From positions 65,163 through 129,162 of the forward strand of contig CAYIHQ010000001.1 in NCBI GenBank assembly GCA_964362905.1: a stretch of 64,000 nt of DNA. The letters are read 5' to 3'. How positions within the stretch are numbered: the first letter of the stretch is position 1; every line of letters begins with the position of its first letter. Origin of the DNA: an uncultured Ignavibacteriaceae bacterium. Its GTDB lineage: Bacteria > Bacteroidota > Ignavibacteria > UBA10030. Shown here piece after piece: positions 1 to 64,000 of the stretch. Made by a program: the position numbers and the translations under genes. Below the pieces are notes generated by a model. That model was not told the origin of the DNA. It ran no database searches and saw only the letters and a list, made by a program, of their open reading frames with translations.

Positions 1-8512: not shown

Positions 8513-10008
8513 CGCTGCACACCAACCTTCCAGAACTTGCGCTTCTTGCCCGAGATGGGTGGACGAATGACAGTGGAGGTGGCTGGTCGGATCGTTGGAC
8601 GCCACCTGCCGGCATCACCTGATGGGGGCTTCGGCTCCGAATCCCCTGGAATCGGTGGAGGCTTGGGCTTCCCTGGAATAGGAGGAGGAAGCGGCTTTCG
8701 CAGGGGATGTGGAGGAGTGATTTTCTTGGGCGGGAGAGTAGGAGTGATTTTCTTGGGCGGGAGAGTAACCCTCACCCCCGCGGCGACCCCCCTCCCAAAA
8801 TCTCGGACCCCACGGATCCCAGCACGGACTACGCTAGCACCGGCCTTCCCCACCGTGGCCCCCACTCGATGGGATACAGAAGATGGAGGAGAGGGCGGAG
8901 ATACAGAGGAGCCGGAGCCGATCGGAATGTACTTCTTCTGGGTCTTTTGGGAAGTATGTTGGAACGGGGGAGGAGAGGGCTGACGCAGTGCGGCGGGGGG
9001 AGGTGGTGGTGGGGCAACCCCCTGACGAGCCGCCTTCAGCTTCCGCCACGCGCTCTGATGCGATGCCACCTTTCCCTGGGCTTGCGTAAGGCGCTTCAGC
9101 AAGCGTCGGCCACTGCCTACACGAGCAAAATCTTGACCGGCCGCATGACCCACGATCTTGCCAACCTTCTTGGCGCTACGCTTCGCCAAGAGATCATGCA
9201 GGAGCATGCGAGTAGTCTGCCCCTTGAGACCCTTCGCGCGCTCTCCAGCATCTGTATGCGCTTGTGCTTTGTCACCCAGTTGGTGACCCCGCTCCGCAGA
9301 GAGCTTGCCCCGCATTGCCACGCGCTTGGCTAGGTTCCCATAGCCCGCATCACGCATTCTCTGCGCCAGATCCTTGAGATCACTCGCATGTCCAAACTCA
9401 GCACCGAGCTTTCGCTGTAGATGGAGACGACGAAGACCATGCCAGCCACGCTTGGCCAAGCTCAGCGCATCACCAAGAGCTTCCTGCTGAGCACTAAGCC
9501 GTTTTGCTAGCTGCTTCTCTACATGGAGTTTCAAGGTTCTTTCCTCGAACTTGTTTCGATGGTAGTCTGTGAGATCAACAATCTCACTGGTTTCTGGGGG
9601 TCGCCCTCTCCGAGTAAGCACCGTCACAATGCCATCGTGACCAGCAGCAGCGAGCTTCCTGGATAGAGCTGCACCCTTAGCCTTATAGACGGATCGGAGC
9701 CGTGCCTTCCACGAAGTCTCGTCATAGGTAGGACCATCATCATGGGTGTTGAAGGCTAGAACAAGGGGGTTTCTGAATGTTACTTTACCACTCTCCCACC
9801 CTTCTGGCAGCTTCCCTGGATTTGGATGATGCAACAGGTAGCGACCATGAGGCTCGATCTTCTGCTGAAAGCGATCCGTAGAAAAAGGTTTTGGGGCGCT
9901 AGCCGTGTTGCGCACGTAGTGGACAGCTACTGGGTGTCCCGTCTCAAAGTGCTGCCCATGCTCTTGGTGTATCGCAGGGTGCAGTAGACTCCTAGGAGTG
10001 CGCACCAT
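8509..10008 (-). CDS. Hypothetical protein (499 aa): globular N-terminal domain, basic coiled middle, Pro-rich repeat C-terminus
   Basis: Long ORF. The N-terminus (FRNPLVLAFNTHDDGPTYDETSWKARL..KLAAAGHDGIVTV) looks like a conserved phage/plasmid domain that I cannot name. The C-terminus reads TLPPKKITPTLPPKKITPPHPLRKPLPPPIPGKPKPPPIPG. Confidence 0.7.
   Translation of the reverse strand: MVRTPRSLLHPAIHQEHGQHFETGHPVAVHYVRNTASAPKPFSTDRFQQKIEPHGRYLLHHPNPGKLPEGWESGKVTFRNPLVLAFNTHDDGPTYDETSWKARLRSVYKAKGAALSRKLAAAGHDGIVTVLTRRGRPPETSEIVDLTDYHRNKFEERTLKLHVEKQLAKRLSAQQEALGDALSLAKRGWHGLRRLHLQRKLGAEFGHASDLKDLAQRMRDAGYGNLAKRVAMRGKLSAERGHQLGDKAQAHTDAGERAKGLKGQTTRMLLHDLLAKRSAKKVGKIVGHAAGQDFARVGSGRRLLKRLTQAQGKVASHQSAWRKLKAARQGVAPPPPPPAALRQPSPPPFQHTSQKTQKKYIPIGSGSSVSPPSPPSSVSHRVGATVGKAGASVVRAGIRGVRDFGRGVAAGVRVTLPPKKITPTLPPKKITPPHPLRKPLPPPIPGKPKPPPIPGDSEPKPPSGDAGRWRPTIRPATSTVIRPPISGKKRKFWKVGVQR
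8714..8767 (-). repeat. Perfect 27-bp tandem duplication (ggagtgattttcttgggcgggagagta x2) encoding TLPPKKITP x2
   Basis: Read directly. A neighbouring imperfect 27-bp pair at about 8643-8697 encodes KPLPPPIPG/KPKPPPIPG. Confidence 0.9.
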
Positions 10009-10009
10009 T

Positions 10010-10531
10010 TCACTCGCTCAGGTGTGGGACGCGGATCCGGACGAAGCGTCGTGCCTCCGGCAATCCCCCTTGCTCTCGACACTTCGTGATGAGCGCGTTG
10101 CACCGAGCAGCTACTAGTTTCTTGTAAAGCGGCTGCTTATCTGGTGTCCAATAAACCGTCTTGTTCTTGCCTGTGTTTTTGCCAATGGTAAGCGCCTTAC
10201 TGGCATCTTCCATTGTCTCGCCCACACCGACCGTGATGGTGTGGCCCCCGGTCACTCGCTGGTAGAGCGCGCGCATTTTCTCGATGGAGTCGGGAGCACA
10301 CGTAGAGGCGGGCGCACGGATCAGCATGTCATCTCCCCCGGCGATGACAAAGCGACCCCTCAGCACCCGAGCAGCATACTTCTCGATGGCGGCCTCTCCT
10401 CGATGGATCGTGAGGCTCAGCTTGCGCGCGGACTTGAGATCATTTCGCAGGATGAACCTGGCCACATGGCTACCCATGTCATCCCCATCCGCCCCGATGT
10501 ACACCACCTTCCCCACAGGTTGCCAGCTCAT
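10010..10531 (-). CDS. Minimal Cas10-like palm-domain nucleotide cyclase/polymerase (mCpol / GGDEF-like), 173 aa
   Basis: Start taken at Met-20 of track ORF 10010..10588, giving an ATGA overlap with the stop of 10528..11703. Motifs in the expected order: VVYIGADGDDMG (first Asp strand), RFVIAGGDDMLIRAP (GGDD hairpin), and TITVGVG..ASKALTIGKNTGKNKTVY (the equivalent of the GGDEF C-terminus). Confidence 0.6.
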   Translation of the reverse strand: MSWQPVGKVVYIGADGDDMGSHVARFILRNDLKSARKLSLTIHRGEAAIEKYAARVLRGRFVIAGGDDMLIRAPASTCAPDSIEKMRALYQRVTGGHTITVGVGETMEDASKALTIGKNTGKNKTVYWTPDKQPLYKKLVAARCNALITKCREQGGLPEARRFVRIRVPHLSE

Positions 10532-11703
10532 GGCCTCACCTTTATCACGATCTTCGTGCTCCCCGACAGCTCCGGAGCCAGGGGCCAAAGAGGAGCACCC
10601 CTCTGATCGGCTCGTAGAGGGTTCTCGAACCGATCAGCAGTATCGTAGGGTGCAGTCGCCAGCAAAATGTTGTTGTTCGAGAAGTTCGGATTCGTACCGC
10701 CGTGGTACCACATGTACCACTTGTTATTGTAGATCAGAGCGCAGGGTCCACCGATGTTCTCTGAATCCCACGACGAAGGCCCCATGGTCAGAATAGGATT
10801 ATTTGGGTTGCGTTCCCACACGCGAGCATCCACGCTAAATGCGTGTCCAATCCCTGTCTTGTACCCCAGAGTGTCAGGACCAGGTACTCCGTAGTAGAAG
10901 AGATGGTAACCCCAGCCCCCCGGATCCCGGACCACACACTGGTGGCTCACCTGACCATCGTCCCACGCGGGTTTCCGCCCCAGATCAAATACAGGATCCG
11001 TGCTAGACCGCTGCCACGAGCTGATACCACTATCCCCCGATTGCGCCAACCCAATGCGCCAGCCCCAGGGATACGCAGCATTCTGCGTGAACGCCGCGTA
11101 CCACATATGGTATCGCCCGTCGATGACCAGAGGGCTGGTCTCTCCCAGACCCCCATTCTCAGTGATACCCACCTCGGGATCGTCCACGAAGTATGTCCGC
11201 TCCCACAAGTTGACGGGCTTCAGAATCGGACCCTTCTTGGTCCACACAATCCCATCCATGCTCTCCGCCTGGAAGATCCAGTTCTGCCGCCCTGTGGTGG
11301 CCTGCCCGGGGTACCCCATATAGTAGCCAAACCACTTGCTGTCCCCAGGGCTGTAGATCGCGCTGAACGTCTCGTTCCCCAGCCCATCTTCCTGCCCCAG
11401 GACCGGGCGGAGCACGAGGTAGCGCCAGGGATCGGCCTCGGTGTAGGGGTTCACCCAGTTCAGGCCATCCGCAGATTCGGTCCAGAAGATCCCCGGATAG
11501 AACTTCGGAGGGCCGTTGAACTGGCGGGAGAGCGTCACCCACATCTTCAGCGGTTTGGTGGGGTCGCCAAAGCGATGGGTGACCACCACCCAGGGGTCAC
11601 TCACCAGGTCATTGCGCAGTACAGCACTGGATCCCGTAGCTGTTACCTGCCCCAGCTTAGTCCACGGTCCCGGCCACTTGACAGACTCGGGAACTAGAAC
11701 CAT
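10528..11703 (-). CDS. Five-bladed beta-propeller glycoside hydrolase-like protein (GH43/GH32/GH130-type fold)
   Basis: 391-aa ORF with repeated blade signatures: KWFGYYMGYPG, DGIVWTKKGPIL, RYHMWYAAF, WGYHLFYYG, VWERNPNNPIL, NKWYMWYHGG. Paralog of 60855..61946. Confidence 0.6.
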   Translation of the reverse strand: MVLVPESVKWPGPWTKLGQVTATGSSAVLRNDLVSDPWVVVTHRFGDPTKPLKMWVTLSRQFNGPPKFYPGIFWTESADGLNWVNPYTEADPWRYLVLRPVLGQEDGLGNETFSAIYSPGDSKWFGYYMGYPGQATTGRQNWIFQAESMDGIVWTKKGPILKPVNLWERTYFVDDPEVGITENGGLGETSPLVIDGRYHMWYAAFTQNAAYPWGWRIGLAQSGDSGISSWQRSSTDPVFDLGRKPAWDDGQVSHQCVVRDPGGWGYHLFYYGVPGPDTLGYKTGIGHAFSVDARVWERNPNNPILTMGPSSWDSENIGGPCALIYNNKWYMWYHGGTNPNFSNNNILLATAPYDTADRFENPLRADQRGAPLWPLAPELSGSTKIVIKVRP

Positions 11704-11709
11704 ACGCTC

Positions 11710-12060
11710 CTAGCAACGCGAAAGTTCTTCTTCTTTCCCCTGCTGTTCCAACCAATCCTTTACTACATCCAAATGGCAAAGTTTTGGCGCACAAAAACAA
11801 GCCACAGTCTTGTCGCGCAATGCCAGAACCTGCTCCCTGAAGCTACTATCGTGCTCCACACGAGCAAGAAAGTAGTCTCGAAAGCGCTGGATAACCCGTT
11901 GTCGCTCCGACTCCCGGTACATCCGGAAGGGGTTTCCCAGCCAGCCTTTTTGACCCGGAGGGGTCTTCCTGGGATCCGCACTGTCTCGGCCACCAAAAAC
12001 GTAGTCAGCTCCAACCTCGGCTACCTCGCCAATGAAGTCCCGAAGATTGATTACTTTCAT
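11710..12060 (-). CDS. DUF4326-like protein (116 aa)
   Basis: Only the C-terminal part of track ORF 11710..12486 looks coding. Start MKVINL at 12060. GWLGNPF and VACFCAPKLCHLDV match the GNPF / C.C.P..CH motifs I associate with DUF4326. Confidence 0.6.
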   Translation of the reverse strand: MKVINLRDFIGEVAEVGADYVFGGRDSADPRKTPPGQKGWLGNPFRMYRESERQRVIQRFRDYFLARVEHDSSFREQVLALRDKTVACFCAPKLCHLDVVKDWLEQQGKEEELSRC

Positions 12061-12230
12061 GGAATCAGGTAGCGGCCGGAGCAACCTCTTTCGCCTGGCG
12101 AAAAATATGTCCAACTCGGTGGCGTCAGAGCATAAGTATGGAGATACCACTTCGCCGTCGAGTACACCGACGGATGTGGAAGCTCTGGGATCCCCCCGAA
12201 GGCGATGCCAGAGCTTCCCCAATCCGTAGG

Positions 12231-12461
12231 TCAGGCAGTGGCCGGAGCCGGAGCAACCTCTTCCGCCGCGAGCTGCGCCTTCAGTGCCACCACCACTGCA
12301 CGGGACTCCTTCCCCGACGGCTTGTACGTCTTGAGGAAGTCGGTGGGACTCAGCACCACCTGGTTCTTCCCGTCGATCACAAACCAGTGGCCTTCCGGCC
12401 CCATGGTACCCCCCGTGATGCGGATGGCCTCGACCGTCCGCGGAAACGTCTTGAACTTCAT
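12231..12461 (-). CDS. Hypothetical small protein (76 aa; 94 aa if the TTG at 12515 is used)
   Basis: ORF 12231..12515 in the track starts at TTG. An internal ATG at 12461 has AAGG 8 nt upstream. First gene downstream of the promoter-like element at 12517..12546. Confidence 0.5.
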   Translation of the reverse strand: MKFKTFPRTVEAIRITGGTMGPEGHWFVIDGKNQVVLSPTDFLKTYKPSGKESRAVVVALKAQLAAEEVAPAPATA

Positions 12462-12516
12462 CTTTTGAACCTTGGCGTAGGGACACCCACCATCGGGGCC
12501 TTGGAGCCAGATCAAA

Positions 12517-12546
12517 ATGCTACCAGAGGAGGAAGGCGGATCCTAG
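12517..12546 (-). promoter_or_regulatory. Promoter-like element CTAGG-N16-TGGTAGCAT preceded by a T-tract
   Basis: The minus strand reads CCATTTTTTCTAGGATCCGCCTTCCTCCTCTGGTAGCAT. Same architecture as the elements at 26.0, 36.0 and 55.05 kb. It heads the long operon running from 12461 to beyond position 1. Confidence 0.45.
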
Positions 12547-12574
12547 AAAAAATGGAGCAGCCACGGTGTGCCTC

Positions 12575-13531
12575 TTACCCCTGGCCCTCAGCCTTCAGGT
12601 CGTGCGGCTTCGTTTCGCCGCCGAAGTAGTCGAGCCCGTTCGCTTCCTCGAAGCCGTGCGGCAGGAACGGGAAGTAGACCCTAGGGTTCAGGCCGAGCTT
12701 CCACGCGAGGCGTACGGTCTCACGCATCGGCGGGCTTGCGAACTTGACCAGCTCGGCGTCCAGCTCCGGATCCTCGACCGACACAAGCACCTTCCAGTAG
12801 CCACCCTCGGCGGTATCGGAGACCTTCGCCGGGATACTCACCGCGGCCAGCTCCGCAACGTACAGCTCTGCACGCCCGCGGTTGTAGCGCTCGCCCGCCG
12901 ACGTGTACGCGTTGCTGTAGATGAGCACCGCGACGGGATTCTTGCCTAGCACCGGCCCGGGGAGCCCCACTGCGGCGGCCCTGAACGCCTCAGCGGCCGT
13001 CTTGATAGCGTCGTACAGCACCTTCTCGCGCGCAATGTACAGCGCTTGGATCGCACCGGAGGCGATCAGCAGGTCATGCGCCTGCGCGCTCGTGAGCTTC
13101 TGCTTGCCGCGGTGCTTGCGCTGCGCGGTCTCAAACACCTTACGTACGCAGGCTTGCTCCAGCGGCCCGTTCCGCGCGGTTTGCTCGTGATACTCGGCCT
13201 GCGCGCGTCGCCACTCCGTGAGCAGAGCACGTACGCTGTCCCGGGTTGTCCCGCTGGTGAGAGCACGACCACGCAGGAACGCCACCGAGACCTTGAGGTA
13301 CTGTCGCTCGTTACCGCTGAGCGACCGAACTCGGATCGTGGTGTGGGTTTCGTCGTCGAGAGCGCCGAGCCTCGCGGCCGCCCAATCGGTAGCCGCCTCA
13401 ACAGCCGCTTTGACGTTGGGCGCTTCGATAGTGGTTTCGCCGCCGATGTCTCCGCCGAGTTCGACGACCCACATCCGCCGAGCCACATCCGGTTTCATCA
13501 CGCGAAGCTCGACTCGGGACCAGAGTCCCAC
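12575..13531 (-). CDS. Hypothetical protein (318 aa), G+C-rich block
   Basis: Long ORF with protein-like composition. Competing same-region ORFs on the plus strand look like GC-driven artefacts. Confidence 0.65.
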   Translation of the reverse strand: MGLWSRVELRVMKPDVARRMWVVELGGDIGGETTIEAPNVKAAVEAATDWAAARLGALDDETHTTIRVRSLSGNERQYLKVSVAFLRGRALTSGTTRDSVRALLTEWRRAQAEYHEQTARNGPLEQACVRKVFETAQRKHRGKQKLTSAQAHDLLIASGAIQALYIAREKVLYDAIKTAAEAFRAAAVGLPGPVLGKNPVAVLIYSNAYTSAGERYNRGRAELYVAELAAVSIPAKVSDTAEGGYWKVLVSVEDPELDAELVKFASPPMRETVRLAWKLGLNPRVYFPFLPHGFEEANGLDYFGGETKPHDLKAEGQG

Positions 13532-13797
13532 TGCAAGCTCGGCCCGCCGAAGTCCGAGCCCGTGGTGGCGGCCGGTGGAATGGGGCCGTCCGACGCCTCG
13601 TGCGACTCGATACCTCCGGGCAGCCCGATCACCGCACGGTCAGCGCCGTGCCTCCAAACCGCTGCCGCGCGCTCTTGCAAGAACCCAGCTAGTTCGCTAC
13701 CGGGGCGTGCGATCAGCACGAAGAAAACCACCTCACCGAACGATGACCCGGAAGTTCAGTACTCGATCGGCGGAGACAGCGACCATGTCCGGGTCGA

Positions 13798-14610
13798 TCA
13801 CTGCGGGACGACCTTCGCCGACGGATCCCGAACCACACCGCCGGACTGGTCACAGCGATCGTGCCAAACCTTGCCGCCACTCCAGCCCGAGTACACCGAC
13901 TCGCCCCAGCAGAATCGCCCGCGGCACACCGCGCACCGCACGAAGAGCCACCGTCGGAGTAGCTGGAGGAGCGGGACTTGTATGCGCCAGTGCCAAACGT
14001 GCCAGCGCGGATGCCGCCACCACGGGCGGCTACACCGGAGGTAGTAGCGCACGACCGTCGCGAAGGCGTCGCGCCTCTGCTCCGGGTCCTTATGCGGATC
14101 GAACAGCTCGTCCGAGTGAAGCTCGCTGATGAAATCCAGAGCCCACTGCATCAGGCGCTTCGGCGAACGCTTATCCAGACGCCACGCGGCCGTCCGGAGA
14201 ACGAGAGCCACAAGAGCCAGAGAGTCCCCGGGGCTCGTCCTCCAACTGACGAACCTATGCGCCGGGTCCCCTGACGCGGTGTCAGCAGGGTACTCGGCCA
14301 CGTGCATCTCGACGCCGCACGTGAAGTACCGCGAGTAGTTCGGGTCGGCCTCCCACGAAGTCAGCTCGTTCACCAGCTTCGTGACCGCTGGATCCGATGC
14401 GCGCCAGTACCGGCCGAACCAGTCGCAGGAATCATCGGAGCCTTTGCGCTCCGGGTCCTTGTGCCACACGACCGCCAGGACCGGAGCGTAGTACTTCGGG
14501 GAGAGGAACGCGCCCTCCTCACGAGTGCGGCGCCGCATCCGCCACCACTCGCGGACCGCGCGAATGGTCGGCATGCGAATCGTTGCGAGCATGGAGTAAG
14601 GGTCGTGCAT
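13798..14610 (-). CDS. Hypothetical Trp/Arg-rich protein (270 aa)
   Basis: Long ORF with no recognised motif. C-terminal Cys cluster CAVCRGRFCWGE..HDRC. Confidence 0.6.
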   Translation of the reverse strand: MHDPYSMLATIRMPTIRAVREWWRMRRRTREEGAFLSPKYYAPVLAVVWHKDPERKGSDDSCDWFGRYWRASDPAVTKLVNELTSWEADPNYSRYFTCGVEMHVAEYPADTASGDPAHRFVSWRTSPGDSLALVALVLRTAAWRLDKRSPKRLMQWALDFISELHSDELFDPHKDPEQRRDAFATVVRYYLRCSRPWWRHPRWHVWHWRIQVPLLQLLRRWLFVRCAVCRGRFCWGESVYSGWSGGKVWHDRCDQSGGVVRDPSAKVVPQ

Positions 14611-14616
14611 GTCTAC

Positions 14617-15105
14617 TCAGAAGCGCACAGAAATAGGCGACTCGGGATCCAGAGGAAGAGGCTCGGGATCAAGTGGAATGGGAGACGGTCCTTGGGAGAG
14701 CCTGAGCTGCACATGCTTCTGAGTACGCGCATCCCAGCAGATCACCTCGATTTCCTTCCCATCGTTTAGCAGCTTCTCCAATACCCCTGGAAGCGCATGG
14801 AGATAGCTCGCTGCGGAATCCCATAGATGAGCATAGTAGATTGGAGCCTCTTTTCTAGGCCTCATTATCATCATGGGGTTTCCATCGAACTCTCTCAGCG
14901 CGAGTGTACAGATGCCAAGGCTAGCAATTTCAGCCTCCCAAAACGTCCATGAGTGCAAGCGCTCGACCAGGTACGACGGCGTGCCCCGATACATCTCCTC
15001 CGTGGTTCGCAGCATGTTACGACCTGCGGATACGTAGTTATCGAAGACCCATTTCCGATGGGTCGGCGTGGCAACAACAGCTCGAAGTCGGCGAAGGAAA
15101 CTCAC
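14617..15105 (-). CDS. Hypothetical protein (162 aa)
   Basis: ORF with an ATGA overlap to the upstream gene at 15102-15105. C-terminal PIPLDPEPLPLDPESP repeat. Confidence 0.6.
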   Translation of the reverse strand: MSFLRRLRAVVATPTHRKWVFDNYVSAGRNMLRTTEEMYRGTPSYLVERLHSWTFWEAEIASLGICTLALREFDGNPMMIMRPRKEAPIYYAHLWDSAASYLHALPGVLEKLLNDGKEIEVICWDARTQKHVQLRLSQGPSPIPLDPEPLPLDPESPISVRF

Positions 15106-15341
15106 GTCGATGACCTTTGCGCAGCACGTAACACGTCTTCCGCTTGTTCCGCCGCAGCAAAACGACGCAGACGCTCGTCAATTGGCAGTCGTGATAACCA
15201 CGCAGCCCTTTCATCACCACTCATGTGTTCCAACATTACGGCCTCGGCAGCCGTCAATGGCAGCCACTTGCGTTCGATCGCAGGCGGTGGAACAGGTGGT
15301 TGAACCCCGTAGACGATCTCATGCGGATGCTTGATATCCAT
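15102..15341 (-). CDS. Hypothetical protein (79 aa)
   Basis: ORF translationally coupled to the downstream gene. Confidence 0.5.
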   Translation of the reverse strand: MDIKHPHEIVYGVQPPVPPPAIERKWLPLTAAEAVMLEHMSGDERAAWLSRLPIDERLRRFAAAEQAEDVLRAAQRSST

Positions 15342-15353
15342 TTTAGCTCCCTC

Positions 15354-15692
15354 TCACGATGCACCCCGGTCGATCTTGTAAATCGCTGCCAGGATCATGC
15401 CATCTTCTCTCCAACGCGACAGCTCCAACGACTCCGGCATCCCGTCGATCTCACGGTACCCGCCCGCAATTGAGGAGCATACGGTCACGCTGTTGACCTC
15501 ACCCTCGTCGTCAACCGTCGTCATCGGTAAGCACGATCCCCCGAGCATCGACTGCGGTCGCAGCAGGAGATCGGTAATCAGCTCGATTGTGGCATCGACC
15601 GGAGCATGGTCATCAAGCAGCCCGTTCACTGACAGAAACTCACGAAGACGCTCGTAATCAGCGCTGCTTTCAACAGAGACCTGACTTGTCAT
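15354..15692 (-). CDS. Hypothetical acidic protein (112 aa)
   Basis: Start moved to Met-46 (15692) of track ORF 15354..15827, which has AGGAGG about 6 nt upstream. Confidence 0.55.
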   Translation of the reverse strand: MTSQVSVESSADYERLREFLSVNGLLDDHAPVDATIELITDLLLRPQSMLGGSCLPMTTVDDEGEVNSVTVCSSIAGGYREIDGMPESLELSRWREDGMILAAIYKIDRGAS

Positions 15693-15717
15693 TTTTTCCT
15701 CCTGAGAGATGGGTCTT

Positions 15718-16032
15718 CTACGTATCCACAGGTCGTAACATGCTGGCCACCACGGAGGAGATGTAATCCCTGACGGTCGAAGCAAGTGAATCACCACAGC
15801 ACGAGCACACCCAAGTTCTCTGCCCATACGGATGAGCCAGTGCTACCCTTTCCCATGCCTTATCAATGGGAAGCAGAAGCAACACCCCCGACTTGCCACG
15901 GCATTCCACCGCGCACTCCTCTGAGCAATAGCACTCGTTCCAGCAGACAGCTTCACCATCACGGTCAGCGTCCATCTCGATCAAGACAACGTTCTTCAAT
16001 GGTGCGGAGATGCTTGGGATAAGGTCGGTCAC
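15718..16032 (-). CDS. Hypothetical Cys-rich protein (104 aa)
   Basis: The GTG at 16032 forms a GTGA overlap with the stop of 16029..16229. Contains CWNECYCSEECAVEC..CSCCG. Confidence 0.45.
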   Translation of the reverse strand: MTDLIPSISAPLKNVVLIEMDADRDGEAVCWNECYCSEECAVECRGKSGVLLLLPIDKAWERVALAHPYGQRTWVCSCCGDSLASTVRDYISSVVASMLRPVDT

Positions 16033-16229
16033 GGCCTGATCTCGTCGCTTGCCTTCGCCCGAATCGCTGCCGCTCCGCCGCGATCGCGGAAGTTTGCTCC
16101 GACCAACCGACGAACGCACTCCTCCGCTTCCGCGGCAGTCATATCGTCGGCCTCGATGATCTTGGCGCCGGAGCAGAACCTCAACCCCAGCGCAGTCTTG
16201 GTCTCCCACTTGACGAGATACCGCGTCAC
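16029..16229 (-). CDS. Hypothetical protein (66 aa)
   Basis: The GTG at 16229 forms a GTGA overlap with the stop of 16226..16537. The upstream part of the track ORF is Arg/Gly/Pro junk-like. Confidence 0.4.
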   Translation of the reverse strand: MTRYLVKWETKTALGLRFCSGAKIIEADDMTAAEAEECVRRLVGANFRDRGGAAAIRAKASDEIRP

Positions 16230-16537
16230 GGCTTGCGCTCCTCGGCCGGCGGCGGCACACCGATCCAGGTCTTGACGATGATTGAGTCGTGCCCGTCCGT
16301 TGCGCCGTCCGTCTCGTTCCAGGCAATCAGCTCGACGCGGCAGAAGCCCTTGGGCTCCTCGGGATTGGGGTCCTCGGGGGCGACGCACTTCGCGCGCCAT
16401 AGGCGCTCGCTGCGCTCTGGGTCCTGGTCCGGCGCCGGACCCGTCACCTCGATCCAGCCCTCGGATTGGCACGCCGGGCAGCGGCCCCAATCCTCGATGC
16501 GCTGCCGCTCGTCGGCAGCCTCCTCGTAGGTCGTCAC
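16226..16537 (-). CDS. Hypothetical protein (103 aa)
   Basis: The GTG at 16537 forms a GTGA overlap with the stop of 16534..17433. Sequence VTTYEEAADERQRIEDWGRCPACQSEGW. Confidence 0.45.
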   Translation of the reverse strand: MTTYEEAADERQRIEDWGRCPACQSEGWIEVTGPAPDQDPERSERLWRAKCVAPEDPNPEEPKGFCRVELIAWNETDGATDGHDSIIVKTWIGVPPPAEERKP

Positions 16538-17433
16538 GGCGCCACCGCCGCGCCCGCGCGCCAGGTGATGACCGCGTGTTCGCCCTCGGTGGCGACCGTC
16601 GCCACGTCCGCGACGGCCGCGGCCAAGAGCAGCACATACTCCGCGGCCTCCTCGGCGTCGTTCGAGATCACCCACCGGCCGCGGCCCGTGACCGCGACCA
16701 CGGAGGCGCGGCCCAGCACGTCGCCCACGATGCCCCGGACCTGCGCGTCGCGCAGCGGCGCCAGGTCATAGTGCCCCGGCGCGTACTCCACCGACCGCAG
16801 CCCCTGTGTCCCGTCGGTCGGGTCCTGTGCCCAGGTGTCGGTTTGCCGGCGGCAGCCGCACCGCAGGCACGCCTCGTCGATGATGACGCCGCCGCCGTGC
16901 CCCCAGCATCCGGGGTTCTCTTTGATGCCGCCGACGAGCTTGACGGGCGACGCCCACGCATGGCCATCGCCGCCCACGCAATCCGGCTCGTCCGGGTCGA
17001 TCGTGACCCGGTGGCTGGCGCGGTCGATCTTGACCTCGGCCACGTCGACCGGCGGCGCCCCGTGCAGCGGACACTCCGCATCGTCGCACGGGTGCACGTC
17101 GGACGCACACGCCGCGCCGCAGTCCGCGCAGTCGCCGTCGGCGTCCAGCCCGACCCGCCAGGCGCGGACCGTGACCCACTCCGTACGCGTCGATGGCTCG
17201 GCGCCATCGGCGACGTACTCGGCCGCCGCCTCCGCCCCGGACTTGGCATCCGGGTAGGCCACGGCGTTGCCGCCGCTGCCGTCCCGCACCACCCACCCGA
17301 GCAGCAGCACGACGTCACGGCCCTCATCGTCGGTGCCCAGTTCCAGGGCCAGGTCGCGGGCCACCTCGGCTGGCGAGCCGCCGGCCGAGAGCGCAGCGCG
17401 TGCGCGCTGCTCGATCGTCAGGGGAGCGGTCAT
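16534..17433 (-). CDS. Hypothetical Cys/Asp-rich protein (299 aa)
   Basis: Met-133 of track ORF 16534..17829 (MTAPLTIEQ) forms an ATGA overlap with the stop of 17430..18440. Contains DADGDCADCGAACASDVHPCDDAECPLHG and CLRCGC. Confidence 0.55.
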   Translation of the reverse strand: MTAPLTIEQRARAALSAGGSPAEVARDLALELGTDDEGRDVVLLLGWVVRDGSGGNAVAYPDAKSGAEAAAEYVADGAEPSTRTEWVTVRAWRVGLDADGDCADCGAACASDVHPCDDAECPLHGAPPVDVAEVKIDRASHRVTIDPDEPDCVGGDGHAWASPVKLVGGIKENPGCWGHGGGVIIDEACLRCGCRRQTDTWAQDPTDGTQGLRSVEYAPGHYDLAPLRDAQVRGIVGDVLGRASVVAVTGRGRWVISNDAEEAAEYVLLLAAAVADVATVATEGEHAVITWRAGAAVAP

Positions 17434-18440
17434 GGTCGGTACCCTCCCGCGAACCCGCGGGCCGGGTCGCCGTAGCGGTCGACCAGCTCGGCCGCCGGAC
17501 CCTCGCCGCGCAGGAACGCGGCGACCTGGTCTGGGCTCGCGCAGCCGAGCACCACCTTGACGCGCTCGCCCGCGCGGACTGCCGGTGTAGCCAGGTAGGC
17601 CACGCCGAGGAGGCACGCTGCCTCCGGCAGCTCGGGGATGTCGCGGGCGCGCGCATCCCGCACCCCAGCCCAGATGTCGCGCATGAGCAACGATACTCGC
17701 GGCACCGAGCGCAGTGCCTCCTGTGCGGCCGCCACGTCGGCCAGCACGGACTCGACGGTCCGCTTCTGGTGCGCCGCGCGCGATACCGCGCGCCATTGCA
17801 GCAGCGCGACTAGACCCACGCCTGGGCACTTACCCCGGCAGGCCGCGCCGAGGCAGTGGTCGGCCGCAGCGGTGAGCACTAGGTCGTGCGGCACGCGCGC
17901 GATCACGTCGGGGGCCACGTAGACCCACCAGTCTGGGTCGTCCGCGCCCGGCGCGGTGTACGGCGCCACGAGCGCGCCGGGGACGCCGGCCACCATCCAC
18001 GGTAGCCGCTCCCAGGTCAGCAGGCCGAGCCGCGCCAGGTGCGCGATGACCTGGCCGATCGAGCTGCCGGCCAGGAACTCGGCCGGCGGCCGGCCGTAGC
18101 CGGGATCGCCGGGCCGGTGGTGGTCGATCACCACCACCTCGCTCTGCCCGAGCTGCGCGGCCTGCTTCAGGGAGCAGTCGGGGTGCCAAGAGCACTCCAC
18201 GCGGTAAACCGTCCCGTAGGTCGATGGGTCAGCCGCCGTCTCACCGCTCAGCAACGCCGCGATTGCTAGCGTCGAATCAACGAGGTGAGGCGGGTCAGCC
18301 TGATAGGCCGTCTCCGCCGTCACACGCCTGCCGGCCTTCGTGGCGTACTCCACGGGCTCACCGGCGGCGCGCAGCAGCGCCTCGATAGCCGCCATCTCGG
18401 GGTCTGGCGCCCCGAGCACCCACAGGGTAGGAGCGCTCAC
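17430..18440 (-). CDS. DHH-like phosphoesterase candidate (336 aa)
   Basis: GTG at 18440 (GTGA overlap with the upstream stop). VVVIDHHRPGDPGYG followed by GSSIGQVIAHLARLG resembles DHH motif III and its downstream helix. N-terminal LGAPDPEMAAIEALL could be a degenerate motif I. The functional call is tentative. Confidence 0.4.
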   Translation of the reverse strand: MSAPTLWVLGAPDPEMAAIEALLRAAGEPVEYATKAGRRVTAETAYQADPPHLVDSTLAIAALLSGETAADPSTYGTVYRVECSWHPDCSLKQAAQLGQSEVVVIDHHRPGDPGYGRPPAEFLAGSSIGQVIAHLARLGLLTWERLPWMVAGVPGALVAPYTAPGADDPDWWVYVAPDVIARVPHDLVLTAAADHCLGAACRGKCPGVGLVALLQWRAVSRAAHQKRTVESVLADVAAAQEALRSVPRVSLLMRDIWAGVRDARARDIPELPEAACLLGVAYLATPAVRAGERVKVVLGCASPDQVAAFLRGEGPAAELVDRYGDPARGFAGGYRP

Positions 18441-18814
18441 GGGCGCACCTCCGCGCCTGCGGCGCGCAGCAACGCCAGCACCTCGCGGGGATCCAAGTCC
18501 CCCGTGTCGACGGAGCACGGGAGCCCGTCCCACTGGCCGTGTTTGCCAGTGGGCCAGGCGTTGATGCCTGGCCGCACCGTCTCGAAGACGCGGCCGGCGG
18601 CGGACATGATGTTCCCGATCCCCGAGAAGGAGACCTCTTCGGCCGGACCACCTTCGTGGTCCGCGAGGATGCGGCAGGCGTCTTCCCGACGGGAAATCAG
18701 GAGCGCCACGCCCGCTTCGGTGAGCAGGCGCTCGGCTCCTGCACCTGCGGCGCGGAGCGCCGCCATCGTCGGCGGAGCCGCGGGAGTGTTCGGGTTTGTG
18801 GTTTCGGTTTCCAT
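18437..18814 (-). CDS. Hypothetical protein (125 aa), first gene of an operon
   Basis: The ORF starts 7 nt after the extended -10-like element TGCTATAGT. Confidence 0.55.
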   Translation of the reverse strand: METETTNPNTPAAPPTMAALRAAGAGAERLLTEAGVALLISRREDACRILADHEGGPAEEVSFSGIGNIMSAAGRVFETVRPGINAWPTGKHGQWDGLPCSVDTGDLDPREVLALLRAAGAEVRP

Positions 18815-18821
18815 GCCCAGG

Positions 18822-18830
18822 ACTATAGCA
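18822..18830 (-). promoter_or_regulatory. Extended -10-like element TGCTATAGT, 7 nt upstream of ATG 18814 (implies a leaderless mRNA)
   Basis: The minus strand reads TGCTATAGT-CCTGGGC-ATG, with no SD. An A/T palindrome lies just upstream. Confidence 0.45.
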
Positions 18831-18840
18831 GAAAGTGGCT

Positions 18841-18862
18841 AACTTTTTTAGAGAAAAAAGTT
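18841..18862. repeat. Perfect A/T palindrome AACTTTTTT-AGAG-AAAAAAGTT upstream of the 18814 operon
   Basis: Read directly. It overlaps the 13-mer gaaaaaagttcag, which also occurs at 34654..34666. Confidence 0.8.
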
Positions 18863-18938
18863 CAGCGTTGGTGCGTGCCTCCCTGCCCTCGACGCGAGGG
18901 GCACCCGCGCGCAGGAAACACCCGCAGGTGCATCGAGA

Positions 18939-19685
18939 TCATTGATTCAGCCGTCGAAAAACAAAGGTCTCGATCGCCTCTCGCCCCCATCGCTGCTCCA
19001 TCTCACCCTGCCAGAGGCAGGAGAATCCTTGTGTAGCAAACCACTTCAGCAGCCCCGCACGAGTCCAATACCAAAGATGCTCCCCCGGCTTATAGTGTCT
19101 ACTGCTTCGCGTATGGGTGGCACCCTCAAAGATGGGCAGGCTCACGAGGACGTGCTCCATAACACGTCGAAGGAGTGCGGCGGGATCTGGTAGATGCTCC
19201 AGCACATCCCAGAGAGTGATGTTCTCCACCAATACATTGCTCTCCCAGGGATCTACCCAGAGACCGCGCTCGTGCAGCCACGCCCGGGACATGGGATTCA
19301 CGTCGTAGCCCCCGAGAAGAAGGGGCACCCCGCGAGCCTCTATCATCTTGGCGAGGAAGTCGCCTGCACACGCCCCCACATCCACTACCAGCTTGTTGTC
19401 CGCAACATACTCCCTGCACAAGTCTACACGCTCCGCGGTAAGCCCCTTTCCCACAGCAGTAGAGATGTAGCCCACGTATTTGTTGAAATACTCCTCATTG
19501 TAGAGCCCAAGGTTTGGTGGTGTCGGACACCAACCATAGCCACGGTCCTCGAACCACACCAGCTCACCCTCCAGAGGCTCACACATATCTGCCGCTGGAT
19601 CAGGTAGAGGCTGGTCCATCGCGAGCAACCCTGCACAATTCGTCGTGGTCACGCTGATAGCAACGCGAGCTGGTCTATACCTCAC
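18939..19685 (-). CDS. Class I SAM-dependent methyltransferase
   Basis: VVDVGACAGDF (motif I), GGYDVNP, and LWDVLEHLPDPAALL, which is typical of Methyltransf_23-type enzymes. Confidence 0.75.
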   Translation of the reverse strand: MRYRPARVAISVTTTNCAGLLAMDQPLPDPAADMCEPLEGELVWFEDRGYGWCPTPPNLGLYNEEYFNKYVGYISTAVGKGLTAERVDLCREYVADNKLVVDVGACAGDFLAKMIEARGVPLLLGGYDVNPMSRAWLHERGLWVDPWESNVLVENITLWDVLEHLPDPAALLRRVMEHVLVSLPIFEGATHTRSSRHYKPGEHLWYWTRAGLLKWFATQGFSCLWQGEMEQRWGREAIETFVFRRLNQ

Positions 19686-20619
19686 TCACATTATCAGAGC
19701 ATTGTGCCCGACCCATGAGCTGTCGCCGCGCCCGCTCCATGTCGTTGAGGGCACTCAAGCAAACGTCTTCCTGAAAGCTATCCACGTAGACCGGGGTATA
19801 GACAGATCCTACCTTCTTGGGATCAACCCAATTGGTACTGAAATCCTTATGGAAACGTGCGCGGTAGCTCTCGCCACACCAGATCATCAATGTGGGGCAT
19901 CCAAGATGCTGTGCGACCATCCCATTGCCCGCAGGAAAGCCCACGAAGGCGCGCGCGTGACGGATGAGCCCCAGAAGCTGAGGGAGCGTGGTCTGTCCCG
20001 CCAACGAAATGACTTGCGGGGTGCCCGCCGCAGCAGCGAGCTGTGTAGAGAAGTCCACATCCCAATCCTTACCCGTCAGTACGAGCTTGGTGTGGGGGTA
20101 CGCGGTGGCCAGAGCTTGGATGAATCCAACAAGCTTCTTCACCGGAAGATGCTGCAACCAATGCTCCGCGTAGAAGCCATGGTTGCAGAAGAAGAGCAAA
20201 ATGTAGGGTCCGTTGTGCCTAAGAAAATGCTCCCCAAACTGCATCTCCTCTTCCGTGGGCACCACCTCGTAGTCCCATTCTGTCACGCACTCCGGAAGCA
20301 CCTCGCTCATCGCACACCCACGCTCTAGGGCGGGGTTCACACCGATGAGGTAGTCAAAGCCCTCAAAGCCCTCGATGACCTGCCGGGGGCCGGTGCCATA
20401 GACCTCATTGTACTCGTGCGTCCAGGGGTGTCGGAAATAGCCACCAACCTCTAGCCAGGGAATACGTTGCAACCACTCCAATGCCCGGGGCTTACCATCG
20501 GGATCCCAGATGTGAGCACGGAAGGTCTCACCAGGAGCATGCACCTCCATGAAGCTGCGCAGCTTCAGCAAAATCCAGTGATTGTCACCGATGCCCGGGG
20601 GGAGCAGAATTGTCTTCAT
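19675..20619 (-). CDS. Glycosyltransferase family 9 (heptosyltransferase)-like
   Basis: N-terminal MKTILLPPGIGDNHWILLKL and C-terminal ISLAGQTTLPQLLGLIRHARAFVGFPAGNGMVAQHLGCPTLMIW resemble GT9 signatures. Confidence 0.6.
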   Translation of the reverse strand: MKTILLPPGIGDNHWILLKLRSFMEVHAPGETFRAHIWDPDGKPRALEWLQRIPWLEVGGYFRHPWTHEYNEVYGTGPRQVIEGFEGFDYLIGVNPALERGCAMSEVLPECVTEWDYEVVPTEEEMQFGEHFLRHNGPYILLFFCNHGFYAEHWLQHLPVKKLVGFIQALATAYPHTKLVLTGKDWDVDFSTQLAAAAGTPQVISLAGQTTLPQLLGLIRHARAFVGFPAGNGMVAQHLGCPTLMIWCGESYRARFHKDFSTNWVDPKKVGSVYTPVYVDSFQEDVCLSALNDMERARRQLMGRAQCSDNVSEV

Positions 20620-21200
20620 GCAGTGAGAAGTAGGTGTCCACGAAGTGATCCCAGCTCGTGGCTCCGGAGGCCATTTACATCAGCCCACTTCGAGGCCGCG
20701 AAGCGGAGATTGGGGTCCGCCACGTCGTCCACCAGAATGTAGCCCGGGCGCCCCAAAAGTGGATGAACTAAATCGAGATCATGCCACAGGGCAGCCACAT
20801 CGTGCTGCCCGTCGATGTGCGCCAGGTCCACCGGAGTGAACCCCTCAGTCAGGGGCAAAGAGACGTGTGCTTGCGTGTTGGTGCGTACCAACCTGACCGC
20901 TCCACTCGTCAGCTTCTTCAGGATGTGCTCAGCAAAATCGTTGCTCCCTGGCCAGTGCTCGAAATCATAGCCAAGAAAAGAGGCCTTACCTTTACTCCCA
21001 TGAAGCATGCAGATTGCTGAGTAGCCAAAGCGCACGCCAATTTCCAGAATGATCTTGGGCTGGATCTTCAGGGCAAGAGCATGGTAGAGCCCGTAATACG
21101 TGGGATCCGACATGTAGCTAGGCGCGTCGGCGGGGTGGATGTGCCCAGCAAGCAGGTGAAACACGGAGCCCGGACTCTGGAAGTCCTCCCATTCACTCAC
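20616..21200 (-). CDS. Class I SAM-dependent (O-)methyltransferase, CmcI/Methyltransf_24-like
   Basis: ILEIGVRFGYSAICML, VDLAHIDGQHD and GYILVDD. Confidence 0.7.
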   Translation of the reverse strand: MSEWEDFQSPGSVFHLLAGHIHPADAPSYMSDPTYYGLYHALALKIQPKIILEIGVRFGYSAICMLHGSKGKASFLGYDFEHWPGSNDFAEHILKKLTSGAVRLVRTNTQAHVSLPLTEGFTPVDLAHIDGQHDVAALWHDLDLVHPLLGRPGYILVDDVADPNLRFAASKWADVNGLRSHELGSLRGHLLLTA

Positions 21201-21586
21201 GATGGCTCCCTCGGCTGTTCCACATCCACGCGGGCCTGGCTCGCTTCGGTTGAAAAACCAGCGGGGTAGCGCATGCGCAGCTTGGCGATGTTGCGCGCTG
21301 CAACCTCCGCAAGATCAACGCCGAGCGAGTGCGCTGCCAACGCGCAGTACCAGAGCACATCGCCGATCTCCTTGACCAGCTTCGCGGGATCGTTTGGATG
21401 CCCATGGAACAGCATCTTCTTGACAGCATCGGCGAACTCGCCGGCTTCGCCTGCTAAGCCGAGCGCCGCACACAGCAGCTTGTCGCGTCCGTTGCGGAAC
21501 CCTACCGCGGTGCGCGCGGCCTCCACCTCGTAGGTATCGAACGTCAACGGAGTCTCGCCGCCACAGCTTACAGCAGTTTTGTTCAT
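21197..21586 (-). CDS. mazG: MazG-like nucleoside triphosphate pyrophosphohydrolase
   Basis: LGLAGEAGEFADAVKK..EIGDVLWYCALAAHSLGVDLAEVAARNIAKLRMRY is a classic all-alpha MazG motif set. Confidence 0.85.
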   Translation of the reverse strand: MNKTAVSCGGETPLTFDTYEVEAARTAVGFRNGRDKLLCAALGLAGEAGEFADAVKKMLFHGHPNDPAKLVKEIGDVLWYCALAAHSLGVDLAEVAARNIAKLRMRYPAGFSTEASQARVDVEQPREPS

Positions 21587-22521
21587 TGAATACCAAACCA
21601 GTAGCTACAGAAATCTTTGTCTCTCCCCAAGAGACGAGCAAGCGCAGCATCCACCGTGGTGTCCACTCGCTCATCGGGAATGTCCTTCCAACACACATGC
21701 AGGGGATCACGACAGTTGCAGAAAGGCTCGGGAGCCAGCTCCGTGTAGAGTGGCTTCACGCCGGCTGTTCTGGGGATCAACATGGAAGGCGGGTAGTGCC
21801 CACCGTAGACACACAGAACATTGGCGCCCACGGATAGCGAAAGAGGCAGTAGAAAGCAGGGAGAGGTCACCACCAGATTTGCAGCCTGCGCCAAGGCCGC
21901 GATCTCCGTACATTGCAGCTCACCCCTGAGGTAGCACTGCACGTCGGGGCACCCCGTAAGCAACGCATCGTCCTCCAGCCACTCGTAAGCGGGAGCCAGA
22001 TCGCCGATCACGATGAGGTGACACCCTCGATCAACAAGCCTCCGCAACACCCTGCGCATCACATTCACATGGGGTGTACGCGACAGGTAGGTACCGACGC
22101 TGCGAATAGAAGGTGGACGAAAGAGAACAAAGTCTCCCGGCGGGAACCCCCGGGGAAACCAGTGGGGTGGCACGCGCAGGCGAAAGTCAATCTTCCTCTG
22201 CAACACATCCTCTTGCATTCCCACACCAAAACGAAGCGCCTCTACGATTGAGGTCGATGTCGCAAGGTAGCTCGTATGGTAACAGAGGGCAGTAACGGGA
22301 GGAGTAGTCCACACATTCTCAGGAGCCCGCTGCCTCTCCCGATCCTGCGCAGCCAAACCACACAATCCCATCTTCACGGGGTGGACTCCAATATCTTCCC
22401 ACAGAGCGGGCCACGGAGTATCCACCCAAACCTCATGTTCTCCTCGTAGCTCTCGCAGCACAGCGTGGAGATAAACTTGATCCCCAAGACCAATGTAGGA
22501 AGAAGCATGTATATTAGCCAC
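21583..22521 (-). CDS. Second GT9-like glycosyltransferase
   Basis: N-terminal YIGLGDQVYLHAVLREL and C-terminal GELQCTEIAALAQAANLVVTSPCFLLPLSLSVGANVLCVYG. Same architecture as 19675..20619 but weaker. Confidence 0.5.
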   Translation of the reverse strand: MANIHASSYIGLGDQVYLHAVLRELRGEHEVWVDTPWPALWEDIGVHPVKMGLCGLAAQDRERQRAPENVWTTPPVTALCYHTSYLATSTSIVEALRFGVGMQEDVLQRKIDFRLRVPPHWFPRGFPPGDFVLFRPPSIRSVGTYLSRTPHVNVMRRVLRRLVDRGCHLIVIGDLAPAYEWLEDDALLTGCPDVQCYLRGELQCTEIAALAQAANLVVTSPCFLLPLSLSVGANVLCVYGGHYPPSMLIPRTAGVKPLYTELAPEPFCNCRDPLHVCWKDIPDERVDTTVDAALARLLGRDKDFCSYWFGIQ

Positions 22522-23392
22522 CTTCTACCTCGTCACCTTTTGCCTCTGAGAGCACTGAAGAGCAGTAACCTACAGCGGTTTTCAACGCAGATGCCAGCGC
22601 TTGCAGCTTCCCCAGGTCTCCTCGACGAGCGCTACGAAGAGCCCGAAGGAGATCCAAGGGTGTGGCCTTATAAGGCAGATTCAGCTCCTTCCGTAGCTCC
22701 TGAATATAGGTCTGGACCTCACCCCATGACGTTTCCCTGTGCGAATCGATCTCCTTCTTGGCGTGCTCTTGCATCTCGCTCAGAGCCCGTACATGGCTAT
22801 CTCGCTCTCTCTGAAGAGCCCCTTTCATAGAGGCTATCTCGTATTCCACAGATGAGATGTCTTGGATGGCCCGACAAATGCGCTCACCTAGCTTTCTCTT
22901 GGTCTCCTCCCGTAGAGTCCACTCATTTCGTAGCACACCCCGCTGCTCCCGGAGCAACCTCGAAGCCTCCCAACCAATACCATCAAAGAGCAGCTTGAGA
23001 AGCAAAGTCTGTGGAAGCACCAGACTCTGATTCGTGGCCCCCTTCATCACCTTCCAGTGCTCATCCCCTCGACAGATCAAACCACAGACATTCGGGAGAT
23101 CCGCGCGCTTTATGAGGCCAGTGGGGCAGGCGAAGTAAACTGAGTTCGCCAGAGGGGTGTAGCTACGCCACTTGCCGGCAACGACATCGGCTCGAAAGTC
23201 CGCCTCCGTGACCTTGACTTCGTAGGCCACAGCATTTTGATGGACAAAGCTCTTGTCCACCACATAGACATCGGGACGCGGGCTCCCAGCTGGCCCCAGT
23301 TGCATGTCCTCCCAGACTACACGATTACCAGTCGCACGCAGATGCTGCGCCAGATCGTGCGCGAGTTGATCGTGAGACCAAGCCACGGTCAC
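22514..23392 (-). CDS. MmcB-like PD-(D/E)xK nuclease with a C-terminal coiled coil
   Basis: GSPRPDVYVV..AVAYEVKVTEADF gives the D...E.K motif. N-terminal HDQLAHDLAQHL is typical of the MmcB family. Confidence 0.55.
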   Translation of the reverse strand: MTVAWSHDQLAHDLAQHLRATGNRVVWEDMQLGPAGSPRPDVYVVDKSFVHQNAVAYEVKVTEADFRADVVAGKWRSYTPLANSVYFACPTGLIKRADLPNVCGLICRGDEHWKVMKGATNQSLVLPQTLLLKLLFDGIGWEASRLLREQRGVLRNEWTLREETKRKLGERICRAIQDISSVEYEIASMKGALQRERDSHVRALSEMQEHAKKEIDSHRETSWGEVQTYIQELRKELNLPYKATPLDLLRALRSARRGDLGKLQALASALKTAVGYCSSVLSEAKGDEVEGG

Positions 23393-23757
23393 ATCGTAGT
23401 GACATCCGGTACCACAGTCAGTGGTCCGTAATAGGCAGTGAAGATGCTGCCATCAGCCTTGGTTACCTGGAGATCCCAACGGAGCACCCAGGTGCCTGCG
23501 GACAGCCCACTTGTATTCGCGGGCTGAAACGTGGGTGTGACAAGCCCTATCGCTGCATCGGTGATGACGATGCCCCCCGAGGGAAGGGTCGTCAACTGGA
23601 AGACCGCAGTGGCGTCCGCATCTGACAACGCTTTCTTCGCCGTCAGCTTGAGAGAAGCCCCCGTCAAGTTGAGGACGTTGCCATACTCATCACGAACAAC
23701 CAGCGGAACAGCGTAGGTGTCACCACGCATGATCTCAAGAGGAAGAAACTGGACCAT
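23389..23757 (-). CDS. Hypothetical beta-sandwich-like protein (122 aa), possibly structural
   Basis: ORF with an ATGA overlap. RGDTYAVPLVVRDEYGNVLNLTGASLKLTAK resembles Ig-like N-terminal domains of phage baseplate/fibre proteins. Weak evidence. Confidence 0.55.
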   Translation of the reverse strand: MVQFLPLEIMRGDTYAVPLVVRDEYGNVLNLTGASLKLTAKKALSDADATAVFQLTTLPSGGIVITDAAIGLVTPTFQPANTSGLSAGTWVLRWDLQVTKADGSIFTAYYGPLTVVPDVTTM

Positions 23758-24028
23758 CTTTCATTCTCCTGACTTCTGCACCCTCGACAGTATACCTCTT
23801 GGAGCGTGGAATCACGTAGAACAAACCGATCTTGCTGGGATCTTCGATCACCACATGGGACTCCCCCGTAGCCTGGCTGCGCTCGGCAGCGAACTCCAGG
23901 GCCACCAGCGCATTTGTACGCTGGAAGTCCGCCTGATCCCGCAGGAGGCGTGCATGCTCCTCACAGCAGGCTGGCAAACTCCGTTGCAAAATCAACCTAG
24001 TGCGAGGTGTCTGAAAGTCGTCGTCCAT
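23735..24028 (-). CDS. Hypothetical protein (97 aa)
   Basis: ORF co-directional with its neighbours. No motif recognised. Confidence 0.4.
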   Translation of the reverse strand: MDDDFQTPRTRLILQRSLPACCEEHARLLRDQADFQRTNALVALEFAAERSQATGESHVVIEDPSKIGLFYVIPRSKRYTVEGAEVRRMKDGPVSSS

Positions 24029-24039
24029 GAGAGATCACT

Positions 24040-24225
24040 TCACCTCAACAAGAGGCGTCGACGATCTACCGCGATGGTCAGAGCAGCATTCTTCCAGCTT
24101 GTGTGGTTCCCAATCGTTGCACGCGCCGCACGGGCAAGTGGTTTCCACGAGTCAACCCCACCAGTGACGACCACAGCGCCAGCAAGGCCCTCTGTATATT
24201 TCGTGGTCTTGGTTTGCACCAGCAT
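24040..24225 (-). CDS. Hypothetical protein (61 aa)
   Basis: Short co-directional ORF. Confidence 0.3.
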   Translation of the reverse strand: MLVQTKTTKYTEGLAGAVVVTGGVDSWKPLARAARATIGNHTSWKNAALTIAVDRRRLLLR

Positions 24226-24321
24226 AGCCCTCAGTAAATTGTAGATCCATAGTCATTCCCCTCGGGGGTTGGTGGTTCGATGGCATCTTTCACCTTGCTG
24301 CAACACTCACGGGCTTCTTAG

Positions 24322-24567
24322 TCATATGGGATTAGCCACGCACCATGCACAAGTACAATCTGGCTCATGCCAGGAGACGTAGGCGGTACCCGGTTCCTCC
24401 TCGGTTGCCCACTCTTCTTCGACGTGTACGATGCCGGGACAGCCACAGTCTGAGCACTTGGCATCGTCGTCATCGAACACGAGATCGCCTGGCGCCTCCG
24501 TCAGCACCAAGGCATCAGCCCCACAGTAGGGACAACACGAGTCAAACTCCTTCCACTCCTTAGCCAC
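24322..24567 (-). CDS. Zinc-ribbon-like small protein (81 aa)
   Basis: A GTG at 24567 lies just after the upstream stop, with GGAG upstream. Contains CCPYCG..CSDCGC..CTCAWC. Confidence 0.45.
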   Translation of the reverse strand: MAKEWKEFDSCCPYCGADALVLTEAPGDLVFDDDDAKCSDCGCPGIVHVEEEWATEEEPGTAYVSWHEPDCTCAWCVANPI

Positions 24568-24569
24568 GC

Positions 24570-24809
24570 CTAGGCTCCACCTGGACGGCGCCGTGGCGAC
24601 GCGATTTTGAGTTCTCGTCCACCTTTGGCCTTCTTCTTCCCCGCCTTGATGAGCACCCCTTCCCGGAACTCCCTGCACAGCAGCTCCAAATCGTCTTGGC
24701 TGAGCGCACTCAAGGGGATCTGGACCCTAACAAATCCCTGTGTACCCCGTGTATTCACATAGGAAGGAATTGGAAAGGATTCCAGCTCGTACTCAACCGT
24801 GGTCTTCAT
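24570..24809 (-). CDS. Hypothetical protein (79 aa)
   Basis: ORF with protein-like sequence. Confidence 0.5.
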   Translation of the reverse strand: MKTTVEYELESFPIPSYVNTRGTQGFVRVQIPLSALSQDDLELLCREFREGVLIKAGKKKAKGGRELKIASPRRRPGGA

Positions 24810-24815
24810 GTGGGA

Positions 24816-25426
24816 TTATGGTAGTGGCAGATGTAGGAGCTTGTCACGATCCACGGGGTTCTCCAAGGGTTCACCCCGCAGCACCTTCTCGAAGAGCCGC
24901 CGTGTCATCAACACGTCGTGCAGACAGTAGTCGAGCAGGCTCCCGTAGTGGCCACGCTGGTAGAGCAACGGGGCCATCACACCCTTACCTGACTTCTTGA
25001 CCCCGAAATTGTATTGCGCCATCGCCGACAAACCATAGAGCTGATGCAGCTTATGAAAGTCCGCTTCGCTACACAGAGAGAGAGATTTACACCAGTAGCT
25101 TCCCAGATCAAGCACTGGAGATCGTAGCGACGGTGTGCTGGAATCGTAATGCCTGATGCTGCTAGCACATGGTCATCAAACAGGGAGTTGCTGAAGCCTA
25201 CCAGCAGCATGTTGCAGTGCTCAGCAAGACTCTGGAAGACCATCAGATTATCTCCCATGAACACGCGCTCGCGCTGCAACCTGGAATCAAAGGCGCAAAC
25301 ACAAGCCAAGCCCATGCCCTGGAAGTCCTTCCAGCCCTCGCAGTAGGATATGCCCTCGATTCGCTCTTCCGTCTCTAGCGGAACAGCGTTCTTGATCTCG
25401 ATGTCGTAGACCAGGTAGTCCATCAC
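24816..25426 (-). pseudogene. DEDD (DnaQ-like) 3'-5' exonuclease whose reading frame is broken at a (CT)5 tract
   Basis: ExoI (YDIEIKN) and ExoII (GFSNSLFDDHVL) are in ORF 24977..25426. ExoIII (YCLHDVLMTRRLF) is in ORF 24816..25115, in the -1 frame. The two ORFs overlap across agagagagaga at 25075..25085. Confidence 0.7.
25075..25085. repeat. Dinucleotide tract agagagagaga ((CT)5 on the coding strand) at the exonuclease frame break
   Basis: Read directly. Both overlapping ORFs read LSLC across it. Confidence 0.9.
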
Positions 25427-25429
25427 AGA

Positions 25430-25681
25430 TCAGGGTGTTGATTTTGCCTCGGGCTCGTAGCACGGCATCTCGCCCGGGCAATAGCACTGGAACACCCCGT
25501 TGATCCGTCCTCGACCCGCGCCGCAGAACTGCACCTTTCTGGGGTTGGGAGGGATCTCGCCGGGGCCGCCGCGCAGCCAGTAGCGCACGTCCGGATAGTC
25601 CGGCGCGCACGTCTGGATGGTGCAGTTGGTGTAATCCTCCGTGTAATCGAGGTGGCGACAGGGGCGCATGGCTTGGCGCAT
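25430..25681 (-). CDS. Cys-rich small protein (83 aa)
   Basis: Start at Met-50 (25681) of the track ORF, just after the upstream stop. Sequence MRQAMRPCRHLDY..CTIQTCAPDYPD..QFCGAG..FQCYCPGEMPC. Confidence 0.5.
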   Translation of the reverse strand: MRQAMRPCRHLDYTEDYTNCTIQTCAPDYPDVRYWLRGGPGEIPPNPRKVQFCGAGRGRINGVFQCYCPGEMPCYEPEAKSTP

Positions 25682-25683
25682 GA

Positions 25684-25986
25684 TTAGCTTCGTTTTGACC
25701 CGATTCCGGATGATGCTGACGTGGCCATCCCCTTCCTTAGCTCGATCTCCTCGGTCTCGGTGAGGGGACCGAGAAGCTGATGTAACAGCGTGGCCTCCTC
25801 CGAGGCGCCATCCCCCGAGTCGTTCCACTCAACAGCCCGACAAGCCGCCGCCACCCTGAGAAGTAGCTCTCGAAACCGAGTACGAAGCGCTGGCGGAGCC
25901 GCATTGGGTGCATCCGAGTCCAGCTTGATCCCCTCTGCCAATCGCAAGATGGTGAGGTAAGCGTAGTCGTAGGAACCACCACTCAT
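25684..25986 (-). CDS. Hypothetical protein (~100 aa), first gene of an operon
   Basis: The track starts at GTG 25992. I prefer ATG 25986, which lies 6 nt after the TGGTAGGCT element. Confidence 0.5.
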   Translation of the reverse strand: MSGGSYDYAYLTILRLAEGIKLDSDAPNAAPPALRTRFRELLLRVAAACRAVEWNDSGDGASEEATLLHQLLGPLTETEEIELRKGMATSASSGIGSKRS

Positions 25987-25992
25987 GGGCAC

Positions 25993-26023
25993 AGCCTACC
26001 ACCAAGGGGCCACAGAACCTAAA
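25993..26023 (-). promoter_or_regulatory. Promoter-like element TTTAGG-N16-TGGTAGGCT, 6 nt upstream of ATG 25986
   Basis: The minus strand reads AAAAAGTTTAGGTTCTGTGGCCCCTTGGTGGTAGGCT-GTGCCC-ATG. Confidence 0.45.
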
Positions 26024-26333
26024 CTTTTTCTGAAAATCTTCCGCGGGCTAAGGGCTTTGAAAAGCGGAAGAAAACGCTGAGAACATGACCCGTCTTCGAG
26101 TTGTTGGATCCTAACATTTTTCGGCGCTTTTTTACGGGCTACCTCAAAGCCCAAAACACCGAGTATTGCGCAAGCCGGACGGGCAAGGGGGGTCACGGAA
26201 GAGGTTGACCACTTTCTACGTTGTTGGGCAGCGTTATCCGCCACCTCACATTCTCAGCTCTTGCAGAGCTTATCATTGGGTGGTTCAAAATCCTAGAAGA
26301 AAAGGCAAAGCGCACCCAGCAACCCCCCGCCGC

Positions 26334-26636
26334 TCATACTACTCCACCCTCCCCTTCCCCTTCGTAGCGTGGCTTACGTCGCTTTCCAACCCAACCTTCA
26401 ATGCCAGTGATCTCGGCAAGTTTTTCATGGAAGCACGCGCTTACCGCGTCAACCCAGCCCTGATAGGTTTTGCTACCAGCGTCACCAACTATCTTGCATG
26501 AAAGCCAAGCCAGATCGACCAGGTGTGTGTCATCCATCCATATTGAGGCCACGATGCCATCATCTTCTGCCTTACGGAACTTGAGACGAAATCTGTCTAG
26601 TTCAATGTGGCGGGTCACAGCAGCTCCCGATGCCAT
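26334..26636 (-). CDS. Hypothetical protein (100 aa)
   Basis: ORF with protein-like sequence. Confidence 0.5.
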   Translation of the reverse strand: MASGAAVTRHIELDRFRLKFRKAEDDGIVASIWMDDTHLVDLAWLSCKIVGDAGSKTYQGWVDAVSACFHEKLAEITGIEGWVGKRRKPRYEGEGEGGVV

Positions 26637-26654
26637 TCCTGGTGGCCGAAGGCG

Positions 26655-26861
26655 TCACCAAGCCTCTCTCCTTGGCCAAAGGTCATCCGGGTGGGGCTCC
26701 GCATAGTGGCCCGGGCATTCGTGCTCGCACATTCCGTTCGCCATCGCCATCGGAACCGAACGGCCGCGCGGTGCCTTGTATCGCCCGCAGACGACGCATT
26801 GTACATAGAAGCCACCGATGCGAGCGCAGATTGGGCACGGAGCCCAAGTCTCGCCGTTCAT
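26655..26861 (-). CDS. Zinc-ribbon small protein (68 aa)
   Basis: Met-16 (26861) forms an ATGA overlap with the upstream stop. Contains CPICARIG..CVVCG..CEHECPGH. Confidence 0.5.
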   Translation of the reverse strand: MNGETWAPCPICARIGGFYVQCVVCGRYKAPRGRSVPMAMANGMCEHECPGHYAEPHPDDLWPRREAW

Positions 26862-27301
26862 TTTGGAAACCCCCAGACTCGAAGGTCCTCGATCGCCTTT
26901 AGCCATCGCGCGCTCGGGTCGAATGGCTCCCGCGCCTCCAGCAGCCGAAGCTGGTCAGCATGCTCGTCGGGGAAACGGAAGTAGATCGTGGCATAGGTGC
27001 TGTCAAAGTCGTCATCTTCATCTCGCACGTAAAGCGGATGCGATGGGAGTCGGTGCGTGATAACGCATCCTGTACAGGCGCACTGCGCAGTGTCTGGATT
27101 GCGGCATTCTGCTCCACATGCTGGCCCGTCGCTACAACAGCACTCTCGATTGTTGCCACCGTTACGTGTGTAGACAGCGATCTCGCCTTCGGTGACAAAG
27201 CAGTCTCGGAATCGGCCAACATCCTCTCTGGTCAGCCCAAGCGTAGCTAGGATGGCGTCGGCGGCCTGGTTCTGGCCGAACACGGCGGTGTAAAAGCTCA
27301 T
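26858..27301 (-). CDS. Hypothetical Cys-rich protein (147 aa)
   Basis: ORF with ATGA coupling at both ends. Contains ECCCSDGPACGAECRNPDTAQCACTGC. Confidence 0.6.
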   Translation of the reverse strand: MSFYTAVFGQNQAADAILATLGLTREDVGRFRDCFVTEGEIAVYTRNGGNNRECCCSDGPACGAECRNPDTAQCACTGCVITHRLPSHPLYVRDEDDDFDSTYATIYFRFPDEHADQLRLLEAREPFDPSARWLKAIEDLRVWGFPK

Positions 27302-28161
27302 GGTGGCAACTCCCTCACGCGCAGGTCAACGGGGAACTCGTTGATGTCGCCACCCTTGGGATCGCGCAGGCGGACTAGGCACAGATCATCGCCATAGCCA
27401 TGGTCCGGATCGAGCTGGGTTGCTTTGAATCCAAGAAGAGAGCTGCGACCCACAACGGGGCGCGCACCGAGCTGCTTGCAGAAGCAAGCAACCCCCGCGT
27501 CCTTGCACTGCTGCACGATGCTGCGGATCCAGGACACGTTGCACGGCCGCGTGCCAGGGCCGCTTTCGCCGCCAACGAGCACGCCGTGGAGCCTCGGCAG
27601 CGCATCGAACTGGACTCCCTTGCGGTCTTCGATCGGAACATGATCTAGGCGCACCGGCCCCAGCAGCGGCTCCGCCGACACGAAGCGCACCGCTGCCGGC
27701 GTGGCGAGCAGCAGCGGGATGCGCTCGTCCGCGGACGCCTGGTCCTCTACCGAGACCCCGAGCTGCACATTGGGCAGCGGCCACCATCCTTCGCCGCTAC
27801 TGCGAGCACGAGCCATGGTCGGTGGAAAGCAGGAGAAGTCGCTTTCAACCAGCTCCGCCGCCGCATTGTACACAGGAATGTTGCGTCGGCTAAAACCGTA
27901 CCACTTGTGCAGCCTGTCTACACCCTTCGTCAGCACCATGAAAGTATGCTGCGGGCACAGTGCCATCACCGCGAACAGGCGGTCGATCGCATCATCAGAC
28001 AGATTTTTGAGAACTCTATCACTTGCGACGAAGACCCGTCTGGGCTCGCGCCAGCTTAGGGGCGCGACCCCGTGGCCTGACCACAGAGCAGGATACTTCG
28101 CCAGCGTCTTCTTGTGTACGCTGTCCTGAGGAGCATCAAGAAGATTTGCGTCCATTGGCAC
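27298..28161 (-). CDS. DUF5131 (phage Gp37/Gp68 family) protein
   Basis: WPLPNVQLGVSVEDQASADERIPLLLATPAAVRFVSAEPLLGPVRLD is a hallmark of this family. Confidence 0.85.
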   Translation of the reverse strand: MPMDANLLDAPQDSVHKKTLAKYPALWSGHGVAPLSWREPRRVFVASDRVLKNLSDDAIDRLFAVMALCPQHTFMVLTKGVDRLHKWYGFSRRNIPVYNAAAELVESDFSCFPPTMARARSSGEGWWPLPNVQLGVSVEDQASADERIPLLLATPAAVRFVSAEPLLGPVRLDHVPIEDRKGVQFDALPRLHGVLVGGESGPGTRPCNVSWIRSIVQQCKDAGVACFCKQLGARPVVGRSSLLGFKATQLDPDHGYGDDLCLVRLRDPKGGDINEFPVDLRVRELPP

Positions 28162-28924
28162 ACACGGGGCTGCTAGCTACCGCGGCGCGCAACCGTCCAT
28201 CCGAGCCGCACTGAAAAAACATCTCTTCCTCGTCCGAGACTATGTGCAGCATCCCACAGCGGCAGCATCGTGTCACCCCAGGAATAGCTACAGAAACCCA
28301 CTCGTGATCTTCGAGTGAAGATGGCCGCTGAAAACAGCTCAGTAGCCGCACCCTGTGATTCGTGCTGCGCACCACAGCGATGAGGCCCCACAGGTGCCAC
28401 ACAGCCTTGGAGTACATCGGCAGCACCTGATCTAGCCAAAGTAGGCACCCGCCTGGCCGAAGCACTCGATAGGTCTCCGCCAGCACCTTACTACGATTTG
28501 CCATCGGCTTGCCGTAGTGCTGGGCGTCCTCCACAGAGTAGGGGGGATCCGCCAGAACCAGATCGTAGCGAGCGTCCTCCACGGGCATCGCCTCGGCACT
28601 CCCGATGATCGTGGGATGCAGCTCGGGGTTTGCATCCAAGTAGTCGCACTGCCAGTGCTCAGGATGTTGCAGGCTCTCTCGATTCGCCGACAGAGAGCCG
28701 CTGAAAAGATGGAGGACATCCCTAGCATCTGGAAACAACGCTGCCACCCGCTTGATGTACCCCGGAGGGTAGGCTCCATAGAAGCCGCTACCGCGATAGT
28801 TGTTTCCCAGCACCCAAACGCTGTCTAGCCAGCGCGCATCTACACGCGGAGCAGGATAGTCAGGAAACACCTGCGCATAATGCTGCGCCCTCGCAGCGGG
28901 CGTCATGTGTAGATGAGCTTGCAT
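28136..28924 (-). CDS. DNA methyltransferase (N6-adenine/N4-cytosine type, DPPY motif)
   Basis: VLHLFSGSLS (FxGxG-like AdoMet motif) and DLVLADPPYSVEDAQHYG (motif IV). C-terminal CCRCG..QCG. Confidence 0.8.
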   Translation of the reverse strand: MQAHLHMTPAARAQHYAQVFPDYPAPRVDARWLDSVWVLGNNYRGSGFYGAYPPGYIKRVAALFPDARDVLHLFSGSLSANRESLQHPEHWQCDYLDANPELHPTIIGSAEAMPVEDARYDLVLADPPYSVEDAQHYGKPMANRSKVLAETYRVLRPGGCLLWLDQVLPMYSKAVWHLWGLIAVVRSTNHRVRLLSCFQRPSSLEDHEWVSVAIPGVTRCCRCGMLHIVSDEEEMFFQCGSDGRLRAAVASSPVCANGRKSS

Positions 28925-28938
28925 CTCAGGCCCTTTCT

Positions 28939-29274
28939 TTACCAGGTAAGGGTTGCGTCATTGTCATCAAACAGGCTGCTCAGAAAAGACCTGCGATCAG
29001 CCCCCTGCAAGCAGTTGTAAAGTTGCAGAGCCATAGCTCGCAATCTGGGGCTACTGCGAAGACGCGATATCTCTTCCACCGCTAACTCAGCCAGAGTCTC
29101 TAGCTGCTCCGCAGTGCAACTCCTCAGCAGCATGCGGACGCGATCAAACTCCATGTCGAGAGGCGGGCAGGGTGGCTTCGCCCACCATCGCCCAGGCGGT
29201 GATTCAAACTCCACACGATCTTCGTTCACCGTTTCGGTCACTGTTCGTCCACCATCCTGATCCTCATCGGCCAC
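28939..29274 (-). CDS. Hypothetical acidic protein (111 aa)
   Basis: Co-directional ORF. Confidence 0.5.
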   Translation of the reverse strand: MADEDQDGGRTVTETVNEDRVEFESPPGRWWAKPPCPPLDMEFDRVRMLLRSCTAEQLETLAELAVEEISRLRSSPRLRAMALQLYNCLQGADRRSFLSSLFDDNDATLTW

Positions 29275-29525
29275 TCCAGGATCACGTCGTGTGCTTCCAA
29301 CAGCTCAGCCCGCTCCGCGGGTAGCAGCATGTCGAAGACATACACGCAGCACCAAGTGTTGCCGTTCGTACTGGCACGGACTTCTTCCAAGAGGGAACTG
29401 TCGTTTGCACCGTCCAGGAATACGTTGACGTTGCACATGTTCTCGTTGCTCAAGAACGTGTTGACCACGATCGCGGCCCTGGGTCCGCTCCACCGCTTGG
29501 AATAGGCGTGTAGCACACGACCCAC
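29238..29525 (-). CDS. Hypothetical protein (95 aa)
   Basis: ORF with a GTG start. Confidence 0.45.
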   Translation of the reverse strand: MGRVLHAYSKRWSGPRAAIVVNTFLSNENMCNVNVFLDGANDSSLLEEVRASTNGNTWCCVYVFDMLLPAERAELLEAHDVILEWPMRIRMVDEQ

Positions 29526-29528
29526 CTT

Positions 29529-29708
29529 TCATCCGCCCATCCGCTCATCATCATCCAGCCCGCGGAGTGCTGTTTGAAGAAGACTCATCAGCTCCTCCAC
29601 CGACGCACGGTAATCTGACCGGCTCAGATCGGCAGTCATCGTCTGAAACTCCTCAAAGGCATCCTCGGCAAGGTCGAGCGGAGGCTGCTCCGGCGTCTCG
29701 TGTTCCAT
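29529..29708 (-). CDS. Small acidic protein (59 aa), below the ORF-track threshold
   Basis: My translation is MEHETPEQPPLDLAEDAFEEFQTMTADLSRSDYRASVEELMSLLQTALRGLDDDERMGG. It exactly fills the gap between the neighbouring genes. Confidence 0.4.
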   Translation of the reverse strand: MEHETPEQPPLDLAEDAFEEFQTMTADLSRSDYRASVEELMSLLQTALRGLDDDERMGG

Positions 29709-29735
29709 AGATTCCTCTTTCGTGACAGGAACAGT

Positions 29736-30098
29736 CTAACCCAGACCCATGCAGGTCGGGCACAGAAAAATGGTACGCAGTTGACCCGCCACCTTGCGCA
29801 CCTCTCCCCGGCAGCCACAGGCCCAGCACGCTACCTCTAGCGCCCCTTGTTTTGGGCTGCTGCTCTGCTCATTCACGACCGCGGTGAGCCAACCCTCCAG
29901 GATATCCACCACGCACTGGCGATCCAGAGTGGAGACCAGGGTGCAGAGACCCCTGTTGGCGTCCTCCATCATGTTGGCGATCCACAGACAGACCCCGTAC
30001 CCAGGGAGCTGCTGCTGGATCTGGTCTACGATGTATTGCGCTCGTGCAGCGGCAGCGGCATCATCGAAGTCGATCTGCTGTTGTGGATCTGTCTGCAT
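29736..30098 (-). CDS. Hypothetical protein (~120 aa) with C-terminal CWACGC..CPTC
   Basis: Start at Met-16 (MQTDPQQQ) of track ORF 29736..30143. Confidence 0.5.
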   Translation of the reverse strand: MQTDPQQQIDFDDAAAAARAQYIVDQIQQQLPGYGVCLWIANMMEDANRGLCTLVSTLDRQCVVDILEGWLTAVVNEQSSSPKQGALEVACWACGCRGEVRKVAGQLRTIFLCPTCMGLG

Positions 30099-30105
30099 TT
30101 TCAGG

Positions 30106-30216
30106 TCACTCCCAGGCCAGGATGGCCAGGAGAAGAAAAACAAGGAGCGTGATGGTCACTCCGGCCAACTCCCAAACAACCTCTATCCTCGTCGGTACCC
30201 TCGTCGGGTCTCTCAT
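30106..30216 (-). CDS. Possible 36-aa single-pass membrane peptide
   Basis: My translation is MRDPTRVPTRIEVVWELAGVTITLLVFLLLAILAWE, with GAGG upstream. Below the track threshold. Confidence 0.3.
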   Translation of the reverse strand: MRDPTRVPTRIEVVWELAGVTITLLVFLLLAILAWE

Positions 30217-30274
30217 GGTTTTTCCTCAGTAGAAAAGGCTACTGGTCAGAGACCAGTAGGTTCTCATCATCTTC

Positions 30275-30697
30275 TCATGGTCTTAGCGTATCCACGCATG
30301 GGGTCGCATCCCACTGCGCGAGCAGTGCCTTGGCGAGGGCCGTGCCGAGGTGGTTTGCCTCGACAAGAAGATTCTCTCCGAGTCCGTACGGTGCTCGCAG
30401 GGACTCCACCTCGTAGTACGCCGGAGTGCGGTGGTCCGGGGCCTCTGGCATTGCGCCGTGGTCCACGGACACGAGCCAGTCACCATCCAGCAGGGCGAGC
30501 AGGCAGCCCTGCGTCGCGGGGTCATCGAGTACAGGGAGGCCATCCCCCCACTCAGACCCCGGCGATATGCGCCATTGAACCCCGGCTACGTGCTGGAGGT
30601 CCTGGTGAGGCGGGATCATCATCAGCATGCCGGGCATACGACGCGCTTTCGGGTGCGCGGCTAGGCGCTTCGCCAGCTCGATCTGCTCAGGAGTCAT
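30275..30697 (-). CDS. Hypothetical protein (140 aa)
   Basis: ORF overlapping the upstream gene by 11 nt. Confidence 0.55.
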   Translation of the reverse strand: MTPEQIELAKRLAAHPKARRMPGMLMMIPPHQDLQHVAGVQWRISPGSEWGDGLPVLDDPATQGCLLALLDGDWLVSVDHGAMPEAPDHRTPAYYEVESLRAPYGLGENLLVEANHLGTALAKALLAQWDATPCVDTLRP

Positions 30698-31382
30698 GGG
30701 TGTTTACACTCGGAGACACTTTCCTTGTGAGCCAGGCCCTAGCAGCTTCCGCAGAGAACGGAGTGCTGGGAAGCAGGCTGGCGCTCATCTGCTGCACAGA
30801 GGGATGAGAAAAAAGAGACTTCCAGCAGTCACTGTCTACCGTACGGGTAATCCAGCGCATGTACGCCTCCACGTTCCCATCCCACTCCGTAAGCCCAAAA
30901 GGGTCAGGGATGATGGTAGAGAGATGGGGGTCAGAGAGATGGGGATCAGTGGTAGAGAGATGGGGTGACGCCTTCTTGTGGTAGGCAAGAGCCTCCTGCG
31001 CTGCGAGAAAAGTCGTGCGATAGGAGTCCAGAGCCCACCTCCGTTGGTTCTCCAGATTCTCCAGCTCACCATCAGGAATCAGTATGTTCTTCATTTGTCG
31101 CTCAGACTTCTTTTGACAGAACAGCAGGGAAACGTGCATGTCGGCGAAGAAGTGTGTGGGACTACTCGCACGATTCGACGCGATGAGGGTAACTCTCATC
31201 GTCTCCGGATGCAGGCGAGTGACCTCTCTCCGCTCACCCATGAACATGACGACAGCACGATCATCACCATGCCTGAGTGCGTCTTCATACTCCATCGCAG
31301 CGACACGACGGATAGCCTCCTCTTCCCACGTCTTCTTGGTAGCGACAAGGAAGTAACCCAACAGCTCGGTCGTGGTCGTCAT
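30687..31382 (-). CDS. Hypothetical protein (231 aa) with a PHLS short repeat
   Basis: ORF containing SPHLSTTDPHLSDPHLSTI, encoded by short gagagatgggg repeats around 30900-30965. Confidence 0.6.
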   Translation of the reverse strand: MTTTTELLGYFLVATKKTWEEEAIRRVAAMEYEDALRHGDDRAVVMFMGERREVTRLHPETMRVTLIASNRASSPTHFFADMHVSLLFCQKKSERQMKNILIPDGELENLENQRRWALDSYRTTFLAAQEALAYHKKASPHLSTTDPHLSDPHLSTIIPDPFGLTEWDGNVEAYMRWITRTVDSDCWKSLFSHPSVQQMSASLLPSTPFSAEAARAWLTRKVSPSVNTHDS

Positions 31383-31582
31383 GCTCGCACCACGGGAACA
31401 GGTGGAGGCAACAGCATTCCCACACTCACAGGAACCTCGTTGCCACAGGCGTCCGACTGCGCTGCACTCTCAATCGCGTACGTTCGCGCAGACCGAAGAT
31501 CCTTCGTGTAGGAGTGGTGACCACCTACAGAAACGAACAGACCAGTTTCTGTGTGCCTCAACACGTAGTAAGAAGCAGCCAT
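31379..31582 (-). CDS. Hypothetical protein (67 aa)
   Basis: Met-61 (MAASYYVLRH) of track ORF 31379..31762. The upstream part overlaps a structured non-coding stretch. Confidence 0.4.
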   Translation of the reverse strand: MAASYYVLRHTETGLFVSVGGHHSYTKDLRSARTYAIESAAQSDACGNEVPVSVGMLLPPPVPVVRA

Positions 31583-31682
31583 TTCTTTCTCCCCAAGCAG
31601 GAAAGAGAAATCCTCAGCCCGCGGGCAACAGGAAAGGGAGGTCGCACCTGCAAGGTGCGGTTGCCCGCGAGCCAAGGAAAAG

Positions 31683-31949
31683 TCAGTGAATCGTGTGCTC
31701 GCCCGTGTGCAGAAAGGTGTAACCACTCTCCCCTGTGGTTCGGTGGAGGTAGCCACAGGCATGCAGCCACCCCCAGTCCAGAGCAGGGGTCACGAGCTGC
31801 ACCAGCACCGGACCCCGCTGACGCACGACATACAACAACATGGCATGCCGTAGCCCCTCAGGCAGAGCCCCCAGCTTCACGGCATCGAGTAGTCGGACAC
31901 CGCGACGACGGCAGGAGTTCAGATGCTTGTTGAACTGTCGAGAGATCAC
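31683..31949 (-). CDS. Hypothetical protein (88 aa)
   Basis: ORF with ATGA coupling to the upstream gene. Confidence 0.45.
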   Translation of the reverse strand: MISRQFNKHLNSCRRRGVRLLDAVKLGALPEGLRHAMLLYVVRQRGPVLVQLVTPALDWGWLHACGYLHRTTGESGYTFLHTGEHTIH

Positions 31950-32320
31950 GAAGCCACCTCCTCCGGGTAATTCGAGTAGCCTGCGTATGTCACCTCGTTG
32001 CGCTCGTCACCCACCACACGGCGAACATCCACCACGACCCTTCGATGGAGGATACCATTGGGAGAACACAGCGTGTCCACTCCCATCATCGCCGCGAGGA
32101 GGATATCGTTGGGGAGCATGTTCACCATCGCCGCGAGTGTAACACGCGCGCGGTGACGCCCTCGGGAGGAGAAGACGATAAAATCGTCGATCTCGTGCCC
32201 CTGATACTCTCCCTCCGCGACGACGAGCCGGAATATCCACTTGGGGTCGCCACACGGAGTCGTCTCGACACGCACCTCTTTCACCGTGCAAGTGTAGAGA
32301 CCAGATGGGATGGTTTCCAT
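31946..32320 (-). CDS. DUF669-like protein (124 aa)
   Basis: PSGLYTCTVKEVRVETTPCGDPKWIFRLVVAEGEYQGHEIDDFIVFS resembles the DUF669 pattern (G.Y...i..ve...s..G.p.l...f.v..Ge..G). Tentative. Confidence 0.45.
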   Translation of the reverse strand: METIPSGLYTCTVKEVRVETTPCGDPKWIFRLVVAEGEYQGHEIDDFIVFSSRGRHRARVTLAAMVNMLPNDILLAAMMGVDTLCSPNGILHRRVVVDVRRVVGDERNEVTYAGYSNYPEEVAS

Positions 32321-32334
32321 GGCTTGAAAGTCTA

Positions 32335-32640
32335 TCAGAAAACCACGTCAGGTGGATCAGAAAACCAAAACTGTGGCTGGCTAGGAGCATTTCTAGCCAT
32401 GAGTGCGATGATAGCGCGCACATCGCTATTGCTATCTCCAACCCTGCGGGCTCTTCGGGCTACTTTTGCTAACAGTATCCTTTCGAGCTTGGTCAGCAGT
32501 CTTTCTTGCTTGGTCGGTCTTTCTTGCTTGGTCGGCATGTTCCTTCGGTGCATGAGTTCAATCACCTTATAGGTCAGGTTTTTGACCCAGTTCTGGACGA
32601 GGCTAGCCGTTGAGTCGTCTGGAGACGTTTCACAGTTCAC
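32335..32640 (-). CDS. Hypothetical protein (101 aa) with a PTKQER duplication
   Basis: ORF containing an 18-bp perfect tandem duplication at 32499..32534. Confidence 0.5.
   Translation of the reverse strand: MNCETSPDDSTASLVQNWVKNLTYKVIELMHRRNMPTKQERPTKQERLLTKLERILLAKVARRARRVGDSNSDVRAIIALMARNAPSQPQFWFSDPPDVVF
32499..32534 (-). repeat. Perfect 18-bp tandem duplication (gtctttcttgcttggtcg x2) encoding PTKQER x2
   Basis: Read directly. Confidence 0.9.
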
Positions 32641-32879
32641 AGAAGAATCACCCCGAGATCATCCGAGATAGGAGAGGCGATCAGGTGGAGATGGGAGACG
32701 TGCTCCCATTCCACGACGGATACCGTCGCACCGGCCCCCCAGCCAACATCCTCTGTGTGCCGTACGTCCTCGCCACGATCTTCGTAGATCGCTCCACACT
32801 CGCACTCTAGAACCTGGTGCGACGACGCAGCCAAGGGGGCGTCACACAGAGAGCAGATGTTTTTCGTGTCGCTTTCCAT
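32637..32879 (-). CDS. Zinc-ribbon-like small acidic protein (80 aa)
   Basis: Contains CSLCDAP..LECECG. Confidence 0.5.
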   Translation of the reverse strand: MESDTKNICSLCDAPLAASSHQVLECECGAIYEDRGEDVRHTEDVGWGAGATVSVVEWEHVSHLHLIASPISDDLGVILL

Positions 32880-32903
32880 GGGCAGAATGTGCCGATCTTT
32901 CTT

Positions 32904-33200
32904 TCATTCGAGCGCGCGCAGCTGGTTCGGGCGCTCCTGGGTCGTCGTCCCGTCGCAGAAAGGGCAGGCCCCCGGTGCGTGCGGAGCGTGCGAGCAGCAG
33001 ACCGTACACACTGGATCCCCGTACATCCCCGGCCGCAACTTCCTCCCTTCTTCCTCCGTTAGCACTCGAATGCCATTGGCATCCTCGTACCGCGCCCCGC
33101 ACGACTTGCAGACGTACCGCATCGGTGCCATAAAGTAGCCATCGAACCCCGAGCTGCCGCACTTCGGGCAACGCATAACCTTCGGCTCGTTCGTTGACAT
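32904..33200 (-). CDS. Zinc-ribbon protein (~98 aa)
   Basis: Start at Met-8 (33200), after the upstream stop. Contains RCPKCGS..CKSCGA..CTVCC..CPFC. Confidence 0.55.
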   Translation of the reverse strand: MSTNEPKVMRCPKCGSSGFDGYFMAPMRYVCKSCGARYEDANGIRVLTEEEGRKLRPGMYGDPVCTVCCSHAPHAPGACPFCDGTTTQERPNQLRALE

Positions 33201-33210
33201 AGCCACCCCG

Positions 33211-33435
33211 TCACCGAGCACTGCGCCGAACCGGACTCCGCTTCGGCACCCCGTGCCCGATGAAACGACGGTCCATCTCGTCAGCCTGGGAGATCAGGCT
33301 GTTCGCCTGTCGGCGCAGCCACATCGCAATGATCCGTCGCTCCTCACTGGTCATGGTGGGCGCCTTGGACGCTCGCTGTGCGACCTCGGTCGCGCTCTGA
33401 ATCTTGCTCATGGGAATGGTTGACACGACCAGCAT
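33211..33435 (-). CDS. Hypothetical protein (74 aa)
   Basis: Met-31 of the track ORF, downstream of the stop of 33462..33839. Confidence 0.4.
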   Translation of the reverse strand: MLVVSTIPMSKIQSATEVAQRASKAPTMTSEERRIIAMWLRRQANSLISQADEMDRRFIGHGVPKRSPVRRSAR

Positions 33436-33461
33436 GGTGCCATGCTGGTCGTGCTGCACGA

Positions 33462-33839
33462 TCACCCAATCTTTGGGAAGACCCGCTGCATCGCGGCGAG
33501 TTGCTGCGCATGCTTCAGCGCGCACAGGTCCTCACTCATTCCCTTGCAGGAGGTGACGACCTTGTGCTGACCCGCGGAGCTGGTATACGTCGTCTCGATC
33601 GCGCTGGGGTTGGTCGTCACAGCGAGAGGCGGAAACCCGGCCACTCCGGCGGGACCAGGCAACACCTCCAGATCGACCAGATCGACCAGGCAGCTCCCAC
33701 CCTCGTAGCCCAGGAGTACACTCGTCGGACCGAAGGGCTCTACGCTCAACACCTCAGGCAGCGGGTAAGCAGCCGCAACCGGCGCCTCATCACCACCACC
33801 TTGCGTGAACGCGAGCAACAGCAGCAGTAGCTTCAGCAT
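33462..33839 (-). CDS. Secreted protein (125 aa) with an N-terminal signal peptide
   Basis: Begins MLKLLLLLLAFTQGGG. A-rich leader upstream. Confidence 0.6.
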   Translation of the reverse strand: MLKLLLLLLAFTQGGGDEAPVAAAYPLPEVLSVEPFGPTSVLLGYEGGSCLVDLVDLEVLPGPAGVAGFPPLAVTTNPSAIETTYTSSAGQHKVVTSCKGMSEDLCALKHAQQLAAMQRVFPKIG

Positions 33840-33878
33840 CTTTTTTTTCTCTGTGCCCCGAGAACAAAAAGGATGGAA

Positions 33879-34271
33879 TCAAGGGGCGTGATTTCCAACC
33901 CAAATTGCAGGGTCAGCAGCCTTCTGCTCTACCTGCGAAGAAGAATCCCAAACTACGCCAAGCTCCTCGATCATCAGGTGAGCGAGTAGATCCGTCGCGT
34001 TGTTCCGGTGCGAGGCCGCAAGCGCTGGATCCTCCAGCTCACGCCACTTTGCGGTGAGGAGATCGCTGAGCACCCATGTCAGCACCTCCATGAGCTTGTC
34101 AGTCTCGTCGTGCTGAATGTTCTCCCATTCCTCCCGCCAGCGCCATGGCTTCTTGGTGGGTTGCTCTCGCAGTGCGCGCAGAGCTACCTCCTGCGATGGG
34201 AGCAGGATCACAGGACAGCCCTCGTGCCCCACTTGCGACCAACAACCAGGGCCGTGTTTTTCGGGTTGCAT
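33879..34271 (-). CDS. Hypothetical protein (130 aa; 159 aa if ATG 34358 is used)
   Basis: Track ORF 33879..34358. The start is ambiguous between 34358 and 34271. Confidence 0.5.
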   Translation of the reverse strand: MQPEKHGPGCWSQVGHEGCPVILLPSQEVALRALREQPTKKPWRWREEWENIQHDETDKLMEVLTWVLSDLLTAKWRELEDPALAASHRNNATDLLAHLMIEELGVVWDSSSQVEQKAADPAIWVGNHAP

Positions 34272-34662
34272 TGCGTGGAAAGACCAGGGGATAGCGCACC
34301 CCTGGCAAAGCGCCGCTCCTTTTCCCCCTAATCTGGACGATCTGAGCAGTAAGATCATCCGGGAGCCGCTTGTCCTTATTCAAAACGGGACCGACAAGCG
34401 GTCAACGTCCTCGTCTGACCACGAGATTTATGCCCCCATGGTGGCATCCAGCTTTTTTACAGAGCTGAAAGAGAAGTCCTGGTGAGGCACGTTTATCTTT
34501 TGAGGGATACGTGCAAAACCTAGCACATCATTCTGATGACCGGGTGTGGTGCCATTACCCGGCTACACCACTGTATCGCTTTTTCACTGCCGCAGTGGCG
34601 ACCAGCAGGGAAAGCATTGCGTGCCCTTTACCTCATCTAGGTGAGGAAAAGAAGAAAAAAGT

Positions 34663-34971
34663 TCAGAGGGAAGCCTCGTAGCGAGTGAAGTCCGCGTAGA
34701 CCGCTGGACTATACGTAGCGAGCGTAATACGCGCTGTATTCTGCACTTGGAATACTTCAGGGAAGGAGAGAAAGACTCTGGACCACTCCACCTCACCAGA
34801 GTACCATCCTGTAGGAAGCCGAAGGCACTCAGGAACTTGAGCATTCCGTTCTGGGGAAAGCCATAGCCCCTCGCCCCCTCTCACTGGGGTCACCCGCAGA
34901 ATCCCCTCAGCCCAGCGCGTCGTGGTGGCGATCAGCCCCCAGGGAGAGCGTGATCCAGAAGATGGGATCAA
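34663..34971 (-). CDS. Hypothetical protein (~102 aa)
   Basis: Only the C-terminal part of track ORF 34663..35190 can be coding. A TTG at 34971 forms a TTGA overlap with the stop of the pentapeptide gene. Weak evidence. Confidence 0.3.
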
Positions 34972-35618
34972 GGCAGCTCCTCCGCCTCCAGGCAGACCGG
35001 ATGCTCGTCGTCGGGCTGGATCCACTTCCGCAGCTCCGCGATGGCCCACTCGCGCTCGGGGTGCTGCCACGTCGCCCACTGGTCCCAGCACCAATCGGTG
35101 CGTCGGCCAATGAAGGCAGCCAGCATCTGCCTCGGCTCGGTGTCCGCGGCAAGCCAGAGAATCTCCGAAAGGAGCGCATGGCTGGCCCACGCCAGTTTCG
35201 CGCCGCGCAGGTAGGCGCCGCGCAGGTAGGCGCCGCGCAGGTAGGCGTCGCTCAGGTCGGCGCCGCTCAGGTCGGCGCCGCGCAGGTAGGCGTCGCTCAG
35301 GTCGGCGCCGCGCAGGTAGGCGTCGCTCAGGTAGGCGCCGCTCAGGTAGGCGCCGCTCAGGTCGGCGCCGCTCAGGTCGGCGCCGCGCAGGTAGGCGTCG
35401 CTCAGGTAGGCGCCGCGCAGGTAGGCGCCGCTCAGGTAGGCGCCGCGCAGGTCGGCGCCGCTCAGGTAGGCGTCGCTCAGGTCGGCGCCGCGCAGGTCGG
35501 CGCCGCTCAGGTAGGCGCCGCGCAGGTCGGCGCGAAGCGACTCGTCAAGCGCAGGCACCGGCGTGCCTGGTGCCGTCGCGCGGCACGCCGCCGCGAAGGC
35601 TTCGAGCCGTGCCTTCAC
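34968..35618 (-). CDS. Pentapeptide-repeat protein (216 aa): 23 consecutive A[DY]L[RS][GD] units plus a Trp-rich C-terminal domain
   Basis: A GTG at 35618 forms a GTGA overlap with the stop of 35615..35830. Repeats read [20 protein letters not shown] ... AKLAW. Confidence 0.85.
35187..35531 (-). repeat. 23 tandem 15-bp units (consensus ggcgccgcgcaggta / ggcgccgctcaggtc on the plus strand) encoding the pentapeptide repeats
   Basis: Directly visible periodicity in the sequence from about 35190 to 35530. Units differ at only 2-4 positions. Confidence 0.9.
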
Positions 35619-35830
35619 GGCAGCGCCTCCCGGACCGCGCGTGCGCCGGCGTGGTCGTAGTGCCGCAGATCGCGCAGGAGCCGCGCCAGCACTGCGCGCT
35701 GCTCGGGCTGGCGCAGGAACTCGGGGCTCGCGAGCCGAATCGCCAGCAGCATGCGCGCTGTGCGCGAACGCCAGGTCTGCGCACAGCGCGCGCGATGCTC
35801 GGCGCGCACGACGGCGGAGAGAGTAGTCAC
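35615..35830 (-). CDS. Hypothetical protein (71 aa)
   Basis: The ORF in this frame reads as real protein ([31 protein letters not shown]). The overlapping N-terminus of track ORF 34968..35987 is junk-like. Confidence 0.5.
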
Positions 35831-36027
35831 GACTTACCCCCGTGCGCGCGGAGCAGATCGTCGTCGAGTGGGAGCGCGTCGTCGAACGGCCGCATTGCAA
35901 AGGGATCATCACCTGGCGAGGGTGAACGACGCTCCGTCTCAGCCGCGCACTCCCGCGCATCCCCTTGCAGATGCGCAAGCCGCGCAACCTGCCTAGCCAG
36001 CTCGACGTAGACCTTGATGGTTTCCAT
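35827..36027 (-). CDS. Hypothetical protein (66 aa), first gene of an operon
   Basis: Met-39 ([10 protein letters not shown]) of track ORF 35827..36141. The ATG lies 6 nt after the TGGTATCCT element. Confidence 0.5.
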
Positions 36028-36033
36028 GCGAGA

Positions 36034-36063
36034 AGGATACCACAAAAAGAACCGTGAACCTAG
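36034..36063 (-). promoter_or_regulatory. Promoter-like element CTAGG-N16-TGGTATCCT, 6 nt upstream of ATG 36027
   Basis: The minus strand reads AAAAAAGAAGCTAGGTTCACGGTTCTTTTTGTGGTATCCT-TCTCGC-ATG. Confidence 0.45.
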
Positions 36064-36115
36064 CTTCTTTTTTGGCCCTCCCAGAACCACCACTCCTGGG
36101 GGCACTTTACTTCGT

Positions 36116-36655
36116 CTACGACGGCACGCGCACCCCATCAAGCAGCTTCTGGCGAGCTAGCCATAGACCATAAAAAGCAAGGCCGGTGCCACCCGTCCAC
36201 AGTAGGCTCATCGGGTTCTTCTGCTGGTACGCCGCTAGCTCATCGTCGCTGACGGCCCCATCACCATCAGTATCCAGCTCAGCCAAGGGCACCCCTTTGG
36301 CCAGCAGCTTCTGCACGGTCTTGTCCCTCGCCGCAGACATCTTGGTGTCCACGTAGGTCCGGGCCTCAGCCAGCTTCTCCTCCGCATAGGTCTTTGCCGA
36401 GGATAGTGCGGCCTCCCCAGTGTCCTTGACAAGGATAGCCACCTCGTCCTTGTGCTCACCCCAGTAGGTCTTCGCGGCGTCGGCCGCGCTGGAGATCAGC
36501 TCAGGGGACTTCTCCTTGAAGACCCTCAGGGCCGCGTCCGCAGCGCTCTCGAAGAGTGAGCAGCTAGCTGCTGCCACCATCAGCACGAAGGATGTCAAGA
36601 AACAGCTTCTCATAGTCAAGCTCTTGCTCTGCATGTTGCACCTCTTCTTTTGCAA
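36116..36655 (-). CDS. Lipoprotein-like protein with an EF-hand-like DxDxDG loop and a C-terminal TM helix (o-/u-spanin-like)
   Basis: Signal and lipobox-like FVLMVAAASC, then DTDGDGAVSDDEL, then C-terminal LLWTGGTGLAFYGLWLA. It overlaps the upstream ORF in another frame. Start uncertain (36655, 36634 or 36613). Confidence 0.55.
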   Translation of the reverse strand: MQKKRCNMQSKSLTMRSCFLTSFVLMVAAASCSLFESAADAALRVFKEKSPELISSAADAAKTYWGEHKDEVAILVKDTGEAALSSAKTYAEEKLAEARTYVDTKMSAARDKTVQKLLAKGVPLAELDTDGDGAVSDDELAAYQQKNPMSLLWTGGTGLAFYGLWLARQKLLDGVRVPS

Positions 36656-36923
36656 GCTCCGCTCTGAGCTTCAGCATCTCCATCTCACGGCGATGCCTCT
36701 GCTCATCGTTATGCCACTCGAATCCCGTGCTGATGTCAAGAACAGCATGCGGGAGCAACCCGCCAGCACCTGGAATCAGATCCAGCGGGAACATGAGGTC
36801 GATACGCCCTCGACCTTTGAACTCATTTGCTTGCTGCACAAAGCTACACCCCAACGTGCAGAGAAAGAGCAGCAGAGCAAGAACGGGTCTCACGGCGTAG
36901 GCGTCTTGCGCGAACGCTCCCAC
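36564..36923 (-). CDS. N-terminally anchored coiled-coil protein (i-spanin-like)
   Basis: Hydrophobic N-terminus VRPVLALLLFLCTLGCS and a C-terminal charged helix RREMEMLKLRAELAKEEVQHAEQELDYEK. Confidence 0.45.
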   Translation of the reverse strand: MGAFAQDAYAVRPVLALLLFLCTLGCSFVQQANEFKGRGRIDLMFPLDLIPGAGGLLPHAVLDISTGFEWHNDEQRHRREMEMLKLRAELAKEEVQHAEQELDYEKLFLDILRADGGSS

Positions 36924-37120
36924 GCCCCGGCCACCGCGCGACCGGCATCAGCTACTCCCTGGGCCAGAAAGTAGAGACCGGCGGCAAAGCACAGGCACGC
37001 AAACCACTCGATCGGCAGCCCAATCTGGTCCCGCCCCAACGCCAGTCCGATCAGAACCCAGAAAGTCAAACCCTTCTTGCTGCTAGCAAGATCAGTGATT
37101 GTCGGAGGAATCAGCTTCAT
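36890..37120 (-). CDS. Small two-TM membrane protein (holin-like)
   Basis: 76 aa with two hydrophobic segments, GLTFWVLIGLALG and IEWFACLCFAAGLYFLAQGV, and a charged C-terminus. Confidence 0.45.
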   Translation of the reverse strand: MKLIPPTITDLASSKKGLTFWVLIGLALGRDQIGLPIEWFACLCFAAGLYFLAQGVADAGRAVAGAWERSRKTPTP

Positions 37121-37270
37121 GTTTCACCTCAACCTTACGAAGTCGAATCGGCTTATAACGTGGGTGTCGCCCACCCTCGACATGTATCCGAGCCTGAAGT
37201 GCGTCCACTAGCACCTCCGGTGACGGGGGCTTACGTGCTTCCTTGGCCTCGGCGCACAAATCGGTGTCCA

Positions 37271-37666
37271 TTAGGTATAGCGCTTGGGTGTCTTCTTGGC
37301 TTGTCGATAATCAAAGGACTTCAACCCCGAGCGAGCAGCACGTCTTTCCGCTCTCCCACGAATCAGATGCGTCGCCACTCCTTTACGGATAGCAGGATCA
37401 GCATGAGTGTACTTGGTCAGCAGCCAGTAGGCTCGATTAGCCCTCTTAGCATGAGCATCCGCTACCTTTCGATCCGCAAATGCTCTATTAGCATTACGAG
37501 TTAGATCCCCAAACGATTCTGGATCAATAACTGGGTGGTAGAAGGTAGAGCTATCAGAAGCTGGCTGCGCTGAGAGACGAGAATGCCTACGGTAGTAGTC
37601 CGCTACCTTTCTTAGCCTCAGTTTTCTGTGCTCCGGATCCACGGCTTCGAGGACAAAAAATCTCAT
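37271..37666 (-). CDS. Arg/Lys-rich protein (131 aa) with the block AVDPEHRKLRLRKVADYY
   Basis: ORF sharing a conserved block with 7658..8512. Confidence 0.55.
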   Translation of the reverse strand: MRFFVLEAVDPEHRKLRLRKVADYYRRHSRLSAQPASDSSTFYHPVIDPESFGDLTRNANRAFADRKVADAHAKRANRAYWLLTKYTHADPAIRKGVATHLIRGRAERRAARSGLKSFDYRQAKKTPKRYT

Positions 37667-37676
37667 GCTGTCCTTT

Positions 37677-38834
37677 TTACAGCGTGTGTGGTGCTAGAGA
37701 AACCCTGTCAACAACAGCCTGTGTTCTCAGATCGAAGGCTTCTACCTGTAGCCTCGCACTTGAGATGTCCAGGACCATCGCAGAATAGCCAGCAAAATCG
37801 TAGAGGATACCCGGCTCTTGTGGAGGGCTCCAGTCCCAGCAACGAGAAGTGTGTGCCGGAGCCCCACCCCCAGCCGACACAATATGGTGGACTACATGAC
37901 TACCCCCGGGCACGGTGGTGGGATAGGCACCTCGCTGGTAGCTCCGGCTGTGCCCATGGAGCACCAGGTCAGCCCCAGAGACCTTCAGAAGGGGTAGCAG
38001 ATTCGAGAGCAAATCCGTATCCGTACCACCCGTGCCGTAGTCACACAACCCAGTCCAATAGACGGTCCTTACGGGATGATGCACCAGGATAATCCGATAG
38101 GCCGCCGCCTTCCAGATGTCTCCAGAAACCTCGTTCAGAAACCATTGGCGTTGAGAGCCGTTGGTTCTGAGCCCATTTCTAGCACCATTCACGGAGGTAA
38201 GGGCCACGATGCGCGCGCTACCAATGGAGACCGCGAATGTCGCAGCGCTTGGGCTGTGAAAAGGGAGCATCCCGCGGGACATCCCGCTGTACCCATCCGT
38301 ATCGCCCCGGCATCCCGAGAACCCCTTCGTCAACAAGCGGCTGCCCACAGAGCCCAGCCAGTGGGATACCCAATCCCCATGCACTCGGCCATCCCCAACG
38401 TAGCTCCCTGTGCCCAGATAGCCCACAACCCCCTGCGCATCGAGGAAGGAGAGCGTGGCGCCCAGGCCAGGCACCGTAACCGCGGGATAGGACTCGTTGC
38501 TACCCCAGACCCCCAAGCGCACCGACTGTCCATCATTTCGCAGCGTGCGAAACAGATAGGGGCTCGACAAGAAGTTCAGCCCATAGATTCTGAAGTAGTG
38601 CTGCACGTTGGGCTGCAACCCCGAGAGCTTCACGCTGTGTACATAGCGCTCCAAACCGCTATCCAGATCCGGGAGTCTCAGCGACTGCGCAGGGGCGAGC
38701 ACGGGGATCATCGCTGAGACCCACCAGTCCACCGCGTGCGCACCCTCCGACGTATTGGTCTCCCACCAGATCAAAACCTGGTCATTGCCCAGGTTATACA
38801 AACAGGGACCGTAGAGAACGGAGGAGACAGCCAT
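37677..38834 (-). CDS. Metallophosphoesterase (purple-acid-phosphatase-like, with an N-terminal FN3-like domain)
   Basis: N-terminal LIWWETNTSEGAHAVDW..YFRIYG, then ILVHHPV and GADLVLHGHSRSYQRG (GHxHxY.R signature). Confidence 0.65.
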   Translation of the reverse strand: MAVSSVLYGPCLYNLGNDQVLIWWETNTSEGAHAVDWWVSAMIPVLAPAQSLRLPDLDSGLERYVHSVKLSGLQPNVQHYFRIYGLNFLSSPYLFRTLRNDGQSVRLGVWGSNESYPAVTVPGLGATLSFLDAQGVVGYLGTGSYVGDGRVHGDWVSHWLGSVGSRLLTKGFSGCRGDTDGYSGMSRGMLPFHSPSAATFAVSIGSARIVALTSVNGARNGLRTNGSQRQWFLNEVSGDIWKAAAYRIILVHHPVRTVYWTGLCDYGTGGTDTDLLSNLLPLLKVSGADLVLHGHSRSYQRGAYPTTVPGGSHVVHHIVSAGGGAPAHTSRCWDWSPPQEPGILYDFAGYSAMVLDISSARLQVEAFDLRTQAVVDRVSLAPHTL

Positions 38835-39241
38835 CAGAATGCCACGAACTCCAGATTCCCCGAGTTGCGGTCCCCAGTGATCGTGACCGACACCCCGTTG
38901 AGAAAATCCACACGAATCAGGTCCTGTCGATAGGAGTAGGTATCTCCGATCAACAAGTCGGTACCAGAAACTTTGTCAGGGTAGTAGATGTCCTTCACGG
39001 TGTATTGCCCCAGAGTCAAGAGAGCCCGAATCGGACCCACAGGCCCCTCCGTGAACACCACCTCGCTCAGGGTTACCCAGCGAAGCACTGTGGTGGATCC
39101 CACCGTGAACAGCACCTGGAATCGCAGAGGCTGTGGCGGCCCAGAAACCGCTTGCACGCTCCCCACCGATAGTCCGGGCACCTCCACAGCCTTTGTGGTG
39201 GAGTTGATGAGATCGCTCTTGGAGCGTACTTGTACTGCCAT
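38834..39241 (-). CDS. Hypothetical beta-rich protein (135 aa)
   Basis: ORF whose stop abuts the start of the next gene. Confidence 0.55.
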   Translation of the reverse strand: MAVQVRSKSDLINSTTKAVEVPGLSVGSVQAVSGPPQPLRFQVLFTVGSTTVLRWVTLSEVVFTEGPVGPIRALLTLGQYTVKDIYYPDKVSGTDLLIGDTYSYRQDLIRVDFLNGVSVTITGDRNSGNLEFVAF

Positions 39242-39247
39242 CTCAGA

Positions 39248-42200
39248 TCACCCGCTGCACGCCCCTACCGATGCCCCACAGCCGGGGCACACAAAGCACT
39301 TGCCGTCCCGCTGTGTCACACTCCCACAGGCACTGCATAGAGGGCTGCTGCTCCCCTCAACACGCAGAGCCGCTACCACGGGAATGCGCTCCGGGGCAAG
39401 CACATGGATCTCCTGCGTTCGATCGCAGAACTTCACATCTAGGAACCGCGCGAGGTAATCCAGCACGCTGGAGCACATACGCAGCTCGGGCTGCTGCTTG
39501 GTATCCGTGAAACCGAAGGGAGGAAAACGACTGTGCCGAAACTTCTCCGTGATCGCAGCCACGGGTACCCCATACTGGAGTGCCAAGCTCACCGCGATGG
39601 CCAGCCCATCCATCAAGCCCCCGACAGTGGAACCCTCTTTGGCCATCCGGATAAAGACCTCCCCCGGGCTACCGTCCTGATAGCACCCCACATGCAGATA
39701 TCCCTTGTGGTCCCCTCCATTCACCCCATCGTGGATGACAAAGCGATGACGGATGGCACTGCATTCCTGGGGGAGCGGCCGACGGGCTGGAGCCGTCGCC
39801 ACCTCCTCTACCTCTGCCTTGGCCTTCTCTGACGCATTGGACGCTGAGTAGGGCTCGACGGACTTGCAGCCATCACGATAGACTGCCACGCATTTTAGGC
39901 CCATCTTCCACCCCTCAATATACACCCGCTCGATGTCCTCCACCGATGCCGTAGATGGGAGATTGATGGTCTTGGAGATCGCTCCGGAGAGGTAGGGCTG
40001 CGCAGCGGTCATCATGCTCAGGTGTGCTCGATAGGGCAGCGTGCGACCACCGGGACTCGCGGCCATCGAGCAGTCGAAGACTGGCAAATGCTCATCCTTG
40101 AGCGCGCTACCCTCGATCCCCCCTGTGGTCTCGATATGCAGCAGGATGGCCTTGATCTGAGCAGAAGCATAGCCCAGAGAAGTCAGTGCGAGGTGTACAT
40201 GGGGATTGACCATCTTCATCACGCCACCGCCGCTGAGCTTCTTGTACTTGACAAGGCCAAGCTCGGGCTCGATCCCCGTGGTAGCACAGTCCATCATAAA
40301 CGCGATGGTCCCCGTAGGTGCAAGTAGAGTAAGCTGCGCATTGCGCAGACCCTGGGTCTCAAGACCCTTGAGAACGTCACTCCACAAGCTGCTGGCTCGT
40401 TCCCTCGCCACACCATTTCCAGGGATTCCAGGGAGCCACCTGCGGTGCGCTTCGATCACACTCCGTTGATGCTCCTCATTTCCATTCAAGCCCTCGTAGG
40501 CGCCCATGATAGACGCGAGATGCTGGGACTGGCTGAAAGCAGCCGCAGACATCAGCGCCGTCACCCCGCTGCACAAATCCATAGCCTGCGGTGACCCATA
40601 GGGAATCCCTTGCACAAGCAGCAGACTCCCGAGGTTCGCATAGCCCAGACCCAAGGGTCGGAATCTGTGCGACATCTCCCTGATCTTCTCCGTGGGGTAG
40701 CCACTCATCCCCACAATGATATCCATGGCCAAGATGAACGTGCGAACAGCGGCCTCGAAGCGATCGACTTGGAATGTCTCACCATTCCAGAACGCCATCA
40801 GGTTCAAGCTGGCCAGGTTGCACGATGTCTCATCGAGGAAGACGAACTCGGAGCAGTTGTGAACGACTAAGCCATTGGCCACAAAGTGGTGCGTAGCCAT
40901 CTCTCGGAGGTCAAATACATCCTCCTCTCCCAGAGGCGTGATCTCCACAATTTCGTCTGAGAGTTCATCCTTGTAGGCACCAAACTGACTATTCACTTCC
41001 TGAAGAGCCGCAGCCTTTGGGCTCGCAGGATCAAAGCCGATCTCTCTCTGGAAGATGAATCTCGACGAGCGACTGATTCGCAGGGAGTGCATCTCTCGAA
41101 CTGGATAGAGCTTCTTTCCACCACGCCCATCGGGGAGTAGTGCCTCAGTGCTCCCACCACGACGTTCCGTGTACAATTTCGATTTGATACCGAAACCAAG
41201 GAGCAGCAATTGCACCTGCTTCAGCAAGTCCAGCGATGTTGAGTCTAGAGAAACATAGAAGGTACCGTTGCCACGGGAGTCCCCCACAGTACCATCTGTA
41301 GTGAAGAGTCCTCGAAGAACAGTAGCTAGTGTCGGCTTGTCCAGATCGAAGACGGTGGGCTTGAACTTCTTTCCCTGGCTACCCTCATCCAGTACCGCAA
41401 ACTCCTTGAACAGATCAACAACACACTGAGCCCCAAGTGGGAGGCGCGAAATGCCACCACTCGTGACAACCTGTGAAGCCCTGGCCGAGCCAACAGAACC
41501 CACAGCACGACGAAGCTGTTTCTCCTCACGCGCCATCTCAGAAATGCGGATCAAGATATCAGCATGTTGAGCAGAGGTAACCAGTACAACTTGTTCGCGG
41601 GCTCTACCATCAATGATTGAGCGAGTTAGGCACCCGTCGCCAACAGCGACCCCGATAGCCAGAGCCAGGTTCTCTCCCAGAGCGCGACGACCAAAGCCAG
41701 GGCCGACCAGCTTCAGCTTCTCGCCAATCTTCAAGTCTCTAACCGGAGTGTCACCCCTTTCCAGAGACCACACCAAGTGATCCTCAGTGATCTGAACCTC
41801 GTAGCCAGCACGAGTCCGCAGATTGAAAACCTTCTTGCGACCCGTAGGGAACACTTCGGTAACAAGATGGGGTTGTCCATCAAGACCAACCACATGCACC
41901 GTTTTCCCGACTAGATCATCAATCCTTCGCCAGCCCTCATCAGTAGCAACCAAAGTGCTACCAACAACGCACGGATTAGTACCCCAGATACGATCTGTAG
42001 CTTTGCTGGGGTTCATCCGCTGGATCTCCCCATCGTACTGTATCCCCGGATCCCCACATACCCATGCACTTTGCGCCATCGCCCGTAGCACCTCCCGAGC
42101 GCTAAGCGAAGCCAGGGGCTTCCCATGACGGTCTAGAACCTCGTAGCTCTCGTCATTCTTAGCCGCCCGCATGAACTCGTCAGTGACCCGGACCGAGATG

Positions 42201-43000
42201 TTGGAGTTCTGAAAATGCACACTGCTGTAGGCCCCACCGTTTACACCCCCGTCGTAGCCAGCGCGCAGCAGCGCCTTAGCCTTGGCTTCCTCTGTCACCT
42301 TGCAGGCAATGAACTCCATGATATCCGGATGCGTCACATCCAGAATCTGCATCTTGGCCGCGCGCCGAGCAACTGACCCACTCTTTATCACCTCGGCCAC
42401 GGCATCATAGATGCGCATGAAAGAGATAGGCCCAGAGGAGTTCGTGTTGGTGCCCGCGATGCGCTCCTTGCTACTTCGCAGCCTCGATAGGTTACTCCCT
42501 GCACCGGCCCCCGCCTTGAAGATCCTTGCCTCTCGCTGCGCCAAGTCCATGATGGACTCAATAGAATCCTGCACAGAGTTGATGAAGCACGCGCTGCAAA
42601 CGGGATTGTCCTTGCGCCCCACGTTGAACCAGACAGGACTATTGAAAGTCCCATACTGATGCAGTATCAGCCAGGCTAGATCGGCCTCGAAGTCCGCAGC
42701 AGCCTCCGCAGTGAAGTACCCTTGAGCAAGCCCACTACAAGTGATTGCGTTGACTACCCGCGAAACAAGCTGACGTACAGAGAACTCCCTCTCTGGGCTC
42801 CCCGTATCACCCGCGAAGTACTTGTGGGCGACGATGGTACATGCTTGCTGTGTCCAGAACGTGGGTGCCTCGACACCCAGTTGCTCGAACACGCGGCCTT
42901 CCGAGGAGTCGATCACGACATCACGAGAAGACCATTTCACGGAGTCATAGGCCGAGCCCTGCTCACAGAACTTTCGCGTGTACGGGACTGTGGACATCAC
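39248..43000 (-). CDS. nrdJ: Class II (adenosylcobalamin-dependent) ribonucleotide reductase NrdJ, with an intein
   Basis: 1250-aa ORF. The N-terminus VKWSSRDVVI..LGVEAPTFWTQQACTIVAHKYF is typical of NrdJ. The active-site NPC(S)E is restored on intein removal (GTNP|CSEF). C-terminal Cys cluster CSACG..CFVCPGCG. The start is GTG 43000 or ATG 42997. Confidence 0.9.
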   Translation of the reverse strand: MMSTVPYTRKFCEQGSAYDSVKWSSRDVVIDSSEGRVFEQLGVEAPTFWTQQACTIVAHKYFAGDTGSPEREFSVRQLVSRVVNAITCSGLAQGYFTAEAAADFEADLAWLILHQYGTFNSPVWFNVGRKDNPVCSACFINSVQDSIESIMDLAQREARIFKAGAGAGSNLSRLRSSKERIAGTNTNSSGPISFMRIYDAVAEVIKSGSVARRAAKMQILDVTHPDIMEFIACKVTEEAKAKALLRAGYDGGVNGGAYSSVHFQNSNISVRVTDEFMRAAKNDESYEVLDRHGKPLASLSAREVLRAMAQSAWVCGDPGIQYDGEIQRMNPSKATDRIWGTNPCVVGSTLVATDEGWRRIDDLVGKTVHVVGLDGQPHLVTEVFPTGRKKVFNLRTRAGYEVQITEDHLVWSLERGDTPVRDLKIGEKLKLVGPGFGRRALGENLALAIGVAVGDGCLTRSIIDGRAREQVVLVTSAQHADILIRISEMAREEKQLRRAVGSVGSARASQVVTSGGISRLPLGAQCVVDLFKEFAVLDEGSQGKKFKPTVFDLDKPTLATVLRGLFTTDGTVGDSRGNGTFYVSLDSTSLDLLKQVQLLLLGFGIKSKLYTERRGGSTEALLPDGRGGKKLYPVREMHSLRISRSSRFIFQREIGFDPASPKAAALQEVNSQFGAYKDELSDEIVEITPLGEEDVFDLREMATHHFVANGLVVHNCSEFVFLDETSCNLASLNLMAFWNGETFQVDRFEAAVRTFILAMDIIVGMSGYPTEKIREMSHRFRPLGLGYANLGSLLLVQGIPYGSPQAMDLCSGVTALMSAAAFSQSQHLASIMGAYEGLNGNEEHQRSVIEAHRRWLPGIPGNGVARERASSLWSDVLKGLETQGLRNAQLTLLAPTGTIAFMMDCATTGIEPELGLVKYKKLSGGGVMKMVNPHVHLALTSLGYASAQIKAILLHIETTGGIEGSALKDEHLPVFDCSMAASPGGRTLPYRAHLSMMTAAQPYLSGAISKTINLPSTASVEDIERVYIEGWKMGLKCVAVYRDGCKSVEPYSASNASEKAKAEVEEVATAPARRPLPQECSAIRHRFVIHDGVNGGDHKGYLHVGCYQDGSPGEVFIRMAKEGSTVGGLMDGLAIAVSLALQYGVPVAAITEKFRHSRFPPFGFTDTKQQPELRMCSSVLDYLARFLDVKFCDRTQEIHVLAPERIPVVAALRVEGSSSPLCSACGSVTQRDGKCFVCPGCGASVGACSG
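40856..41971 (-). mobile_element. Intein (372 aa) with a LAGLIDADG homing-endonuclease domain, inserted at the catalytic Cys of NrdJ
   Basis: Begins CVVGSTLVATDEGW (Cys1) and ends FVANGLVVHN, followed by the +1 Cys (CSEF). LAGLIDADG-type blocks LALAIGVAVGDGCL and LRGLFTTDGTV. Coordinates derive from residues 344-715 of the ORF. Confidence 0.85.
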
Positions 43001-43335
43001 GCTCCTACGGATTCCAGAAGATCGGGAAGGTTCGGTGGTGGCGCCGAGAGCAGCCGGTCAGAGACCCGTTGCTCCAGCCCATCACTCACATGGCAACGGA
43101 TCTTATAGCGACCCGGGAGGCCGCAGCCTAGCCCCAAGTTGCCAAGGCGCTCCGCACGACGCTGGGGTGTGAGATAGCCGATCCGGAAAGTGGCTAGCCC
43201 AGGTAGCCGCACGTCCTCACCCGAGACCAGCAGCTCCCCCACTGTCTCCGCCAGCGTGCTGAGTAGGGTCTGTGCCTCATCCCGAGGGATTCCCCAGCGC
43301 TGCCCCATCGCGGTCACGAACTCTCGGTACCGCAT
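42997..43335 (-). CDS. HU/IHF-like DNA-binding protein
   Basis: Met-32 (MRYREFVTAM) of the track ORF. EAQTLLSTLAETVGELLVSGEDVRLPGLATFRIG..GRYKIRCHVSDGL follows the HU fold pattern. Confidence 0.65.
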   Translation of the reverse strand: MRYREFVTAMGQRWGIPRDEAQTLLSTLAETVGELLVSGEDVRLPGLATFRIGYLTPQRRAERLGNLGLGCGLPGRYKIRCHVSDGLEQRVSDRLLSAPPPNLPDLLESVGA

Positions 43336-45236
43336 GCTGGCTCCAAGAAGGCCACAAAACCACACTTGGGGCACAGAAGGTAGGGCTCCTCTTCCGACTG
43401 ATGCTCCACCATCGTCTGCTCCCTGCAAGCAGTACAGAGCACTCGACCATCTTCCGTGACGTTCCCCAGTAGACGCGCAAGATCCGTCTCTTCGCGCTCC
43501 AAGTCAAAGCACTCTGCCTCCGCCAACGATTTCTCTTCCTCCGTTTTCTCCCCAACTTTTGGCGGCGGCAGGGGATCGAATACATGCACAGTATCATCTG
43601 AGAGCCGCGCACGAACAGCACTCCGCTCGGAAAACGCTTGCAGCGTGCGATTGGATACAGTCCTAGAAGCATCCGCAGAGCCCTGCCCCAAGAATAGATC
43701 CAGCTCCTCGTCAGTAAGTCCGAGAAAGCGACGCAGCACCCAACCACGCCATGCCGGAGCATTGGCAACTATTCCGCTGTTGGGGACCACCCCACCCGTC
43801 TTTGGATCCGTTTGCTGCCCCATCTGCGGAAGCTCAAGCAGCTTGGCCGCAACATCGTATTTCTGCGCGTAGATGTCAGCCCGTGCCAGGTCATCCAGGT
43901 AGTTGATTGGGGCCATCCGGACCCTGAACCTGACCTTATCTACATCGTAGCCGCGGAGAGCCAGGTGAATCCGACAGAGCTGTGTCAACCCGTGCTTGAA
44001 AGCTCTTTGCACTCGATAGATAGAGCGTGCGAAACGGATGTCCTGGCTGACGAGTGTACTTTTCGCATTCACGTCTTTTTCATAGCCCATGAATGCCTTT
44101 GGAATCTTCAAGGCTGCAAACAGCTTGTTCCGGAAATGATCCACATCATAGATGTCACCCTGGGGGCCAGATCCTTGTAGGCGTTCTACGCGAGTCTTGC
44201 TGTCACGAGGAATCGGAATGTACATATCCTCATCAGCGGTTCTCGGATCATACTGCTGCCGCATCTGCCCATTGACAGTATTGACGTAGAACTTCTTGCG
44301 CAGCTCGCGGCGGAAGCGATGCACAGTCTGCCACTGCTGATCCGGCGTCTGATTCCCCGTATCAATGTAGTAGACATCCTTGTCCGTCGCACGGTTCATC
44401 CTGTAGAGCACGAGGGTGTCTTCCAGGATCTTGAGCTGTCTCCAGCTACGACGCGCGGCCAGGAGCACGGTTTCTCCGTGGCGTAGCTCTCTTCGAGAGG
44501 ATTGGAGACGAAAGTGCAGAAAGTCCCAAGGTCTCGATAGCTTCAGCTTCTTCTGCTGCTCCGGATCACGGATCTCGTAGTCATTCAGCAAGCCCGGAGA
44601 GAAGCCCATGAGGCGCCCAACACGGTCCTCGATCCGGGTCAAGCGCTGGGGCTGTATGAAATCGAGGTTGATGATCCCACGAGTTCCAGACGCAATGATT
44701 TGCTCGAAGTCATCGCCATACTTGCACATGGAGCGAACGATGCCAAAAGCACGATCTTCAAGCTGGATCGCATCGAAGAGCGCCATCAGCTCGCGCTTGG
44801 CCTCCTCTGCTTCGCACTCCACCCATGCTACCCGTCCAGTGTCTGCATCCGTTTGCGTCGCCTCCTCCGCATAGATATCTAGCGCGCTGGAGCAGATATC
44901 ATAGGAGTCCATCTCCTCCACAAGCCCGTAGACAGAACGGCGATTCAGCTCAAACTGCGTTTGCGCGTTGTACCACGAGTAGTTGCGCCCCATATCCGGC
45001 TCATCGAAGCGGAAGGGTGGCGCCAAATCCACAGTCTGGTCCAAACCAAAGATGTGGCGAAGCCCACGGAGGCGTGGTAGATAGTTGTCTACAAAAAGCT
45101 GCAAGCCACTGTAGTCAGCCTCCGGGATGATGAGTGGGAGACCGAGCTGCCCCCGAGTCCAGGCCGGAAGCTGCGCAACCTCCTCCATGGACAAGCCTCT
45201 GGATTCTACGAGCTTACGAAGAGCTTTGCCGTTCAC
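43314..45236 (-). CDS. Portal protein (640 aa) with a C-terminal zinc-ribbon extension
   Basis: Lies immediately downstream of terL with an ATGA overlap, and the size is appropriate. SSALDIYAEEATQTD is a motif I associate with podovirus-type portal/connector proteins. C-terminal CTACRE..CPKCG. Confidence 0.7.
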   Translation of the reverse strand: MNGKALRKLVESRGLSMEEVAQLPAWTRGQLGLPLIIPEADYSGLQLFVDNYLPRLRGLRHIFGLDQTVDLAPPFRFDEPDMGRNYSWYNAQTQFELNRRSVYGLVEEMDSYDICSSALDIYAEEATQTDADTGRVAWVECEAEEAKRELMALFDAIQLEDRAFGIVRSMCKYGDDFEQIIASGTRGIINLDFIQPQRLTRIEDRVGRLMGFSPGLLNDYEIRDPEQQKKLKLSRPWDFLHFRLQSSRRELRHGETVLLAARRSWRQLKILEDTLVLYRMNRATDKDVYYIDTGNQTPDQQWQTVHRFRRELRKKFYVNTVNGQMRQQYDPRTADEDMYIPIPRDSKTRVERLQGSGPQGDIYDVDHFRNKLFAALKIPKAFMGYEKDVNAKSTLVSQDIRFARSIYRVQRAFKHGLTQLCRIHLALRGYDVDKVRFRVRMAPINYLDDLARADIYAQKYDVAAKLLELPQMGQQTDPKTGGVVPNSGIVANAPAWRGWVLRRFLGLTDEELDLFLGQGSADASRTVSNRTLQAFSERSAVRARLSDDTVHVFDPLPPPKVGEKTEEEKSLAEAECFDLEREETDLARLLGNVTEDGRVLCTACREQTMVEHQSEEEPYLLCPKCGFVAFLEPACGTESS

Positions 45237-47242
45237 GGAATAATCCCACTCACTCGACTGAAGTCAATGTCATCTCCCATTACCCACTCGTCATCGTCCA
45301 TAAACCGAGGACGTTGCCGCGCAGGAGGTGGGGCACCAACGAGGGGGAGCGCGCTATCCTGCGTTGCAGGATCCAGTACCATACAGTGACGAACAACGCC
45401 CCCAACGGCGTCCGCTACATCCTTACTACCCCGAACTTTCCTACCCCCACTGTCCAGCATGTACACCGGATGGTCCACCCTCCATAGGTGTGTCGCCTTG
45501 GGCACAGAGCGTTTCAAATTGACAGCCTCGGTCAGAAAGCGCTCGTAAGCATAGTAGCTAATTCGGTGCTCCAAAATTGCCTGACGTAGGTAGGAGTATG
45601 GATGCCCCTCCGTTGGCTTGGGTGGGCGATCCATTGACAAAATCCCTGCCTCGAAACCATGATGAAGGAGCTGCTGTACACTATCCTCAGACTGCCAGCC
45701 ATCAAAAGACACGTACTTTATCGGAAAACCATAGGCCCGAAGAGCGTAGATGAAATCTCGAATCTTTTGGAAGTCGATTCTGGTACCGATCTCTGGTACG
45801 ATTCGGAGCATGAAGTCGATGTAGAGAAGAGGCGCCCGGGTAGTGTAGCTAGCACCGTCCACGCGAGATGCCTTCTGTAATTCCTTGGAGCCCGCAACGT
45901 GACCCATGGCAATCCCAGCGCTGTCCCCCGTGACCCCCAGATCCACATGCAGATAGCGGCTAGAGCTAGCAGCCACACGGGGTGCGAAGTTGCTGTGAAT
46001 CACACGCAGAAGCTGATCGTGAAGAAATAGATCCTCTATCGCGGTCTCTGAAGATATCGTTATGGAGAACTCTTGCTTCGAGAACGGGTGGCTCCGTGTG
46101 GCATCACAGCAGGCATAGATATCAGAGCGAGAGGGGATAAAGGCTTGCTCGGCCTCCGTGGCCACCCCGGCAATATCCCGCAGAGCCGCGTCAACATCGT
46201 CTACAAACGCCTGACGGTGCTCTACGGGAACCCAGATGACCTTGCCGGGAGAAGCCTTAGCCTCCGTTTCCGTCAGAAGGCGACTATCGGATTCCCTTCC
46301 TCCCACAGACACAGGAAACTTGGCACCCGAATAGCGCCCAGGCTTCACCTCCCACAATGGCTTGTCCGCGATGAAGACCCGCGGATCGCCCACACGCTCA
46401 GCAATGCGAGTCTCGATAAACCCACCCTGAGAGGACTTGCTGGAGATCAGCACCATCAAGCCCGGGATCTCGCCCAATCGCATGTAACGGGATTCCATAC
46501 GTCGAGCAGTAGAGGTATAAAGCCGATATGCCTGTCCCTTATCCTCCTCAGTCGCGCCGGCGCGCATGAAGTCCATCTCATCCACCAAACAGGCGTAGAT
46601 GTTCTCGCCTATGCTATGCAGCTCATCAGAGCCGTGAATCACACGAACTCCGTCTGGGAACTCGATGTCAGCAGTACGCCTTGGATTCCTCGGCCATCTG
46701 TCACGGAAATATGGAGACAGCTCCAAGAAGCCCGCGGCGTAGGCAAAGCTGGTCGTACGGACCTTGTACTTGAAGACGTTGTAGAGCCCGAAGACAATAG
46801 GCGAGCCCGGAGCCATCTCAAAGAACTTCTGCGGATCACGCAAACAGCTCAGGGTGTATATTTTGTAGAGAAGGGCTACGACTGCAACCGTGGTCTTTCC
46901 ACTCCCGATTGAGCCACTGAGAATAAACTCCCATACGCGGCGACCCGGAGAGAACACCTCCTCTAGCACCTCACGCCAAGCAGGATAGAGCGAGGGGCCG
47001 ACAGCACCGAGGTAGTAAGGATCCTCCAGGAACTCCTTGATGGTCACAGGACGACACTTGTAGTCCAGCTCCCACAGAAGATTGAGCGAGTGCGATTCCC
47101 CAGAGCTTCGCAGCTCAGTCAGCACCTCGATGACAAAGGTTTTCTCGTGCGTTTGCAGCGAATCAAACAGAGCACGATCACCATGCTCTGATCCATCCAG
47201 AATCCTCTGGACCAGAGTCAGCTCATCGGCCGTTGGTGGCAT
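45233..47242 (-). CDS. terL: Terminase large subunit
   Basis: Walker A LSGSIGSGKTTV, Walker B ACLVDEMDF, and a RNaseH-like nuclease half containing RYLHVDLGVTGDSAGIAMGHV. Confidence 0.9.
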   Translation of the reverse strand: MPPTADELTLVQRILDGSEHGDRALFDSLQTHEKTFVIEVLTELRSSGESHSLNLLWELDYKCRPVTIKEFLEDPYYLGAVGPSLYPAWREVLEEVFSPGRRVWEFILSGSIGSGKTTVAVVALLYKIYTLSCLRDPQKFFEMAPGSPIVFGLYNVFKYKVRTTSFAYAAGFLELSPYFRDRWPRNPRRTADIEFPDGVRVIHGSDELHSIGENIYACLVDEMDFMRAGATEEDKGQAYRLYTSTARRMESRYMRLGEIPGLMVLISSKSSQGGFIETRIAERVGDPRVFIADKPLWEVKPGRYSGAKFPVSVGGRESDSRLLTETEAKASPGKVIWVPVEHRQAFVDDVDAALRDIAGVATEAEQAFIPSRSDIYACCDATRSHPFSKQEFSITISSETAIEDLFLHDQLLRVIHSNFAPRVAASSSRYLHVDLGVTGDSAGIAMGHVAGSKELQKASRVDGASYTTRAPLLYIDFMLRIVPEIGTRIDFQKIRDFIYALRAYGFPIKYVSFDGWQSEDSVQQLLHHGFEAGILSMDRPPKPTEGHPYSYLRQAILEHRISYYAYERFLTEAVNLKRSVPKATHLWRVDHPVYMLDSGGRKVRGSKDVADAVGGVVRHCMVLDPATQDSALPLVGAPPPARQRPRFMDDDEWVMGDDIDFSRVSGIIP

Positions 47243-47735
47243 TCTTCACCGAAGCCGTCAGCCTCTCGAATAGCCCACGAATGGCCTCTCGACGATCGGG
47301 GGCAATGCTCTTCACACGCTCTTCCCCCACAACAACAGAGTCCTCTTCCAGTACGCTGACCACCCCTGCACGAGAAGTCTGCCTATCCAGAGTGGCCAGA
47401 ATAAACTCAGACTCTTCTTTGCTCGTGTGCAGCAGCAACGTGCCAACCTGTACCAGCGTCTTCAGCGATGCCTCCTCCAACATCGCTGGGTCCATAATGC
47501 GCGCCTCCACACGATCCATCATCTCCACCAGCGTTCGCAGGCGCTGGGCTTTCTTCAGCGCAAGAACTTGGGTGAACATCCCCAGCTTCACCGCATTGGT
47601 CTCCACCACAGCCGCAAGCGCTTCTCGCGTGTCCTCCGCTACGGGAGTACGATCAGCTACCCAGCTCGCAGCCCGTTGCAGCAGCTCGTCGATACCCAGG
47701 CGGCGCGGTGGGGGCAGGGGTGCTGGATCAGACAC
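47223..47735 (-). CDS. Hypothetical helical protein; positional candidate for the small terminase subunit
   Basis: 170-aa ORF directly upstream of terL, overlapping it by 20 nt. No motif recognised. Confidence 0.4.
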   Translation of the reverse strand: MSDPAPLPPPRRLGIDELLQRAASWVADRTPVAEDTREALAAVVETNAVKLGMFTQVLALKKAQRLRTLVEMMDRVEARIMDPAMLEEASLKTLVQVGTLLLHTSKEESEFILATLDRQTSRAGVVSVLEEDSVVVGEERVKSIAPDRREAIRGLFERLTASVKNATNGR

Positions 47736-48057
47736 GTCGATGCAACCCCTTCATCCGAAGCAGCACGCTACGAACTTGCTGTGTGGTGAGCCCATGCTTC
47801 TCCGCCAGAACCTCGTAGGAGCTTCCAGACTTCCCTTCGATGAAGATTGTGGCGTCGCGTACGGCCATGCGTATTACAGAAACATCAGGGATCTGAATAG
47901 CAGACCCTGAAAACATCTCTATCAGCTTGATGGTAGCTTCATAGCCAATAGCCCTGTAAATCTCAGGGAGTAGTGTGTTCTCACCTGCGGCCATGAAAGC
48001 GAGGTAAAACGCATCTGCCAGCTTGATCGACTTGTCTAGTGTATTAGACCGCCGCAA
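47728..48057 (-). CDS. Mor-like transcriptional activator (HTH)
   Basis: AIQIPDVSVIRMAVRDATIFIEGKSGSSYEVLAEKHGLTTQQVRSVLLRMK follows the Mor family pattern (IP....R...I...f.G.ny..LA.kyglt..qv..i). Confidence 0.5.
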   Translation of the reverse strand: MRRSNTLDKSIKLADAFYLAFMAAGENTLLPEIYRAIGYEATIKLIEMFSGSAIQIPDVSVIRMAVRDATIFIEGKSGSSYEVLAEKHGLTTQQVRSVLLRMKGLHRRV

Positions 48058-48796
48058 GAGGATCCTCCTGGCCTTGCCTGACCATCATCTCCGTCTTCCC
48101 CTCCAGCAGCACTCGAAGCTGATACCACGTCCAGGAGATCACCAAGTTCGGATCCACTCCCCACACATCTTGGATCATCCGGGGAAGCGGTTTCTGCCGG
48201 CTCAGGAGCAAGCGTAGAACATGAACCACAGGCTCAGCAAAACGCAGACCCAGCCTCTTCACGGAGAGACCACGCAGCCGTCGCTCTAGGGCCTTCGGTA
48301 GCTCGCTCAGGTAGATTTTGTCCTCCACCCACCGCATAGACCCCTCCCCATACTGTGGACTCCACACTACATCCTCACACGTCAGAATGTCCTCAACTTC
48401 TGGCGGCCGCGCAAGAGCATCCCACAGAGACTTGGCTGTCCAATAGGCTGTGCGAAGAACCTTGTGAAAATATCGGTCGAAGTGCTTCTGTGTTTCCATG
48501 TGCGCAGAAACCGTAGGCAGATACTGCCACAAGGATTCCACCATGTAGGAGACAAAGAAGTCTGCTCGCTCTGGATTTGGAGCGAGATCCACAGCGTAGT
48601 AGAAGTGGGCTGCTCGCGGACAGAGCGCGCGCCAGACTACCTCGCGTGCGGTCTCAGAGCGGCATGCAAGATAGACACCATGTGCAGCACGCGCACTTGG
48701 ACCAGCATAGGTGCATCTAGCCAGCTCCGCGGGCTCCAGAGAGAACTTCACCTTCTTCCGAACGATTTTCCCCGTGGGAGAGGGCATTTGCACCAT
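48044..48796 (-). CDS. Hypothetical protein (~250 aa)
   Basis: Track ORF 48044..49048. The N-terminal ~84 codons overlap ruvC and look non-coding, so the start is placed at Met-85. Uncertain. Confidence 0.5.
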   Translation of the reverse strand: MVQMPSPTGKIVRKKVKFSLEPAELARCTYAGPSARAAHGVYLACRSETAREVVWRALCPRAAHFYYAVDLAPNPERADFFVSYMVESLWQYLPTVSAHMETQKHFDRYFHKVLRTAYWTAKSLWDALARPPEVEDILTCEDVVWSPQYGEGSMRWVEDKIYLSELPKALERRLRGLSVKRLGLRFAEPVVHVLRLLLSRQKPLPRMIQDVWGVDPNLVISWTWYQLRVLLEGKTEMMVRQGQEDPLAAV

Positions 48797-49280
48797 TGAT
48801 ACCCAGCTCTTGCGCGCGAAGCGCCTGCGCGATGCACAGAGCATCCGCCACTCCAACGTGTGGTACCCGTCCGCGGGGTTGCACGAGAGAAAAGTGTGGC
48901 CAACGGCTAGAGCAATAAGCCAACGCAGCAGCTTTGTCTTTCTCTGTCCCGTGCAGCACCCTTTTCTTCCACATTTGCGGTGTAATGTGCTGCACGCTGC
49001 ATCCAAGAGCTTGGAAGGCCCCGGTAATGCAACCGTACAAGTAGCCAAAACGGAACGAGCTGGCTACCCCCTGTTTCGGCATGCTGTGAACACGCTCGAT
49101 GGCCACACGGAGCTTCGAGCGATCACCACCATGCAGATCCACCAGGAGGGTAACCCGAGCAATGTCCAGCTCCTTGCCAATCAGGGGCAGAGGCAGCGCC
49201 TGGAGCACCGCGCCAGCGTCGTTCAAGAACGCCAGACCTCCGGACTGCCCTGGATCCACCCCTACAAAAATCAGGTCCAT
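48717..49280 (-). CDS. ruvC: RuvC-like Holliday junction resolvase
   Basis: Met-55 (MDLIFVGVDPGQSGGLAF) of the track ORF. Catalytic pattern VDPG, AIERV, GVADALCIAQ. Confidence 0.75.
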   Translation of the reverse strand: MDLIFVGVDPGQSGGLAFLNDAGAVLQALPLPLIGKELDIARVTLLVDLHGGDRSKLRVAIERVHSMPKQGVASSFRFGYLYGCITGAFQALGCSVQHITPQMWKKRVLHGTEKDKAAALAYCSSRWPHFSLVQPRGRVPHVGVADALCIAQALRAQELGINGANALSHGENRSEEGEVLSGARGAG

Positions 49281-49281
49281 G

Positions 49282-49557
49282 TTACATCTCAAGCCCTTTA
49301 GGCCACGGGATCTCCTTGGAGCGAAGAACAGACCCACTGGGAATGCGCATGGCCCCCGCACACGTTCCCGTACGGCTTGAGACATCTCGGCAGATGATCC
49401 AAAACGGATCGTCTTTCGTTGGCTTTCGTAGGAGAATAGCAACCGTACGAATCACCGCAGGGGGCTCCTCCAAAGCAAGAGCCATGGGAGACCACCCAGA
49501 GGTTGCAGCAGTCGAGTCCAGCCAATCGATTACGACAAAGTAGTTAGTTGGTGGCAT
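49282..49557 (-). CDS. Hypothetical protein (91 aa)
   Basis: Co-directional ORF. Confidence 0.45.
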   Translation of the reverse strand: MPPTNYFVVIDWLDSTAATSGWSPMALALEEPPAVIRTVAILLRKPTKDDPFWIICRDVSSRTGTCAGAMRIPSGSVLRSKEIPWPKGLEM

Positions 49558-50149
49558 TCAGTTGATAGATGAGGCTAGAGCTACTGTCTTCCAAGATCGT
49601 ATTGTATTGCCCCCAGTAACCTGGACGCCCCTCGACACCACCATAGAGCGTGCGCTTGACGCGCCAAGTGGCCTGCACTGTGTCGGTGCTCGTCACCAAA
49701 CGTACATCGAGGTATACAAGTTCCTCCTCCGCAATCCAGGGAAGTCCGTTCTCGGTGACGTAGCGTTGCCAGTCCCAGAGCATATCGGCAGCACGTAGAT
49801 CCACTTGCTGCGCCTGGTTCGTGTAGTAGTGTACCTGGAAGAAGTTCATCGTGCCCGTGTCCCCGTAGACTTCGGACATGATCTCCTGCACCGTCAAATG
49901 CACGGTCCCGACATCGGAGATGGCCCTCCCGGTGATCGTGATATCCGGGGGCGGGGGCATGTAGTTGGGGCCGAGCTGGTACTGGATTCCAGCCTGCACC
50001 AGATCCCATCGCCCCGTGTTCGTCATGTCGGTGATACTCCGACGACCTCCACCAGTCGTCGAACTCGACGAGCCACCCCCACCGCCTCCGCAAGCTAGGG
50101 GAAGTGGAAGTGCAAGGAAAAGACAGAGGCAGAGAAGAGAGCGTATCAC
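49544..50149 (-). CDS. Lipoprotein (201 aa)
   Basis: MIRSLLCLCLFLALPLPLACGGGGGGSSSS gives a signal peptide with a lipobox-like LAC followed by a Gly/Ser linker. GTG start. Confidence 0.6.
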   Translation of the reverse strand: MIRSLLCLCLFLALPLPLACGGGGGGSSSSTTGGGRRSITDMTNTGRWDLVQAGIQYQLGPNYMPPPPDITITGRAISDVGTVHLTVQEIMSEVYGDTGTMNFFQVHYYTNQAQQVDLRAADMLWDWQRYVTENGLPWIAEEELVYLDVRLVTSTDTVQATWRVKRTLYGGVEGRPGYWGQYNTILEDSSSSLIYQLNATN

Positions 50150-50274
50150 GTTATCTCCTGACCTTCCAAGTTACGCGCCCGAACAACGAGCAAGACGGAT
50201 TCTCTCTTGCGGATCACATCCATCACCACGATATCGCTCGCCCCGATGGTGGTCTTGCGATCGTTCATGGTCAT
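50146..50274 (-). CDS. Possible 42-aa protein, below the ORF-track threshold
   Basis: My translation is MTMNDRKTTIGASDIVVMDVIRKRESVLLVVRARNLEGQEIT. ATGA overlap with the upstream stop and GTGA overlap with the start of the lipoprotein gene. Confidence 0.35.
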   Translation of the reverse strand: MTMNDRKTTIGASDIVVMDVIRKRESVLLVVRARNLEGQEIT

Positions 50275-50744
50275 TGGTCACCGCGCCGTTGGTTGCGCCT
50301 GATTTCGGCTGCTAGCTTGGCAAGCTCCGGGTCCTCCCTGATCGCTATGCCCGCCCACTGCTCGGCCTCTTCCTTGGTCCCGTCGAACTCGCCCGCGATG
50401 ACTCGCTTGACGAATGCTTCGACAGCTGGGTCGCAAGGAACCGCGCGGGCCGCTCTCAGTTCCTCGACAAGCCGGATCTGCGGCGTCGCGTGCGGTGACC
50501 GGTAGTCGTCAAACTCGTCGGCACGCGCACGCGCGGCCAGATCGTTGAAGCCGGCCGACTCCAGGGCGCGAGCCAGCTTGTAGCGGGTCGGAAGCTTGGT
50601 CAGCGTGCACTCGGACACCTTGAGGCCAAGCGCGCCGATGCCGCGCAGCTCCTGCGCGTATCGGTCGGCCTCGTCCTTGTTGTCGTAGATGCCTTCGAGG
50701 CCCTGGTCAGACTGGACTTGCCAGCCGATCTTGCGGTCGTTCAT
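50271..50744 (-). CDS. Hypothetical protein (157 aa), G+C-rich block
   Basis: Met-38 (MNDRKIGWQVQ) of track ORF 50271..50855. Confidence 0.55.
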   Translation of the reverse strand: MNDRKIGWQVQSDQGLEGIYDNKDEADRYAQELRGIGALGLKVSECTLTKLPTRYKLARALESAGFNDLAARARADEFDDYRSPHATPQIRLVEELRAARAVPCDPAVEAFVKRVIAGEFDGTKEEAEQWAGIAIREDPELAKLAAEIRRNQRRGDQ

Positions 50745-50950
50745 GGGTCTCCTGTGAAGAAGCTCCCTCACGTCACCGAGACTTGCAGCAGGCGAAAGGT
50801 TCAGGATGACCACTTGAAAAAGCCTCCGGCTCGGATCAGATGAGCCGGAGGCCAAGGCAGGTGACCCGCAGGTCGCCAGGAAAGGAGTCTACCACACCAC
50901 CACCTCGGGGCGGTGCCTTTTCGCCTCCTGCCGTCGCGGTGTCCCCCGCC

Positions 50951-51494
50951 TCATACCAGCACCCTCTCGCCTGTACAGAAGGAGTAGCCGGCCGTCTTGA
51001 CACCCGGGCGGCCGACGATGATGGAGTCCGCCATGTCGATGCCGAACATCTCAGCCGCAGCCCGGATTCGTTCGGTGCAGACCTCATCATCCGGTGAGGG
51101 GGTCACGTCGCCGCTGGGGTGGTTGTGCGCCACGATGAACCCTGGCGCGGCGAGCACGATCGCCGGCCGCAGCACGTCGGCGGGGCGGCACAGAGAAGCG
51201 GTCGGCGTGCCACGAGACACGATCTGCGTACCGATCAGGTTGCGCCGCACGTCGACTCCACGTAATGTACACGCAGAGCTGCCCACCATACATGCTCTTG
51301 AAGTACCCTACATGCCGATCGCCGGCCATCGTCAGCCCCTGAGACGGGTGGCATGCGTATCCCAGGGCTTGCTCCAGAGCTAGTAGACTTTCGCGGCGTA
51401 TGTGCCGCAGAAAGGTCTTTCGCGCGATGCCTCTTCCCCGTTGAATCATATCACGGAGAGAAGCAACATCCGGGCAGTTGAATTGGTAGGTCAT
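50951..51494 (-). pseudogene. RadC-like JAB/MPN (JAMM) protein with an apparent +1 frame break between the N-terminal region and the JAB core
   Basis: The JAB core VDVRRNLIGTQIVSRGT..GFIVAHNHPSGDVTPSPDDEVCTERI..DSIIV is in ORF 50951..51289. A protein-like N-terminus (MTYQFNCPDVASLRDMIQRGRGIARKTF..) is in ORF 51087..51494, whose last ~65 codons are Arg/Ala/Pro junk. The ORFs overlap by about 200 nt. Confidence 0.55.
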
Positions 51495-52612
51495 CAGACG
51501 ACCTTGACCCGAGTAAGCACGGTCTGCCGAATCCCCTCCCAGGAATCGTGCTTCTTGACGGTGGCCTTGACCGCTACAAAATCCGAATCCGACCAGAAGG
51601 GCGATTTCTCATCGTAGGCCGGATCGTTGCTCGCCCACCACACGAAGGAGTGATGAACCTCGTCCTCGAAGGCGCAGCGGTAGGACGGGCCGTAGCTGCC
51701 CTCGAAAGCCCGCTTGTTGACGAGCCGCAGCCGCAGGCTCAGCCGCTGCCCGGGCGCACCAACCCACTCCGGGTTGGCCATCTTCCGAGCGAACTCCTTG
51801 CGCTGAAGAGTCTCCTGCTCGCGCCGATAGCTCGCCAGGAGAGAGACGGTCAGGCCCAGGTTCTCCGCGCCCACCGTATCCTGGCAAGCGATCGCAGCCA
51901 GATTGGCCAGATAGGTCGTGGGATTGTCGGTCCCGAGGTTGCGCGCCCAGGCCAGAGCCGCATCCACCTCGGTCTCCAGCTTCTCCGTCAGACGACCCTG
52001 CACGCGCTCCGCCCACGCGAGGTACTCGGCACTCGCACTCTTTTGCAGGGGAGGATGGAGCAGCCTGTCTACGCCATTGGCAGTAGACGGCTTCAGGCAC
52101 TCCTGGGAGACCTTTTTGGATACCCATCCCTCCTCGTCGATCACTGCCCCAGAGAGCAGCACGACGTAGCGCACGTCGAGCACGGCACGGCCACCGACAC
52201 CACCGAACGTGGGCTCGTAGCCCGTCTCTTCCTCGCGGAAGGCATCTAGACCCCACACGTAGGCGATCAGACCCCCGGGAGAGAGCTTGGTCGATCCGAG
52301 GAAATCCGCCAGGCACTGGCGCCCGACCTGGACCACCCGGCCGTCCTCCGCCTGGAGGATGAAGGTCTCCGCCCGGCGGCGAGCCTTCTGGCAGTGGTCG
52401 CAGATCGAGCCACGGTCGCGCTGATCCGCCGGGACCACTTGCCCAGGGACTTCCCGGATGATGGGGAGCTGGTCCCGGAGGGAGACCACACCCAGGAGCG
52501 CCCAGCCCCCAGGAAGACGGGGCGAGCGGCCCGAGATCGTCACCTCGACGAAGGGCTCACGGATGATCCGCACGAGCCGGAGAGAACAGCGCATAACTCG
52601 ACTGCGCTGCAT
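51494..52612 (-). CDS. Hypothetical protein (~372 aa)
   Basis: Track ORF 51494..52750; start uncertain (52750, 52612 or 52594). Contains ICDHCQKARRRAETFILQAEDGRVVQVGRQCLADFLG. Family not recognised. Confidence 0.55.
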   Translation of the reverse strand: MQRSRVMRCSLRLVRIIREPFVEVTISGRSPRLPGGWALLGVVSLRDQLPIIREVPGQVVPADQRDRGSICDHCQKARRRAETFILQAEDGRVVQVGRQCLADFLGSTKLSPGGLIAYVWGLDAFREEETGYEPTFGGVGGRAVLDVRYVVLLSGAVIDEEGWVSKKVSQECLKPSTANGVDRLLHPPLQKSASAEYLAWAERVQGRLTEKLETEVDAALAWARNLGTDNPTTYLANLAAIACQDTVGAENLGLTVSLLASYRREQETLQRKEFARKMANPEWVGAPGQRLSLRLRLVNKRAFEGSYGPSYRCAFEDEVHHSFVWWASNDPAYDEKSPFWSDSDFVAVKATVKKHDSWEGIRQTVLTRVKVV

Positions 52613-52731
52613 GGTGACCGAGGCGCGCGCTACATCGCCCGGTGCCGCGCATGCGATACCTACACCTCGGCCACGTTCGCGGGGCGCTACCTGGTCGGTG
52701 GATCGGGCGGTTCGTCCCGCTCCGGGTACGC

Positions 52732-52896
52732 CTACATCCCTTCGCGCCACCCGAGTGTGGTAGGCGGCCCACGCCAGATGCAGACAGCCACACCGGCGGC
52801 CGCGCGGATCACCTCATCCGCCTGCGCGGCGTCGGTGGTCGCGATGACCCACTCGACGCCATCCGTCGCAGGGGCATCTGGCCGGAGGCGGAACAT
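52732..52896 (-). CDS. Hypothetical small protein (54 aa)
   Basis: The ATG at 52896 overlaps the upstream TGA by 1 nt (TGATG). Confidence 0.3.
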   Translation of the reverse strand: MFRLRPDAPATDGVEWVIATTDAAQADEVIRAAAGVAVCIWRGPPTTLGWREGM

Positions 52897-53195
52897 CACA
52901 CATCCTCCTCGGCACGCACTGCGCGCGCGGCGGCCGAGTCCCATCCCACCGGCGCCGGGCCGTTACCCTGGAGCGTGCTCGGGCCTGCTACGATCGCCCG
53001 CCCACCGCCCACGCAGCCCTTCGTGCGCACGCCCGCGCAGCGCGGGTGCGCCACGCCCCAGCGGCTGCCAGCCCGGAGCAACAGGGTGTCGGCCAGCTCG
53101 AACGAGCGGTCGCCCGTTTGGGACTCGCAGACCACACACCGGCCTGCGAACTTCACCCCCAGACGGTTCACCGTCCAAGTCGTCGTGGTTTCCAT
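52896..53195 (-). CDS. Hypothetical protein (99 aa), first gene after the terminator
   Basis: The ATG lies 7 nt after the TGCTACACT element. Confidence 0.45.
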   Translation of the reverse strand: METTTTWTVNRLGVKFAGRCVVCESQTGDRSFELADTLLLRAGSRWGVAHPRCAGVRTKGCVGGGRAIVAGPSTLQGNGPAPVGWDSAAARAVRAEEDV

Positions 53196-53202
53196 GGGCA
53201 GA

Positions 53203-53211
53203 AGTGTAGCA
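53203..53211 (-). promoter_or_regulatory. Extended -10-like element TGCTACACT, 7 nt upstream of ATG 53195
   Basis: The minus strand reads TGCTACACT-TCTGCCC-ATG, immediately after the terminator T-tract. Confidence 0.4.
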
Positions 53212-53220
53212 CAAAGAAGG

Positions 53221-53256
53221 CGAAAAAAGAAGCGAAAAACTCAGCGCTTTGCTGAG
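53221..53256 (-). terminator. Rho-independent terminator after the XRE regulator gene
   Basis: The minus-strand RNA is CUCAGC-AAAGC-GCUGAG followed by UUUUUCGCUUCUUUUUUCG. The hairpin includes the stop codon at 53241-53243. Confidence 0.5.
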
Positions 53257-53591
53257 ACCTCCAGGGTACGCGCAAACTCCAGGAGTAGGCGCTGATCTCT
53301 ATCCCGAAGACGCACGAAGAAGCGCAGCAGATGCTGACGCGCATCAGAAAAGCCGAAGGCGTCGATCGCACGTAGACCAAGGAGATAATCCGTAGTCACA
53401 CCAAGAGCCGATGCCAGCAAGATGAGATTGGAGAGCGAGGGTAGGCGCCGCCCCGTCTCGAAGTTGGAGATGGCACATGCGGGTCTCAAACCTGTCTTCC
53501 GCGACAGCTCTGCCTGCGTGTAGCCCCGCAGCTCTCGCGCATTACGCAGATTCTTCGCAAAAACCACCTTGTCCAGTTTCTTCATCGTCAC
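53241..53591 (-). CDS. XRE-family helix-turn-helix transcriptional regulator
   Basis: LRNARELRGYTQAELSRKTGLRPACAISNFETGRRLPSLSNLILLASALGVTTDYLLG is a canonical Cro/C1-type HTH. Confidence 0.8.
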   Translation of the reverse strand: MTMKKLDKVVFAKNLRNARELRGYTQAELSRKTGLRPACAISNFETGRRLPSLSNLILLASALGVTTDYLLGLRAIDAFGFSDARQHLLRFFVRLRDRDQRLLLEFARTLEVSAKR

Positions 53592-53597
53592 ACCACA

Positions 53598-54152
53598 TTA
53601 TCCCACGTAGAGGTAGACAAAAATCGAAGGGGTGTGAGTAAAGCTCTCACAACCGGACAGGAGGGCTCTCACAACGATGGGCTCTACCTCATTCCAGTTT
53701 AGTCTCCCGAGCCCGCAGCCAAGACGAGGGATCGCAATGGAACTCAGCTTATAGTGGTGAAGAGCAGCCACCAGGGAGACCATACCGCTCTCGATGTAAT
53801 CCAGCCGAGAGGGCTGCTTCCAATACTGCTTCGTCGGGAAGTTGATGACAAAACGAGGAAGTACCCCTGTCTCATAGGTCTCGAAGACAAAGCACTTTCC
53901 TGGCACAATCTCACCACGTTTACACGCCGCTACGTAGGCCCTGTAGTTCGCCGGCCACGCCTTCTTGAACTGAGCGGCTAGCCCCTTCCCAGCGACCCCC
54001 ACGCAGTTCACGGGATTGACAATGGCTTCGACGCATTGAGCCCCAAGGAGGTCACCTGAGATGTGGGAGATGCAAGCTACGGACACCGGGAGCACCCCCT
54101 CCGCATCACGTAGGAGCCAGGATGCCGAAGGCACTCCTCGGGCTGTCGGCAC
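53598..54152 (-). CDS. Macrodomain protein (ADP-ribose binding/hydrolase)
   Basis: GDLLGAQCVEAIVNPVNCVGVAGKGLAAQFKKAWP and FVINFPTKQYWKQPSRLDYIESGMVSL..IAIPRLGCGLGRLNW are typical of stand-alone macrodomains of the TARG1/DarG-like kind. The start may be GTG 54086 rather than ATG 54152. Confidence 0.8.
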   Translation of the reverse strand: MPTARGVPSASWLLRDAEGVLPVSVACISHISGDLLGAQCVEAIVNPVNCVGVAGKGLAAQFKKAWPANYRAYVAACKRGEIVPGKCFVFETYETGVLPRFVINFPTKQYWKQPSRLDYIESGMVSLVAALHHYKLSSIAIPRLGCGLGRLNWNEVEPIVVRALLSGCESFTHTPSIFVYLYVG

Positions 54153-54745
54153 GTCCCACCTTGGTCGGCCACAGCAGCGAGTGCATCCTCACCCGTACAG
54201 ATACTATCATCTCCGCCGGGAGCAACGAGAGCGATCAGATCAGCTAGGGTAAAGACCAGCTCATCCACCATGGGCAGTCCAACAGAGGGATCCCCTGGAA
54301 TATGCACATGCCAGCGGGGGACGCGACGATACACCAATTCCATCCAGCCATCACCGATGTAGACGCAACCATGCTCTTCCCCCTGCACCTCTTCACAGAG
54401 AGGGCATTCCTCTTCCTCGATCCTGCCACTATTACTCCAGGGGCAGTCTCTCTCGCCGGAGTGGGTGTACCCCCTCACGCGGACCCAGCGTGCGTCCTCG
54501 AAATCCACGATCTCCGGGGCAAGATCACCAAACAGAGCGTCGTAGTAGATCGTGCGGAAATCCCCCTCATAGTCGCGGAACTCGCTCTCCACATAGTCCG
54601 GAACACCCTCATTCCACAGCGGTACCTCCATGGCGCTGCTGTCGTAGGGACCACGCGGCCCCTTGATCGACCAGGGAGTGTCCGCGAAATCGTCCACACC
54701 GAAGACGTGCGCGATTCGCGCAAGTTCTTGACTGTTGAACGTCAT
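54077..54745 (-). CDS. Strongly acidic hypothetical protein (222 aa)
   Basis: Met-17 (MTFNSQ) of the track ORF, directly after the upstream stop. Asp/Glu-rich runs: ESEFRDYEGDF, EIVDFEDARW, IEEEECPLCEEVQGEE. Confidence 0.55.
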   Translation of the reverse strand: MTFNSQELARIAHVFGVDDFADTPWSIKGPRGPYDSSAMEVPLWNEGVPDYVESEFRDYEGDFRTIYYDALFGDLAPEIVDFEDARWVRVRGYTHSGERDCPWSNSGRIEEEECPLCEEVQGEEHGCVYIGDGWMELVYRRVPRWHVHIPGDPSVGLPMVDELVFTLADLIALVAPGGDDSICTGEDALAAVADQGGTCRQPEECLRHPGSYVMRRGCSRCP

Positions 54746-55035
54746 CGCTGTCCCTCCGTCACTGCGGGTAGCACCCAGGGTATCACCCACCAACGCTCAC
54801 CATCTCCACGCAGGTAGCCATCGTCTCGCAGCATGACAAAACCCAGCTTCGCCAGGCTGCGTGCTGTGCGTACCTTGTGTGCGCGCACATAGATCCCACC
54901 CTGCCGACGCACTTCCTTCAGAAGGCTGCGTTGTGCTACCGAAAGCCCCTTCACGACGCATCCTCCTGCGTCGTCGCACCCTCGATTGCCTCCACGATGG
55001 TCGAGGTAGCTCGTTGTTTTCGTGCTGCTTTCCAT
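54742..55035 (-). CDS. Small basic protein (97 aa), possibly winged-helix
   Basis: Met-65 (MESSTK) of track ORF 54742..55227. The ATG lies 7 nt after TGGTAGTCT. LSVAQRSLLKEVRRQGGIYVRAHKVRTARSLAKLGFVMLRDDG looks wHTH-like. Tentative. Confidence 0.5.
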   Translation of the reverse strand: MESSTKTTSYLDHRGGNRGCDDAGGCVVKGLSVAQRSLLKEVRRQGGIYVRAHKVRTARSLAKLGFVMLRDDGYLRGDGERWWVIPWVLPAVTEGQR

Positions 55036-55042
55036 GTGCAAC

Positions 55043-55071
55043 AGACTACCAGAAAAGGAGCTGTCCCCTAG
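55043..55071 (-). promoter_or_regulatory. Promoter-like element CTAGG-N15-TGGTAGTCT, 7 nt upstream of ATG 55035
   Basis: The minus strand reads AAAAACTTCTAGGGGACAGCTCCTTTTCTGGTAGTCT-GTTGCAC-ATG. Divergent partner of the element at 55114..55122. Confidence 0.45.
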
Positions 55072-55113
55072 AAGTTTTTGGAAAAGTTTCTCTACTCTCA
55101 CCACCCTTCCGCA

Positions 55114-55122
55114 TGGTAGGCT
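55114..55122 (+). promoter_or_regulatory. Extended -10-like element TGGTAGGCT, 7 nt upstream of ATG 55130
   Basis: The plus strand reads TGGTAGGCT-CATCCGG-ATG. Confidence 0.4.
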
Positions 55123-55129
55123 CATCCGG

Positions 55130-55567
55130 ATGATCGCGGACATCGTGCGACGGATCCTACTTGCTCGCCACTCGGGGGACGCCCGAGCGGAGAGCGTGGC
55201 CACCACCTGGCTACTCCTGGAACACACCTATTGGGTGAGGGGGCTCAGAGGAGCATGGCACCTGGCTACTCACGCCCACCCCCTCGCCACTGAGCACTAC
55301 CGAGTGACCGTGCTCCGGGGCACCGTGGCAGAGCCAGCTATCTGGTATCCCCTACGACTTCGGGAGCGCAGCATCTTCCGTGACTCTGCGAGCACCGCCG
55401 CCTACGGAACGGTGGCAAAACGAGTCAACTTGCAGCGGGCACAAGAAGCATTCGAGAACATACGAATGGCATTCCAGCTCCAAGACCGGGACATTCTGCG
55501 GTATCACCCATCATCCCATCTTGAGGGTATGCTGTTTCAGTCGTTGGAAGCGGAACTGACAGCATAG
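55130..55567 (+). CDS. Hypothetical protein (145 aa), first plus-strand gene
   Basis: Met-37 (MIADIVRRIL) of track ORF 55022..55567. The ATG lies 7 nt after TGGTAGGCT. Confidence 0.5.
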   Translation: MIADIVRRILLARHSGDARAESVATTWLLLEHTYWVRGLRGAWHLATHAHPLATEHYRVTVLRGTVAEPAIWYPLRLRERSIFRDSASTAAYGTVAKRVNLQRAQEAFENIRMAFQLQDRDILRYHPSSHLEGMLFQSLEAELTA

Positions 55568-55569
55568 TT

Positions 55570-55663
55570 GTTTCGTTACTTAGTCTTGTGGGGTTCTATG
55601 AATCCAAACGCGAAGAAAGTTCGCGGACTCCGCAGAAACCCCAGAGAACTAAGAGACGAAAAC
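55570..55663 (+). other. Long imperfect inverted repeat (arms ~28 and ~30 nt, 36-nt spacer with its own cgcgaa/ttcgcg hairpin); candidate structured RNA
   Basis: The left arm gtttcgttacttagtcttgtggggttct is compared with the reverse complement of the right arm, gttttcgtctcttagttctctggggtttct. It starts 3 nt after the stop of 55130..55567. Confidence 0.5.
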
Positions 55664-55678
55664 AAATGGCAGATGGAG

Positions 55679-55699
55679 GAGAGAGAGAGAGAGAGAGAG
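55679..55699. repeat. (GA)10 microsatellite in the intergenic region
   Basis: Read directly: ggaggagagagagagagagagagagt. Confidence 0.9.
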
Positions 55700-55811
55700 T
55701 CCTTTTCGTCTTAGAAAGTAGGTGGATCCGCTACTTGAAATCGTCGTGATGTACATTCGGGCGCTACAATCATACTCCTGCTAATGCTCCAAGAGCGGGG
55801 GAAGCAAACCA

Positions 55812-56282
55812 ATGCGCTTTTTCATGCTGCGTAAGGCCGCTAGGCGGAGTCGCATTCTTCAGCACCGCCAAGCAGGTCAGTATGCAGTGTTTTCCGCTGA
55901 GAAACGATACTGGCCAAAGAAGGAAAACTGGAGGCGTAAGAAGAAGCTAGTAAAAGAGCTTCGCCGTATCGGATTTGGATTCAAACGAGTAGTTGGTAGG
56001 GGGCAGGAAGATGAAGGCGGCAAAAAAGTAGTCAATCTCGAACGCTCAGTCTTCGTCCCCCACATGCGAAGGACTACAGCCCATAGGCTGGCCAAGCATT
56101 ATCGTCAGGACTACATGGTGCATGGCAACAAGGGAGTTGCCCATCTTATCCATGTGCCTTCGGGGCGAACGGAACTCACTTGGAAGACCCTGAAGATGAC
56201 CCCTGCAAAGTTCGACTCCCTCGTTCGTGGGTGGAGCAAGAAGCTGCGGCAAAAAGGTCATCACGCGTACCACCAAGAATGA
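55812..56282 (+). CDS. Arg/Lys-rich protein (156 aa)
   Basis: ORF with GGGGGAAG upstream. Contains MRFFMLRKAARRSR..WRRKKKLVKELRR. Confidence 0.55.
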   Translation: MRFFMLRKAARRSRILQHRQAGQYAVFSAEKRYWPKKENWRRKKKLVKELRRIGFGFKRVVGRGQEDEGGKKVVNLERSVFVPHMRRTTAHRLAKHYRQDYMVHGNKGVAHLIHVPSGRTELTWKTLKMTPAKFDSLVRGWSKKLRQKGHHAYHQE

Positions 56283-56842
56283 CCAACTCTTTGTGCCTAC
56301 TGCCGCTGCTTCTGGCAGCATGCTCGTGCTCGTGGGGGCGCGTGGAGACACAAGTACAGGACGACGGGCTAGGCCTCATCGAGATCGAGGGCGGGGGCCA
56401 GCCGGTCGCCGAGCTGCCAGTCCACACCTATGGCTTCATCGACGCCTTCTCCGACGGAGCCCACTTCGGGCGGGGCAACATGCGCGCGGACCTGTGGCAT
56501 GGCCTCGGGCCAGTCGTGGAGGCGCAGATCGCCGGCCGAGACGAGACCGCGCGCGGCGGGCTGGCCTACTGGCCAGAGCTACCGATCGCCGTGGCTGTCG
56601 GCACGCACGCGACCATCGACAACGACGGCGAGCCGCAGGTGCGAGTGATGTGGGAAAGTCTCGATCTCTTCACCACCTTCTCCTGCGGAGGCTTCCTAGA
56701 CCAGAACTTCCCGGGCTGGATCGGCGAGGCACAAGTGAGGTACCACGCATGGCGACAAGCGCGACTGCTCGCGGAGATCAACTTGGTAACACCGAGCACA
56801 GACGACTGGTTCTTCGGAGTGGGTGTCCAATGGGCGTGGTGA
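56279..56842 (+). CDS. Lipoprotein, possibly an outer-membrane beta-barrel (187 aa)
   Basis: Met-34 of the track ORF forms an ATGA overlap with the upstream stop. MTNSLCLLPLLLAACS has a canonical lipobox (LAAC). The aromatic C-terminus is GVGVQWAW. Confidence 0.6.
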   Translation: MTNSLCLLPLLLAACSCSWGRVETQVQDDGLGLIEIEGGGQPVAELPVHTYGFIDAFSDGAHFGRGNMRADLWHGLGPVVEAQIAGRDETARGGLAYWPELPIAVAVGTHATIDNDGEPQVRVMWESLDLFTTFSCGGFLDQNFPGWIGEAQVRYHAWRQARLLAEINLVTPSTDDWFFGVGVQWAW

Positions 56843-57441
56843 AGCTCTGCCCCGTCGCCGATGCAACGGCGACGTACACGACGCTTATAGCGGTGGCATG
56901 CGCCTACTACCTCACAGCCACGATCGGCTTGACATTCGCCGTCCCACCTGGCTACGCCACCCTACTCTGGCCTCCGGCCGGGATCGCGCTGGGTGCCGCC
57001 TATGTATGGGGCTGGAAAGCCGCGTTGGCCGCGGGGTTCGGCAGCTACATGGCCAACCTCTGGGTGCCAAGCGCCACAGATCGTGCGATGGTGGTCTTGG
57101 CTGGAGCCTTGCCGGCAGTAGGTGCCGTTGTGCAATCTTGGGTTGGGGCGGTCCTGCTGCATCGCTATTGCGATCGCGATCTGCGCCGTTGGTCCGCATC
57201 CAATGTTGTACGCTACGCGCTGGTGACCATTGCGAGCTGCACAATCAATGGGGTCTGGGGACCAGCTAGCCTTTCGTTCGCTGGATTCATGGATCAGAGC
57301 ACAATAGCACACAACATCCAAACATGGTGGCTCGGCGACTGCCTCGGTGCGCTCGTCTTTGCCCCGCTGCTGATCTTTTTGGTGGGGGAGACACCTGTGC
57401 ATGGCAGAGAACAACGGCAAGAAGCTCGTCCTGAGTCGTGA
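56830..57441 (+). CDS. MASE1-like integral membrane sensor domain protein (203 aa), with no output domain
   Basis: Met-202 of track ORF 56227..57441. ATLLWPPAGIALGAAYVWGWKAALAAGFG plus several further hydrophobic helices resemble MASE1. Confidence 0.55.
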   Translation: MGVVKLCPVADATATYTTLIAVACAYYLTATIGLTFAVPPGYATLLWPPAGIALGAAYVWGWKAALAAGFGSYMANLWVPSATDRAMVVLAGALPAVGAVVQSWVGAVLLHRYCDRDLRRWSASNVVRYALVTIASCTINGVWGPASLSFAGFMDQSTIAHNIQTWWLGDCLGALVFAPLLIFLVGETPVHGREQRQEARPES

Positions 57442-57673
57442 CACGCTCCTGCCAATCGGAGCTGTCATCGCCATCGTTGGCACGCTGCTCGTACTGTCGT
57501 GGCAGGCACGCGGTGCGCTGGCCGAGATCCAAAAGGACATCAGTGAGCGGCCGACACGCGAGGAGGTCCAGAAGATGCTGGGCGCTGACGCTTCGTGGGA
57601 GGACAACATGCGGACGTGGATTCGGGTCTTCCGCGCGCAGGAGCCTACGCTAAAGATCCCAGACACACGGTAG
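57401..57673 (+). CDS. Single-pass membrane protein (90 aa)
   Basis: TM segment LLPIGAVIAIVGTLLVLSW. Confidence 0.5.
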   Translation: MAENNGKKLVLSRDTLLPIGAVIAIVGTLLVLSWQARGALAEIQKDISERPTREEVQKMLGADASWEDNMRTWIRVFRAQEPTLKIPDTR

Positions 57674-57690
57674 AACAATGAGGTAGGACA

Positions 57691-64000: not shown

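What the first reader, a model, noticed from the sequence alone, without database searches (positions are those of the whole stretch)
10010..10531. Orphan minimal Cas10-like palm cyclase (mCpol / GGDEF-like) embedded in a phage operon
**Sequence evidence.** A 173-aa ORF is ATGA-coupled to the gene upstream and separated by 1 nt from the gene downstream. It carries the palm-domain cyclase/polymerase motifs in the expected order and spacing:
- VVYIGADGDDMG, the first metal-binding Asp strand (compare GGDEF D.D.FK).
- RFVIAGGDDMLIRAP, the GGDD/GGDEF hairpin as in Cas10.
- TITVGVG..ASKALTIGKNTGKNKTVY, equivalent to the GGDEF tail SiGva..AD.ALY.AK..GrN.

**Family assignment.** It has no sensor or effector domain and is far shorter than canonical diguanylate cyclases. 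That fits the minimal CRISPR polymerase (mCpol) class.

**Context.** As I recall, bacterial mCpol genes sit next to membrane or other effectors in defence loci. In the Panoptes system, mCpol makes decoy cyclic nucleotides whose depletion by phage sponges triggers the effector. Here the gene is phage-borne and has no effector-like neighbour. Its neighbours are a glycosidase-like propeller, DUF4326, a Pro-rich 499-aa protein and Arg/Lys-rich proteins.

**Inference.** This may be a phage-encoded nucleotide-signal synthase used offensively. It could replenish decoy signals to keep a guard-type defence silent, or jam host cyclic-nucleotide immunity. I am not aware of this being described.
Basis: partly seen in the sequence, partly recalled or inferred. 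Interest (0 to 1): 0.85.

Follow-up and report, generated by a model that had tools for sequence, protein, structure and literature searches.

The report
Effector-less mCpol nucleotide cyclase in a phage
An uncultivated T4-like groundwater phage carries an apparently active copy of the small nucleotide cyclase that bacteria use in the Panoptes anti-phage guard, but without the bacterial killing partner, so the phage may make an immune-type signal itself to manipulate its host.

Summary
Window 10010-10531 (minus strand) encodes a 173-aa protein that matches Pfam mCpol at E 1.1e-16, well above the curated cut-off. The DGDD and GGDD catalytic motifs are intact. The window is part of a roughly 129-kb phage with a T4-type portal.

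No membrane or sensor effector was recognised nearby, so this is not a Panoptes system.

New here: the protein belongs to a distinct mCpol clade with an extra C-terminal helix.
- No clade member was found in 185,579 reference genomes (only three weak, partial matches), in IMG/VR or in cultured phages. It turned up only in metagenomic contigs; the longer ones are phage-like (one has a nearby Mu-type portal).
- Twelve of its 16 closest representatives carry long Lys/Arg-rich tails.
- More distant relatives sit inside giant multi-enzyme proteins, with SAM lyase, NUDIX, pyrophosphatase, ART-PolyVal or Mu portal domains.
- The gene just downstream joins a conserved, structurally novel domain to a basic tail. 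That tail weakly resembles the tails fused to the two closest mCpol homologues.

Best reading: a phage-deployed nucleotide-signal synthase that interferes with host cyclic-nucleotide immunity, possibly by silencing Panoptes-type guards. Its function, product, timing and host are untested. A related idea was proposed in 2017 for GGDEF domains in phage polyvalent proteins.

The parts
10010..10531 (-). mCpol gene, 173 aa. The palm cyclase domain spans aa 11-126 and a clade-specific extension follows.
   Evidence: Pfam mCpol E 1.1e-16. Clade profile A3 hits only Panoptes mCpol structures 9nwn and 9mnr at 3-6e-11. Best Foldseek PDB hit is OptS 9pd0, E 1.6e-4.
10478..10489 (-). First acidic motif, D15-G-D17-D18. 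Predicted metal-binding strand; D15 corresponds to Asp6 of K. pneumoniae OptS.
   Evidence: D15, G16 and D17 are invariant in the 14-sequence clade alignment. Alignment to 9nwn/9mnr. OptS active-site residues taken from PMC12657218.
10328..10339 (-). GGDD hairpin (aa 65-68). D67 corresponds to Asp57 of OptS, where the motif reads AADG.
   Evidence: G65, G66, D67 and D68 are invariant in the clade. GGD is at least 90% conserved across 116 representatives.
10160..10180 (-). KNTGKNK motif (aa 118-124), the C-terminal motif of the palm domain.
   Evidence: K118, T120, G121 and K122 are invariant.
10052..10156 (-). Clade-specific C-terminal extension (aa 126-160): strand VYW followed by a long helix. 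It is absent from the 120-131-aa Panoptes enzymes.
   Evidence: W128 is invariant, Y136 nearly so. AF2 predicts a helix at aa 130-153. The solved mCpol chains are 125-131 aa and end soon after the GKN motif.
10528..10531 (-). ATGA start/stop overlap with the upstream gene.
   Evidence: Read directly from the sequence.
10528..11703 (-). Upstream 391-aa gene, a GH32/GH117-like beta-propeller. It has a paralogue at 60855-61946.
   Evidence: Partial PDB sequence hits 3r4y at 1.2e-6 and 4ak6 at 5.8e-5. Paralogy is 33% identity over 165 aa. No Pfam or PHROG family.
9559..9966 (-). Domain X of the downstream 499-aa protein (aa ~15-150). It is a conserved domain of unknown fold that is shuffled among phage proteins.
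   Evidence: 12 homologues at 40-55% identity with 26 invariant residues. One partner protein has a weak Phage_Mu_F match and one has KTSC. The AF2 model has pLDDT 82.6, yet Foldseek finds no PDB neighbour (best E 0.05).
8509..9558 (-). Lys/Arg- and Pro-rich tail of the 499-aa protein.
   Evidence: KR 0.18, P 0.11. Weak, specific similarity to the tails fused to mCpol in P0004 and P0005: BLASTP E 9e-4, Smith-Waterman z 4.6 and 3.5 with 1 of 300 shuffles reaching the score, hhalign E 0.003 but probability only 11%.
3888..8512 (-). Four further basic proteins: 7658-8512, 6784-7656 (or 7578), 5759-6787 and 3888-5762. The last two are paralogues.
   Evidence: KR 0.17-0.21 and DE 0.06-0.08. Paralogy at 38-41% identity. 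No Pfam or PHROG family.
2769..3854 (-). 361-aa protein. Homologues of its N-terminal domain lie immediately downstream of the mCpol homologue in related contigs.
   Evidence: tblastn hits next to mCpol in L005, L007, L008, L015 and L035. Alignment A8. Its profile has no PDB hit.
1184..2545 (-). 453-aa protein, the third member of the conserved gene order.
   Evidence: Homologues in L007 (31% over 479 aa) and L015.
11710..12150 (-). DUF4326 gene upstream of the propeller gene.
   Evidence: Pfam E 3e-15. phrog_464 at 1.4e-21.
43314..47242 (-). Portal (43314-45236) and terminase-like (45233-47242) genes, which mark the window as phage DNA.
   Evidence: phrog_213 portal at 2.7e-48 and phrog_2 at 2.9e-5. 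The portal matches 2,376 phage records, including T4-like phages and cyanophages.

Best explanation
The gene encodes a catalytically competent member of the mCpol (minimal Cas10-like palm) family. It belongs to a distinct branch that was found here only in metagenomic, phage-like contigs.

Shown:
- Family membership and intact acidic catalytic motifs.
- Phage location.
- No recognisable effector next to the gene.
- A clade-specific C-terminal helix.
- Relatives are mostly fused to long basic tails or embedded in giant multi-enzyme, polyvalent-like proteins.

Inferred:
- Like its Panoptes relatives, the enzyme condenses NTPs (probably ATP) into a cyclic di- or oligonucleotide without needing an activator.
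- The phage uses that product against the host rather than to control a toxin of its own.

The most likely specific target is host cyclic-nucleotide immunity. The phage could supply the inhibitory 'all is well' nucleotide that keeps Panoptes-type effectors switched off. That is the logic of an orphan antitoxin. Alternatively, it could flood or confuse CBASS or type III CRISPR receptors.

The gene heads a tightly packed run of basic proteins that may be host-directed and possibly virion-delivered. The mCpol itself has no recognisable packaging signal, so it may simply be expressed from the injected genome.
For: - Family: Pfam mCpol E 1.1e-16. The clade profile hits only the solved Panoptes mCpol structures, at 3.4e-11 and 6.3e-11, with no Cas10 or GGDEF at E<=0.01. 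The best Foldseek hit is OptS 9pd0.
- Catalytic residues: D15, G16, D17 and G65-G66-D67-D68 are invariant across 14 clade members at 34-65% identity. DGD and GGD are at least 90% conserved in 116 representatives.
- Phage setting: portal, terminase-like gene, RNR and SbcCD; a T4-type portal; a ~129.5-kb contig assembled twice with different end points.
- No effector: no hydrophobic segments and no Pfam or PHROG families in the ORFs from 2769 to 14610, apart from DUF4326.
- Distribution of the clade: the scan of 185,579 reference genomes gave only three weak, partial matches and no clade member. Metagenomic relatives lie on 14-174-kb contigs. In L020 the mCpol gene lies about 3 kb (three ORFs) upstream of a weak, sub-threshold Mu-type portal match that contains an intein.
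- Fusions: among the 116 nearest representatives the co-occurring domains are DUF5661, NUDIX, GNAT, InPase, Portal_Mu, ART-PolyVal, S-AdoMet lyase and GGDEF. None is a CARF, SAVED, HEPN or 2TM effector domain.
- Giant proteins combine mCpol with DNA ligase, GGDEF and PrimPol, with SAM lyase, with NUDIX, or with an inorganic pyrophosphatase. A pyrophosphatase partner fits a reaction that releases pyrophosphate.
- Tails: 12 of the 16 closest representatives have basic tails.
- Other genes in the window are of counter-defence type: SAM lyase/DUF3293, Macro, MazG and a pentapeptide-repeat protein.
- T4, which has the same portal type, triggers Panoptes through Acb2 (PMC12657218 and PMC12657230).
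Against: - No biochemical data exist. The product and any constitutive activity are assumed by analogy with enzymes only about 20% identical.
- The AF2 model of the mCpol is mediocre (pLDDT 63.8, three-sequence alignment).
- No sponge or phosphodiesterase that would make signal replenishment necessary was found in the 64-kb window. About half of the genome was not seen.
- The host is unknown, so it is unknown whether it carries Panoptes, CBASS or type III CRISPR.
- Expression timing is unknown. The promoter and terminator scans gave nothing above chance.
- The mCpol lacks the basic tail and any leader, so virion delivery is unsupported for this particular protein.
- A conserved neighbour (the 361-aa family) could be an unrecognised partner or effector.
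- The phage nature of many relatives rests on contig context alone.
Confidence: 0.4

Rival explanations
1. It is a phage-carried signalling module with an unrecognised partner. The mCpol makes a nucleotide that controls a phage-encoded protein: the conserved 361-aa family, domain X of the 499-aa protein, or a basic protein. The purpose would be superinfection exclusion, defence against rival phages, or control of the phage's own cycle. In other words, a Panoptes-like or positive-signalling system with a novel effector.
For: - A homologue of the N-terminal domain of the 361-aa protein lies directly after the mCpol homologue in L005, L007, L008, L015 and L035, across 43-57% mCpol identity.
- The 499-aa gene is separated from the mCpol gene by a single base.
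- Its tail weakly resembles tails fused to mCpol in the two closest homologues.
- Domain X is a confident, structurally novel domain of unknown function.
- Iyer et al. 2017 also raised 'a response against rival elements' as a possibility.
Against: - None of these proteins has transmembrane segments or a recognised nucleotide-sensor domain.
- In the window the 361-aa gene is about 6 kb from the mCpol gene, and it is absent next to the closest homologue, P0004.
- The conserved gene order may only reflect common descent of related phages.
- The tail similarity is weak (hhalign probability 11%).
Confidence: 0.2
2. It is a nucleotidyltransferase that does not make a diffusible signal. The palm domain would add nucleotides to a protein or nucleic-acid substrate, for example the co-encoded basic proteins, DNA ends or RNA, or it would make short linear oligonucleotides.
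For: - According to the Panoptes paper, palm domains of this superfamily were earlier unified with the tRNA-His repair polymerase Thg1.
- In P0050 the mCpol domain sits between DNA ligase, PrimPol and LigD phosphoesterase domains, which all act on DNA ends.
- In the window the gene heads a run of Lys/Arg-rich proteins that probably bind nucleic acid.
Against: - Both characterised mCpol enzymes, and Cas10 and GGDEF, make cyclic nucleotides.
- The clade keeps the same two acidic motifs and has no extra nucleic-acid-binding domain in the 173-aa form.
- P0050 also contains a separate GGDEF domain, which suggests a signalling theme.
Confidence: 0.12
3. It reprogrammes host physiology rather than acting against defence. 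The product would be a second messenger such as c-di-GMP or c-di-AMP that changes host motility, surface structures, osmoregulation or metabolism. This could block superinfection or improve phage yield.
For: - Cyclic dinucleotides control surface glycans and pili that phages use as receptors (papers listed, such as PMC8669472).
- A few uncultured-phage proteins annotated as GGDEF or diguanylate cyclase exist in BFVD.
- A MASE1-like membrane protein is encoded elsewhere in the window.
Against: - The protein is mCpol, not GGDEF.
- Known mCpol products are 2',3'-c-di-AMP and cA3, which are immune decoys rather than housekeeping messengers.
- The fusion partners of relatives (SAM lyase, ART-PolyVal, NUDIX) are of the conflict type.
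Confidence: 0.1
4. It is a decayed or purely structural remnant with no enzymatic role.
For: - A cultured phage, Myxococcus phage Mx1, carries a borderline mCpol-like N-terminal region that lacks both acidic motifs. This shows that degenerate copies can exist.
Against: - All catalytic positions are intact and invariant across the clade.
- Only 2 codons differ non-synonymously and 4 synonymously between two phage variants, while several neighbours changed much more.
Confidence: 0.03

Closest known systems
Panoptes synthase OptS/mCpol (K. pneumoniae and V. navarrensis type I; type II with a CARF-TM effector). PDB 9mnr, 9pd0, 9nwn.
   Same: - Same Pfam family (PF18182).
- Same minimal palm domain without other Cas10 domains.
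- Equivalent acidic residues: D15 to Asp6, D67 to Asp57.
- These are the only PDB entries hit by the clade profile.
   Different: - About 20% identity.
- GGDD instead of AADG at the hairpin.
- About 45 extra C-terminal residues forming a conserved strand and helix.
- Encoded by a phage, not in a bacterial defence island.
- No adjacent 2TM-beta or CARF-TM effector.
- Relatives are fused to basic tails or to phage multi-enzyme proteins.
GGDEF domains in phage and prophage polyvalent proteins (Iyer, Burroughs, Anand, de Souza and Aravind 2017, PMC5512222; for example Acetonema longum WP_004096050.1).
   Same: - A palm-type nucleotide cyclase deployed by a phage.
- In relatives of the window protein, the cyclase sits in one polypeptide with unrelated conflict enzymes.
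- The proposed role is the same: interference with host nucleotide signalling.
   Different: - Those were classified as GGDEF. This is mCpol, with no GGDEF hit even at E<=10.
- The window protein is a stand-alone 173-aa ORF, not a domain of a polyvalent protein.
- Neither case has been tested experimentally.
Cas10 palm/cyclase domain of type III CRISPR-Cas.
   Same: - Homologous palm fold with a GGDD motif.
- Secondary Pfam hit to Cas10-Cmr2_palm2 at 2.6e-8, and PADLOC Cas10 models down to 1.7e-5.
- Foldseek hits to Csm1 and Cmr2.
   Different: - No HD domain, zinc finger or other Cas10 domains.
- No Csm or Cmr partner genes among the annotated neighbours.
- The clade profile does not reach any Cas10 in the PDB at E<=0.01.
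Orphan antitoxin-type counter-defence in T4-like phages (the DarG-like enzyme that neutralises DarTG1; PMC11825919).
   Same: The concept only. The phage carries the protective half of a two-part host system without the toxic half. Panoptes has been described as a toxin-antitoxin pair in which the mCpol product is the antitoxin.
   Different: - An unrelated protein family and chemistry.
- The analogy is an inference, not a tested property of this gene.

Membership tests
mCpol (Pfam PF18182, minimal CRISPR polymerase) | Profile score above the curated threshold over the whole domain. | tested here: met
   61.7 bits against a cut-off of 26.4, E 1.1e-16, model positions 1-112 of 114.
mCpol (Pfam PF18182, minimal CRISPR polymerase) | Two acidic catalytic motifs: an N-terminal D-x-D strand and the GGDD-type hairpin (OptS Asp6 and Asp57). 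| tested here: met
   D15-G-D17-D18 and G65-G-D67-D68 are present and invariant in the clade.
mCpol (Pfam PF18182, minimal CRISPR polymerase) | Palm fold closest to solved mCpol structures. | tested here: met
   The clade profile hits only 9nwn and 9mnr/9pd0, at 3-6e-11. The AF2 model (pLDDT 63.8) has a beta-alpha-beta-beta-alpha-beta core, and its top Foldseek hit is 9pd0 (E 1.6e-4; TM 0.61 on the target). Model quality is moderate.
mCpol (Pfam PF18182, minimal CRISPR polymerase) | Minimal architecture, without the HD, zinc-finger or other Cas10 domains. | tested here: met
   173 aa. Only the two overlapping palm families are found.
mCpol (Pfam PF18182, minimal CRISPR polymerase) | Synthesis of a cyclic nucleotide from NTPs. 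| not testable with these tools
   Needs purified protein and LC-MS.
Panoptes anti-phage system (optSE; mCpol with 2TM-beta or CARF-TM) | An adjacent effector gene that combines transmembrane helices with a nucleotide-binding domain. | tested here: not met
   No hydrophobic segment (19-residue window) in any minus-strand ORF from 2769 to 14610. No Pfam or PHROG family in these ORFs except DUF4326. PADLOC was run on the mCpol only.
Panoptes anti-phage system (optSE; mCpol with 2TM-beta or CARF-TM) | Location in a bacterial genome, often next to CBASS. | tested here: not met
   The window is phage DNA. No clade member was found in 185,579 reference genomes; only three weak, partial matches turned up.
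Panoptes anti-phage system (optSE; mCpol with 2TM-beta or CARF-TM) | A constitutive inhibitory signal that restrains a toxic effector. | not testable with these tools
   Needs genetics and biochemistry.
Cas10 / type III CRISPR-Cas | A large multi-domain Cas10 with Csm or Cmr partner genes. | tested here: not met
   The protein is 173 aa and the scanned neighbours have no cas families. The clade profile does not reach Cas10 in the PDB at E<=0.01. CRISPR arrays were not searched for.
GGDEF diguanylate cyclase (PF00990) | A match to the GGDEF profile. | tested here: not met
   No GGDEF hit even at E<=10. The motif reads GGDD.
Phage polyvalent proteins (Iyer et al. 2017) | Two or more unrelated domains in one polypeptide, often anchored to MuF or portal. 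| tested here: not met
   The window ORF has a single domain. The feature is met by relatives: P0050, P0062, P0031 and P0100, and Portal_Mu and ART-PolyVal fusions among the 116 representatives.
T4-type internal (capsid-targeted) proteins | An N-terminal capsid-targeting leader of the MKTYQEFIAE/A type. That this leader is cleaved after Glu is from my own knowledge of T4, not from a tool result. | tested here: inconclusive
   The mCpol N-terminus (MSWQPVGK) has no such leader. The downstream basic paralogues start MKFCLIPRFTEA and MRFFLAPCFSEA, and several L015 proteins start MKVYLEAVDP. These resemble the N-termini of T4 IPI, IPII and IPIII read. The resemblance is short and cannot be assessed statistically.

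The most novel reading that the evidence does not exclude
This mCpol clade, found so far only in phage-like contigs, is a counter-measure against guard-type immunity. The phage makes, or in the tail-fused and polyvalent forms injects an enzyme that makes, the very cyclic nucleotide that keeps Panoptes-like effectors silent. It could then deploy sponges or nucleases against CBASS or CRISPR signals without tripping the guard. That would be the first anti-Panoptes mechanism and the first virus-encoded synthase of a bacterial immune signal.
Probability: 0.25. Interest if true: 0.85.

Novelty: new variant of a known kind. Interest (0 to 1): 0.62.

Why it matters
Panoptes (2025) showed that bacteria can guard their cyclic-nucleotide pool with a constitutive decoy signal. 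The obvious next question is how phages escape such guards other than by losing their sponges.

A phage-encoded mCpol without an effector is a concrete, synthesisable candidate. It can be tested in the existing E. coli Panoptes assays.

The wider result may matter more than this single gene. A whole branch of the mCpol family appears to live in uncultivated phages, mostly as basic-tailed or multi-enzyme proteins. That would extend the 2017 polyvalent-protein idea to the Cas10-like cyclases. It suggests that phages make immune-type nucleotides as well as destroying them.

Tried and rejected
- Cultured phages: DNA and tblastn searches of the INPHARED phage collection with the window and with the mCpol found nothing. 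Two other clade members gave only a borderline hit in Myxococcus phage Mx1 (E 3e-3). That protein lacks both catalytic motifs.
- IMG/VR: pattern scans with the single protein and with the clade alignment gave no confirmed relative.
- Programmed frameshift joining the mCpol to the 499-aa protein: considered because relatives are fused. The junction reads GAG TGA A ATG, an ordinary closely spaced stop and start, and nothing supports recoding.
- Tail homology: an HMM of the conserved tail domain of the more distant tail-fused subclade did not match any window protein better than shuffled controls. Only the tails of the two closest homologues resemble the 499-aa protein, and weakly.
- ADP-ribosyltransferase in the 624-aa protein: suspected from motifs at its C-terminus. 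Pfam, PHROGs and a PDB sequence search gave no support.
- Domain X: a good AF2 model, but no structural neighbour in the PDB.
- The 361-aa family: its profile has no PDB hit. A database search with its N-terminal half returned nothing, not even itself, so that search was wasted.
- T4 Acb1, Acb2 and internal proteins: no significant match in the window.
- Promoter and terminator scans over 1-16000 were at or below chance.
- The 552-aa ORF upstream in L025 has no PDB sequence match.
- Local BLAST could not identify which representative carries the Mu-portal or ART-PolyVal fusion.
Full report
**1.

The ORF lies on the minus strand at 10010-10531 and encodes 173 aa.
- Its ATG overlaps the TGA of the upstream 391-aa ORF (10528-11703) as ATGA.
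- A single base separates its stop from the ATG of the downstream 499-aa ORF (8509-10008).
- The three quoted motifs are all present.
- Pfam gives PF18182 mCpol at E 1.1e-16 (61.7 bits, cut-off 26.4) across model positions 1-112 of 114. PF22335 Cas10-Cmr2_palm2 scores 2.6e-8. No GGDEF hit appears even at E<=10.
- PADLOC's best model is CARF_HEPN_mCpol, matched in its mCpol part. PHROGs has nothing.

**2. It is mCpol, and it looks active**

- The single sequence reaches the solved Panoptes enzymes only weakly (E ~0.07).
- A profile of 14 clade members hits exactly two PDB sequences at E<=0.01. These are the mCpol structures 9nwn (3.4e-11) and 9mnr/9pd0 (6.3e-11). No Cas10 or GGDEF is hit.
- An AF2 model from a three-sequence alignment is mediocre (pLDDT 63.8). 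It has the palm topology, and its best Foldseek PDB hit is OptS 9pd0, followed by GGDEF and Cas10 palms.
- D15, G16, D17 and G65-G66-D67-D68 are invariant in the clade. DGD and GGD stay at least 90% conserved over 116 representatives.
- D15 and D67 align with the OptS active-site Asp6 and Asp57 named in PMC12657218. OptS has AADG where this protein has GGDD.
- The clade adds about 45 residues after the GKN motif: a VxW strand and a long helix, with W128 invariant.
- Between this phage and a 99%-identical variant from another well (L013), the gene differs at 4 synonymous and 2 non-synonymous codons.

**3. The window is phage DNA**

- All large genes run on the minus strand.
- There is a portal (phrog_213, 2.7e-48), a terminase-like gene, a 1250-aa ribonucleotide reductase and SbcCD.
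- The portal matches 2,376 phage records, including T4-like coliphages, cyanophages and Rhodothermus phage RM378. The best identities are about 30%. This is therefore a distant member of the group of phages with T4-type portals.
- The identical mCpol protein occurs on ENA groundwater contigs of 129,574 and 129,334 bp. They come from replicate 0.1-micron samples and have different end points relative to the gene, which fits a complete, circularly permuted genome.
- Other genes include several methyltransferases, DUF5131, a pentapeptide-repeat protein, a Macro domain, MazG and a DUF3293/SAM-lyase-like protein.
- No DNA match exists in the cultured-phage collection.

**4. No recognisable effector is nearby**

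- The ORFs from 2769 to 14610 have no 19-residue hydrophobic segment.
- Apart from DUF4326, they have no Pfam or PHROG family.
- The upstream 391-aa protein is a GH32/GH117-like propeller (partial PDB hits down to 1.2e-6). It has a paralogue between the SbcC and SbcD genes, so it is unlikely to be a dedicated partner.
- Two defining features of Panoptes are therefore not met: the effector and the bacterial defence-island location.

**5. The gene is not an isolated orphan**

- An exhaustive HMMER search found 703 representatives at E<=1e-3, 165 of them at E<=1e-10.
- The closest are P0004 and P0005, at 65% and 63% identity. They and most of the next dozen carry the same ~160-aa domain at the N-terminus, followed by 200-350 residues that are 22-29% Lys+Arg. 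Twelve of 16 are tailed. Four representatives, and the window protein, are stand-alone.
- All 116 nearest representatives match mCpol. The other domains found in them are DUF5661 (6 proteins), NUDIX, GNAT, InPase, Portal_Mu, GGDEF, ART-PolyVal, S-AdoMet lyase and a PI3/PI4-kinase-like domain. No CARF, SAVED, HEPN or 2TM families appear.
- Giant examples:
  - P0050 (1992 aa): DNA ligase, mCpol, GGDEF, LigD PrimPol, sigma-70 region 2 and LigD phosphoesterase.
  - P0062: DUF5661, mCpol and SAM lyase.
  - P0031: DUF5661, mCpol and NUDIX.
  - P0100: mCpol and inorganic pyrophosphatase.
- Pattern scans found no clade member in 185,579 reference genomes, only three weak, partial matches. They found nothing in IMG/VR and 19 loci in metagenomes.
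- Where context is long enough, it is phage-like. In L020 a 472-aa mCpol protein lies about 3 kb (three ORFs) upstream of a weak, sub-threshold Mu-type portal match that contains an intein. L015 is a 173.8-kb contig from the same aquifer.
- These scans rely on short conserved patterns, so absence is strong only for the close clade.

**6. The local cassette**

- Downstream of the mCpol lie five consecutive basic proteins.
- The 499-aa protein begins with a ~135-aa 'domain X' that has 26 invariant residues across 12 homologues.
- In those homologues domain X sits at different positions in 280-713-aa proteins. One has a weak MuF-like region (E 0.004, below the Pfam threshold) and one has a KTSC domain.
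- The AF2 model of domain X is confident (pLDDT 82.6), but it has no PDB neighbour.
- The tail of the 499-aa protein resembles the tails fused to mCpol in P0004 and P0005, and no other basic protein does. The evidence is weak: BLASTP E 9e-4, Smith-Waterman z 4.6 and 3.5, hhalign E 0.003 with probability 11%. I treat this fusion link as suggestive only.
- The N-terminal domain of the 361-aa protein (2769-3854) has homologues immediately after the mCpol homologue in L005, L007, L008, L015 and L035. The 453-aa protein follows in L007 and L015. In these relatives the order is mCpol, then the 361-like gene, with the 453-like gene further downstream; I infer that this is the older arrangement. In this phage the five basic genes sit between the first two.

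**7. Mechanism**

Shown: an intact mCpol-family enzyme in a phage, with no recognisable effector, from a clade whose other members are built like host-directed phage proteins.

Inferred: it makes a cyclic nucleotide without an activator, as Panoptes mCpols do (2',3'-c-di-AMP and cA3). The phage would use this to disturb host nucleotide-based immunity.

The specific anti-guard model is attractive for two reasons.
- Panoptes has been described as a toxin-antitoxin pair in which the mCpol product is the antitoxin.
- Phages are known to carry orphan antitoxin-type enzymes (PMC11825919).
- T4, which has the same portal type, is restricted by Panoptes because of Acb2.

Against it:
- No sponge or nuclease was found in the 64 kb examined.
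- The host is unknown.
- Expression timing is unknown.
- This particular protein lacks the tail or any leader that would suggest virion delivery.

Rivals, in order of weight:
1. A phage-borne signalling module with an unrecognised partner.
2. A nucleotidyltransferase that does not make a free signal.
3. Physiological reprogramming of the host.
4. A dead relic, which the conserved catalytic residues contradict.

**8. Prior knowledge and novelty**

- The three Panoptes papers in the library do not mention phage-encoded mCpol. No paper was found on it.
- Iyer et al. 2017 reported GGDEF domains in phage polyvalent proteins. They proposed that such a cyclase might interfere with host responses or act against rival elements.
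- BFVD holds a few uncultured-phage proteins annotated as GGDEF.
- I therefore rate this a new variant of a known kind: an mCpol branch found only in phage-like contigs, with its own architecture and no effector.
- It is worth an experiment because the assays already exist. Every functional statement here remains inference.

Noticed in passing
window 3888-5762 and 5759-6787; L015 13730-14119, 17048-17596, 18563-18961, 18958-19452; L005 9731-10504: Several otherwise unrelated proteins of this cassette share a short N-terminal motif: MKFCLIPRFTEA, MRFFLAPCFSEA, MKVYLEAVDP, MKVYLLEAVPY (on a GNAT enzyme) and KIYLIPRFESE. It resembles the N-termini of the T4 internal proteins (MKTYQEFIAEA, MKTFKEF...). 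Together with the T4-type portal, this hints at capsid-targeted, injected proteins. A related stretch, AEAVDPEERKLRLRKLL, lies inside the 284-aa protein (7658-8512, aa 199-225).
   Followed up: partly
window 1184-6787 compared with L013: Between two 93-99% identical phage variants, the 342-aa basic protein differs at 17 non-synonymous but only 5 synonymous codons. The 624-, 361- and 453-aa proteins also show as many or more non-synonymous changes. The mCpol, the propeller and the 264-aa gene are conserved. These are crude counts only, but the pattern suggests fast-evolving host-interacting proteins.
   Followed up: partly
window 9559-9966 (aa ~15-150 of the 499-aa protein): Domain X gives a confident AF2 model (pLDDT 82.6, pTM 0.79) with no Foldseek neighbour in the PDB (best E 0.05, TM below 0.26). 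It occurs at different positions in multi-domain phage proteins, one with a weak MuF-like region and one with KTSC. It may be an undescribed polyvalent-protein domain.
   Followed up: partly
window 39248-43000: The ribonucleotide reductase large subunit is 1250 aa. An internal segment (aa ~342-608) matches a different PHROG annotated as helicase, which suggests an inserted element such as an intein.
   Followed up: no
window 16000-18000 (ORF 16534-17829): GC rises sharply to 0.73, against about 0.58 elsewhere, over a 431-aa ORF with no Pfam family. The variant contig L013 is only 89% identical here.
   Followed up: no
window 55022-58584, plus strand: This is the only plus-strand gene cluster. 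The listed 404-aa ORF (56227-57441) has several hydrophobic segments, all in its C-terminal ~190 aa, so the real gene may be shorter. One of the 45 small ORFs scanned together matches Pfam MASE1 (E 1.1e-16), and another matches HTH_3. I assume, without per-ORF output, that the MASE1 hit is this membrane ORF and that the HTH protein belongs to this cluster. MASE1 usually precedes GGDEF/EAL or kinase domains, so a stand-alone copy in a phage is odd.
   Followed up: partly
window 35233-35316 (+) and 34968-35987 (-): ARAGORN calls a tRNA-Leu(CAG) on the plus strand, inside and antisense to a strong pentapeptide-repeat gene (Pfam E 3e-47). Either the tRNA call is spurious or the ORF boundaries are wrong.
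   Followed up: no
window 60855-61946: A 363-aa ORF lies between the SbcC-like and SbcD-like genes. Its C-terminal half is paralogous to the propeller protein upstream of the mCpol (33% identity over 165 aa).
   Followed up: no
window, several loci; positions of the three hits from the 45-ORF batch scan are not resolved: The window holds several genes of counter-defence type: a DUF3293/S-AdoMet-lyase-like protein, a Macro domain protein, MazG, a pentapeptide-repeat protein (34968-35987) and at least three methyltransferases (18939-19685, 20616-21200, 28136-28924).
   Followed up: partly
L036 (Myxococcus phage Mx1, OR576727.2, 33963-35369): A 468-aa hypothetical protein has a borderline mCpol-like N-terminus (E 3e-3) that lacks both acidic motifs. 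It lies about 3 kb (five genes) downstream of a 1480-aa 'NUDIX hydrolase' and a 620-aa 'kinase', and about 4 kb upstream of the tail sheath gene. This resembles the mCpol-NUDIX and mCpol-kinase fusions seen in metagenomic relatives.
   Followed up: partly
P0011 (309 aa, metagenomic): This relative carries two tandem mCpol domains in one chain (two matched stretches). That could be a built-in pseudo-dimer for an enzyme that probably needs two active sites to cyclise.
   Followed up: no
L005 10501-11736: In a soil contig, an IS605/TnpB (Cas12f-like) element sits directly after the pair of mCpol and 361-like genes.
   Followed up: no

What the first reader, a model, noticed from the sequence alone, without database searches (positions are those of the whole stretch)
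53221..55071. Self-contained four-gene unit: small basic wHTH-like protein, very acidic protein, macrodomain and XRE regulator, bounded by a promoter and a terminator
**Layout.** A promoter-like element at 55043..55071 sits 7 nt from the ATG at 55035. It is followed without gaps by four genes:
- A 97-aa basic protein.
- A 222-aa Asp/Glu-rich protein (ESEFRDYEGDF, EIVDFEDARW, IEEEECPLCEEVQGEE).
- A clear macrodomain (IVNPVNCVGVAGKGLAAQFKKAWP, INFPTKQYWKQPSRLDYIESG, RLGCGLGRLNW).
- A Cro/C1-type HTH protein.

A hairpin plus U-tract terminator at 53221..53256 closes the unit.

**Known biology.** Macrodomains remove or bind ADP-ribose. DarG-type macrodomains reverse DarT ADP-ribosylation of DNA. 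Anti-defence genes followed by an HTH autoregulator is the typical acr-aca layout.

**Inference.** This is a candidate anti-defence cassette. The macrodomain would counter ADP-ribosylation-based or ADP-ribose-derived-signal immunity. The acidic protein may be a DNA mimic.
Basis: partly seen in the sequence, partly recalled or inferred. Interest (0 to 1): 0.7.

Follow-up and report, generated by a model that had tools for sequence, protein, structure and literature searches.

The report
Phage operon with orphan DarG macrodomain
An uncultured T4-like groundwater phage carries a tightly packed four-gene operon whose clearest member is a stand-alone copy of the bacterial DarG antitoxin enzyme, most likely used to strip defensive ADP-ribose marks off phage DNA, a trick already shown for other phages; next to it sits a very acidic zinc-binding protein from an undescribed family of mobile-element proteins.

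Summary
The four minus-strand genes exist and are packed like an operon: a 4-nt overlap, a 10-nt overlap and a 6-12-nt gap. They start at a divergent intergenic region. They end at the only strict hairpin-plus-T-tract in the 64-kb window.

- **Gene 3** is a DarG2-type macrodomain. It matches the Mtb and Thermus DarG macro structures at E 1e-39, and the residues shown by mutation to matter in Thermus DarG are conserved. It lacks the DarT-binding C-terminal domain, and no DarT is found in the window. It is therefore an orphan antitoxin of the AdfM kind (PhiKZ gp104, published 2026). 286 cultured-phage records carry homologues.
- **Gene 4** is a generic XRE HTH protein.
- **Gene 1** is an ORFan. 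It probably starts at GTG 54954 (70 aa, perfect AGGAGG), not at ATG 55035. No tool supports the wHTH call.
- **Gene 2** belongs to an unannotated family. Members are acidic (median pI 4.35) and carry a C3H zinc motif. They occur in phage and conjugative-element accessory regions. The N-domain models confidently but matches no known fold.

In 29 other loci checked, gene 2 relatives never neighbour a macrodomain, an XRE or gene 1. The proposed promoter is unsupported. The anti-DarT reading is well supported but already known. The DNA-mimic and acr-aca ideas remain untested.

The parts
54955..55129 (.). Divergent intergenic region between gene 1 (minus strand) and a 145-aa plus-strand ORF (55130-55567). 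This is the likely promoter and operator region of the operon.
   Evidence: ORF map and pipeline gene calls. The 145-aa ORF shows a coding-type GC1/2/3 pattern. No sigma-70 consensus hit in the region.
55043..55071 (-). Not supported as a sigma-70 promoter.
   Evidence: The consensus scan found 0 promoter-like sites in 52500-56000. The adjacent 20-mer is unique in the window.
55070..55091 (.). Imperfect palindrome AGAAACTTTT-CC-AAAAACTTCT (8 of 10 arm positions complementary) in the AT-rich part of the intergenic region. Candidate operator.
   Evidence: Palindrome search. Sequence. Function is inferred only.
54953..54974 (.). Perfect 8-bp inverted repeat ACGACGCA-GGAGGA-TGCGTCGT. Its loop is the AGGAGG Shine-Dalgarno of gene 1 and its 3' arm reaches the GTG start. 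Candidate operator or translational hairpin.
   Evidence: My own estimate is about 0.05 such perfect 8-bp repeats expected by chance in a 200-nt region.
54742..54954 (-). Gene 1: small basic ORFan protein. 70 aa from GTG 54954; the alternative ATG 55035 gives 97 aa with pI 10.0.
   Evidence: AGGAGG lies 7 nt upstream of the GTG. Pipelines aa. GC1/2/3 is 0.73/0.48/0.61 for the 70-aa part and 0.56/0.59/0.59 for the extra 27 codons. No family, PDB or phage hit.
54077..54745 (-). Gene 2: 222-aa acidic protein. The conserved N-terminal domain (about residues 5-145) carries a putative C3H zinc site (C101, C114, C117, H125). The C-terminal region (150-222) is variable, models with low confidence and is Cys-rich.
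   Evidence: pI 4.39. 199 distant relatives by exhaustive phmmer and 134 clusters by profile search. Conservation. AF2 with MSA gives pLDDT above 90 for most of residues 1-145. No Pfam, PHROG, PDB or BFVD match.
53598..54086 (-). Gene 3: 162-aa stand-alone DarG2-type macrodomain (AdfM-like orphan antitoxin). Predicted ADP-ribosyl-DNA glycohydrolase.
   Evidence: Pfam Macro 1.8e-21. PDB 5m3i and 5m31 at 1e-39. NCBIfam DarG 7e-56, N-terminal part only, 190 bits against a cut-off of 250. PADLOC DarG 1.7e-57. 30% identity to PhiKZ AdfM with its catalytic Asn conserved. Functional residues conserved.
53241..53591 (-). Gene 4: XRE/Cro-C1-type HTH protein. 114 aa from ATG 53585, or 116 aa from GTG 53591, with a helical C-terminal extension of about 45 aa.
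   Evidence: HTH_3 2.6e-14. phrog_8 transcriptional regulator 8e-18. PADLOC capH 1e-13 over its full length. Best PDB hit is the ICEBs1 Xre-family regulator 7t8i.
53213..53256 (-). Intrinsic-terminator-like element. A 6-bp hairpin (53256-53240) overlaps the gene 4 stop codon and is followed by TTTTTCGCTTCTTTTTTCGCCTTCTTT.
   Evidence: Scan hit. Unique in the 64-kb window under strict criteria, and the only window this T-rich. The MFE structure contains the hairpin.

Best explanation
The region is an accessory operon of an uncultured T4-like phage. It is transcribed leftward from the divergent intergenic region at 54955-55129 and mostly terminates at the hairpin plus T-tract at 53256-53213.

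- **Gene 3, the functional core.** It is a stand-alone copy of the macrodomain of the bacterial antitoxin DarG2. During infection it most likely removes ADP-ribose from thymidines that a host DarT2 toxin places on single-stranded phage DNA, which restores replication. This is the mechanism shown for phage PhiKZ AdfM. The homology and the conserved active site are shown here. The substrate and the anti-defence role are inferred.
- **Gene 4.** This XRE protein probably binds one of the two palindromes in or next to the promoter region and tunes expression of the operon. This is inferred from gene order only.
- **Gene 2.** It is a member of an undescribed family of acidic, zinc-binding proteins found in phage and conjugative-element accessory regions. 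It is probably a host- or defence-targeting binding protein. Its link to the macrodomain is co-transcription only, not a conserved partnership.
- **Gene 1.** It is a 70-aa basic ORFan of unknown role.
For: **Phage context.** T4-like portal, class II RNR and gp46/47-like genes are present. The source is a 129-kb groundwater metagenome contig.

**Operon anatomy.** Overlapping or abutting genes carry GGAGG-type Shine-Dalgarno sequences. The start is divergent. The terminator is unique in the window.

**Gene 3.**
- It matches DarG macrodomain structures at E 1e-39, at roughly 50% identity as read from the printed alignments. DarG HMMs score 7e-56 and 1.7e-57.
- Thermus DarG N22, K29, K80, W83 and G119 correspond to N27, K34, K86, W89 and the second Gly of LGCGLG.
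- PhiKZ AdfM N23 is conserved.
- The isolated macrodomain of Thermus DarG is sufficient as an antitoxin (PMC5179494).
- AdfM removes DarT2 marks and protects PhiKZ (PMC13309987).
- There is no DarT and no DarG C-terminal domain in the 64 kb.
- 286 cultured-phage records carry homologues, including the tested Erwinia phage Asesino.
- Other orphan DarG-like macrodomains sit in phage-like early regions, next to SocA_Panacea or Lar-like genes.

**Gene 2 family.** Relatives are found in 10 IMG/VR contigs, one of them 436 kb, and in a region with ArdA, DnaJ and SLT genes.
Against: - No experiment or transcript data exist for this phage, and its host is unknown. Whether the host carries DarTG2 cannot be checked.
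- Macrodomains of this clade can also act on protein-linked or soluble ADP-ribose. A large survey argued that most phage macrodomains target small ADPr derivatives (PMC9503650).
- Two ADPr-contacting positions differ from Thermus DarG: N120 is Leu and T20 is Pro. The Leu variant also occurs in the DarG-like structure 7omu.
- No promoter consensus was found.
- The operators are only palindromes.
- The four-gene combination is seen in one phage only.
Confidence: 0.6

Rival explanations
1. The macrodomain does not act on DNA. It hydrolyses soluble ADP-ribose-derived immune signals or toxic metabolites (Thoeris-type cyclic ADPR isomers, ADPr-1''-phosphate, O-acetyl-ADPr), or it removes ADP-ribose from RNA or protein. 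In that case it counters defences other than DarTG.
For: [quoted passage not shown]
- The matching PHROG (phrog_335) is labelled 'phosphatase', meaning Appr-1''-p.
- Weaker PDB hits include ADP-ribose 1''-phosphate phosphatase and TARG1/OARD1.
Against: - Similarity to DarG macrodomains (1e-39) exceeds similarity to Appr-1''-p phosphatases (1e-6 to 1e-7) and to TARG1 (1e-4) by more than 30 orders of magnitude.
- The DarG-specific Trp proposed to stack on thymine (W83) is conserved.
- The only tested phage member of this clade, AdfM, acts on DarT2-modified DNA.
Confidence: 0.2
2. The unit is a phage-borne toxin-antitoxin or defence module. The macrodomain is the antitoxin for a phage-encoded ADP-ribosyltransferase. 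Gene 2 occupies the position that DarT holds in darTG operons and would be that toxin, used for superinfection exclusion or addiction.
For: - Phages can carry complete DarTG. Thermus phage phiMa has DarT (1.6e-73) immediately upstream of a full-length DarG (5e-124), and that DarG is the closest cultured-phage homologue of gene 3.
- Gene 2 is 222 aa, which is DarT-sized, and is translationally coupled to the macrodomain.
Against: - Gene 2 has no DarT or ART signal in Pfam, PADLOC or NCBIfam.
- hhalign of the gene 2 family profile against phiMa DarT gives probability 0.2%.
- The structural search finds no ART fold.
- Gene 2 and its family are strongly acidic, with a median net charge of -26. By my own knowledge, that is unlike DNA-binding DarT.
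- Gene 2 relatives occur without any macrodomain neighbour in 29 loci.
- No DarT-like sequence is present in the window.
Confidence: 0.05
3. The four genes are unrelated accessory genes that merely share a transcript. The XRE protein is a general phage regulator, such as an early/middle switch or an immunity-type repressor, rather than a dedicated autoregulator. Genes 1 and 2 then have nothing to do with defence.
For: - The gene combination is unique to this phage.
- Stand-alone DarG-like macrodomains have varied neighbours.
- The XRE is generic, with its best matches to many repressor families.
- Same-strand genes continue 45 nt after the terminator.
Against: - Translational coupling of genes 1-3 and a unique strong terminator directly after gene 4 suggest a deliberately delimited unit.
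- Neighbouring genes have counter-defence flavour by my own knowledge of those families: RadC-like JAB, a DUF3293/SAM-lyase-like protein, and ArdA near gene 2 relatives. This fits an anti-defence island.
Confidence: 0.15

Closest known systems
AdfM (anti-DarT factor macro; PhiKZ gp104 and chimallivirus homologues; Morgan et al., Cell Rep 2026, PMC13309987)
   Same: Phage-encoded, about 160 aa, a stand-alone DarG2-like macrodomain with no DarT partner and no DarT-binding domain. The catalytic Asn and Lys are conserved. The predicted job is the same: erasing DarT2 marks from phage DNA.
   Different: - Only 30% identical to PhiKZ AdfM. It is closer (about 50-58% identity) to bacterial DarG macrodomains and to a large clade of stand-alone metagenomic macrodomains.
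- The phage is T4-like, not a nucleus-forming chimallivirus, so no nuclear import is involved.
- It sits in an operon with an XRE gene and two unknown genes.
- Its activity is untested.
DarG2 antitoxin of the DarTG2 toxin-antitoxin / phage-defence system (Jankevicius et al. 2016, PMC5179494)
   Same: The macrodomain is homologous over its full length, and the residues needed for thymidine-ADPr hydrolysis are conserved.
   Different: - It lacks the C-terminal DarT-binding domain. It covers 136 of 338 profile positions and scores 190 bits against a cut-off of 250.
- It has no adjacent DarT.
- It is encoded by a virus rather than a host.
AdfN (T4 30.3 and other phage NADAR proteins; orphan DarG1-like antitoxins; Johannesman et al. 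2025, PMC11825919)
   Same: The same strategy: a phage co-opts the enzymatic antitoxin of a DarTG system as an orphan counter-defence gene, in that case in T4-like phages.
   Different: The fold differs (NADAR, not macro) and so does the target (guanine-ADPr made by DarT1).
acr-aca anti-CRISPR operons (anti-defence gene followed by an HTH autorepressor). This comparison rests on my own knowledge, not on a tool result.
   Same: The gene order matches: putative anti-defence genes, then an HTH gene as the last gene of a short operon. Palindromes lie near the promoter and Shine-Dalgarno sequence.
   Different: - No anti-CRISPR gene is present.
- The XRE protein was not compared with any named Aca family, because no such library was available.
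- Operator binding and autorepression are untested.
Acidic DNA-mimic anti-restriction proteins (Ocr, ArdA)
   Same: Gene 2 and its family are strongly acidic (pI about 4.4, net charge about -20 to -26). They lie in phage or MGE accessory regions, once near ArdA.
   Different: - No sequence or fold similarity to ArdA, Ocr or any PDB or BFVD entry.
- The family has sharply conserved motifs and a C3H zinc site. By my own knowledge, that is unlike typical mimics.

Membership tests
DarG2 antitoxin (DarTG2 system) | N-terminal TARG1/DarG-type macrodomain with the catalytic Lys (Taq K80) and the supporting residues N22, K29 and G119 | tested here: met
   PDB 5m3i and 5m31 match at E 1e-39. The residues align to N27, K34, K86 and the conserved Gly. 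PADLOC DarG scores 1.7e-57.
DarG2 antitoxin (DarTG2 system) | C-terminal DarT-binding domain (full-length protein of about 330-360 aa) | tested here: not met
   The protein is 162 aa. It matches only positions 1-136 of the 338-position NCBIfam profile and scores 190 bits, below the 250-bit cut-off. No DarG C-terminal-like sequence is found in the window.
DarG2 antitoxin (DarTG2 system) | Adjacent darT (DUF4433 ADP-ribosyltransferase) gene | tested here: not met
   No DarT hit for genes 1, 2 or 4. The gene 2 family profile against phiMa DarT gives hhalign probability 0.2%. tblastn of DarT against the window finds nothing.
AdfM-type phage orphan macrodomain antitoxin | Phage-encoded stand-alone DarG2-like macrodomain with a conserved catalytic site | tested here: met
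   Phage context is shown. BLASTP against PhiKZ gp104 gives E 6e-19 at 30% identity, with N23 conserved. tblastn against cultured phages hits chimallivirus records, including Erwinia phage Asesino, whose AdfM was tested.
AdfM-type phage orphan macrodomain antitoxin | Removes DarT2-made ADP-ribose from ssDNA and protects the phage from DarTG2 | not testable with these tools
   This needs biochemical and plaque assays. The host is unknown.
acr-aca-type autoregulated anti-defence operon | HTH gene co-transcribed downstream of the anti-defence gene or genes | tested here: met
   The gene order and the 6-12-nt spacing are seen in the sequence, and the terminator follows the HTH gene directly. Co-transcription itself is inferred.
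acr-aca-type autoregulated anti-defence operon | Inverted-repeat operator in the promoter, bound by the HTH protein, with autorepression | tested here: inconclusive
   Two palindromes are present, at 54953-54974 (perfect 8 bp) and 55070-55091 (8 of 10). No promoter was located. Binding is not testable here.
   Pfam finds nothing in a scan limited to E 0.1, and only an irrelevant weak hit (E 0.17) in a scan allowing E up to 10. PHROGs, NCBIfam and PADLOC find nothing at E up to 0.01, and the PDB sequence search returns no hit better than E = 1.
   No Pfam ArdA or Ocr hit. Foldseek against PDB and BFVD gives a best E of 0.02-0.2 with TM below 0.5. Only the bulk acidity fits. Charge geometry was not analysed.

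The most novel reading that the evidence does not exclude
Gene 2 may represent a new, fairly widespread family of phage and mobile-element counter-defence proteins. The family has about 200 clusters at 50% identity, is acidic, has a C3H zinc site, and has a fold with no known relative.

In this phage it could supply in trans what DarG's missing C-terminal domain does, that is, bind and block DarT as a nucleic-acid mimic. The operon would then be a split, two-protein anti-DarTG device under XRE control.
Probability: 0.12. Interest if true: 0.65.

Novelty: new member of a known kind. Interest (0 to 1): 0.35.

Why it matters
- **Reach of the strategy.** If the macrodomain works as predicted, the orphan-DarG (AdfM) counter-defence strategy extends from nucleus-forming jumbo phages to a distant T4-like phage from groundwater. 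It belongs to a very large clade of stand-alone DarG-like macrodomains, with more than 3000 clusters at E below 1e-10. This suggests that DarT2-type DNA ADP-ribosylation is a common pressure in environmental bacteria.
- **The new element.** The gene 2 family is confidently foldable, conserved and exclusive to mobile elements. It has no annotation in Pfam, PHROGs, NCBIfam or PADLOC and no structural relative, which makes it a concrete candidate for anti-defence screening.
- **A small test case.** The operon also offers a compact system for asking whether XRE regulators control anti-defence genes outside anti-CRISPR loci.

Tried and rejected
- **Sigma-70 promoter at 55043-55071.** The scan found none. 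A 20-mer from the element is unique in the window, so it is not a repeated phage promoter motif.
- **Gene 2 as a divergent DarT or ART.** Rejected by HMMs, hhalign and fold search.
- **Gene 2 as the detached DarG C-terminal domain.** No hit to DarG models. tblastn with the phiMa DarG C-terminus finds nothing at gene 2.
- **Single-sequence AF2 of gene 2.** Useless, with pLDDT 33. An alignment of 117 sequences was needed.
- **Word-indexed homologue search for gene 2.** It found only the query itself. Exhaustive phmmer was needed.
- **Gene 2 relatives in cultured collections.** None in INPHARED phages, PLSDB plasmids or GTDB species genomes.
- **Diverged relatives of this phage or of the whole unit.** The gp46-like protein, gene 1 and gene 3, used as single queries against IMG/VR, gave nothing. 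The four public copies are 100% identical. No comparative or dN/dS test of gene 1 or of the boundaries was therefore possible.
- **Rfam scan of the whole window at gathering threshold.** No hits.
- **Naive ORF calling of neighbours of gene 2 relatives.** Too noisy in high-GC DNA to use for family enrichment. I relied instead on the pre-computed gene calls.
- **capH similarity of gene 4.** PADLOC capH scores 1e-13. I treated this as generic XRE similarity, because it scores no better than Pfam HTH_3. I did not search the window for a CapP-type peptidase partner.
Full report
**What the window is.**
- The 64-kb window comes from an uncultured, roughly 58% GC, distantly T4-like phage.
- It encodes a T4-type portal (Pfam Portal_T4, 1.3e-53), a class II ribonucleotide reductase interrupted by a LAGLIDADG intein, and gp46/gp47-like SbcCD proteins.
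- The portal is at most about 30% identical to any cultured phage portal.
- The same DNA occurs on a 129-kb contig from a Hainich groundwater metagenome and in three other sequencing runs, all 100% identical over the compared 4.6-5 kb.
- Most genes are on the minus strand.

**Checking the observation.**
- The four minus-strand ORFs exist.
- Gene 2 (54077-54745, 222 aa) has pI 4.39, 42 acidic against 18 basic residues, and 9 Cys.
- Gene 3 matches Pfam Macro at 1.8e-21, and gene 4 matches HTH_3 at 2.6e-14.
- Packing is operon-like:
  - The g1 stop and g2 start share ATGA.
  - The g3 GTG at 54086 overlaps the g2 stop by 10 nt.
  - The g4 start lies 6-12 nt after the g3 stop.
  - GGAGG-type Shine-Dalgarno sequences precede g1 (at GTG 54954), g2 and g3.
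- Gene 1 needs a correction.
  - ATG 55035 has no Shine-Dalgarno sequence.
  - GTG 54954 has a perfect AGGAGG 7 nt upstream.
  - The GC1/2/3 pattern typical of this phage's genes (high, low, high) holds for the 70-codon part (0.73/0.48/0.61). It does not hold for the extra 27 codons (0.56/0.59/0.59).
  - Gene-calling pipelines also chose the 70-aa form.
- The unit therefore begins at a 175-nt divergent intergenic region (54955-55129). On its other side lies a plus-strand 145-aa ORF with a coding-type composition.
The host and its promoter type are unknown, so this is absence of support, not disproof.
  - The hairpin CTCAGC-AAAGC-GCTGAG plus T-tract overlaps the g4 stop codon.
  - Under strict rules it is the only such site on either strand of the 64 kb: six Watson-Crick pairs with at least four G-C, a loop of 3-8, and a T-rich tail.
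  - The tract after it is the only 27-nt window with at least 17 T.
- Same-strand genes resume 45 nt downstream: a 99-aa Cys-containing protein, a phrog_2319 protein and a RadC-like JAB. 'Self-contained' therefore means delimited by signals, not isolated.

**The macrodomain (gene 3).**
- It is unambiguously of the DarG type.
  - The best solved-structure relatives are the macrodomains of M. tuberculosis and Thermus aquaticus DarG (E 1.1e-39 and 2.6e-39, roughly half the aligned residues identical).
  - Appr-1''-p phosphatases (about 1e-6) and TARG1 (about 1e-4) are far behind.
  - NCBIfam's DarG equivalog scores 7e-56 but matches only profile positions 1-136 of 338, and falls below the family cut-off (190 against 250 bits).
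  - PADLOC DarG scores 1.7e-57 over positions 2-133 of 329.
- The 162-aa protein is therefore the enzymatic half of DarG without the DarT-binding half.
- I placed the 5m31 alignment on the native numbering of Jankevicius et al. The offset of 10 was verified by H82 and W83.
  - The residues whose mutation impaired or killed Thermus DarG are all conserved: N22, K29, G119 and above all K80.
  - W83, proposed to stack on the thymine, is also conserved.
  - The differences at ADPr-contacting positions are T20 to Pro and N120 to Leu. The Leu variant also occurs in the DarG-like structure 7omu.
- Neither DarT nor a DarG C-terminal domain is present anywhere in the window.

**Precedent in the literature.**
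- The isolated macrodomain of Thermus DarG suffices as an antitoxin (PMC5179494).
- Phage PhiKZ gp104, named AdfM, is a stand-alone DarG2-like macrodomain. It removes DarT2 marks from DNA, rescues DarT2 toxicity and is needed for infection of DarTG2 strains. Homologues occur in about half of chimalliviruses (PMC13309987).
- Gene 3 is 30% identical to AdfM (E 6e-19), with AdfM's catalytic Asn conserved.
- T4-like phages use the analogous NADAR orphan antitoxin AdfN against DarTG1 (PMC11825919).
- Macrodomains are reported in 41% of myoviruses and 56% of jumbo phages (PMC9503650).
- Here, tblastn finds homologues of gene 3 in 286 cultured-phage records.
- The closest of these, Thermus phage phiMa, carries a complete DarT (1.6e-73) plus full-length DarG (5e-124) pair. 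This shows a plausible route by which phages acquire such genes.
- In metagenomes, stand-alone macrodomains of about 150-180 aa at 50-58% identity are very numerous (3098 clusters at E below 1e-10). They sit in two kinds of place:
  - phage-like early regions;
  - bacterial defence islands, next to Cas3 and a WYL regulator, or next to Kiwa, AbiJ and RM genes.
- Gene 3 is therefore a new member of a known kind.

**The acidic protein (gene 2).**
- It has no hit in Pfam, PHROGs, NCBIfam or PADLOC. The word-indexed search found only the query itself.
- Exhaustive phmmer against 1.84 billion representatives found 199 relatives sharing residues about 5-145 at 30-49% identity. A profile search returned 134 clusters. 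None has a Pfam domain, and any source name given is 'hypothetical protein'.
- The family is defined by these motifs: VFGLTGGEL, YWYxGVPxY, YRT, SSGETECP, CPLCE and HGYIYLGDGWxExVY.
  - P49, T65, G97 and E98 are invariant.
  - S96, C101, C114, C117, H125, Y129, E136 and Y139 are nearly invariant.
  - I read C101, C114, C117 and H125 as a C3H zinc site. This is an inference.
- Acidity is a family trait. Median pI is 4.35 and median net charge is -26. 109 of 117 conserved domains have a pI below 5.
- With the 117-sequence alignment, AlphaFold2 models residues 1-145 at pLDDT mostly above 90, as a helix followed by a beta-rich domain. Residues 150-222 are low-confidence.
- Foldseek finds nothing significant in the PDB or BFVD. 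The best E is 0.02-0.2 with TM below 0.5, showing a faint head-tail-adaptor-like barrel resemblance. A profile search of PDB sequences is also empty.
- Relatives lie on phage contigs (10 IMG/VR loci, including a 436-kb contig). They also lie in runs of small same-strand genes, and in one region with ArdA, a DnaJ-domain protein and a lytic transglycosylase.
- None was found in cultured phages, PLSDB plasmids or GTDB species genomes.
- In the 29 other loci examined, including the closest full-length relative P0137, no gene 2 relative neighbours a macrodomain, an XRE or gene 1.
- Gene 2 is not DarT: hhalign probability is 0.2% against phiMa DarT.
- It is therefore an independent mobile-element accessory protein. 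A defence- or host-targeting binding role is plausible. 'DNA mimic' is only compatible with its charge.

**Genes 1 and 4.**
- Gene 4 is a standard XRE HTH protein with a C-terminal extension of about 45 residues.
  - It hits many repressor families: phrog_8, RstR, HipB-type, C-proteins, and PADLOC capH at 1e-13.
  - Its best PDB match is an ICEBs1 Xre-family regulator (7t8i).
- Two palindromes could serve as operators:
  - A perfect ACGACGCA-N6-TGCGTCGT (54953-54974). Its spacer is the g1 Shine-Dalgarno sequence.
  - An imperfect 10-bp repeat (55070-55091) in the AT-rich part of the intergenic region.
- The acr-aca-like logic is thus possible but rests on layout only.
- Gene 1 is a basic ORFan with no detectable relative or domain. 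The winged-helix label could not be tested.

**Verdict.**
That mechanism is now published for other phages.
- The four genes are not a conserved cassette.
- The unexplored item is the gene 2 family.
- Overall: a new member of a known kind, of moderate interest.

Noticed in passing
window 55812-56282 (+): A very basic 156-aa protein (pI 11.5) matches DUF3293 (2.8e-7, above the cut-off). It also matches the S-adenosylmethionine lyase family weakly (4.8e-4, below the cut-off). It could be a SAM-lyase-like anti-restriction gene in the block that diverges from the operon.
   Followed up: partly
window 56830-57441 (+) (within ORF 56227-57441): A phage-encoded membrane protein carries a MASE1 sensor domain (1.1e-16). 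MASE1 is normally the N-terminal sensor of bacterial signalling proteins. Here it appears alone, in a roughly 203-aa gene call.
   Followed up: no
window 50951-53195 (-): The genes just downstream of the terminator have much higher third-position GC (0.78-0.84) than the phage core genes and the four-gene unit (0.58-0.67). These are the 99-aa Cys protein, the 418-aa phrog_2319 protein and the RadC-like JAB. This suggests a more recent acquisition from a high-GC source.
   Followed up: partly
window 39248-43000 (-): A class II (B12-dependent) ribonucleotide reductase is interrupted by an intein with a LAGLIDADG homing-endonuclease domain.
   Followed up: no
window 35233-35316 (+) and 16001-18000, 35001-36000: A single tRNA-Leu(CAG) lies in a 1-kb bin of 72.7% GC. 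Another stretch, at 16-18 kb, reaches 70-75% GC against a background of about 58%.
   Followed up: no
window 55571-55661: A 25-nt inverted repeat (80% complementary, 41 nt between the arms) lies in the gap between the plus-strand 145-aa ORF and the DUF3293 gene. It overlaps two minus-strand terminator-like hits at 55634-55609. It could be a bidirectional terminator or a structured RNA. There is no Rfam hit.
   Followed up: no
L043 (Thermus phage phiMa, MH673674.1 26343-28099): This cultured phage carries a complete DarT-DarG toxin-antitoxin pair. It is annotated only as 'hypothetical protein' and 'ADP-ribose 1-phosphate phosphatase related protein'.
   Followed up: yes
L006-L010 (metagenome contigs): Stand-alone DarG-like macrodomains with no DarT sit inside bacterial defence islands. 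One is beside Cas3 and a WYL regulator. Another follows KwaA, AbiJ and a type I RM specificity (S) subunit gene. They may be orphan antitoxins or host counters to viral ADP-ribosylation.
   Followed up: partly
L012 and L014 (metagenome contigs): Short (138-139 aa) relatives of gene 2 lie in a conserved gene run with a DnaJ-domain protein, a lytic transglycosylase (SLT) and, in L014, ArdA. The layout looks like a conjugative-element leading region.
   Followed up: partly

Follow-up and report, generated by a model that had tools for sequence, protein, structure and literature searches.

The promoter PRM of bacteriophage λ, from which cI is transcribed, lies within a compact divergent regulatory region. 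The middle and late promoters used by host RNA polymerase in phages phiYS40 and P23-45 are reportedly of the extended -10 type with no -35 element, as Sevostyanova et al. in 2007 and Berdygulova et al. in 2011 are said to have described. The λ PRM-cI message is the classic leaderless phage mRNA, its transcription starting from the A of the AUG, in the account of Shean and Gottesman 1992 as cited in PMC12340547. Many leaderless transcripts have been found in phiYS40, a large phage of Thermus thermophilus (PMC3594737). In bacteria, it is a documented rule that a TANNNT motif some 10-12 nt ahead of a start codon marks a leaderless gene (PMC3160421, PMC4007540, PMC12340547). The promoter-early stem-loop (PeSL) cassettes of T4-type phages, mobile regulatory modules which pair a promoter with a terminator stem-loop, drive leadered genes with SD sequences.

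The DNA considered here is a stretch of 64,000 nt (the window) from an uncultivated groundwater phage with a genome of ~129 kb, and the census of promoter sites covered ~84 of the roughly 129 kb. Phage homologues of the terminase and portal are distant only (<35% identity). A megablast search with positions 52000-58000 of the window against the phage collection gave no match, and no relative was found with the terminase in IMG/VR (searched with the single protein) or in GTDB genomes (searched with a 15-sequence alignment). Two related groundwater phages, L008 and L015, possess terminases 46% and 43% identical to that of the window phage, respectively. Pfam matches of 89 window proteins fell into 30 families, and the 25 of these that were listed include no sigma factor or RNA polymerase domain; the promoter-proximal genes had no Pfam or PHROG match, except for a weak DUF669/SSB-like match of 31946..32320. 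An Rfam scan of the whole window returned no match, and a tRNA-Leu given by ARAGORN at 35233..35316 was set aside as not confirmed by Rfam.

The window contains a family of extended -10 elements of the form TGnTAnnnT, most of which stand directly ahead of an ATG (Table 1). We hold it to be fairly probable that these are sigma-70/sigma-A promoters used by the host, mostly leaderless, which form a portable cassette family. Host RNA polymerase would read them into blocks of mostly small phage genes. Seven of nine sites have 6-8 nt between the end of the -10 element and an ATG, which would place a purine +1 at the A of the start codon; judging from the sequence, the transcripts probably start at or next to this A and are leaderless. 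Such an mRNA, with a 5'-terminal AUG and no SD, would presumably be translated by direct binding of the ribosome to the 5' AUG. A canonical -35 hexamer is absent, and a T/A tract at about -50..-38 resembles an UP element. Promoter, ATG and as many as 10-12 codons together appear to act as one repeated portable cassette, which recurs at strain indel junctions.

Table 1. Coordinates of the promoter elements, start codons and related features in the window.
Feature	Coordinates	Strand	Remarks
Extended -10 TGGTAGCAT	12517..12525	-	T6 + CTAGG (12542..12546) upstream at 16 nt
P18830 extended -10 TGCTATAGT	18822..18830	-	N7, ATG 18814, 125-aa ORF
P26001 extended -10 TGGTAGGCT	25993..26001	-	N6, ATG 25986, 100-aa ORF
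TTAGG of P26001	26018..26022	-	
Extended -10 TGATAAGCT	26267..26275	-	T-tract + CTAGG (26292..26296) upstream at 16 nt
P32337 extended -10 TGATAGACT	32329..32337	-	N8, ATG 32320, 124-aa ORF
P36042 extended -10 TGGTATCCT	36034..36042	-	N6, ATG 36027, 66-aa ORF
CTAGG of P36042	36059..36063	-	A6 tract just upstream of CTAGG
Mor-family gene	47728..48057		PF08765 at 3e-09, above gathering score; PHROG 'late transcriptional activator'
P53211 extended -10 TGCTACACT	53203..53211	-	N7, ATG 53195, 99-aa ORF
Hairpin CTCAGCAAAGCGCTGAG, then TTTTT	53240..53256	-	Directly upstream of P53211; weak, centroid -8.6 kcal/mol
Cro/CI-type HTH protein gene	53241..53585		
Alternative start of 55035 ORF	54952..54967	-	AGGAGG (54967..54962), N7, GTG 54954, in frame
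ATG 55035	55033..55035	-	N7 from -10; predicted transcription start and 5'-terminal AUG
P55051 extended -10 TGGTAGTCT	55043..55051	-	Leftward promoter (predicted); three of three composite features
CTAGG of P55051	55067..55071	-	About -36..-32, 15 nt upstream of TGG
Central A/T-rich tract AAGTTTTTGGAAAAGTTTC	55072..55090	.	Common to both divergent promoters; UP-element-like
P55114 extended -10 TGGTAGGCT	55114..55122	+	Rightward promoter (predicted)
ATG 55130	55130..55132	+	N7 from -10; opens 145-codon ORF 55130..55567

All six TGnTAnnnT-N6/7-ATG elements listed in the preliminary description are present. The 9-mer TGNTANNNT by itself is not enriched (61 copies vs 51.7 ± 7.5 expected) and occurs at chance frequency, inside genes too, while its placement near an ATG is enriched, with 10 cases of TGNTANNNT-N6-8-ATG vs 2.2 ± 1.4 expected and a maximum of 6 in 200 dinucleotide shuffles; the signal is thus the juxtaposition and not the 9-mer. 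Before an ATG, TGnTAnnnT was counted twice at N6 (0.77 expected) and six times at N7 (0.85 expected), and six was reached in none of 100 shuffles. TANNNT without the TG demonstrated neither a distance peak nor an association with start codons. A composite architecture, defined as the extended -10 plus at least two of an ATG at N6-8, an upstream CTA and an A/T run, was found 11 times vs 0.19 expected from shuffles, and the extended -10 with all three extra features occurred four times vs none in 150 shuffles. The letters T, G, T, A and T are conserved at about 1.8-2.3 bits and the nnn positions are variable, so that the conserved positions are exactly those of the extended -10 element. T1, A2 and T6 of the -10 hexamer, as well as the TG one base upstream of it, are present in all 11 distinct sites.

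Nine sites are credible, all lying outside called genes and co-oriented with the downstream gene. The seven that abut an ATG include two with N6, four with N7 and one with N8 spacing; the elements at 12525 and 26275, also of this class, have no abutting start codon. At site 12525 the nearest ATG is 23 nt downstream, which suggests that this promoter is probably leadered. Site 26275, which is preceded by CTAGG and was missed in the preliminary description, is located in a 347-nt stretch without a called gene. P32337, an eighth site of the leaderless type, was also absent from that list. Two further regex matches are probably due to chance, one at 32144 inside a gene and the other at 45794, antisense in the terminase gene, where it opens a 4-codon ORF; copies of ATGGAAAC at 14885, 19849 and 48499 have no promoter context. 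P53211 is the sole promoter with an adjoining terminator-like stem-loop, and folding upstream of the other sites was no better than in shuffles (z-scores from -1.1 to +0.3).

None of the seven abutting ATGs is preceded by an SD sequence (SD score 0 for all), which agrees with what had been claimed for six of them, where the 6-7 nt between the -10 element and the ATG contain no SD. Each opens an ORF (66-145 codons long), and six of the seven have no SD-led in-frame start within 60 codons, the exception being ATG 55035. Public gene calls begin at four of the ATGs, namely 18814 (L018 17173), 25986, 32320 (L018 3667) and 53195 (L001 4048). The start at 25986, put forward earlier as a revised start codon, is that of the public call; it is not a revision, because the public call is of 100 aa already. 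Seven of nine ORFs begin with ATG-GAA-A. The first 30 nt of the leaderless ORFs are modestly enriched in A (0.32 vs 0.23), and their 5' structure is no different from that of other genes. As true translation starts, the abutting ATGs are supported for six sites, also by the in-frame cassette fusions in strain variants, and doubtful for 55035. The proposed transcription from the A of the ATG gains good in silico support from the juxtaposition statistics, from the lack of an SD-led alternative at six of seven sites, from the four public starts, from the layout in relatives and from the divergent pair at 55043..55122. The assertion that internal genes all use SD sequences or overlaps did not hold: of the 97 genes on a crude gene map, 42 are preceded by an SD, an overlap with the gene upstream is seen in 36, and 37 show neither feature.

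A compact divergent promoter region at 55043..55122, as proposed before, is indeed present: the predicted promoters P55051 and P55114 are arranged back to back, their -10 elements form an inverted repeat, and their start codons are 95 nt apart. Operator-like repeats were not found in 54950..55200, where nothing came up beyond the pair of -10 elements and two hairpins unrelated to them. Counted from the sequence, the tract upstream of P55051 has TTTT at -50..-47 and AAAAA at -44..-40, and we take the resulting TTTTnnAAAA at -50..-41 to be in register with the UP-element core (Estrem et al. 1998). On the rightward side, ATG 55130 has no SD and no SD-led alternative, and the 145-aa form of its ORF is called on contig P0121. 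On the leftward side, ATG 55035 opens a 97-codon ORF (54742..55035). The alternative GTG 54954, 27 codons downstream, is the start of the public gene call (70 aa), and the AGGAGG ahead of it lies in the loop of an 8-bp hairpin (54953..54974). Homologues of the 55035 ORF align only from about query residue 25-32, and the short ones mostly align at their own residues 1-11. Since the homologues and the public call begin near GTG 54954, a leaderless AUG at 55035 would add at best a 27-aa extension.

The [CT]TAGG motif 15-16 nt upstream of the -10 element was found again at 26022..26018, 36063..36059, 55071..55067 and 12546..12542. Its distance is fixed at these four sites, but as a common motif it is limited to about half of the family: (C/T)TAGG at about -36..-32 occurs in six of the 11 distinct sites, and a shorter core, TCTA, is more widely kept. 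In P18830, the upstream sequence is T6-CTCT-A6, with a CTA in register with the CTAGG of other sites. The upstream T/A tracts differ between copies in sequence and polarity; that of P18830 is dyad-symmetric (AACTTTTTT-ctct-AAAAAAGTT), and partial dyads are found in some copies only. In some cassettes, CTAG lies at other distances and orientations. A scan of the window for canonical sigma-70 promoters (TTGACA/TATAAT) revealed no enrichment, and none of the sites passes it. As the -35 region is not canonical and canonical promoters are not enriched, recognition by the unmodified host holoenzyme is an assumption.

The layout in L008 and L015 is like that of the window phage, but with a canonical TTGAC -35 at 17-nt spacing, which is the strongest argument for promoters of the sigma-A type. 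In L008, T(T/G)GACTT-N13-TGnTAnnnT is repeated seven times over about 5 kb (1310-6374), for the most part as TTGACTT + TGGTAGAAT, and five of the seven copies end 6-7 nt ahead of a called ATG. L015 contributes four further copies of the TTGAC-type layout, and in both phages the start of the ResIII helicase gene is of the leaderless type, GTGCGACTC.

It may be asked whether the promoters depend on an activator, with the T/A tract and (C/T)TAGG (-50..-32) bound by a phage factor that replaces the -35 contact, as Mor and C do in phage Mu. This would modify the main explanation rather than replace it, and with an activator substituting for the -35 contact the promoters would act at a set time (middle or late) rather than constitutively from early on. 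Two phage proteins are candidates for this factor, one of the Mor family and one with a Cro/CI-type HTH (Table 1). The phage encodes a Mor-family gene, a canonical -35 is absent, the upstream element stands at a fixed distance from the -10, some tracts such as that of P18830 are dyad-symmetric, and the relatives that lack CTAGG have a normal TTGAC -35. Yet extended -10 promoters can function without any -35 contact, which is textbook knowledge, and CTAGG is confined to six of 11 sites, with the variable placement of CTAG noted above. Moreover, the driven genes are small ORFans and not recognisable late genes, and nothing links the Mor-like protein to the motif. We regard activator dependence as rather doubtful.

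In the strain variants, ~90-bp segments spanning the promoter, its ATG and the 10-12 initial codons are found at indel junctions, joined in frame to unrelated genes. L010 matches the window exactly across the two divergent promoters and for 36 nt beyond ATG 55035, keeping this ATG and 12 codons; past the junction the sequence is unrelated and remains in frame for at least 187 codons. L003 contains the cassette twice, fused to two different genes, the copies at 1260-1350 and 3580-3670 being nearly identical over about 90 bp and sharing the -33..+7 segment with P53211. The copy at 1260-1350 replaces the 5' end of an orthologue of window gene 51494..52750, a gene without a promoter in the window strain, and the L003 insert 2826-3966 is bounded by or contains cassettes. 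Between 18 and 36 kb the strain variants are 99.98-100% identical, so strain conservation is uninformative there.

These junctions raise the question of whether the repeats are primarily recombination modules, as the T4 PeSLs are, conserved because homologous recombination would spread them from copy to copy, with promoter activity secondary or variable. The near-identity of the L003 copies and their common segment with P53211 fit this, as does the fact that the differences of L003 and L010 from the window begin or end at cassettes; PeSLs act in this way in T4-type phages (PMC2839356, PMC4122927). Against it, divergent copies conserve mainly the -10 consensus positions and the ATG, not the whole uniformly, and the relatives keep the layout with different sequences. 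The repeats could also serve in recombination and still work as promoters. Recombination as the primary function seems unlikely.

A more specific proposal, offered tentatively and as possible at most, is that the evolving unit is a cassette of ~90-100 bp consisting of an UP-like tract, a CTAG element in place of the -35, the extended -10, a leaderless AUG and 10-12 A-rich codons, placed in frame by recombination before newly acquired ORFs, with CTAGG recognised either by a factor from the phage or through an unusual sigma specificity. The first cassette codons read MES[SD]TK[TN][TN] or MET.... If this is true, acquired ORFs would gain transcription and SD-independent translation in one step, and the cassette would be a PeSL-like module carrying the translation start as well.

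At the RNA level, UGnUAnnnU-N7-AUG might be a signal for SD-independent translation or for processing, with transcription coming from promoters upstream. About a third of the genes on the crude map have neither an SD nor an upstream overlap, which indicates that SD-independent initiation probably exists. However, the motif matches the DNA consensus of the extended -10 position for position, the relatives' TTGAC at exactly 17-nt spacing would be meaningless in RNA, Rfam has no match in the window, and A/T tracts with CTAGG at 20-40 nt upstream are what one expects of promoters; an RNA signal is highly improbable. That the pattern arose by chance and is inflated because ORFs are read from their first ATG might be argued from the unenriched TGNTANNNT and from the matches at 32144 and 45794, but this is effectively refuted by the shuffles of the composite and by the recurrence of the cassette in strain variants and of the layout in relatives.

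The layout is not phage-specific, as had been suggested, and corresponds to the documented 'TANNNT-led' leaderless architecture (PMC3160421, PMC4007540, PMC12340547). As it is already known in some bacteria and in phages, including those of Thermus, the sites amount to a sound annotation and not to a new mechanism. In a phage lineage with almost all genes unannotated, they offer a workable rule by which promoters and start codons can be recognised, and over-extended public gene calls are corrected at 36027 and 55130. The heavy use of leaderless starts hints at a host from a lineage that tolerates them; an Actinobacteria-like or Deinococcus-Thermus-like host is only a guess.

Bacterial TA-led genes (in Actinobacteria, Deinococcus-Thermus and others) resemble those of the window phage in that TAnnnT ends 6-8 nt before an AUG start with no SD, the nnn positions are uninformative in a G+C-rich genome and the genome has SD-led genes as well (PMC3160421, PMC4007540, PMC12340547). 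In the window, by contrast, every site carries TGn as an extension, and the sites represent one repeated, near-identical phage cassette and not independent host promoters. By megablast of positions 52000-58000 and by the terminase and portal, there is no detectable sequence relationship with phiYS40 or P23-45, and the window phage comes from cold groundwater. To our knowledge, the CTAGG element and the shared first codons have not been described for these two phages. In λ a single regulated promoter is accompanied by operators, whereas the window phage has a family of at least seven and lacks operator repeats at 54950..55200. The Mor and C promoters of Mu and the E. coli UP elements are similar to the window sites in their good -10, the absence of a -35 hexamer and an element at about -30 to -55; the likeness to Mu includes a Mor-family gene, whereas the tracts of the window sites vary in sequence and polarity from copy to copy.

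The likeness to the PeSLs of T4 consists in repeated promoter modules among small variable ORFans, in a phage with a T4-type portal, and in copies located at the junctions where close strains differ by an insertion, a deletion or a replacement (PMC2839356, PMC4122927). PeSLs have the stem-loop as a regular part, whereas in the window phage one copy has a hairpin. Unlike a PeSL, the window cassette runs through the ATG into the first 10-12 codons and would thus supply the translation start as well. It seems that, with promoter-plus-start-codon modules at gene-shuffling junctions, the PeSL concept reaches further than the T4-like phages of enterobacteria and vibrios.

All six start sites of the preliminary description, at which an extended −10 element (TGnTAnnnT) lies 6–7 nt before an ATG, are present at their positions in the window. 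The combination TGNTANNNT-N7-ATG was found six times versus 0.85 expected, a count reached in none of 100 shuffles, and pooling of N6–8 gave 10 occurrences versus 2.2 ± 1.4 expected, the maximum of 200 shuffles being six. The 9-mer TGNTANNNT by itself occurs at chance frequency (61 versus 52), and TANNNT without TG has no favoured distance to ATG; therefore, the signal is the juxtaposition of the extended −10 element and the start codon. Each TGNTANNNT was also scored for three features: an ATG at N6–8, CTA 17–19 nt upstream, and an A/T run of at least 4 in the 23 nt located 17–40 nt upstream of TG. At least two features were found at 11 sites (0.19 expected) and all three at four sites, versus none in 150 shuffles. 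Two of these 11 sites are probably due to chance: 32144 lies within a gene, and 45794 runs antisense to the terminase gene and opens an ORF of 4 codons. Of the nine credible sites, eight are on the minus strand (12525, 18830, 26001, 26275, 32337, 36042, 53211, 55051) and one is on the plus strand (55114); the six originally listed stand, but 32337 (N8, ATG 32320) and 26275 had been overlooked.

Eleven distinct copies, nine from the window and two from the strain variant L003, were aligned on TG. The consensus is TTT.cTcTa.gtt....g.cc.cttT.TGgTAg.CT, with information peaks of ~1.8–2.3 bits at T, G, T, A and T of TGnTAnnnT. With the A of the ATG as +1, TGn occupies −16..−14 in N7 sites, (C/T)TAGG lies at about −36..−32 in six of the 11 copies (the shorter core TCTA is found more widely), and a T or A tract at about −50..−38. 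The discriminator is G+C-rich (e.g., tctgccc, gtgccc). A scan for TTGACA-N16-18-TATAAT was passed by none of the sites and revealed no enrichment anywhere in the window. ATG-GAA-A opens seven of nine leaderless-type ORFs, and ATGGAAAC occurs seven times (1.2 expected), four of them at the aligned sites. The two −10 elements of region 55043..55132 form an inverted repeat and are 62 nt apart, their ATGs (55035 and 55130) being separated by 95 nt. Both putative promoters have the central tract AAGTTTTTGGAAAAGTTTC in common, and its TTTTnnAAAA, at −50..−41 of P55051 (named by the first base of the −10 element), would be in register with the core of the E. coli UP-element consensus.

Seven abutting ATGs are each in frame with an ORF of 66–145 codons, and six of them have no Shine-Dalgarno (SD)-led in-frame start within 60 codons. 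On the source contigs, 18814, 25986, 32320 and 53195 are the exact starts of public gene calls; the calls at 36027 and 55130 extend the ORF upstream through promoter sequence, and another contig has a call for a 145-aa form of the 55130 gene. For the seventh ATG, 55035, AGGAGG-N7-GTG is found in frame at 54954, where a 70-aa public call starts. Homologues of this ORF, searched for exhaustively, align only from query residue ~25–32, the alignment beginning at their own residues 1–11 in most short ones. Initiation at the 5′ AUG would lengthen the protein by 27 residues, and the gene may use both starts; a hairpin at the internal GTG (table) may control translation from it. In a crude home-made gene map, an SD is present at 42 of 97 gene starts versus a background rate of 8%, and SD motifs operate in this phage. 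In the same map, an overlap with the upstream gene is seen at 36 starts, and 37 starts show neither feature; therefore, the earlier statement that internal genes use SD sequences or 4-nt overlaps is only roughly right.

The window covers approximately half of a phage genome of ~129.3 kb, recovered repeatedly in Hainich groundwater metagenomes (0.1-µm fraction, wells H41 and H52; ENA ERZ1292616, ERZ1292618 and Logan assemblies), with a T4-type portal, a large terminase and a Mor-family gene; the analysis took in ~84 kb of this genome. The window has a G+C content of ~59%, and its genes lie on the minus strand nearly throughout, except for the island 55130..58584. A megablast search with 52000–58000 against the phage collection gave no match. 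The strain variant L010 is identical through the divergent promoters and 36 nt past ATG 55035, followed by unrelated sequence where the same frame stays open for at least 187 codons. In L003, a ~90-bp cassette (CCCCTAG-T6-CTCTACG-N16-TGCTACACT-N7-ATGGAAAGCGACACGAAAAACAACGAGGCC) exists in two copies joined to two different genes. In the orthologue of window gene 51494..52750 (92% identical over 384 aligned aa, clear similarity from ~residue 57), one of these copies takes the place of the 5′ end, and the window strain has no promoter there. These junctions are natural experiments that help to favour the ATGs as the likely real starts. The strain comparison is uninformative at 18–36 kb, because the variants are identical there.

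The canonical −35 of related phages provides the best available evidence that the window elements are probably promoters. In L008 (173.7 kb, same aquifer, G+C 50%, terminase 46% identical), T(T/G)GACTT-N13-TGnTAnnnT occurs seven times within ~5 kb (positions 1310–6374), mostly as TTGACTT and TGGTAGAAT, with 17 nt between the −35 and −10 hexamers, and five of the seven copies end 6–7 nt before a called ATG. At L008 4415–4442 (minus strand), the public call begins at an ATG that takes in the final T of the −10 element, TGGTAGTATG, and the next ATG follows 10 nt after the element; the called start is probably a mis-call. Four more copies were found in L015 (G+C 53%, terminase 43% identical), and the ResIII helicase gene of both phages starts with GTGCGACTC, 6–7 nt after the −10 element. 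No such sites were detected in the 14–22 kb sampled from each of L016, L017 and L007, mostly long replication or structural operons. Judged by these genomes, the comparison shows the start-codon-abutting layout as a trait of the clade and CTAGG as particular to the window phage.

Most likely, the host sigma-A holoenzyme would recognise the extended −10 element, aided by the A/T tract; transcription would start at the A of the ATG, and ribosomes would begin translating the leaderless mRNA at its 5′ AUG. The 25 Pfam families listed (of 30 matched) for 89 window proteins include neither a sigma factor nor an RNA polymerase domain. A primarily recombinational role, like that of the promoter-early stem-loop (PeSL) mobile cassettes of T4-type phages, could go together with promoter function and would not rule it out; the full PeSL anatomy is not present, because a hairpin with a T-run adjoins P53211 only. 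It is conceivable, though rather unlikely, that a Mor-like protein bound to the tract and CTAGG element substitutes for a −35; the only regulators found in the window are the Mor-family protein and a Cro/CI-type HTH protein. A signal acting at the RNA level is unlikely: the canonical −35 at canonical spacing in the relatives makes sense only as DNA recognition by a sigma-70-family holoenzyme. Chance co-occurrence is effectively excluded by the shuffles.

The remaining features are collected in the table. The 50817–50894 unit could represent a small RNA of ~60 nt or an attenuator, or it could just terminate the upstream gene. From its domain match, the mCpol/Cas10 gene may have a role in cyclic-nucleotide signalling or anti-defence.

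Promoter-like, hairpin and other features of the window
Feature	Position	Strand	Remarks
mCpol (minimal CRISPR polymerase)/Cas10 palm domain in phage gene	10010-10588	-	Pfam 1.4e-16
G+C 72.8% (~58% elsewhere)	16000-18000		Spans genes 16534..17433 and 17430..18440 (no family matches), downstream of P18830
Three tandem promoter-like elements	25987-26333	-	347 nt without called gene
Tandem element	26275	-	With CTAGG
Tandem element TGTTAGGAT	26116	-	After A-tracts
Tandem element	26001	-	
82-codon ORF	25996..26244		Poor coding score, absent from public calls
tRNA-Leu(CAG), ARAGORN	35233-35316	+	Antisense within pentapeptide-repeat gene 34968..35618; probably false positive, because Rfam has no tRNA match at gathering score
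Class II (B12-dependent) ribonucleotide reductase	39248-43000	-	Split by an intein with LAGLIDADG endonuclease; in several relatives, inteins are in the terminase gene instead
Hyperplastic region between HTH gene and RadC	50232-53761		L003 differs at its 891-1092, 1268-1495, 2826-3966, 4468-5044; H41 strain has several insertions/replacements and three extra promoter cassettes relative to the window strain
TGGTAGACT	50894..50886	-	~35 nt ahead of strong intrinsic terminator
Intrinsic terminator GCCTCCGGCTC...GAGCCGGAGGC + TTTTT	50852..50817	-	MFE -35.3 kcal/mol, z = -4.8; ends 4 nt before GTG start of gene 50271..50813
Perfect 8-bp hairpin ACGACGCA/TGCGTCGT	54953-54974	-	6-nt loop GGAGGA = SD; 3' arm ends in GTG 54954
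Perfect (GA)10.5 microsatellite	55679-55699	+	In 244-nt gap between 55130..55567 gene and DUF3293 gene

The putative promoters of the window phage belong to known kinds: TANNNT leaderless genes, leaderless phage transcripts and PeSL cassettes. A TANNNT motif ~10–12 nt ahead of the start codon is an accepted hallmark of leaderless genes, which make up ~20% of genes in Actinobacteria and ~30–40% in Deinococcus-Thermus (PMC3160421); dRNA-seq data from Deinococcus deserti (PMC4007540) and mutagenesis experiments on D. radiodurans and Thermus (PMC12340547) confirmed the rule. Most middle and late transcripts of Thermus phage phiYS40 are leaderless (PMC3594737), and in T4-type phages repeated promoter cassettes at shuffling junctions constitute the PeSLs (PMC2839356, PMC4122927). 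What sets the window phage apart is an obligatory TG extension, a (C/T)TAGG element instead of a −35, and a cassette continuing through the ATG into the first 10–12 codons.
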